IMG/VR virus record: IMGVR_UViG_2718217859_000007 | Length of the DNA: 45,044 nucleotides | Origin: a virus | Taxonomy: Duplodnaviria; Heunggongvirae; Uroviricota; Caudoviricetes | Reading direction: 5' to 3' (one strand) | Notes under the pieces: model-generated | What the model was told of the DNA's origin: nothing | The model's input: the letters and a program-made list of their open reading frames with translations, nothing else | Database searches by the model: none | Shown here: positions 1-45,044 of the stretch, piece after piece | How the letters are laid out: every line of letters begins with the position of its first letter | Position numbering within the stretch: position 1 is the stretch's first letter | Position numbers and translations under genes: made by a program

Positions 1-603
1 TTATCGAGCGTGATTGCCGCTAATCGCCATCTCTCTGATTGAGCGTAAATCATCCAGATTATTCAGTTGTTCCTTCATCTCGCGCTGGCGTTCGTGGATT
101 TTAAAGCCCTCCGTCACCATGGCCACCATCATGGCATCGTTCAGCGCAATAAGTTTCTCCCTGGTCAGTATGACATTGTTATTATCCGCATCAGTCCAGA
201 AAAACCCCTCCGGAAGCAGTCCGGCCTGCGCTGCTGCAACCACGGGGGCAAGGCGTGACTGCGAGGTTTTTCCGCCATCAAAACGACGGCCATCAAACGT
301 GAAAATAAACTCAACGTTTTCCTGACTGTCGCGCCATGCCTCAATTTCCCGCTTTTTGGCATCCTTTGCCGCGGCGATAAGTTCAGGCGTGACAGTGAAC
401 GGAGCGATTTCGCCCCATTTCCCGCTTTGCAGCTCCTGCCAGATGTGCTGGCCTGTCGGGGCCGTATCATCCTGTATGGCGGTATACAGGACAAACTCCG
501 TTTCACCTTCAAATAACACCTCGCAGTCAATCGCACCATTTTCAAGATAATGTGCGTTTCTGATGCCTTTCACCGCTCTGATTTTCATGTCTGATTTCCT
601 CAT
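1..603 (-). CDS. tfa: tail fiber assembly protein (lambda Tfa-like)
   Basis: Complete ORF ending at window base 1, immediately downstream of the Stf-like fiber gene; Tfa-like sequence; Met6 is an alternative start. Confidence 0.75.
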   Translation of the reverse strand: MRKSDMKIRAVKGIRNAHYLENGAIDCEVLFEGETEFVLYTAIQDDTAPTGQHIWQELQSGKWGEIAPFTVTPELIAAAKDAKKREIEAWRDSQENVEFIFTFDGRRFDGGKTSQSRLAPVVAAAQAGLLPEGFFWTDADNNNVILTREKLIALNDAMMVAMVTEGFKIHERQREMKEQLNNLDDLRSIREMAISGNHAR

Positions 604-2876
604 TACTCAATGCGTACAAAAAGACCGATAAAGCCACGCTGAGTACCATAATTGTTACCCAGGCCCGAAAGCGCCGTGTAACGACCGGGGAAGTTGTATT
701 CACCGGCACCGCCAATCACAACCTGCGGTGAGGATGCGTATGTCCCTGTATCACTAACCTGTGCACTCATGGCCAGAGGACCAAGACGGGAACCCGGCAC
801 AGTATCACCGAGTCCCAGAGACACATCTGCACCAAAACTCTCCCCCTGATATACCGCCATTATCGGCACACCGACGGCCGGGTATTTGTAATATGAGCCT
901 GACCCCGCCGTCCTGGACAACAAGTACGCCAGTGAGCTACCGTCATACACAATAAGGCTTGATGTTGCATTCCAGCTGTTACCACTGTAGCGATAACGCA
1001 TACAATGTATGCTGTGCTCATCCTCGTAATACTGGTTGTAGTACAGCAGCATTTTGAATTTACGCGCTGAGTCTGAACCATCGTTATCAGAGGGTGACCA
1101 CATCACATCAATGATACCGTTAAATTTCGTGGTGCCCACCAGCAGCGTGGAGGAGTCCGCAATACTGACCGCATAACGCCCCGGGGTGACTGTCTGCAGC
1201 CATATAACGAAATCAGCCTGTCCGTTAAATGACAGAGCTTCGGCGCTGGTGAATGCCTGTCCAAACCCATACATCCCGGACAGGGCCAGCCTGCCCGGTG
1301 TGCGGTCACGGATATCACTCTGGGGTTCCATCGTCGCAGCCGCGCTCAGCTCAAGCTCCGTGCGCATGGCTTCAGCCGTGTCATGCGCCAGTAATGCGCG
1401 GGCCTTCTCTGACAGCGGAGACAGTGAGGCATTCCCGTCTGTATTGAAGTACAGAAGATTATCTGCCCGTTGCGTCAGTGCGCTGATTGCCGTTAAGACG
1501 TCATTAAGCGGTTGTTTGCCTGCCAGCGCGTTTGTGATTGTCGTCGCAAAGTTCGGGTCATTGCCCAGCGCCGCTGCCAGCTCGTTCAGGGTGTCCAGAA
1601 CTTCCGGCGATGAGCCAACCAGCGCAGCAAGCAGTTTGCGCACAAACGCTGCGTTCGCTGCTTCCAGACCGGCGGCATCATCCGGTGGGGTTGGGGTGGT
1701 TGGGGTGCCGGTGAAGGCCGGGCTGTCCAGTGGCGCTTTTGTTTTCGTTTCGTCCATGACGGCTTTGACAGCCTTTGGCGTGGCAGCCAGTTCATCGCTG
1801 TCGTTGTCCGTATCACTACACAGTTGCACCAGACCTTTTTCTGTCGTGCTGGCATTTGTTGCATTCAGGTCATCAACTATCTGCTGCGCCTCATCCCTGT
1901 ACTGTTTCGCTTCCTGCGCATTGTCTGCACCTGCATCCTGGCTGTCTTTAGCCTGTCGGGCGTATTCGGCAGCGTTATTTTCATGCCCGAGTGCAGCATT
2001 TGCTGCATTTTCCGCGCTGGTTGCAGCTGATGATGCGGCATTATGATAAAGGCGGGCACGTTCGGCGGCATCGACTGATTCATCCCGCGATGTGCCTGAT
2101 GACTGTGCGCTGTTTTCTGCCTCACCCGCAAAACGTTCCGCATCATCACGGGCGGTGACCGTTGCCTCCACATCCTGCGCGGTCTGCTGTGCGCTTTGTG
2201 CTGCATTATCAGCGTGATTTTCCGCATTCTGTTCGCTTTGTGCGGCAGCTTCGGCACTGGCTTTTGCCTCGCCGGTCAGCGTTGCAGCATCAGCAAGTTT
2301 ATCGACCGCTTTCCGGACTATCGTGTCGGCATCCTTGACAGCCTGCTCTGCGCGGGCCGCATCCTGTGTGGCAGATGATGCCAGCAGCGCCACCTGATTT
2401 TTGTCTTCGGCAACGGCTTCTGCATTCTGCTGTACGTTATCCGCCAGCGTCTCGCAGTCTTCCTTTATCTTCTGCGCATCAGCGACATGTTGCCCGGCCT
2501 GTCGCTCGCTTTCCGCTGCTGCTTCCGCGCTCTGCTGCGCCTGCGCCACCATTTCCTCAAAGCGTTTCACTACATCCGGTTTTAAATCGCCTTCATCGAG
2601 GGCGGTCAGAAAGTCGTTCAGTGTGCCGGGCTTTGAGTCGTCGTAAACCGAAATATCACCGACGCAATATTCTCTTTCAATACACGAACGAAGATAAACA
2701 TCATATCTTCCGGTCTGGGCTTCAAATGCATATTCTCCTGCCGGCCCTGTCACCACTGTTGCCACCGTTCTCATGACCACTGCGGATGTATTTTGCCGGG
2801 CTTTCAGAATAATATGGTATCCGGACAAGGGGAGCCCCGCACCATCCGTCAGCACACCCGAAATTAATACAGACAT
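603..2876 (-). CDS. stf: side tail fiber protein (lambda Stf-like)
   Basis: 757 aa; N-terminus MSVLISGVLTDGAG..ILKARQNT and central block KGLVQLCSDT..ATPKAVKAVMDETKTKAPLDSPAFTGTPT..NELAAALGNDPNFATT resemble lambda Stf by recall; Ala/Gln/Ser-rich shaft; divergent C-terminal receptor region. Confidence 0.85.
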   Translation of the reverse strand: MSVLISGVLTDGAGLPLSGYHIILKARQNTSAVVMRTVATVVTGPAGEYAFEAQTGRYDVYLRSCIEREYCVGDISVYDDSKPGTLNDFLTALDEGDLKPDVVKRFEEMVAQAQQSAEAAAESERQAGQHVADAQKIKEDCETLADNVQQNAEAVAEDKNQVALLASSATQDAARAEQAVKDADTIVRKAVDKLADAATLTGEAKASAEAAAQSEQNAENHADNAAQSAQQTAQDVEATVTARDDAERFAGEAENSAQSSGTSRDESVDAAERARLYHNAASSAATSAENAANAALGHENNAAEYARQAKDSQDAGADNAQEAKQYRDEAQQIVDDLNATNASTTEKGLVQLCSDTDNDSDELAATPKAVKAVMDETKTKAPLDSPAFTGTPTTPTPPDDAAGLEAANAAFVRKLLAALVGSSPEVLDTLNELAAALGNDPNFATTITNALAGKQPLNDVLTAISALTQRADNLLYFNTDGNASLSPLSEKARALLAHDTAEAMRTELELSAAATMEPQSDIRDRTPGRLALSGMYGFGQAFTSAEALSFNGQADFVIWLQTVTPGRYAVSIADSSTLLVGTTKFNGIIDVMWSPSDNDGSDSARKFKMLLYYNQYYEDEHSIHCMRYRYSGNSWNATSSLIVYDGSSLAYLLSRTAGSGSYYKYPAVGVPIMAVYQGESFGADVSLGLGDTVPGSRLGPLAMSAQVSDTGTYASSPQVVIGGAGEYNFPGRYTALSGLGNNYGTQRGFIGLFVRIE

Positions 2877-2900
2877 TTTTAATTTCCTGATTTAAAAAAA

Positions 2901-3989
2901 TTAACCGTAATAATTGACACCTTTTTTATCCGCGTTCTTCTTCCCTGATGCCTGTCCTTTCGCGGAAATATCCGTGGTCAGCGACAGATTCAGCGAAAAT
3001 CCCTGCCCCGGTGCCAGTGAAAACTCCACCGATTCAGCCTGCCAGTAATGGTCCTCACGCACACCAAATCCCTGCGTGATAAAACGCACCTCCGCCCCCG
3101 CTTTCAGCAGTTCCGGTCTGCAGGGCAACGTTATCGTCATCTGGCGTCCGGCTTTCTGCACACGTTTAACCTTCGACTCTGCACAGTGTTTTGCGGTGCC
3201 CTGGTCAGGCTGGGTAAAGGGATGCCGCTTATCTGTTGACTCCACGTCAACTTTAACTTCACGTGTGCGTCCGTCACGGGCATCAAAATACCGGACACCC
3301 ACTTTCCCATCTTTCCCGCCACCCGCAGCGCCCTGTCGCTCACCTTCACGATAATCCCAGTCTGATACCATACCCGGCGTAATGGTTATCTCAGGGGCAT
3401 TTCTGCCCCCTGCACTCCGTGATGCCCCGTATTCCAGAAACAACCAGTAGCCACTGGTCGGTTTACTGGTGGCACCGTACATACCTGCAATGCGGGACAG
3501 GAGGGCTGCATCAGATTCTGATGACTGCATCACCCATGGGATATGAATACCAGCCAGCGCCGGTGATACCTGCGCCACCAGATTATTTTCAGTGGCGATG
3601 GTTTTTACCAGGTCTCCCAGCGAGATATCACTGAAAGCGCGGGTTTTCAGTGCGGTCACGTCCGCGCCATGTTTTGACGCATTCATGGGGGCTGCGGTGG
3701 CATAAATAGTGATCCGGCGGGGAGGGCCACCACTTGCCACCTGACAGACGGTAAAGCTGCCTTTATTTACCAGATTTCCGTTGAACCCCAGTCCCAGCGT
3801 TAGCACCGCGCCTTTCGGGGGCAACGCCAGCGTCTCACTGAACAGCGTTATCATCAGTTCATCGGACCGCTTTGTGCCAGCACCATTATCGGTATATCGC
3901 AGCTCAGCCAGACCTCGTTTTATTTCCTTCGTGATATCCTGACCTTCCGCTGTCAGACTGAAATCCGGCTGATACTCATTCACTCCCAT
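2901..3989 (-). CDS. tail protein, P2 gpD-like (late control D family)
   Basis: 362 aa ORF in the P2 gene-order position after U/X; family assignment by recall and synteny. Confidence 0.75.
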   Translation of the reverse strand: MGVNEYQPDFSLTAEGQDITKEIKRGLAELRYTDNGAGTKRSDELMITLFSETLALPPKGAVLTLGLGFNGNLVNKGSFTVCQVASGGPPRRITIYATAAPMNASKHGADVTALKTRAFSDISLGDLVKTIATENNLVAQVSPALAGIHIPWVMQSSESDAALLSRIAGMYGATSKPTSGYWLFLEYGASRSAGGRNAPEITITPGMVSDWDYREGERQGAAGGGKDGKVGVRYFDARDGRTREVKVDVESTDKRHPFTQPDQGTAKHCAESKVKRVQKAGRQMTITLPCRPELLKAGAEVRFITQGFGVREDHYWQAESVEFSLAPGQGFSLNLSLTTDISAKGQASGKKNADKKGVNYYG

Positions 3990-4198
3990 AACTGAAACGT
4001 CTCCTTCACTTCCGGTTCATATACCCAGTCCGGCAACACGATTTCCACTCCCGCCGGACAGACCGGACCAAGGTCAGCCAGCCCCGGATTAGCCTCCAGT
4101 ACCGCCGCCAGTGACTGGTTAAGCCCGGCACTGCCATAGTGCCTCTGACAGATGTCATCCAGCATATCGCCGTCAGTGGTCCGCCAGTTTTTCGCCAT
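3980..4198 (-). CDS. tail protein X (P2 gpX-like, LysM-type)
   Basis: 72 aa ORF between U-like and D-like genes, overlapping both; size and position typical of gpX. Confidence 0.65.
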   Translation of the reverse strand: MAKNWRTTDGDMLDDICQRHYGSAGLNQSLAAVLEANPGLADLGPVCPAGVEIVLPDWVYEPEVKETFQLWE

Positions 4199-4667
4199 AG
4201 TATTTCAGCTCCAGAGTGAACGTTTTATTCTTTGGCGCACCGCCGGGAAGAAAGGAGGTGGTGTTATCTGAATAGGCTGTTGCCACGAAATACCCCATCA
4301 CATCACCTGTGCCCGAGACCAGAAGATGCGGGGCCGGATTGTCATCCACCATCTGAACCAGTGTATCAAGGGCATCCATTCCCACACCGTCACGAAATCC
4401 CGCATGCACCATACCTTCAAAGGTTATCGTTCTGGCCCCCTTACCGGTATACTGCAGCAGGTCGTTTTTTCCGATAAGCTGTTGTTCATCCCACCGCCAT
4501 TCCATGGTGCGCTTCATGGCGTTATACGCTGCCGTATCGATACTGAATTCAAACTCACCAAACGACAGCATGACGCGGGAAGCCACCTCCGTTAATGAGC
4601 CCACTGCGTCCCATGCTTCGCGCTCAAGCCGGTTTACGCCCCAGCCCAGTAAATCCACCATCTTCAC
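4173..4667 (-). CDS. tail protein, P2 gpU-like
   Basis: 164 aa ORF directly downstream of the tape measure gene with 4-nt overlap; P2 order T-U-(X)-D. Confidence 0.7.
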   Translation of the reverse strand: MKMVDLLGWGVNRLEREAWDAVGSLTEVASRVMLSFGEFEFSIDTAAYNAMKRTMEWRWDEQQLIGKNDLLQYTGKGARTITFEGMVHAGFRDGVGMDALDTLVQMVDDNPAPHLLVSGTGDVMGYFVATAYSDNTTSFLPGGAPKNKTFTLELKYYGEKLADH

Positions 4668-6316
4668 CCCCAGGATTCATAACCATCAGTCATACGGGAA
4701 CGCTGGCCAAAATTAATATCCCCCAGATTTTTCATCACCCTGTCTGCAAGTTGTCCGGCATCCTCGCCAGGTTTCTGGGTAATGTTGAATTCCGCCCGTA
4801 TCTGATACGTGGGTTTTACTTCCACCTGGCTGATACTGCCGGGTGTATACTGGAGAGCTGAAAGGCGATCAGGATTTTCCTGTCCCTGACCAGCCGCAGG
4901 AAGTCCGTCAATGTAGGTGCGGGATTTCTCTTTTATCGCCTTAAAATCAGGTTCTTCCTTCGGTCCCAGCAAAGGGTCGAGAAATGCATCAAACTTTTTA
5001 TCGTCATGATTCCAGGGGAGATAACCGCGGGTGTCTTTATAGGCCTGTACAACCTGTTTTGTCAGGTCAGGATTTTGCCTGAGCAGTTCATCAAACCATT
5101 CACCCTGACCGTTTTTCTGCGCCACTACTCTCGCCAGCTCCGGCGACCCCATTTTTGCCAGATACTCCAGCACTTCCCGTCGGTCCTCTCGCGGATCATC
5201 CGCCAGCCCCCACTCAATGGCTTTTTGTGTAATTCCGGCAAGAACTTTTCCAAATTTCCACATCCAGGCAGCCAAGTCGATCAGCGCCGGCAGGGCATCA
5301 TCACGAATAAATGCCCGGATTTTTTCCAGTCCACCATTCTTAAACCAGGCCGCAAGGTCATCCGTCACCTGTTGAATATGTGGTGCCAGCTCCTTACCCA
5401 GTTGCCCGCTGATTTCATCAATGGACGAACTCAGAACATTACTGAGATTTGACAGCGCCATATGCCCCTGAACTGCGCCATCTGCCCCTGCCTTTGTCAC
5501 CAGGTTATAGCGTTTCTGCTCACTGATAAGCTTCCGGTAAGTTTTTCCTGACAGACGCATCCAGGTCAGAATTTTATTGGCCTCACCACCAAACAACGCA
5601 TCTGCCATCCCGGCTGCCACCTGTTCATTCTCTACCTGCAGTAAGCGATCAAATAAAAATTCGACCTGCTCCTGGTTACTTTTCCCTGCCATCACCCCGG
5701 ATTTCAGTCCCAGTTTGCCAAAGACCTCCTGAATGGCCCCTTTATCCGTGGCACCATTATCATCGTCAAAAACCTTGTTCCGGTACTCCTCAAACAGATC
5801 ACCGATGTTTTCACCGTTCAGCCCCATCAGTCGGGCCAGAGAATCCCACGCCGCATAGGTTTCATAATCCACTCCGTAACTGCGGGCGATCCCTGCCCGC
5901 TCCGCCGTTTCACTGTTCCGGCTAAGTGCTGCACCTGCAGCGCCTGCCAGTGTCAGTCCTGCCCCGACTGAAAGCCCGCCCCCCACTTTCAGGGCAGTCA
6001 TTCCACGCCCTTTCCAGCGAGCCAGACGTTCCGCACGCGCCAGTTCGCGGTTAAATCTGTCCTGCTCAGCGGTGGCATCATGGATTTTTTTACCCAGCTT
6101 TTCATACTGCTTTCGCAGATCGGTAATATCCTGTCCTGCCAGTACGCCAGCCTGGATTTTTCGTTTCAGTACGTCCTGCTGGCGTGTCAGACGAGCCACT
6201 TCACGCGTGGCTCCGGAAAGGCCCTTTTTCAGGCCATTAACAGAATTTTTCCACGACGGATCTATCGTGCCGCCGATCCGGATATTCGCTTTAAGGTTAT
6301 CGCCAACCGTTGCCAT
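4664..6316 (-). CDS. tail tape measure protein
   Basis: 550 aa, Ala/Gly-rich with predicted coiled regions, located after the E/E' chaperone pair and before U. Confidence 0.8.
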   Translation of the reverse strand: MATVGDNLKANIRIGGTIDPSWKNSVNGLKKGLSGATREVARLTRQQDVLKRKIQAGVLAGQDITDLRKQYEKLGKKIHDATAEQDRFNRELARAERLARWKGRGMTALKVGGGLSVGAGLTLAGAAGAALSRNSETAERAGIARSYGVDYETYAAWDSLARLMGLNGENIGDLFEEYRNKVFDDDNGATDKGAIQEVFGKLGLKSGVMAGKSNQEQVEFLFDRLLQVENEQVAAGMADALFGGEANKILTWMRLSGKTYRKLISEQKRYNLVTKAGADGAVQGHMALSNLSNVLSSSIDEISGQLGKELAPHIQQVTDDLAAWFKNGGLEKIRAFIRDDALPALIDLAAWMWKFGKVLAGITQKAIEWGLADDPREDRREVLEYLAKMGSPELARVVAQKNGQGEWFDELLRQNPDLTKQVVQAYKDTRGYLPWNHDDKKFDAFLDPLLGPKEEPDFKAIKEKSRTYIDGLPAAGQGQENPDRLSALQYTPGSISQVEVKPTYQIRAEFNITQKPGEDAGQLADRVMKNLGDINFGQRSRMTDGYESWG

Positions 6317-6433
6317 AACATCGCTTCCTCTCTTCCGACTCCGCCAGCATCATTGCCACAAAATCCGTATACGGCAGCGCCATCACATCTCCTGGAGACC
6401 ACCCGAACCAGACACCGGCACGCCGTATCGCCA

Positions 6434-6736
6434 TCAGGATGCTTTCTTCTTCCGCCGGACCGGCGGCAGCAAAAAAACATTAAACTGCCGCTCCAGGGCC
6501 AGGTAATCACACGCTTCCATGTTCATCATGTCCGCCGCGTCCATCCCGCACAGACCGGCAATCATATCCAGATCAGCCTCTGCTTCCGGTTTGTTACTCC
6601 GACGATGCAACAGACGATCGCGGACAGTGGGCGCACGCATGGTGACGTGCGTGATCGTCTGTCCTGATGCGGTGACATACGGCACGGATAACACAATTTC
6701 CACGCTGCTGGCAGGAACACTGTTTTTTTCTGACAT
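6434..6736 (-). CDS. tail assembly chaperone (P2 gpE-like); E' made by -1 frameshift extending to ~6297
   Basis: 100 aa ORF between tube and tape measure genes; slippery T TTT TTG near its 3' end opens a -1 frame of ~58 codons ending at 6297-6299. Confidence 0.7.
   Translation of the reverse strand: MSEKNSVPASSVEIVLSVPYVTASGQTITHVTMRAPTVRDRLLHRRSNKPEAEADLDMIAGLCGMDAADMMNMEACDYLALERQFNVFLLPPVRRKKKAS
6470..6476 (-). other. programmed -1 ribosomal frameshift slippery heptamer (TTTTTTG) for E/E'
   Basis: Minus-strand GTT TTT TTG in the 0 frame of the E ORF; same heptamer and position as the P2 E/E' frameshift site. Confidence 0.6.
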
Positions 6737-6795
6737 AAGTACCTACTTAAAAAAAGAAAAGGCGGCCTGAGCCGCCTGAATGACAGGATCCCGGA

Positions 6796-7314
6796 TTAAA
6801 CCCGGATGATTTTTTTCAGATCCGCCAGAACATTAACGCCATTAATACGACGTACAAACTCCTCCGGAATAATGCAGATGGTTTCCACACCGTCGACAGC
6901 CTGGCGGTAATAACTCAGCGACATTTCCACCGTCACCGAGGCGTCTGCCTGCGATGTTGCCGGACGTGCATCCGGCGTGATACTGGTGATCATCCCCTGC
7001 AGGGTTTCCACCTGTCCGCTGGTCGCATTCCCCACCTGATAGCCCTGGCGGACAACAATCTCCGGCGAATAAAGCCCGGCCTGTAATCCCAGCAGCGTCA
7101 GCATGGCAACATCATAACCATAAATCTTAAACGAACAGGTCAGTGCTTCCATGCCGTCATCCACTGCCACCGGTGCATCCATTGCGCCGGTTTTGATATC
7201 CACTGTCGTGATATTAATGGCAGGCGGTGTGTATTCATGCGCCCCCTGAAGGCGGATCCCGCCAGGAAGAAATAACGCCCATGCGCGCAACAGTTTTTTT
7301 TCACCCGTCATCAT
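6796..7314 (-). CDS. tail tube protein (P2 FII-like)
   Basis: 172 aa ORF immediately downstream of the sheath gene with 4-nt overlap; myovirus tube size and position. Confidence 0.8.
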   Translation of the reverse strand: MMTGEKKLLRAWALFLPGGIRLQGAHEYTPPAINITTVDIKTGAMDAPVAVDDGMEALTCSFKIYGYDVAMLTLLGLQAGLYSPEIVVRQGYQVGNATSGQVETLQGMITSITPDARPATSQADASVTVEMSLSYYRQAVDGVETICIIPEEFVRRINGVNVLADLKKIIRV

Positions 7315-8786
7315 ACTGTCAGTTCCTCCAGCGCCAGTTTATTGTTAATCATTGCCCGCAGTGTCAGGCGCTCCAGTGGTGACTTCGGCCCAAAGTCATA
7401 ATCAATATACAACTGCCCTGCCGCCAGGGTTTCTGCAGTGTTCAGTTCATCGTTCAGCCATGCACTGCCACCGTGGATCGCGCCCAGATTTTTAAGCTGA
7501 CGCATATAGGCATTAATGCTGCCAAGAATGTCGTCTGCCACATCCCGATCAAGCGGGCGATCGACATAAGGCAGCATGGCCTCCTGGATGCTGTCCTCAA
7601 TCACATCTGCAGTGCGGCGTACCGGCTCAAAACGCCACTGACTGTGGGATGTGCACAGACGGTTACCCCAGTGTTTAAAACCGTCATGGCGAATAATGGT
7701 GGAGATATTTTCCATGTTCAGCAGGTTTGCCGTGCAGTTCTGCTCCCCGAGAATAAACGTATCCACCTGCTCCAGACCGGTGATATTCATCACGTCCTGG
7801 TTTGATTTGGACCACCACCACCCTTTTTCGTAATCAATACGGGCACGCAGCCCGGCAGCACGGGCCGAATATGGACGAAATATCGTCTGCCCGCTGTCAT
7901 CCGTCACTGACACGCGCGGACGCAGCAGCTCCACACGCCCACCAAATGACGCGCGCCGCTGAACCACATCCTGCGGCGTTGCCATTGAAGGCGAGTCAAT
8001 ATAGGCCACAGCCCGCAGCTTCGCGGCATACGTTTCCAGCGCCTTTGCCACACCATCATCCTCACTGTACCCCGTGGCAATGAGGATGCGCGGTTGATAG
8101 CCTGTCACGCCCTTACTTTCTGTCAGCGCCTCCATGGCCTGAATCACCGCCGCACGCTGTTCGGCCTCTTTCGCCTTTGTTTTACTTTCTGCGCGCACCA
8201 CAATCACCAGCGCACCAGTCTGGTCAAAAATATCTCGCAGGGCCGGGTATAATGTTCCGGCTGTGCCCAGTTTCCCTGCCTGAGTAATGGCCCCTGCCAC
8301 CACCACCGGTGTATTGACCGGGAACGCCTCATCTTCTCCGCCGGATAACGTCAGGCTGAACGGCAACACCACTTTATTTTCAGCGCCTCCTGCATTCAGG
8401 GTGCTGACAGCCGCCGTCACAGGCGAATCCCCCAGCGCATTCACCGCTTCAGTCACACAGTCCACCGTGGCGTTAACCTGGCTGTGTTCGTCCGTCCCCA
8501 GCGTTATCGTCAGGGTTATACCTTCCAGCGTGGCCGTAGTCTGCGCACTTTGTTCTGTGGCAGCGACGGCAACCACGGAAATATTATTGCCAGCCCTGCC
8601 TTCCTGTTTCGCCGTGAAATCCAGTGCCGTTCCCAGCAGCCACGAGCCGGCAGTGCCGGAAGCACACACGCCACCAGAGGCGTCCGGCGCAGTCCCCACC
8701 AGGCCAATCACTGCCGTGGAGATGGTCTGCACGGCAACCGTACCCGTCGTCAGTTCAATGGTTTCAACACCATGTAATCCGGACAT
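7311..8786 (-). CDS. contractile tail sheath protein (P2 FI-like)
   Basis: 491 aa ORF, typical sheath size, upstream of the tube gene. Confidence 0.85.
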   Translation of the reverse strand: MSGLHGVETIELTTGTVAVQTISTAVIGLVGTAPDASGGVCASGTAGSWLLGTALDFTAKQEGRAGNNISVVAVAATEQSAQTTATLEGITLTITLGTDEHSQVNATVDCVTEAVNALGDSPVTAAVSTLNAGGAENKVVLPFSLTLSGGEDEAFPVNTPVVVAGAITQAGKLGTAGTLYPALRDIFDQTGALVIVVRAESKTKAKEAEQRAAVIQAMEALTESKGVTGYQPRILIATGYSEDDGVAKALETYAAKLRAVAYIDSPSMATPQDVVQRRASFGGRVELLRPRVSVTDDSGQTIFRPYSARAAGLRARIDYEKGWWWSKSNQDVMNITGLEQVDTFILGEQNCTANLLNMENISTIIRHDGFKHWGNRLCTSHSQWRFEPVRRTADVIEDSIQEAMLPYVDRPLDRDVADDILGSINAYMRQLKNLGAIHGGSAWLNDELNTAETLAAGQLYIDYDFGPKSPLERLTLRAMINNKLALEELTV

Positions 8787-8798
8787 ACATTTCTCCCA

Positions 8799-8821
8799 TA
8801 AAAAAACCGCCCTCAGGCGGT
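8799..8821 (-). terminator. rho-independent terminator between tail fiber genes and sheath operon
   Basis: Minus strand ACCGCC-TGAG-GGCGGT hairpin followed by TTTTTTT. Confidence 0.6.
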
Positions 8822-8840
8822 CAGATGATTCATTTCTTTT

Positions 8841-9368
8841 TCAGGTATTTTGTGGCTGCTCAGGCCAGCCAATATTGTCGTAAGCAGTCTTGTCTGCAAT
8901 TGTACTGAAATCCATCGCCTGCAGCGATTTCGCGTAAATACGCCAGACTTTCAGTTTTTCTTTTTCTTCATCACTGAGAATGCCCAGCGCCAGGTCGGTA
9001 GCCCAACCGGATGTGATATCCTGTGCCGTCATCAGCAGACGCTGACGTTCTGCCTCTGCTTTGGCCACATAATCCACTGGCACAGGCAGCACTTCGCCGT
9101 CCTGGTAATACCATCCACCATCAATATTCACACCATCAGGAAGTACATCCAGTTCGGTAACACTTGCATTAAGTGGACAGAGCGCAGAAACATCGGTTGT
9201 AATGCTGCGGACAATGTTATTACTGTCATACATGATTTTGTATGTATTCGTCGCAAACTGTTTCTGGCATTCGTACCAGTCCTGACCATCCTCACTGATG
9301 AGATATAACGCCCACGCTACTGGTGGATTTTCCGGTGTGTATTCTCTGAAGTTTTTAATGTTTATCAT
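8841..9368 (-). CDS. tail fiber assembly protein (P2 gpG-like)
   Basis: Follows the H-like fiber gene; start placed at MINIKNF (ATG at 9368), which avoids overlap with H; ~176 aa as for P2 G. Confidence 0.7.
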   Translation of the reverse strand: MINIKNFREYTPENPPVAWALYLISEDGQDWYECQKQFATNTYKIMYDSNNIVRSITTDVSALCPLNASVTELDVLPDGVNIDGGWYYQDGEVLPVPVDYVAKAEAERQRLLMTAQDITSGWATDLALGILSDEEKEKLKVWRIYAKSLQAMDFSTIADKTAYDNIGWPEQPQNT

Positions 9369-9394
9369 GGTGTTTACCGTTCTTTTACGCGAAT

Positions 9395-10654
9395 TCATAT
9401 CGACGATACATTCATCCAGGTACCATTCACACAATACTGAATGGTCCGGTAATAAATACCACCAATGTTATCTGCAGAATTGTCGCCAGTATCCTGAACG
9501 ATTATCCCGGTCATGACGTTTCCGCTACCAAGGTCCTGCGTCCAGGTATACCAGTTACCTGCGGGGGAGTAGCTTTGTCTTGACCCCAGCCTTACAGAAG
9601 TGATACTGGCCCCTGTTTTTGCGTAACGTGCATCGAAGTTTCCGTAGTCTGACGGTGTCACCCGCCCTGAAACATTCACTGCCCGGTTACTTTGTAACTC
9701 GCCATTCTGAAAACGGAATACGTGCTGACCATTGGCATAAACATCCAGCAGGCCGTCACCATTCTGTTTAAAGCCAGTATCACTGTCACCAATTGCAATT
9801 GAGTTACCCCCCAGCGCATTCTGAACACCGATACCCAGCGCACCATTCACCTGAGAGCCACCGCCAACAGACACTTTGTGCGACATGGATATCTCCCCCG
9901 TCCGCAAGTCAATACTGAACGGGCGCAATGAGCCAATATCACCATTTTCACCCTGACCTTCACTGGTAGGAATAAGGTGCAGGCACTCTTCCGAACGGCG
10001 AAAAATCAGACCAAAGGCTTCGTTGAAAATCCTCAGCGCATTAACACCACGGATTTTCAGTTCCCCGCTCATGGTGTCACCATCACGCTGAACGGCATTT
10101 TTTGCCTTATCCACCGTGGGTTTTAATCCGAGGTTTTCAACAGACTCATCCTTGTCTTCCACATCCGAAAGATTATTTTTTCGTTGCAGATAGCGTCTGT
10201 CTCCGATTTCCTGAGTAATAATGGCTCTGTCCGGATCAACCTCCAGCACCACGCTTTGCGCGTGCGTCAGTCCAAGAACCAGCGTCAGAATAACTTCCTT
10301 AATAACGGAATCCGTCTGGTCTGGTAAAAAGGTGTCCGGATAACGTCCGTACGCGATAAGCGTACCTCTGTCGCTGATCATCCCCAGTTCACGAAGGGTT
10401 TTACCGGGGTATGATTTACAGTCAATCACAATATCCCCGCTGATGAAGCCCTCCTCCACCGCACCGTCGGAAAAGGGTTCCTGCCCGAATTCGCCGTACA
10501 ATGATGTCATTGCTGCCATTTCATCCGGCGTGGATGGCAATGCCTGCCCGCCCCCGTCACCAAGCAGAACATGCCGGACGGTCACGGTTTGCCCGTTCTG
10601 ATATGCTGCTTCAATTTCTGCTGCGCCGGACGTTGTCAGAATCAGTCCATTCAT
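9395..10654 (-). CDS. tail fiber protein (P2 gpH-like)
   Basis: 419 aa; motifs AVQRDGDTMSGELKI, NALGGNSIAIGDSDTGFKQNGDGLLDVYANGQHVFRFQNG, GNFDARY, YCVNGTWMNV resemble P2 H by recall. Confidence 0.85.
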   Translation of the reverse strand: MNGLILTTSGAAEIEAAYQNGQTVTVRHVLLGDGGGQALPSTPDEMAAMTSLYGEFGQEPFSDGAVEEGFISGDIVIDCKSYPGKTLRELGMISDRGTLIAYGRYPDTFLPDQTDSVIKEVILTLVLGLTHAQSVVLEVDPDRAIITQEIGDRRYLQRKNNLSDVEDKDESVENLGLKPTVDKAKNAVQRDGDTMSGELKIRGVNALRIFNEAFGLIFRRSEECLHLIPTSEGQGENGDIGSLRPFSIDLRTGEISMSHKVSVGGGSQVNGALGIGVQNALGGNSIAIGDSDTGFKQNGDGLLDVYANGQHVFRFQNGELQSNRAVNVSGRVTPSDYGNFDARYAKTGASITSVRLGSRQSYSPAGNWYTWTQDLGSGNVMTGIIVQDTGDNSADNIGGIYYRTIQYCVNGTWMNVSSI

Positions 10655-11241
10655 ACTCCTGCCTCACTCTGCCCTTCAGTGGGCACTGTCTTTGTTATCA
10701 CACCGGTACTTCTGATTTTTTCTGTCGCCATCACATAGCCGTAACCAAATCCCCGCCCTGTGCTGTTCCCGTAGACGTGAATACTGAACCAGCTGCGCAG
10801 ATTTTTGGCACGGAGTACCGCATGCTTCAGATCCTGATGATCATTCATCAGTACCGGTAAATCCTTCTGCTCCACGTTCAGACGAAAGGTATACGGCTCC
10901 CCGGGTGGGGTCTGCTCATACCACTCAACAATCTGCGACCGGAAGGGACTGTCAGCCAGCGATGCCATCAGCGCCGCTTTAGTCCCTCTGTGGCGGTGGA
11001 TGTAAGCAGCACGTTTTATCGCAGACCGTTTTTCCGCCTCCGTCCAGTGTTCATTCCAGGTGTCCACCGCCATTTCCCAGGCCAGCCATGGCAGCAATTC
11101 AGCAGGACATAAATCGGGATTTTTCACATAGCGGATCAGGCAGACCGCTATATCTGACAGCATATCTCCGGCGACACAGTCCACCACCCGCTCCGCCCGG
11201 CTGGCACTGACCGGCAGTATGCTCCTGATATCGTCATTCAT
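10651..11241 (-). CDS. baseplate protein (P2 gpI-like)
   Basis: 196 aa ORF between J-like and H-like genes with 4-nt overlap. Confidence 0.7.
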   Translation of the reverse strand: MNDDIRSILPVSASRAERVVDCVAGDMLSDIAVCLIRYVKNPDLCPAELLPWLAWEMAVDTWNEHWTEAEKRSAIKRAAYIHRHRGTKAALMASLADSPFRSQIVEWYEQTPPGEPYTFRLNVEQKDLPVLMNDHQDLKHAVLRAKNLRSWFSIHVYGNSTGRGFGYGYVMATEKIRSTGVITKTVPTEGQSEAGV

Positions 11242-12148
11242 CAGTTGTCTCCACCTTATTCAGCGTTACCTTACGGCACCACGGTGCCTGCCCCATCGCA
11301 GGAACGATATCACTGCCCGGAGAGGTCAGATTCACAGTAATCACCCCGGTCTGGTGAAGGGCACCATCCATGCCAGAACGGGATGCCACCGAGCCAATCC
11401 GGTGGACGCTGTCAGTGTATGACTGCAGCGCCTTGCGGGCATTTGCCATAACCAGTTCACCATCCAGTCCGTAGGGAATATGAATATCCGCCACCACATC
11501 GTAGGGAATAATTTCTGCCGTCCGGACACTGACAAAATCCGTCAGGGGACGGGTTTCATCATCACTGACTGATGCTGCCACCTTATCCAGCAGGGGTTGT
11601 GATGCGCTGCCATTTCCTGACCGGGATAAAACATAAAGAAAAACGCGGCCTTCCTGTGAATGTGTTTCCGGCCCGTAAGCCTTCACATCCAGCACATCAG
11701 GATCAGCACTTTGTGCAAAATAGTGATACGCATTTTTCGCGCCGGCGGTGCTGAGCCGTGCCCACGACAACTGGATACGTTCGCGAAAAGCGTCATCATC
11801 TTCATACACCGCCGGCGTGGGCGGAATGGTGCTGTCGTCTGCCGGGGTAATGACCAGCCGCTGAACCTGATAATTCGCACCAACCTGATCCAGATCGCTC
11901 CCACCGGCACTGGCAAGCAGTACAGCACGGACAGCATCATTTATCTGCTGGCGCATCAGCGCCACCCGAAAAGCCAGCGCCTCTGCCCATTTATACGCGG
12001 GATCAGATTCCACCAGAGCCGAAAACAACGTATCCAGTTCCTGATACTTCGCCACTATCTGAGTGACCAGCATTGCGGTATCCGGCACTTCCACCGCATC
12101 CGGTACCGGTATCGCGGACAGATCAATGATTGCCTGAGACGTTGCCAA
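11234..12148 (-). CDS. baseplate protein J-like
   Basis: 304 aa ORF in conserved V-W-J-I-H order. Confidence 0.75.
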   Translation of the reverse strand: MATSQAIIDLSAIPVPDAVEVPDTAMLVTQIVAKYQELDTLFSALVESDPAYKWAEALAFRVALMRQQINDAVRAVLLASAGGSDLDQVGANYQVQRLVITPADDSTIPPTPAVYEDDDAFRERIQLSWARLSTAGAKNAYHYFAQSADPDVLDVKAYGPETHSQEGRVFLYVLSRSGNGSASQPLLDKVAASVSDDETRPLTDFVSVRTAEIIPYDVVADIHIPYGLDGELVMANARKALQSYTDSVHRIGSVASRSGMDGALHQTGVITVNLTSPGSDIVPAMGQAPWCRKVTLNKVETTDE

Positions 12149-12479
12149 TTTTTATCTCCTCGAGTCGAATCGTATCCTGAGTTTCGTTGTTCACCCCGAC
12201 AAGCGTCAGCCACGCGCTTCCTTCTCCTGTCCACGTCACTTCCACCCGCCGGAGAGTCAGGCGGGGTTCCCAGCGTTCAAGGGCGGTTACCGTTTCACGC
12301 ACAATTCTCACCCGCGTGAAATCATCCTGTGGGTTATCAAGCAGACTGAAAAGTCTGCTGCCGTATTCCCTGAGCAGGACCCGGCTGCCGACCGGTGTTG
12401 ACAAAATATCGGTGACGGACTGGCGCAGATGTTCGTTACCGTGCAGATATCTGCCGGTGGCTGAATCAATACCAATCAT
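12123..12479 (-). CDS. baseplate wedge protein (P2 gpW / gp25-like)
   Basis: 118 aa ORF between V-like and J-like genes. Confidence 0.7.
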   Translation of the reverse strand: MIGIDSATGRYLHGNEHLRQSVTDILSTPVGSRVLLREYGSRLFSLLDNPQDDFTRVRIVRETVTALERWEPRLTLRRVEVTWTGEGSAWLTLVGVNNETQDTIRLEEIKIGNVSGNH

Positions 12480-12512
12480 GTTGTTTATTCCGGAAAAAGA
12501 ACTGAAAGGAGA

Positions 12513-13136
12513 TTACATTTGCTGACCAGGCTGTCCGGTGCTGCCACCACTGTCGCCCCGGTGATTGTGACCGTTATAGACAATTCTGATTTGACTCATC
12601 GTTCCGTGATAATCAGAAACCTCACCACCGACCATCAGATCCGCCTTAACCACCGCCTCAGCATTCATGATTGCTTTACCCTGTACGGTCAGGGTATCTG
12701 TGATTTCTACCGGACCGTCCAGGGTTCCCCTGCCTGTAATTTTATAGCTGCCGCCTTCAGCCAGCGTGATGGACAGGGCATTAGCCTGACGGTCGTAACG
12801 GATTTCCGTTCCGGTATCAAACAAAATAACATGTTCGTATTCACTGCCCTCAGGGACAGGAATGGCGTCAATATTGGCCCCCGGATACACCCGACCATTA
12901 CGCAAATCGCCCGCCTCCGATATCACTGTAACGGCATCGCCGGGGGCCGGATAATTACTGACCTGCATGTAGCGCCCGGACTGTACCTGAATCCAGGGCA
13001 AAGGCGGCGAAAGCACATCCCCGATATCCACCCGGACCATCACCGGGCTGCCCGGGATCACATCCTCCACCACACCACGCCGGACCATATCCGCCACCCT
13101 GCGGCGTAACTCTGCCACTTCATCTGCCAGACTCAT
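12513..13136 (-). CDS. baseplate spike/assembly protein (P2 gpV-like)
   Basis: Start set at MSLADEVAELRRR (ATG at 13136), not the ORF-track extension to 13430, which overlaps the upstream gene and has no support. Confidence 0.7.
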   Translation of the reverse strand: MSLADEVAELRRRVADMVRRGVVEDVIPGSPVMVRVDIGDVLSPPLPWIQVQSGRYMQVSNYPAPGDAVTVISEAGDLRNGRVYPGANIDAIPVPEGSEYEHVILFDTGTEIRYDRQANALSITLAEGGSYKITGRGTLDGPVEITDTLTVQGKAIMNAEAVVKADLMVGGEVSDYHGTMSQIRIVYNGHNHRGDSGGSTGQPGQQM

Positions 13137-13686
13137 CACCGGTGCCCTCCGATTTCCAGATAAGACGATAATCCTGCTCATGTCTCTTGCCGGTTTCCGG
13201 TACTTTCCCCAGCCAGACTTCCTGTAATGGCGCACCAGCCGGAACATCGAACGGATCTTCCCCGACCGGAATATCCTGTTCAAAAGAAACGCGGAAAACG
13301 ATGTAGTCATCCAGCAGGCGGTCGAAGGTATCCACTTCAGCATCAATAAAAATGGCCGGGTCAACGTTATCCAGCCCGAACGTGGCTCCCTCAATCCAGT
13401 CGGACAAATCCATCGCCAGACAACGGGCAAATATCTGCGGTTTTGGCACGTTCTCCGTCTTCCCGGCCCGGTCTGTCACCACAAACAGATCGCATTTCAG
13501 CGTGACCCGTGTCTGCCCGTCGGCAAACCGGGCCTTGTCCCAGCCGGGCACATCAACAAACACGGCAGGCGTCACCAGTTGCGTCTCTTTTTCCGGGTAC
13601 TCATCGGCATCTTCCACCCAGGGAATTTGTTTCAGACTGTCAATAACCGCCTGATGCCAGGCGCCCATCATTAATGGCTCCATCAC
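13120..13686 (-). CDS. putative tail completion / virion morphogenesis protein
   Basis: 188 aa ORF between head-completion genes and gpV, in the P2 R/S position; function inferred from position only. Confidence 0.4.
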   Translation of the reverse strand: MMEPLMMGAWHQAVIDSLKQIPWVEDADEYPEKETQLVTPAVFVDVPGWDKARFADGQTRVTLKCDLFVVTDRAGKTENVPKPQIFARCLAMDLSDWIEGATFGLDNVDPAIFIDAEVDTFDRLLDDYIVFRVSFEQDIPVGEDPFDVPAGAPLQEVWLGKVPETGKRHEQDYRLIWKSEGTGDESGR

Positions 13687-14405
13687 TCCAGCCCCTTAAA
13701 TACCCGGAATTTCAGTTCATGCTCAAAATTTTTCAGGATCAGTGCTTCCGCATCCGGAAAAACAAAATCCTCTATACGGTTCAGCATGGCTTCGTAAATA
13801 TCGATTTCCGCTTCACGCACCCTTCGTCGTCCTGATACCTGACGGACCAGGACAGTCTTACGCCGTGAAATACGTCCGCGCCGGTTTTCAGACTCAAATT
13901 CATTAATGAAGGCCTCATCACCTGACCAGGTGGTGACCGGTATTGCCTCACCGGCAGGTTTAAAACGGATCTCCCTCGCCTTCCTGCTGCGTGAAGCTGG
14001 AGCAAAACGTCCCCGCACATCACGCAACTGATGGCGTTCGCCGCGTCGTCCACCACTGATGCGTCCGCGCAGATCGCGTACTTTGATGGCGTTCAGGCCG
14101 AACCATACCTTTGCCTCGTCAAACTCATCGCCGTTTCTACGAATGACAAAATCACGCAGCACACGCCTTCCGATCATTTTCTGACTGCGTGGGGCAACCT
14201 GTTTTTTAAACTCTGCCATGGCCTTCATCCGCAGTGCGGACGCGGCTCTTTTCAGCGCCACGCCCCAGGCTTTACGGATCTGGCTTTTTGAACCACCCAG
14301 TTTAGCGATAATTTTCAGCACCTCATCTTCATCAATATCGACGACGAGGTTTCGTGCCAGCCGTCGCTGCCGGGCACTGCTTCGTTCATGCTCTCTGACT
14401 GCCAT
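13683..14405 (-). CDS. putative tail completion / head-tail adaptor protein
   Basis: 240 aa Arg-rich ORF between FII-like and tail genes; position only. Confidence 0.4.
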   Translation of the reverse strand: MAVREHERSSARQRRLARNLVVDIDEDEVLKIIAKLGGSKSQIRKAWGVALKRAASALRMKAMAEFKKQVAPRSQKMIGRRVLRDFVIRRNGDEFDEAKVWFGLNAIKVRDLRGRISGGRRGERHQLRDVRGRFAPASRSRKAREIRFKPAGEAIPVTTWSGDEAFINEFESENRRGRISRRKTVLVRQVSGRRRVREAEIDIYEAMLNRIEDFVFPDAEALILKNFEHELKFRVFKGLE

Positions 14406-14793
14406 AACGTTTACTCGGTCGTTCCGGTGCAGCAGGTGTATTTCTCCCCGGCTCTCCCCGCGCGAGGATGATGGTAATCACCCCCTGACCCGCAGTGCCT
14501 GACTCATCCCAGCCTGGATCGACTACCTGATAGGGTTCGCCGTGGATCATGACCCTGTCATATTTTTTCAGACCGGCGGCCCATACGCTCCGGGTAAATA
14601 ATACAGGCGCAGTATCACGAATTTCGCCGCTGCCAGTGTTCATCCCGGTGTTATCTGCCGGAGCATCAAAAACGGCACGGATTCTTCTTTCCGTGCCGCC
14701 CGGATATATGCTGATTTCCGTCCCCATCGTATCCAGGATGATGTCATCCGCATCACTCATGGCCTGATCGAACAGATTATCGAACATCATCAC
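14386..14793 (-). CDS. head-tail connector (lambda FII-like)
   Basis: N-terminus MMMFDNLFDQAMSDADDIILDTMGTE resembles lambda FII MADFDNLFDAAIARADETIRGYMGT by recall. Confidence 0.7.
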   Translation of the reverse strand: MMMFDNLFDQAMSDADDIILDTMGTEISIYPGGTERRIRAVFDAPADNTGMNTGSGEIRDTAPVLFTRSVWAAGLKKYDRVMIHGEPYQVVDPGWDESGTAGQGVITIILARGEPGRNTPAAPERPSKRYGSQRA

Positions 14794-15158
14794 TCCCGGA
14801 TTTTTTCTGCCAGACCGTCCGCCAGCAACGCAGGAACTGCGGCTTCATTAACCAGCACAACACTCGAGGCCCGGGCAAACATCAACATTTTTCCCGTCAC
14901 AGCATCACAGGCTGGCATATGCGCCGTTTTCAGCATACGCACCCGGGCGAGTCCCCGCTCAGAATGCATTCCGTCGCCGGATGCATCGTTGCCCACCTCT
15001 TCCTTCCCTGTTTCCTCCCCATCGAATCCGGCGGCCTCCTCTTCCCATTCCGCCAGGCGCTGCTCAAGATCGGCTTTTGAACCTGAAATATCTGCTTCAC
15101 GCCCCAGAATCACTGCCAGTTCCTGCAAACGTTCAGTCATCTGCTCTTTTGTCATCAC
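14790..15158 (-). CDS. DNA packaging protein (lambda FI-like)
   Basis: Follows major capsid gene; N-terminus MMTKEQMTERLQELAVILGREADISGSKADLEQRLAEWEEE resembles lambda FI. Confidence 0.65.
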   Translation of the reverse strand: MMTKEQMTERLQELAVILGREADISGSKADLEQRLAEWEEEAAGFDGEETGKEEVGNDASGDGMHSERGLARVRMLKTAHMPACDAVTGKMLMFARASSVVLVNEAAVPALLADGLAEKIRE

Positions 15159-15174
15159 ATCTCTCCCGTGCGCT

Positions 15175-15200
15175 AAAGAAAAAGGCGGGAATATCCCGCC
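15175..15200 (-). terminator. terminator/attenuator hairpin just after major capsid gene
   Basis: Minus strand GGCGGG-ATATT-CCCGCC followed by TTTTTCTTT. Confidence 0.5.
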
Positions 15201-15205
15201 CCGTC

Positions 15206-16234
15206 TTATTTCACCTGAACCACCACAAACGCATCCGGATCCGGCAACACCATCAACGGCGCAGACTGCGTCATGGTATATTCACAACTTGGATCGCCAA
15301 TAACCTCCCAGTGTTTCGGATAACGCGTTGCAGAGGTGATCCCTTCACTCAGCGCCTGATTATCCTGGATTGCGCCATAGCAACGGACGCCCTCCGCCTG
15401 AGTGTTCCCCAGAATCAGTGTACCTTCCGGCAGATAACGCTGTTCATCCCCGTTTTCGTCAACATACGTTGTCTTCGCCACCACAATGGCCAGATCGCCG
15501 TAATGACCTTTAAAGGAAACCACGGAGCCCAGGTCTTTCAGTGCGGTTTCCAGCTCAGATTTGGAGCCGCGGCTGGTATCCAGTTTCTCACGGAACAGTT
15601 TAAAACCGTTCAGCATACGCCAGACCGTGCCGTCCATAATCGCGATATTGATGGTGCCGGAAGCGAAATCGCAGTACGCATCCAGATCATGCGTCGGATC
15701 GAAGGTGTCAGCATTCTGCTGTGACCATTCGCGTCCGCCAGCCTGCGTAATGTTATTGGCGGCAGAACGCCCAAAATCCACTTCCACCGTTTCAAACTGC
15801 TCGCCACTCATGGTGTATTTACCCTGCAGAACGGCACTGACCGCCTGCATTTCTTCCACCTGCACAATCGCCTGCTCTTCCTGTTTCAGGTTGTCCGTCA
15901 GAATACGCAAACGGCGGTAAGCCGGGTCATTAAGGCGGGCCGGATCTTCTCCCGGAAGACGTTCCACTGCCTGCTGATAATCAAAGCGGTGTTTTGGTTT
16001 TACATAACCAGGACGTAACACACGGGTTTCACCACCACGGCTGCGCAGCACTTTGCCTGACACCACCGGAGACACATACGCCGCAACCGGTGTTTTGCCG
16101 GTAATTTTATCCAGCATGACTTCCTGAGTATGGAAAGTGATCGTGCGACGAAAGAACAGCTCCAGAAACAGCGCACGAAATTTCACTTTCTGCTCGGTGT
16201 ACCCGAGTAACTGACGCGTGGTAAATAACCCCAT
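15206..16234 (-). CDS. major capsid protein (lambda gpE-like)
   Basis: 342 aa, alignable along its length with lambda E by recall (VSPVVSGKVLRSRGG, PGYVKPKH, VEEMQAVSAVLQGKYTMSGE, SAPLMVLPDPDAFVVVQ). Confidence 0.95.
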   Translation of the reverse strand: MGLFTTRQLLGYTEQKVKFRALFLELFFRRTITFHTQEVMLDKITGKTPVAAYVSPVVSGKVLRSRGGETRVLRPGYVKPKHRFDYQQAVERLPGEDPARLNDPAYRRLRILTDNLKQEEQAIVQVEEMQAVSAVLQGKYTMSGEQFETVEVDFGRSAANNITQAGGREWSQQNADTFDPTHDLDAYCDFASGTINIAIMDGTVWRMLNGFKLFREKLDTSRGSKSELETALKDLGSVVSFKGHYGDLAIVVAKTTYVDENGDEQRYLPEGTLILGNTQAEGVRCYGAIQDNQALSEGITSATRYPKHWEVIGDPSCEYTMTQSAPLMVLPDPDAFVVVQVK

Positions 16235-16257
16235 AATTTATATTCCTTCAGAAACAC

Positions 16258-16285
16258 AAACGGGCCGCATCGCGACCCGTTTTTC
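16258..16285 (-). terminator. hairpin between decoration and capsid genes (possible attenuator)
   Basis: Imperfect stem ACGGGCCGC/GCGACCCGT; T5 run on plus strand and T-rich tract on minus strand; orientation ambiguous. Confidence 0.3.
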
Positions 16286-16302
16286 AGTTAATCACTTCAC
16301 CA

Positions 16303-16638
16303 TCAGGCGTGGCTGATGGCACTTCCCACAAATGCGTTGGCTTTTTTCACCGCATCCACAGAGTCAGGCCAGACCAGCGACTCAGTGGCAAACGTACCGC
16401 TTTTGTAGTACGTCAGCATGGGTTCTGTTCCGGTAAGCGCCAGAGCCAGCACACCCACTGCCGTTCCGGCTTTCTGACCATCCCATGCCACCATTTTACC
16501 GGTGGTGTCATCCAGCATCAGCGGTGTCAGTGCTGGCGTGGCGGCACTGATACCACTGGTGGCAGTTGCGGTATGCGCCGGATCGCTTCCGGCAAAAATA
16601 TGCACATCTGCACGCTTTTCCGTGGTGGTTTTAATCAT
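16303..16638 (-). CDS. head decoration protein (lambda gpD-like)
   Basis: 111 aa; SDPAHTATA..TPLMLD..VAWDG..YKSGTF match lambda D by recall. Confidence 0.9.
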   Translation of the reverse strand: MIKTTTEKRADVHIFAGSDPAHTATATSGISAATPALTPLMLDDTTGKMVAWDGQKAGTAVGVLALALTGTEPMLTYYKSGTFATESLVWPDSVDAVKKANAFVGSAISHA

Positions 16639-16676
16639 TTTTCAGTCTCCTGATTTATCTGAATTCCGGATACCGC

Positions 16677-18293
16677 TTACGGCATACTCATCAGCAGGTC
16701 TTCCTCCCCGCGCCCGGCAGTTCCGCCACCGGAAACCGCACTGGCAGCATGCTGGGCCATAAAGCGATCAAAAAGTGTTTCCTGTGACGGTTGCGATGCC
16801 GCCGGCACGGCTGCCAGCAGTGTTTTCGCCTGCGCCACCGTCATTCCTGGCTGTTCTGTCAGTGCCTGTGCAAGTTGTTCGCGCCCTTTCGCCTCCGGTA
16901 GTGCCATAATCTGCCCGCCAACACTTACAGAACCCGCAACCGGTGCCGCCGCCAGTAACGTTTTTGCCTGGTCAACGGTCATTCCCGGCTGTTCAGCCAG
17001 TGCCTGTGCCAGTTGTTCACGCCCTTTTGCTTCCGGCAGCGCCATAATCTGATCGCCTGTGCCTGCAGTACTGGCAGCAGGGGCTGCCGCCAGAAACGCT
17101 TTCGCCTGCTCCACCGTCATTCCCGGCTGACCTGCCAGCATCTGCGCCAGCTGTTCACGCCCTTTTGCTTCCGGCAGCGCCATAATCTGATCACCTGTAT
17201 TTGCCACACTGGCAGCAGGCACAGCAGCCAGGAAAGCTTTCGCCTGCTCAACCGACATTCCTGGTTGCCCTGCCAGCATCTTCGCCAGTTGTTCGCGTCC
17301 TTTTGCCTCCTGACAATTCAGGATCTCCATCACGCGCTGATTTTCCTGGGCCACAGCCTCAATGATCGAAACATTCGTTTGCGACATATTTACCTCTCTA
17401 TTAATTTCTTTATTTATTGCAGAAACCATCACTTCAACGGCATCTGCAGCATTAATCAGTTGATCAGCCAGGCCTGCATCAATCCCTGCCTGACCGTCAT
17501 AAACGGCAGCCTCGGTATTCATCACCGCCTCTGAACTCAGCCCCGTATAAAGCGCCACCTTGTCGACAAACATCCGGCGGGCCTCATCAATACGGCGCTG
17601 AAAATCTGCACGCACACCTGCCGGCAATGCCTGAATACTGTTGCCGTCAACCTTGTGCTGCCCGGAGTAAATCAGCGTGATGTCCACCCCTTCCTGTGCC
17701 AGTTGTTTCTCGTAACTGGTGTGCGCCATCATCACACCAATCGAACCAATTTTTGCCGTCTGCGTGACCAGCCGACGCGTACAGGCTGCCGCCAGCAACA
17801 TGGCGGCTGAACAGGCCATGTCATTACACAGCGCCCACACGGGCTTCTGTTCCCGCAGACGGTAAATCATGTCAGCACAGTCAAACGCCCCGGCAGCCTG
17901 ACCGCCCGGGCTGTCGATATCCAGCAAAATGCCGCGCACATCCGGATCATTCACTGCCATCTGAAGGCGGGCCGTCAGGCCGTCATAGCCTGTCATGCCG
18001 GAGTAAGGCCGCAGGGTACCCAGTTTATGCACCAGCGTGCCGCTCACCGGCAGAATGGCAATGCCATTCTTCACCTGGTAACTCTTTGCCGGACGCTGAC
18101 CACCCGCCATATAGTCAGTCACAGCCAGCTGCATACCATCAGCATCAAGCTGAACAGCCTGCTGAGGAACGGCAAGGCTGCCGGCCCCCATCTCTTTACC
18201 CAGCGCGCAAAAGAAAACCCGCGCATAGGCGGGTTCCAGTAAAAGCGGCTCATTAAATGCCATGGCGGCAATATGCGATAAATTACGACGCAT
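16677..18293 (-). CDS. prohead protease / scaffold (lambda gpC/Nu3-like) with expanded C-terminal repeats
   Basis: N-terminus HIAAMAFNEPLLLEPAYARVFFCAL matches lambda C; 538 aa vs 439 in lambda because of ~4 tandem ~46-aa repeats. Confidence 0.9.
   Translation of the reverse strand: MRRNLSHIAAMAFNEPLLLEPAYARVFFCALGKEMGAGSLAVPQQAVQLDADGMQLAVTDYMAGGQRPAKSYQVKNGIAILPVSGTLVHKLGTLRPYSGMTGYDGLTARLQMAVNDPDVRGILLDIDSPGGQAAGAFDCADMIYRLREQKPVWALCNDMACSAAMLLAAACTRRLVTQTAKIGSIGVMMAHTSYEKQLAQEGVDITLIYSGQHKVDGNSIQALPAGVRADFQRRIDEARRMFVDKVALYTGLSSEAVMNTEAAVYDGQAGIDAGLADQLINAADAVEVMVSAINKEINREVNMSQTNVSIIEAVAQENQRVMEILNCQEAKGREQLAKMLAGQPGMSVEQAKAFLAAVPAASVANTGDQIMALPEAKGREQLAQMLAGQPGMTVEQAKAFLAAAPAASTAGTGDQIMALPEAKGREQLAQALAEQPGMTVDQAKTLLAAAPVAGSVSVGGQIMALPEAKGREQLAQALTEQPGMTVAQAKTLLAAVPAASQPSQETLFDRFMAQHAASAVSGGGTAGRGEEDLLMSMP
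16780..17330 (-). repeat. tandem ~138-bp (46-codon) in-frame repeats inside the C/Nu3 gene
   Basis: CATAATCTG-containing unit recurs at ~16903, 17042 and 17181; protein repeats ALPEAKGREQLAQ(M/A)L(A/T)(G/E)QPGM(T/S)V(E/D/A)QAK..LAA.PAAS about 4 times. Confidence 0.8.

Positions 18294-45044: not shown

Follow-up and report, generated by a model that had tools for sequence, protein, structure and literature searches.

The window analysed here, a 45,044-nucleotide stretch from a virus of the Caudoviricetes (IMG/VR record IMGVR_UViG_2718217859_000007), is a whole lambdoid-regulated prophage of E. coli, in which a lambda-type head and a gpFII connector are joined with a contractile tail whose genes follow the P2 order, V W J I H G FI FII E T U X D. 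The whole order, with X between U and D, matches the P2 plan, and presumably the R-pyocin plan as well. Two intact fibre systems are encoded on the minus strand, with all four fibre and chaperone ORFs co-directional and lying where a first-pass annotation of the sequence had placed them. The features considered are the following:

1..588, minus strand: DUF4376 protein, 195 aa, putative chaperone or transient cap for fibre 2 (PF14301, E=5e-19)
603..2876, minus strand: fibre 2, 757 aa, Stf-like, with a complete PF08400 domain; the last structural gene
606..1364, minus strand: putative receptor-binding region of fibre 2, residues ~505-757 (homologues on other fibres)
1377..1850, minus strand: distal shaft of fibre 2, residues 343-500, generic fibre motifs (PF03406 and a lambda block)
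1857..2594, minus strand: proximal shaft of fibre 2, residues ~95-340, Ala/Glu/Gln-rich and, judging by composition, helical (coiled-coil type)
2598..2876, minus strand: collar (virion-attachment) domain of fibre 2, residues 1-93, a six-stranded beta-sandwich plus helix (PF08400)
2607..2652, minus strand: codon ~75/76 recombination junction, running into the PGTLNDFL motif at residues 83-90 (identity breakpoint)
2901..3989, minus strand: gpD-like baseplate hub/late control protein (weak PF05954 match)
8805..8822, minus strand: terminator-like hairpin separating the chaperone and sheath genes (consensus scan only)
8841..9368, minus strand: fibre 1 chaperone, 175 aa, Caudo_TAP/P2 gpG/lambda Tfa family (PF02413, E=1e-27)
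9395..10654, minus strand: fibre 1, 419 aa, P2 gpH-type N-terminal baseplate anchor and Mu-S-like distal part
10651..12148, minus strand: gpI-like and gpJ-like baseplate wedge proteins (PF09684 Tail_P2_I, E=2e-35; PF04865 Baseplate_J, E=2e-22)

Architecture of the two fibre systems

The fibre 1 gene, directly downstream of the gpI and gpJ genes, encodes a P2-H-type PF12571 domain at residues 4-148 (E=2e-14), and its product shares 26% identity over 218 aa with the N-terminus of a P2-like gpH (E=8e-14). The C-terminal part matches the Mu tail fibre S (5yvq, E=5e-14) and also 9cuy, a 'short tail fiber', with residues 159-419 being 74-76% identical to phiP27 L54 and Rac-SA53 tail1. The accompanying Caudo_TAP protein matches phrog_136, 'tail fiber assembly protein' (E=5e-58), and is 42-46% identical to phiP27 L55, pPE4 gp68, and Rac-SA53 tail2. 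Its mechanically called ORF spans 8841-9434, starting at TTG 9434; the true start is most likely ATG 9368, located past the fibre 1 stop codon, since homologues align from residue 23, a relative is annotated in this way, and the sequence is consistent with such a start. The first-pass assignment of a P2 H-like fibre with a G-like chaperone inside the tail operon is thereby upheld, and the hairpin at 8805..8822 is predicted to mark an operon boundary, comparable to the P2 P_V/P_F units. By analogy with P2 and R-pyocin biology, the gpI/gpJ wedge is the expected docking partner: fibre 1 would be the canonical baseplate fibre, plugged into the wedge by its gpH-type N-terminus, with its Mu-S-like tip folded by the Caudo_TAP chaperone, and would probably trigger sheath contraction.

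The second system lies directly after gpD, the last canonical tail gene, which in a relative with an identical gpD is annotated as 'phage late control protein'. Between the TAA stop codon of gpD and the fibre 2 ATG lie 24 nt with an AGGAAA ribosome-binding site, and no terminator-like site was found between the two genes by a consensus scan. The fibre 2 stop codon either overlaps the DUF4376 ORF, which extends mechanically to 603 (TAATG), or is separated by 14 nt from ATG 588, the likely start, which has a GAGG ribosome-binding site. With its short gap and ribosome-binding site after gpD, no terminator-like site, and an overlapping or abutting stop, fibre 2 is closely tied into the tail operon.

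Both fibres possess a complete N-terminal attachment domain, and the two anchors are of different types (PF12571 versus PF08400), confirming that two distinct fibre-plus-chaperone systems are present and that neither fibre is a truncated remnant. Residues 1-134 of fibre 2 cover 134/134 positions of the PF08400 profile (E=5e-55), and residues 1-136 are 43% identical to lambda Stf. A helix was predicted at residues 100-127 of the AF2 model, beyond which the shaft is probably helical as well; the proximal shaft is the equivalent of the proximal coiled coil in Ur-lambda Stf (PMC12617516) and has a counterpart in the ~100-residue coiled coil of XM1 gp40 (PMC10457771). The distal shaft includes a PF03406 Phage_fiber_2 repeat at residues 343-382 (E=1e-14), a match of residues 391-472 to the Bxb1 'tail collar fibers gp4' chain 9d93, and a block at residues 447-500 with 44% identity over 54 aa to residues 1-54 of lambda orf-314, the sole non-N-terminal block in common with lambda Stf. 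Thus, the resemblance to lambda Stf previously claimed for both the N-terminus and the shaft stands for the former but was overstated for the latter, and is essentially confined to the ~93-aa collar and this one 54-aa block.

The C-terminal ~250 aa are divergent, as the earlier reading had it: no similarity to lambda Stf was found, and this part is also unrelated to T4 gp37. Pfam and PDB matches to the receptor end were not found, and the structure prediction proposed for it yielded an AF2 model with a pLDDT of 56.7 and no fold match. Homologues with 59-76% identity over residues 440-757 include fibres with H-type PF12571 N-termini, one of which belongs to an HP1-like prophage and has a DUF4376 gene behind it. 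Its occurrence on H-type fibres with a DUF4376 gene next suggests that the receptor end is a working module.

The protein encoded after fibre 2, at 1-603, had been taken for a Tfa chaperone. It is instead a DUF4376 protein that matches phrog_1141 (E=3e-83) and is 51-55% identical to its counterparts in phiP27, pPE4, and Rac-SA53; similarity to lambda Tfa, or to the Caudo_TAP protein of the same window, was not found. DUF4376 proteins have been experimentally demonstrated to be required as fibre chaperones in Alteromonas V22 and Campylobacter CJIE1 (PMC10579305, PMC7882524), and the protein encoded here may fold, and possibly transiently cap, the receptor-binding domain of fibre 2.

Conservation and mosaicism of the collar domain

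Phmmer searches with the collar domain hit 9e7m, the StfN chain of Ur-lambda (E=5e-17), and 7kjk, the collar spike of XM1 (E=2e-7), and the best two PDB folds for its AF2 model (pLDDT 80.9) were likewise 9e7m (TMt 0.83) and 7kjk, the XM1 neck collar spike (Foldseek E=6e-7), with Bxb1 tail-tip collar fibres among the weaker matches. Sequence identity is 46-47% to lambda StfN and 24-26% to the XM1 domain. The PGTLNDFL motif is invariant across all aligned collar domains, which fall into two clearly separate clades, one from contractile tails and one from siphoviruses: collars in contractile contexts are mutually 65-99% identical and share 36-48% identity with collars downstream of lambda-type J/lom.

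Comparison of the window with three other members of its tail lineage gave a collar dN/dS of 0.03-0.06 at dS of 0.19-0.33. Identity within the lineage is 97-99% for the sheath, 28-98% for the fibre 2 receptor end, 68-84% for fibre 1, and 46-99% for the fibre 1 chaperone, with the collar almost invariant. Codons 1-75 retain 91-98% nucleotide identity within the lineage, whereas their identity to the phiP27/pPE4/Rac-SA53 group is 47-82%. The break is sharp: starting with codon 76, identity to this group rises to 80-98%, and ~87-98% identity to pPE4 and Rac-SA53 is kept up to codon 210. The collar core is thus lineage-specific and under strong purifying selection, while sequence past codon ~75 has been exchanged between phage lineages. 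In this the collar domain behaves like a working adaptor: the core stays with the tail lineage, and the shaft, receptor end, and chaperone are swapped horizontally at the conserved PGTLNDFL junction.

The linkage of this pair to the tail is also conserved. This gpD was found in 73 E. coli genomes, 67 of which also contain the gpD-Stf junction, and the arrangement was observed at two different integration sites, ompW and ssrA. Among lineage members, fibre 2 ranges from 490 to 854 aa, the DUF4376 gene is always next, and all ORFs are intact. This conservation bears on the proposal that the Stf-like and DUF4376 genes act outside their own virion, as a remnant, a moron, or a trans supply for co-resident lambdoid siphophages. 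Consistent with that proposal, the pair consists of the last prophage genes beside the attachment site, a typical moron position; decayed prophages of Shigella and E. coli hold truncated copies; and a Stf-type fibre is absent from the closest cultured sheath relatives, Hafnia phage yong2 and Citrobacter phage Chris1, which shows that this tail type works without one. However, the intact ORFs, the coupling to gpD with no terminator, the recurrence of the junction at two integration sites, and the low collar dN/dS all make it quite improbable, as does the tail-lineage-specific collar core, whose low identity to siphophage collars suggests that it would be poorly suited to lambda-type tails.

Probable display of the two fibre sets on the particle

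The favoured reading, which we regard as probable, is that both fibre sets are produced at the same time and occupy different sites on the particle, with fibre 1 at the baseplate and fibre 2 as an accessory. The ~93-residue collar would oligomerise to form a ring encircling some cylindrical portion of the particle, from which the coiled coil would project outward to the receptor-binding domain. The site at which a lambda-type collar is mounted on a sheathed tail needs explaining. Docking at the neck, where XM1 gp40 carries its homologous N-terminal domain, is favoured because the sheath covers the tube, such that the lambda docking site at the junction of the tube and the distal tail protein would not be exposed.

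Placement of the collar near the tail tip, as in lambda side fibres, would allow fibre 2 to reach the cell surface before contraction and is a possible, if less probable, arrangement. The collar is closer to lambda StfN than to the XM1 neck domain, Bxb1 tail-tip collar fibres are among its weaker fold matches, and the neck would be awkward for first contact, given a tail of ~90 nm (as estimated from the 550-aa tape measure protein) and a fibre estimated from its 757 aa to be shorter. In a P2-type tail, however, the bare junction gripped by the lambda collar is buried by sheath and wedges; to encircle the baseplate or sheath, a ring would presumably take far more than 12 copies and have to withstand contraction, and such a ring is absent from all solved contractile tails.

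An unlikely third arrangement is a branched fibre, with the fibre 2 collar docked on fibre 1 or its bound chaperone to form a composite adhesin like that of DT57C/G7C. The two fibres and their chaperones are the only proteins common to this prophage, phiP27, and Rac-SA53-type phages, and the C-terminal part of fibre 1 belongs to one family in all of them (46-76% identity). Moreover, the collars of phiP27 and Rac-SA53-type phages are 96-99% identical on otherwise unrelated tails, with no other tail or neck proteins detected in common; this argues against a tightly co-adapted docking partner and so counts against the favoured reading. In contrast, both solved homologues form rings on the tail or neck axis rather than on another fibre; the collar core is lineage-specific, while the C-terminal part of fibre 1 is shared with phiP27 and Rac-SA53; within the lineage, the collar hardly changes, in contrast to fibre 1 and its chaperone; and the two gene pairs are 6 kb apart here.

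The first-pass annotation had also raised a switch of host range. In such a switch, the fibre sets would be expressed one at a time, as with the invertible G/C segments of Mu, P1, and P2-like phages. An invertase and inverted alternative fibre ends are indeed present in relatives, namely Citrobacter phage Chris1 and a P2-like phage, but neither an invertase gene, among the ORFs examined, nor flanking inverted repeats of >23 nt were found in positions 1-11000 of the window, and both fibre genes are on the same strand, with their own start codons and distinct N-terminal anchors. A switch is therefore very improbable. With both sets displayed on one particle, as preferred here, fibre 2 would add or speed reversible adsorption to a second receptor without replacing fibre 1; broader or faster adsorption is a reasonable expectation based on Ur-lambda and Gifsy-1 (PMC12617516, PMC12312913).

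Comparison with known fibre systems

Fibre 1 shares its anchor family, its position after gpJ and gpI, and its chaperone family with P2 gpH/gpG and R-type pyocins, but its distal part is Mu-S-like rather than P2-H-like, and P2 and the R-pyocins lack a second, Stf-type fibre. Like fibre 2, Ur-lambda Stf has a homologous PF08400 collar (43-47% identity, TM 0.83 to 9e7m) followed by a long helical shaft, keeps PGTLNDFL and the one 54-aa distal block, and is encoded by the last late-operon gene before the chaperone. The lambda collar, a 12-mer encoded downstream of J and lom, surrounds the tube/gpM junction, which is exposed on a noncontractile tail, and the tip is T4 gp37-like, binds OmpC, and needs the Caudo_TAP protein Tfa (PMC12617516). 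Fibre 2, in contrast, belongs to a sheathed tail and has an unrelated tip and a DUF4376 partner. The chaperones of Alteromonas V22/A5 and Campylobacter CJIE1 likewise have a C-terminal PF14301 domain and are encoded directly after the fibre gene; only the domain is in common, as close sequence similarity is absent and the cognate fibres differ.

Among the contractile-tail phages with solved structures, XM1 alone has a homologous N-terminal domain, followed in gp40 by a trimeric coiled coil. This collar spike docks at the neck of the Vibrio myophage (PMC10457771), demonstrating that a myophage can use a collar domain of this kind to carry a further fibre or spike besides the baseplate fibres. 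Its distal part is a tailspike and not a fibre with a separate chaperone; homologues of its partners gp4 and gp5 were not detected here, and the neck proteins of the prophage have no detectable similarity to those of XM1. The neck reading derives from this one solved myophage, and the collar is nearer to lambda than to XM1.

The two-set arrangement is real and ordinary in kind, being already known from several families of temperate E. coli phages. Sets of a fibre, a TAP protein, a Stf-type fibre, and a DUF4376 protein occur in phiP27, pPE4, Rac-SA53, a Yersinia prophage, and others. An identical four-gene design, in the order fibre, Caudo_TAP chaperone, PF08400 fibre, and DUF4376 protein, is found in phiP27 (L54-L57), Rac-SA53 (tail1-tail4), and 'Actinobacillus' phage vB_Apl-pPE4 (gp67-gp70), all temperate contractile-tail phages that, as here, carry the set at the attachment-site end; their collars are 74-77% identical to the present one, and identity reaches 76% in the C-terminal part of fibre 1. 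Further tail or neck proteins in common with the prophage were not detected, and its collar core forms a distinct sub-clade. Their four genes stand side by side behind a Mu-order baseplate, whereas here the first pair occupies the P2 position, between gpI and the sheath gene, and the second follows gpD; a recurrent design thus gains a new member.

Prophage Architecture and the Two Fiber Systems

The 45-kb window comprises a complete prophage with lambdoid regulation, including an integrase, replication genes of the lambda-P/DnaT type, a lysis cassette, two tRNA genes, and the gene for a Q antiterminator. Its long minus-strand late operon encodes a lambda-type terminase, portal, S49 protease, decoration, capsid, and FI proteins and a gpFII homolog, followed by contractile-tail genes in P2 order (V, W, J, I, H, G, sheath, tube, E, tape measure, U, X, D). 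Near-identical prophages occupy ompW in bovine and crow isolates of E. coli, with 97.9-99.3% identity across the first 12 kb. The features under discussion are:

1-588/603, minus strand: DUF4376 protein, presumed partner of fiber 2
603-2876, minus strand: fiber 2, Stf-like, 757 aa
2901-3989, minus strand: gpD
8841-9368, minus strand: Caudo_TAP chaperone of fiber 1
9395-10654, minus strand: fiber 1, 419 aa
43914-45044: integrase

Between the lysis and terminase genes lies a plus-strand, low-GC (~0.40) ORF (23458-24075) with a weak PF00300 histidine-phosphatase match; it is a moron-like insertion, the late region being otherwise minus-strand. Genes for tRNA-Gly(tcc) and tRNA-Thr(tgt) (27170-27323, minus strand) are located downstream of the gene for the Q antiterminator (28936-29757), in the position of tRNAs and toxin genes in Stx phages. 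A relative from E. coli OkiPb01676 (L004), whose tail is 97.9% identical, has Ile/Arg/Arg tRNAs instead in the same slot and, downstream of Q and the tRNAs, subtilase-family AB5 toxin genes (L004 20326-22253; two B subunits and an S8 peptidase). The matching slot of the window (~25200-27170) holds a TerB-like ORF (25648-26001) and a 180-aa ORF without assigned function (26285-26827).

The first-pass annotation had proposed a P2 H-like fiber with a G-like chaperone at 8841-10654, and both assignments hold. Fiber 1 starts with a gpH-type anchor (PF12571, residues 4-148, E=2e-14), its chaperone is a Caudo_TAP protein (start most likely ATG 9368, not TTG 9434), and the domain order PF04865, PF09684, PF12571, PF02413, and then sheath domains corresponds to J-I-H-G-sheath. 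Its first 218 residues align with a P2-like gpH at 26% identity, with no alignment to it past residue ~214, and the distal part matches the Mu fiber S and a 'short tail fiber'. Judging from anchor family and gene position, fiber 1 would be the baseplate fiber.

The PF08400 collar domain of fiber 2 is complete (134/134 profile positions, E=5e-55), and residues 1-136 share 43% identity with lambda Stf, bearing out the N-terminal half of the earlier proposal that its N-terminal and shaft blocks match Stf. The shaft half did not survive: beyond the N-terminus, only residues 447-500 (54 aa) align, with lambda orf-314. The receptor end was said to be divergent, and indeed the last ~250 residues have no alignment to lambda Stf. 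Both attachment domains being present, neither fiber is a truncated remnant lacking its N-terminus. By sequence, the collar matches the StfN chain of PDB 9e7m (E=5e-17), and residues 1-198 match gp40, the collar spike of the Vibrio myophage XM1 (phmmer, E=2e-7). The AF2 model of residues 1-130 (pLDDT 80.9) has six strands and one helix, and the same two structures are its two best PDB folds in Foldseek: Ur-lambda StfN 9e7m (E=1e-7, TMt 0.83) and the XM1 collar spike (E=6e-7, TM about 0.6). A helix is predicted at residues 100-127, and the sequence is Ala/Glu/Gln-rich up to approximately residue 340, making this stretch a candidate for a trimeric coiled-coil proximal shaft like that of lambda Stf. 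For residues 440-757, the AF2 model, built on a 26-sequence alignment, reached a pLDDT of 56.7, and Foldseek returned nothing below E=8e-3 in the PDB. Many receptor-end homologs (e.g., P0013, P0024, and P0028) are named 'shikimate transporter, partial' at NCBI, evidently a propagated misannotation.

Linkage and Selection of Fiber 2 and its Partner

The fiber 2 ATG lies 24 nt past the gpD stop, with a ribosome-binding site and no terminator-like hairpin between the two genes. Elsewhere in the tail operon, such hairpins occur 3′ of the tube gene (6760-6777, minus strand) and 3′ of the fiber 1 chaperone gene (8805-8822, minus strand), and they may be attenuators that tune how much sheath and tube is made relative to the products of later genes. 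The window's gpD gene was found in 73 complete E. coli genomes, 67 of which have the gpD-Stf junction. Lineage members at ompW and ssrA share the same layout with all ORFs intact; their fiber 2 is 490, 667, 757, or 854 aa long, always with the DUF4376 gene next, while sheath identity is 97-99% and gpD identity 89-100%. Tip diversity on an otherwise conserved machine is what working receptor-binding proteins usually show, and fiber 2 is likely one of them. Over codons 1-95, comparison of the window with three other lineage members gave dN of 0.009-0.019 and dS of 0.19-0.33 (dN/dS of 0.03-0.06). At the sequence level, both fiber systems look functional. The finding of two fiber systems is real, each being of a known kind and their combination already present in sequenced phages and dozens of E. 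coli genomes.

The protein at 1-603, previously taken for a lambda Tfa, proved to be something else: it lacks a PF02413 match, BLAST aligns it with neither lambda Tfa nor the TAP protein of the window, and its C-terminal half (residues 78-183) is a PF14301 (DUF4376) domain (E=5e-19). In the window, its gene is separated from the fiber stop by a 14-nt gap or joined to it by a TAATG overlap, and in every relative examined it is directly 3′ of the fiber gene. Within the lineage, the partner is 56-100% identical and the receptor end 28-98%, the two values not running strictly parallel. A PDB sequence search with the DUF4376 protein returned no match, and the sole functional name among 1629 homolog matches was one 'phage tail assembly protein'. 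Experimental support for a role of DUF4376 proteins as fiber chaperones or caps comes from phages of Alteromonas and Campylobacter, a requirement for fiber folding or activity having been demonstrated for V22 and CJIE1 only (PMC10579305, PMC7882524). The family phrog_11571 matches two window proteins, the Caudo_TAP chaperone in its N-terminal half and the DUF4376 protein in its C-terminal half; thus, chimeric chaperones of the two families exist.

The collar is itself a mosaic. In binned comparisons, codons 1-75 show 91-98% nucleotide identity within the lineage versus 47-82% to the group of contractile-tail phages phiP27, pPE4, and Rac-SA53, whereas from codon 76 identity to that group rises to 80-98% (~87-98% versus pPE4 and Rac-SA53 up to codon 210). 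The junction leads into PGTLNDFL, a motif invariant in all aligned collar domains, including that of lambda. By this mosaic, the beta-sandwich core is bound to its tail lineage, and what is exchanged between lineages is the shaft, the tip, and the chaperone; the collar domain behaves as a lineage-bound adaptor.

Homologs retrieved with the 100-aa collar were all short, partial proteins of at least 58% identity, leaving the siphovirus clade unsampled; a genome-contig survey was therefore used, combining phage records and E. coli prophages with a scan of one genome per species. Contractile-tail context was defined by baseplate-J or DUF2612 upstream, TAP immediately upstream, and DUF4376 downstream. 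Collars in this context share 65-99% mutual identity, whereas they are 36-48% identical to a second group located downstream of lambda-type J/lom with a lambda-type Tfa next. Identity to the XM1 neck domain is 26-27% for the contractile-tail clade versus 18-19% for the lambda clade. Siphovirus cases (such as K-12 Rac) among the close collar relatives were considered and rejected, as the 'DH5alpha'/KO11FL match is a Rac-SA53-type contractile-tail prophage. In addition, low-coverage contigs of ~48.4 kb in assemblies of unrelated taxa, among them Neobacillus, Kitasatospora, Leeuwenhoekiella, Shewanella, and Pseudomonas (L024-L038 and other short loci), encode J, lom, and Tfa 100% identical to those of phage lambda and are almost certainly lambda control-DNA contamination.

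Proposed Mounting and Joint Deployment of the Fibers

Two precedents bear on where fiber 2 is attached. Passages of the Ur-lambda study describe twelve StfN domains ringing the tube/gpM junction, and four trimeric side fibers that speed adsorption via OmpC (PMC12617516); in passages on the myophage XM1, the neck carries eighteen collar copies, bound to the rings of head-completion and tail-terminator protein (PMC10457771). The passages searched of these two papers (PMC12617516, PMC10457771) draw no link between StfN and the XM1 spike. Because a sheath buries the lambda site, the neck is the favored docking position, and fiber 2 would be mounted there. Among the window's neck proteins, one is a gpFII homolog (E=1e-7 to PDB 1k0h); the other two neck/tail-completion proteins, searched for XM1-like docking partners, had no significant PDB match (PA0615 pyocin collar, E=0.26). 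The gpFII-like protein is encoded at 14386-14793, a Neck1-like protein at 13683-14405, and a 188-aa protein at 13120-13686. A branched arrangement, with the fiber 2 collar seated on fiber 1, is kept alive by the near-identical collar domains found on phiP27-type and Rac-SA53-type tails, and its probability is judged low. Extending neck mounting to other temperate enterobacterial myophages, it is possible, if somewhat doubtful, that in at least three unrelated tail lineages the contractile-tail Stf-collar clade mounts a second long-fiber set at the neck as XM1-like adhesin whiskers, in each case coupled to a receptor domain capped by a DUF4376 protein, with the collar core as the only lineage-bound part and PGTLNDFL as a universal siphovirus/myophage splice point.

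Dual fibers had also been suggested to switch host range. An invertible fiber switch of the Mu G, P1 C, or P2-like kind was rejected, given that window positions 1-11000 contain no inverted repeats >23 nt and the ORFs scanned include no invertase. Therefore, the two fibers are expected to be produced at the same time, in keeping with extra or quicker adsorption and not with a switch.

Relatives, Implications, and Comparison with Known Systems

Judged by sheath identity (60-62%), the nearest cultured relatives are Hafnia phage yong2 and Citrobacter phage Chris1. In both, the W-J-I-H-G block follows D, whereas in the window lineage it precedes the sheath gene (window 2901-13430); a whole block has thus been rearranged inside a single tail family. 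Neither phage has an Stf-type fiber, Chris1 having an invertase in its place; fiber 2 was therefore acquired by the E. coli lineage and kept. An HP1-like E. coli prophage (L010, 7743-12246) has a variant of the two-fiber design, with two tandem fibers that both carry PF12571 gpH-type anchors; the first has a Caudo_TAP chaperone, and the second a DUF4376 gene and a receptor end of the type seen in the window. These two fibers would compete for the same baseplate sites. In Shigella flexneri (L018, 10001-13845), a truncated Stf-type fiber (304 aa) and a DUF4376 gene lie beside an IpaH-type NEL E3-ligase effector gene and IS elements, indicating that ipaH islands are flanked by decayed contractile-tail prophage ends.

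The host range of temperate E. coli phages determines the spread of prophage-borne toxin genes, examples being Stx2e in phiP27 and the subtilase-like toxin in the ~98%-identical relative of the window prophage; Rac-SA53 reportedly carries LT-II. With a second, independently anchored fiber set, such phages would gain an additional receptor and a specificity cassette that can be swapped on its own. In engineering terms, the data mark PGTLNDFL, following the ~75-residue lineage-specific core, as a natural splice point at which receptor ends could be swapped between siphovirus and myophage scaffolds or tailocins. Of more specialist interest are the mounting of a lambda-type collar on a contractile tail and the clean modular junction past the collar core. 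Literature searches on PF08400 and on phiP27 particle morphology turned up nothing about a second fiber in these phages.

Compared with P2 gpH/gpG, fiber 1 is alike in its PF12571 anchor and gene order but unlike in its receptor part. Lambda Stf is encoded downstream of J/lom in a siphovirus operon and has a T4 gp37-like tip with a Caudo_TAP Tfa, whereas fiber 2 follows gpD in a sheath/tube/baseplate operon in which no J or lom gene of that kind occurs, its tip is not alignable, and its partner is a DUF4376 protein. With XM1 gp40, fiber 2 shares a homologous Ig-like domain at the N-terminus; a coiled coil comes next in gp40, and a putative one in fiber 2. The window's four proteins are likewise encoded by phiP27 (L54-L57), Rac-SA53 (tail1-tail4), and pPE4 (gp67-gp70). 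Beyond fibers and chaperones, nothing detectable is common to the window and these phages, or to phiP27 and Rac-SA53, and the tails of all three phages are Mu-order, unlike the P2 order of the window.

Follow-up and report, generated by a model that had tools for sequence, protein, structure and literature searches.

The scaffold part of a lambda-type C/Nu3 gene, carried by a lambda-like E. coli prophage on the 45,044-nt stretch of DNA analysed here (hereafter the window), contains four tandem, in-frame copies of a 46-residue module. The repeat is genuine and amounts to an ordinary variant, long established, of one that the phage 21 record already annotates. The account proposed below, in which the four modules belong to a lambda-type C/Nu3 scaffold, would also be released as a separate product from Met303, would play a multivalent role and would have arisen by old duplications, is considered probable as a whole.

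The repeat lies in a C-like gene (16677..18293, minus strand; 1617 bp, 538 aa), which is predicted to encode an S49 prohead protease fused to a scaffold part. The 538-aa ORF matches PHROG 53 (head maturation protease) with an E-value of 4.5e-211, and contains a Pfam Peptidase_S49 domain (PF01343; residues 146–290, 17424..17858 on the minus strand) with an E-value of 1.9e-33. Among solved structures, sequence matches were to SppA and ClpP and covered the protease part only, where SppA of B. subtilis (4kwb/3rst) was matched at E 1.4e-16 by phmmer and SppA was also matched by structure at E 1e-7 in Foldseek. Aligned end to end, the protein shares 56% identity with lambda C, 67% with phage 21 gp5 and 64% with the Gifsy-1 C homologue. 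Ser162 and Lys214 are invariant and align with Ser166 and Lys218 of lambda, and Medina and colleagues are said to have found in 2010 that mutating lambda Ser166 abolishes gpC proteolysis.

On the ORF list, the minus-strand head module comprises the terminase large subunit (20063-22020), a W-like gene (19851-20063), the portal (18283-19854), the decoration protein (16303-16638), the major capsid protein (15206-16234) and FI- and FII-like genes. The C-like gene thus has the portal (B) gene on one side and those for decoration (D) and major capsid (E) proteins on the other, as lambda-type C/Nu3 genes do, and the order of portal, S49 peptidase, head decoration and major capsid is identical in annotated relatives. 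As judged from its sequence, the gene is a putative lambda-type C/Nu3 gene, possessing the S49 domain with its Ser/Lys pair, the gene position, the scaffold unit (EA.GRE..A..LA..PGMTV..A...LAA) and the tail. The S49 domain and the homologues place the repeats in the scaffold portion, at the C-terminal end, of a gene of the C/Nu3 type. The terminase gene of this prophage reads as frameshifted, with T6 against T7 in a homopolymer at about 20525-20530, and for that reason its copy of the C-like gene may perhaps not be in active use.

Tandem Repeats Finder reported a period of 138, with 3.5 copies, 81% matches and a score of 533, at 16824-17310, and no second strong tandem array in the whole 45,044-nt window, while a separate repeat search gave 138 nt as the start-to-start distance between copies. 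In the minus-strand frame, the array resolves into four in-frame units of 46 aa (138 bp), together spanning 16782-17333, namely unit 1 (17196..17333, aa 321-366; VMEILNCQEAKGREQLAKMLAGQPGMSVEQAKAFLAAVPAASVANT), unit 2 (17058..17195, aa 367-412), unit 3 (16920..17057, aa 413-458) and unit 4 (16782..16919, aa 459-504), all on the minus strand. The fraction of matches at a lag of 138 is 0.744, against an expected 0.316 ± 0.022 (z = 19; 2000 codon shuffles). The sequence-only reading had placed the repeat at 16780-17330, which is right to within 3 nt, and its period and copy number are also correct; its placing of the repeat in the Nu3 scaffold region of a C gene is borne out by Pfam, PHROG and alignment, which show a homologue of lambda C, and its count of one copy in lambda and four here agrees with the alignment.

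Each 46-residue unit consists of about 35 conserved residues and a variable linker of about 10 residues, and the conserved part reads EAKGREQLAxxLAxQPGMTVxQAKxLLAA. Every unit had been said to begin with Met, which holds for units 2–4 (QIMALPEAKG) but not for unit 1, which has Leu at the aligned residue (VMEILNCQEAKG) and whose Met sits three residues before the aligned unit-start position. The array is followed by a non-repeated C-terminal tail (16680..16781, minus strand; aa 505-538) with the motifs LFDRFM and LLMSMP, which are common to phage 21 and Gifsy-1 and recognisable in lambda as LDRLM and LLNTPV; L534 and P538 are invariant in the alignment with the lambda, phage 21 and Gifsy-1 proteins. 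A plus-strand ORF over the repeat (17013-17534, 173 aa) was rejected as a shadow, as homology and purifying selection are all on the minus strand.

The units are well diverged from one another. Pairs of units are 62–80% identical in DNA (20–38% differing) and 54–80% identical in protein. Each pair differs by 11–16 synonymous codon changes, and the dS between units, estimated by the Nei-Gojobori method, is 0.5–1.5, which is near saturation. By the same method, the 35-residue cores show a dN/dS of 0.03–0.25, all four being under purifying selection, while in the linkers, whose sequence is not conserved, the non-synonymous difference approaches the synonymous one. The high dS together with the low dN/dS of the cores indicates that the duplications are old and that every copy has long been kept as protein.

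The gene most likely also yields a separate Nu3/gp6-like scaffolding protein of 236 aa from a Shine-Dalgarno (SD) sequence and ATG at Met303, as predicted from the sequence. The Met303 ATG (17387-17385), nested in frame in the C-like gene, is preceded at a distance of 4 nt by the SD-like sequence GAGAGGT (17392..17398, minus strand), whose calculated anti-SD duplex energy is -7.7 kcal/mol, compared with -7.4 kcal/mol at the gene's own start, and which is the best internal site save one located 4 codons before the stop. The predicted scaffold ORF from Met303 to the stop (16677..17387, minus strand) would encode a product of 24.1 kDa with a pI of 4.8, where the four units account for 184 of the 236 residues. 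In the alignment, Met303 falls on Met309 of lambda and on the RBS and ATG annotated for gp6 of phage 21, and an SD is also present at the homologous sites of lambda (CAGGAGGG) and phage 21 (AGAGGAGG). The lambda product predicted from Met309 has 131 aa (13.4 kDa), a size which presumably agrees with that of gpNu3 used in later biochemical work, and the phage 21 scaffold from the gp6 start (Met302) has 200 aa. The old lambda record J02459 begins nu3 at residue 239 (201 aa), a start Met that differs from the SD and ATG conserved in lambda, phage 21 and the prophage, and automated annotation leaves out the nested Nu3-like gene.

AlphaFold2 modelling of the scaffold part gave a model of moderate confidence (mean pLDDT 61) with a 56-sequence alignment and a poor one (53) without an alignment. 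In the model made with the alignment, every unit is a predicted helix-loop-helix, with helices at pLDDT 70–79 and linkers at about 50 or below; in each unit DQIMAL would form a short helix and PEAKG a turn, followed by the pair of helices REQLAQxLA and VEQAKxLLAA with the loop xQPGMT between them, and the tail contains two predicted helices (504-515 and 529-535). No solved structure in the PDB matched the scaffold part by sequence at E ≤ 10, save chance matches to YopN, and the Foldseek search with the model of pLDDT 53 gave no significant structural neighbour, all matches having E ≥ 1. No Pfam family was found for the unit, as no single unit reaches a curated threshold, and the matches to DUF732, Peptidase_C23, Bac_DNA_binding, T2SSK and Casein were judged spurious, their scores being summed over the repeats.

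Other readings of these internal features have to be weighed. The Met near each unit start had been taken as a possible start codon, which would give a ladder of nested scaffold products with four, three, two and one units. The ATG codons at aa 371, 417 and 463 do occupy the same position in their units, and in unit 2 AGGTGA lies 6 nt upstream of the ATG. However, the SD pairing at these Mets (-3.8, -4.2 and -5.3 kcal/mol) is weak compared with that at Met303, and the residue is poorly kept as Met among homologues, where Leu, Ile, Val or Thr stands in its place (second units, 11 of 118; third units, 48 of 117) and first units nearly always have Leu or Ile, a variation that would fit a buried hydrophobic residue of a helix. 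The annotation of phage 21 likewise has one gp6 start, upstream of the array, and the ladder is thus very unlikely, the single shared SD and ATG at Met303 being preferred. That the units might bind nucleic acid as degenerate motifs of the helix-hairpin-helix or HU-arm type, by which the scaffold would contact DNA, was suggested by the top Foldseek matches of the Nu3-part model (RuvA, RecR, XPF-ERCC1 and topoisomerase V, all helix-hairpin-helix proteins), by weak Pfam scores, summed over the repeats, for T2SSK and the N-terminal part of Bac_DNA_binding, and by the resemblance, in our own reading, of PGMTVEQAKxxL to a helix-hairpin-helix pattern. Those Foldseek matches are the non-significant ones given above, no helix-hairpin-helix Pfam family was matched even at E ≤ 10, the predicted scaffold is acidic, and scaffolds exit the procapsid before or during DNA packaging, all of which make DNA contact by the units extremely improbable.

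An assembly artefact, with the assembler expanding or collapsing the array away from its true copy number, had also been raised. Tandem repeats are prone to mis-assembly, the window has the homopolymer-length difference in the terminase gene, and a relative with five copies, in which two units are identical at 128 of 129 nt, comes from a draft assembly. Since the four copies here differ at 20–38% of nucleotides, reads place uniquely and an assembler cannot collapse or expand the array. In addition, the best-matching 60 complete E. coli genomes all have a match whose length lies within 9 nt of 1617 bp, in most cases exactly 1617 bp, with 94–96% identity, and at least 80% of the gene is covered in a total of 104 genomes. 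Several sources also record E. coli proteins with 100% identity over all 538 aa. The chance that the four copies are a product of assembly is, on this evidence, close to nil.

The closest known counterpart of the four-unit array is found in phage 21, whose genes 5 and 6 are the C/Nu3 homologues. GenBank record M81255.1, the head gene operon of phage 21, attributed to Smith and Feiss 1993, marks a 'Tri1 box', a 'Tri box' and a 'Tri3 box' as repeat_regions in gene 6, with no assigned function, and these coincide with the three gp5 units detected by the unit HMM. Phage 21 shares with the prophage the gene, its place between the portal and the decoration and capsid genes, the in-frame module repeat and, as predicted here, the nested start at the homologous SD and ATG. 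Its units are 45–73% identical to those of the prophage, where unit 1 is the clear positional counterpart of Tri1 (73%) and of the single lambda unit (52%). It differs in having three units, which are 45–50% identical in amino acids among themselves and are conserved by position with Gifsy-1. By sequence comparison, the prophage array is best described as a copy-number variant of the phage 21 Tri box repeat, with four units instead of three.

The gpC/gpNu3 system of lambda has the same S49 Ser/Lys positions, an in-frame nested scaffold of the kind predicted here, a related tail, an SD and ATG at Met309, and a homologous unit in single copy (IMGILNCEEAHGREEQARVLAETPGMTVKTARRILAAAP), but differs in a 36-aa insert rich in Ser, Thr, Ala and Gln before its unit, which is absent from the prophage protein, and in its smaller Met309 product (131 aa, 13.4 kDa, versus 236 aa, 24.1 kDa). 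The prohead protease STM2605 of Gifsy-1 in Salmonella shares the architecture, the homologous units and 64% identity, and differs in having three units and a slightly longer C-terminal tail. The likeness to the scaffolding protein of P22, with a related motif in phi29, is a functional analogy only: the predicted unit is a short helix-loop-helix in a scaffolding protein, and the helix-turn-helix of P22, of about 30 residues, offers a plausible model for how a unit might dock on the capsid protein. P22 has one motif at its extreme C-terminus, whereas the present protein has four internal copies followed by a 34-aa tail and is acidic; homology with the P22 domain was supported neither by a sequence match in the PDB at E ≤ 10 nor by a significant Foldseek match.

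Copy number was compared among relatives, as the sequence-only reading had proposed. Lambda has one unit, phage 21 and Gifsy-1 have three each and the prophage has four. Three copies are commonest among the 120 best homologues (73), followed by four (41) and five (3), while two, one and no copies occur once each; in the prophage's own lineage the number is three to five. Proteins of the four-unit type with 538 aa come from E. coli, Salmonella, Citrobacter, E. marmotae and E. albertii, with 826 member sequences in one cluster alone. The word expansion, understood as something recent or unusual, does not suit the array, given the 20–38% difference in DNA, the dS of 0.5–1.5 and the prevalence of three copies in close relatives.

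Several homologues bear apparent marks of unequal recombination in their sequences. These are a two-unit protein with a unit 1/unit 2 hybrid in first place (P0092), a four-unit protein of the phage 21 type with a hybrid unit (P0067), a protein with four nearly identical units (P0042) and the five-unit protein of locus L005 (P0001), whose extra unit is identical to its neighbour at 128 of 129 nt. The hybrid two-copy form and this near-perfect duplicate indicate that unequal recombination is ongoing. Compared position by position, the units of phage 21 and Gifsy-1 are 71, 76 and 57% identical, and neighbouring units only 45–50%, so that the triplication in that group is ancient. Units 2–4 of the prophage are closer to each other (80–85% in amino acids) than to any phage 21 unit, which points to a separate amplification or past homogenisation in the prophage lineage. 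Capsid proteins that are 96–98% identical are paired with three (Cronobacter, L006), four (the window) or five (L005) units, so that the number of units does not follow the type of capsid. The system tolerates variation in unit number, and, given these capsid proteins, the extra copies may add little.

The spread of the module was assessed by searching the four-unit profile against 1.84 billion representatives of 50%-identity protein clusters at E ≤ 0.001, in which 423 representatives were matched. The best 150 of the 423 include 137 with one copy, nine with two and three with three, and in the long proteins among them the unit lies at a median of 48 residues from the C-terminus. Domain scans of 149 of these 150 revealed an S49 domain in 66 and a ClpP-type domain in 19, the rest being mostly short proteins or fragments. 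Across clusters, protease-scaffold proteins as a rule have just one unit, close to the C-terminus, and carrying several copies is a speciality of enterobacterial phages of the phage 21/Gifsy group. One long candidate with 12 'stretches' (P0142, 3754 aa) was discarded as an unrelated repetitive protein and had no full-length unit match on re-scanning with the unit model, and the odd partners Nu1, gpA nuclease, tail protein L and tape measure were set aside, the sampled cases being chimeric or truncated pieces of S49 protease/scaffold proteins.

The following mechanism is proposed. The full-length product would be an S49 prohead protease with the scaffold as its C-terminal third, and the internal SD and ATG at Met303 would supply the 236-aa scaffolding protein in addition. 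By analogy with other scaffolds, the units most likely act as autonomous interaction modules, each with the major capsid protein or else a second scaffold subunit as its partner, and the four-unit chain would accordingly be multivalent. At the C-terminus of the protease, the same array would carry the enzyme into the procapsid, where the protease would thereafter destroy the scaffold. The array would have been born of old in-frame duplications that unequal recombination still changes, giving two, three, four and five copies. In lambda, a yeast two-hybrid interaction between Nu3 and E and self-association of Nu3 have been reported (PMC3224144), and a helix-turn-helix binds the capsid protein in the P22 scaffold and has been fitted to capsid-protein density in phi29 (PMC9965877, PMC11922011). 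The conserved tail (LFDRFM ... LLMSMP) could equally bind the capsid, in which case the units would mediate self-association. Against multivalent binding, the units lie ahead of the conserved 34-aa tail and not, like the motif of P22, at the very C-terminus, and lambda works with one unit.

The extra copies may alternatively be a neutral spacer, that is, tolerated duplications without a role of their own, with function residing in a single unit or in the C-terminal tail. This agrees with lambda needing only one unit and with the two to five copies among close relatives that have 96–98% identical capsid proteins. Nevertheless, all four cores are under purifying selection in spite of near-saturated synonymous sites, unlike the linkers, and the position-wise likeness of the phage 21 and Gifsy-1 units, well above that of neighbours, indicates that each copy has been retained for a long time, so that a neutral spacer is improbable and the multivalent scaffold is preferred. 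As an extension of the multivalent scaffold, the unit number (one to five) might be a selected 'valency dial' for procapsid nucleation, with specialised unit positions and with the near-saturated synonymous divergence favoured against recombinational loss. Conservation by position within the phage 21/Gifsy-1 group hints at such specialisation, and a dial of this kind is entertained here as a doubtful though conceivable refinement.

As the repeat was annotated in phage 21 three decades ago, its discovery value is small. The four-unit form is nonetheless common in enterobacterial prophages, where it is labelled just 'S49 family peptidase', and the lambda-type scaffold appears to be built from a countable module present in one to five copies. 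The natural copy-number variants with near-identical capsid proteins would constitute a ready series for relating scaffold valency to procapsid assembly.

The portal gene end and the start of the C-like gene, which encodes an S49 prohead protease with a C-terminal Nu3-like scaffold part, overlap by 11 nt (window 18283-18293), and the same overlap is present in annotated relatives. In the GenBank record of lambda (J02459.1; locus L003, 833-1438), nu3 encodes a protein of 201 aa starting from C residue 239, which differs from the site of the conserved SD sequence and ATG at Met309 of lambda C, shared with phage 21 gp6 and with the window, where the product would comprise 131 aa (13.4 kDa).

The five-unit relative P0001 (578 aa) is encoded by L005, a locus from contig ABSWYI010000014.1 of E. 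coli GCA_040149825.1, and contains two adjoining 129-nt units (L005 2599-2856) which differ from each other at 1 of 129 nt. This near-identical pair represents either a very recent duplication or an artefact of the draft assembly. Antisense to the repeat array of the window, a plus-strand ORF of 173 aa (17013-17534) has a translation that is repetitive as well (FTPFCFRQRHNLI...), and it was rejected as a gene, being a shadow of the repeat.

Two further short arrays, both with a 10-bp period (GTCGTGACTC, 4.6 copies, window 35946-35992; GTGACATGTC, 3.5 copies, window 36241-36275), lie within a minus-strand ORF of 346 aa (window 35369-36409), an arrangement reminiscent of origin iterons inside a lambda O-type replication gene. 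The prophage-like region also carries tRNA-Gly (tcc) and tRNA-Thr (tgt) genes side by side on the minus strand (window 27170-27244 and 27248-27323, respectively).

The terminase large subunit gene (window 20063-22020, minus strand) is split into two minus-strand ORFs of 502 aa (20512-22020) and 153 aa (20063-20524). As aligned with an E. coli prophage possessing an intact terminase of 638 aa, a T run on the minus strand (approximately 20525-20530) contains six residues in the window versus seven in this relative. The split is either a homopolymer sequencing error or a real inactivating frameshift, in which case the prophage would be defective.
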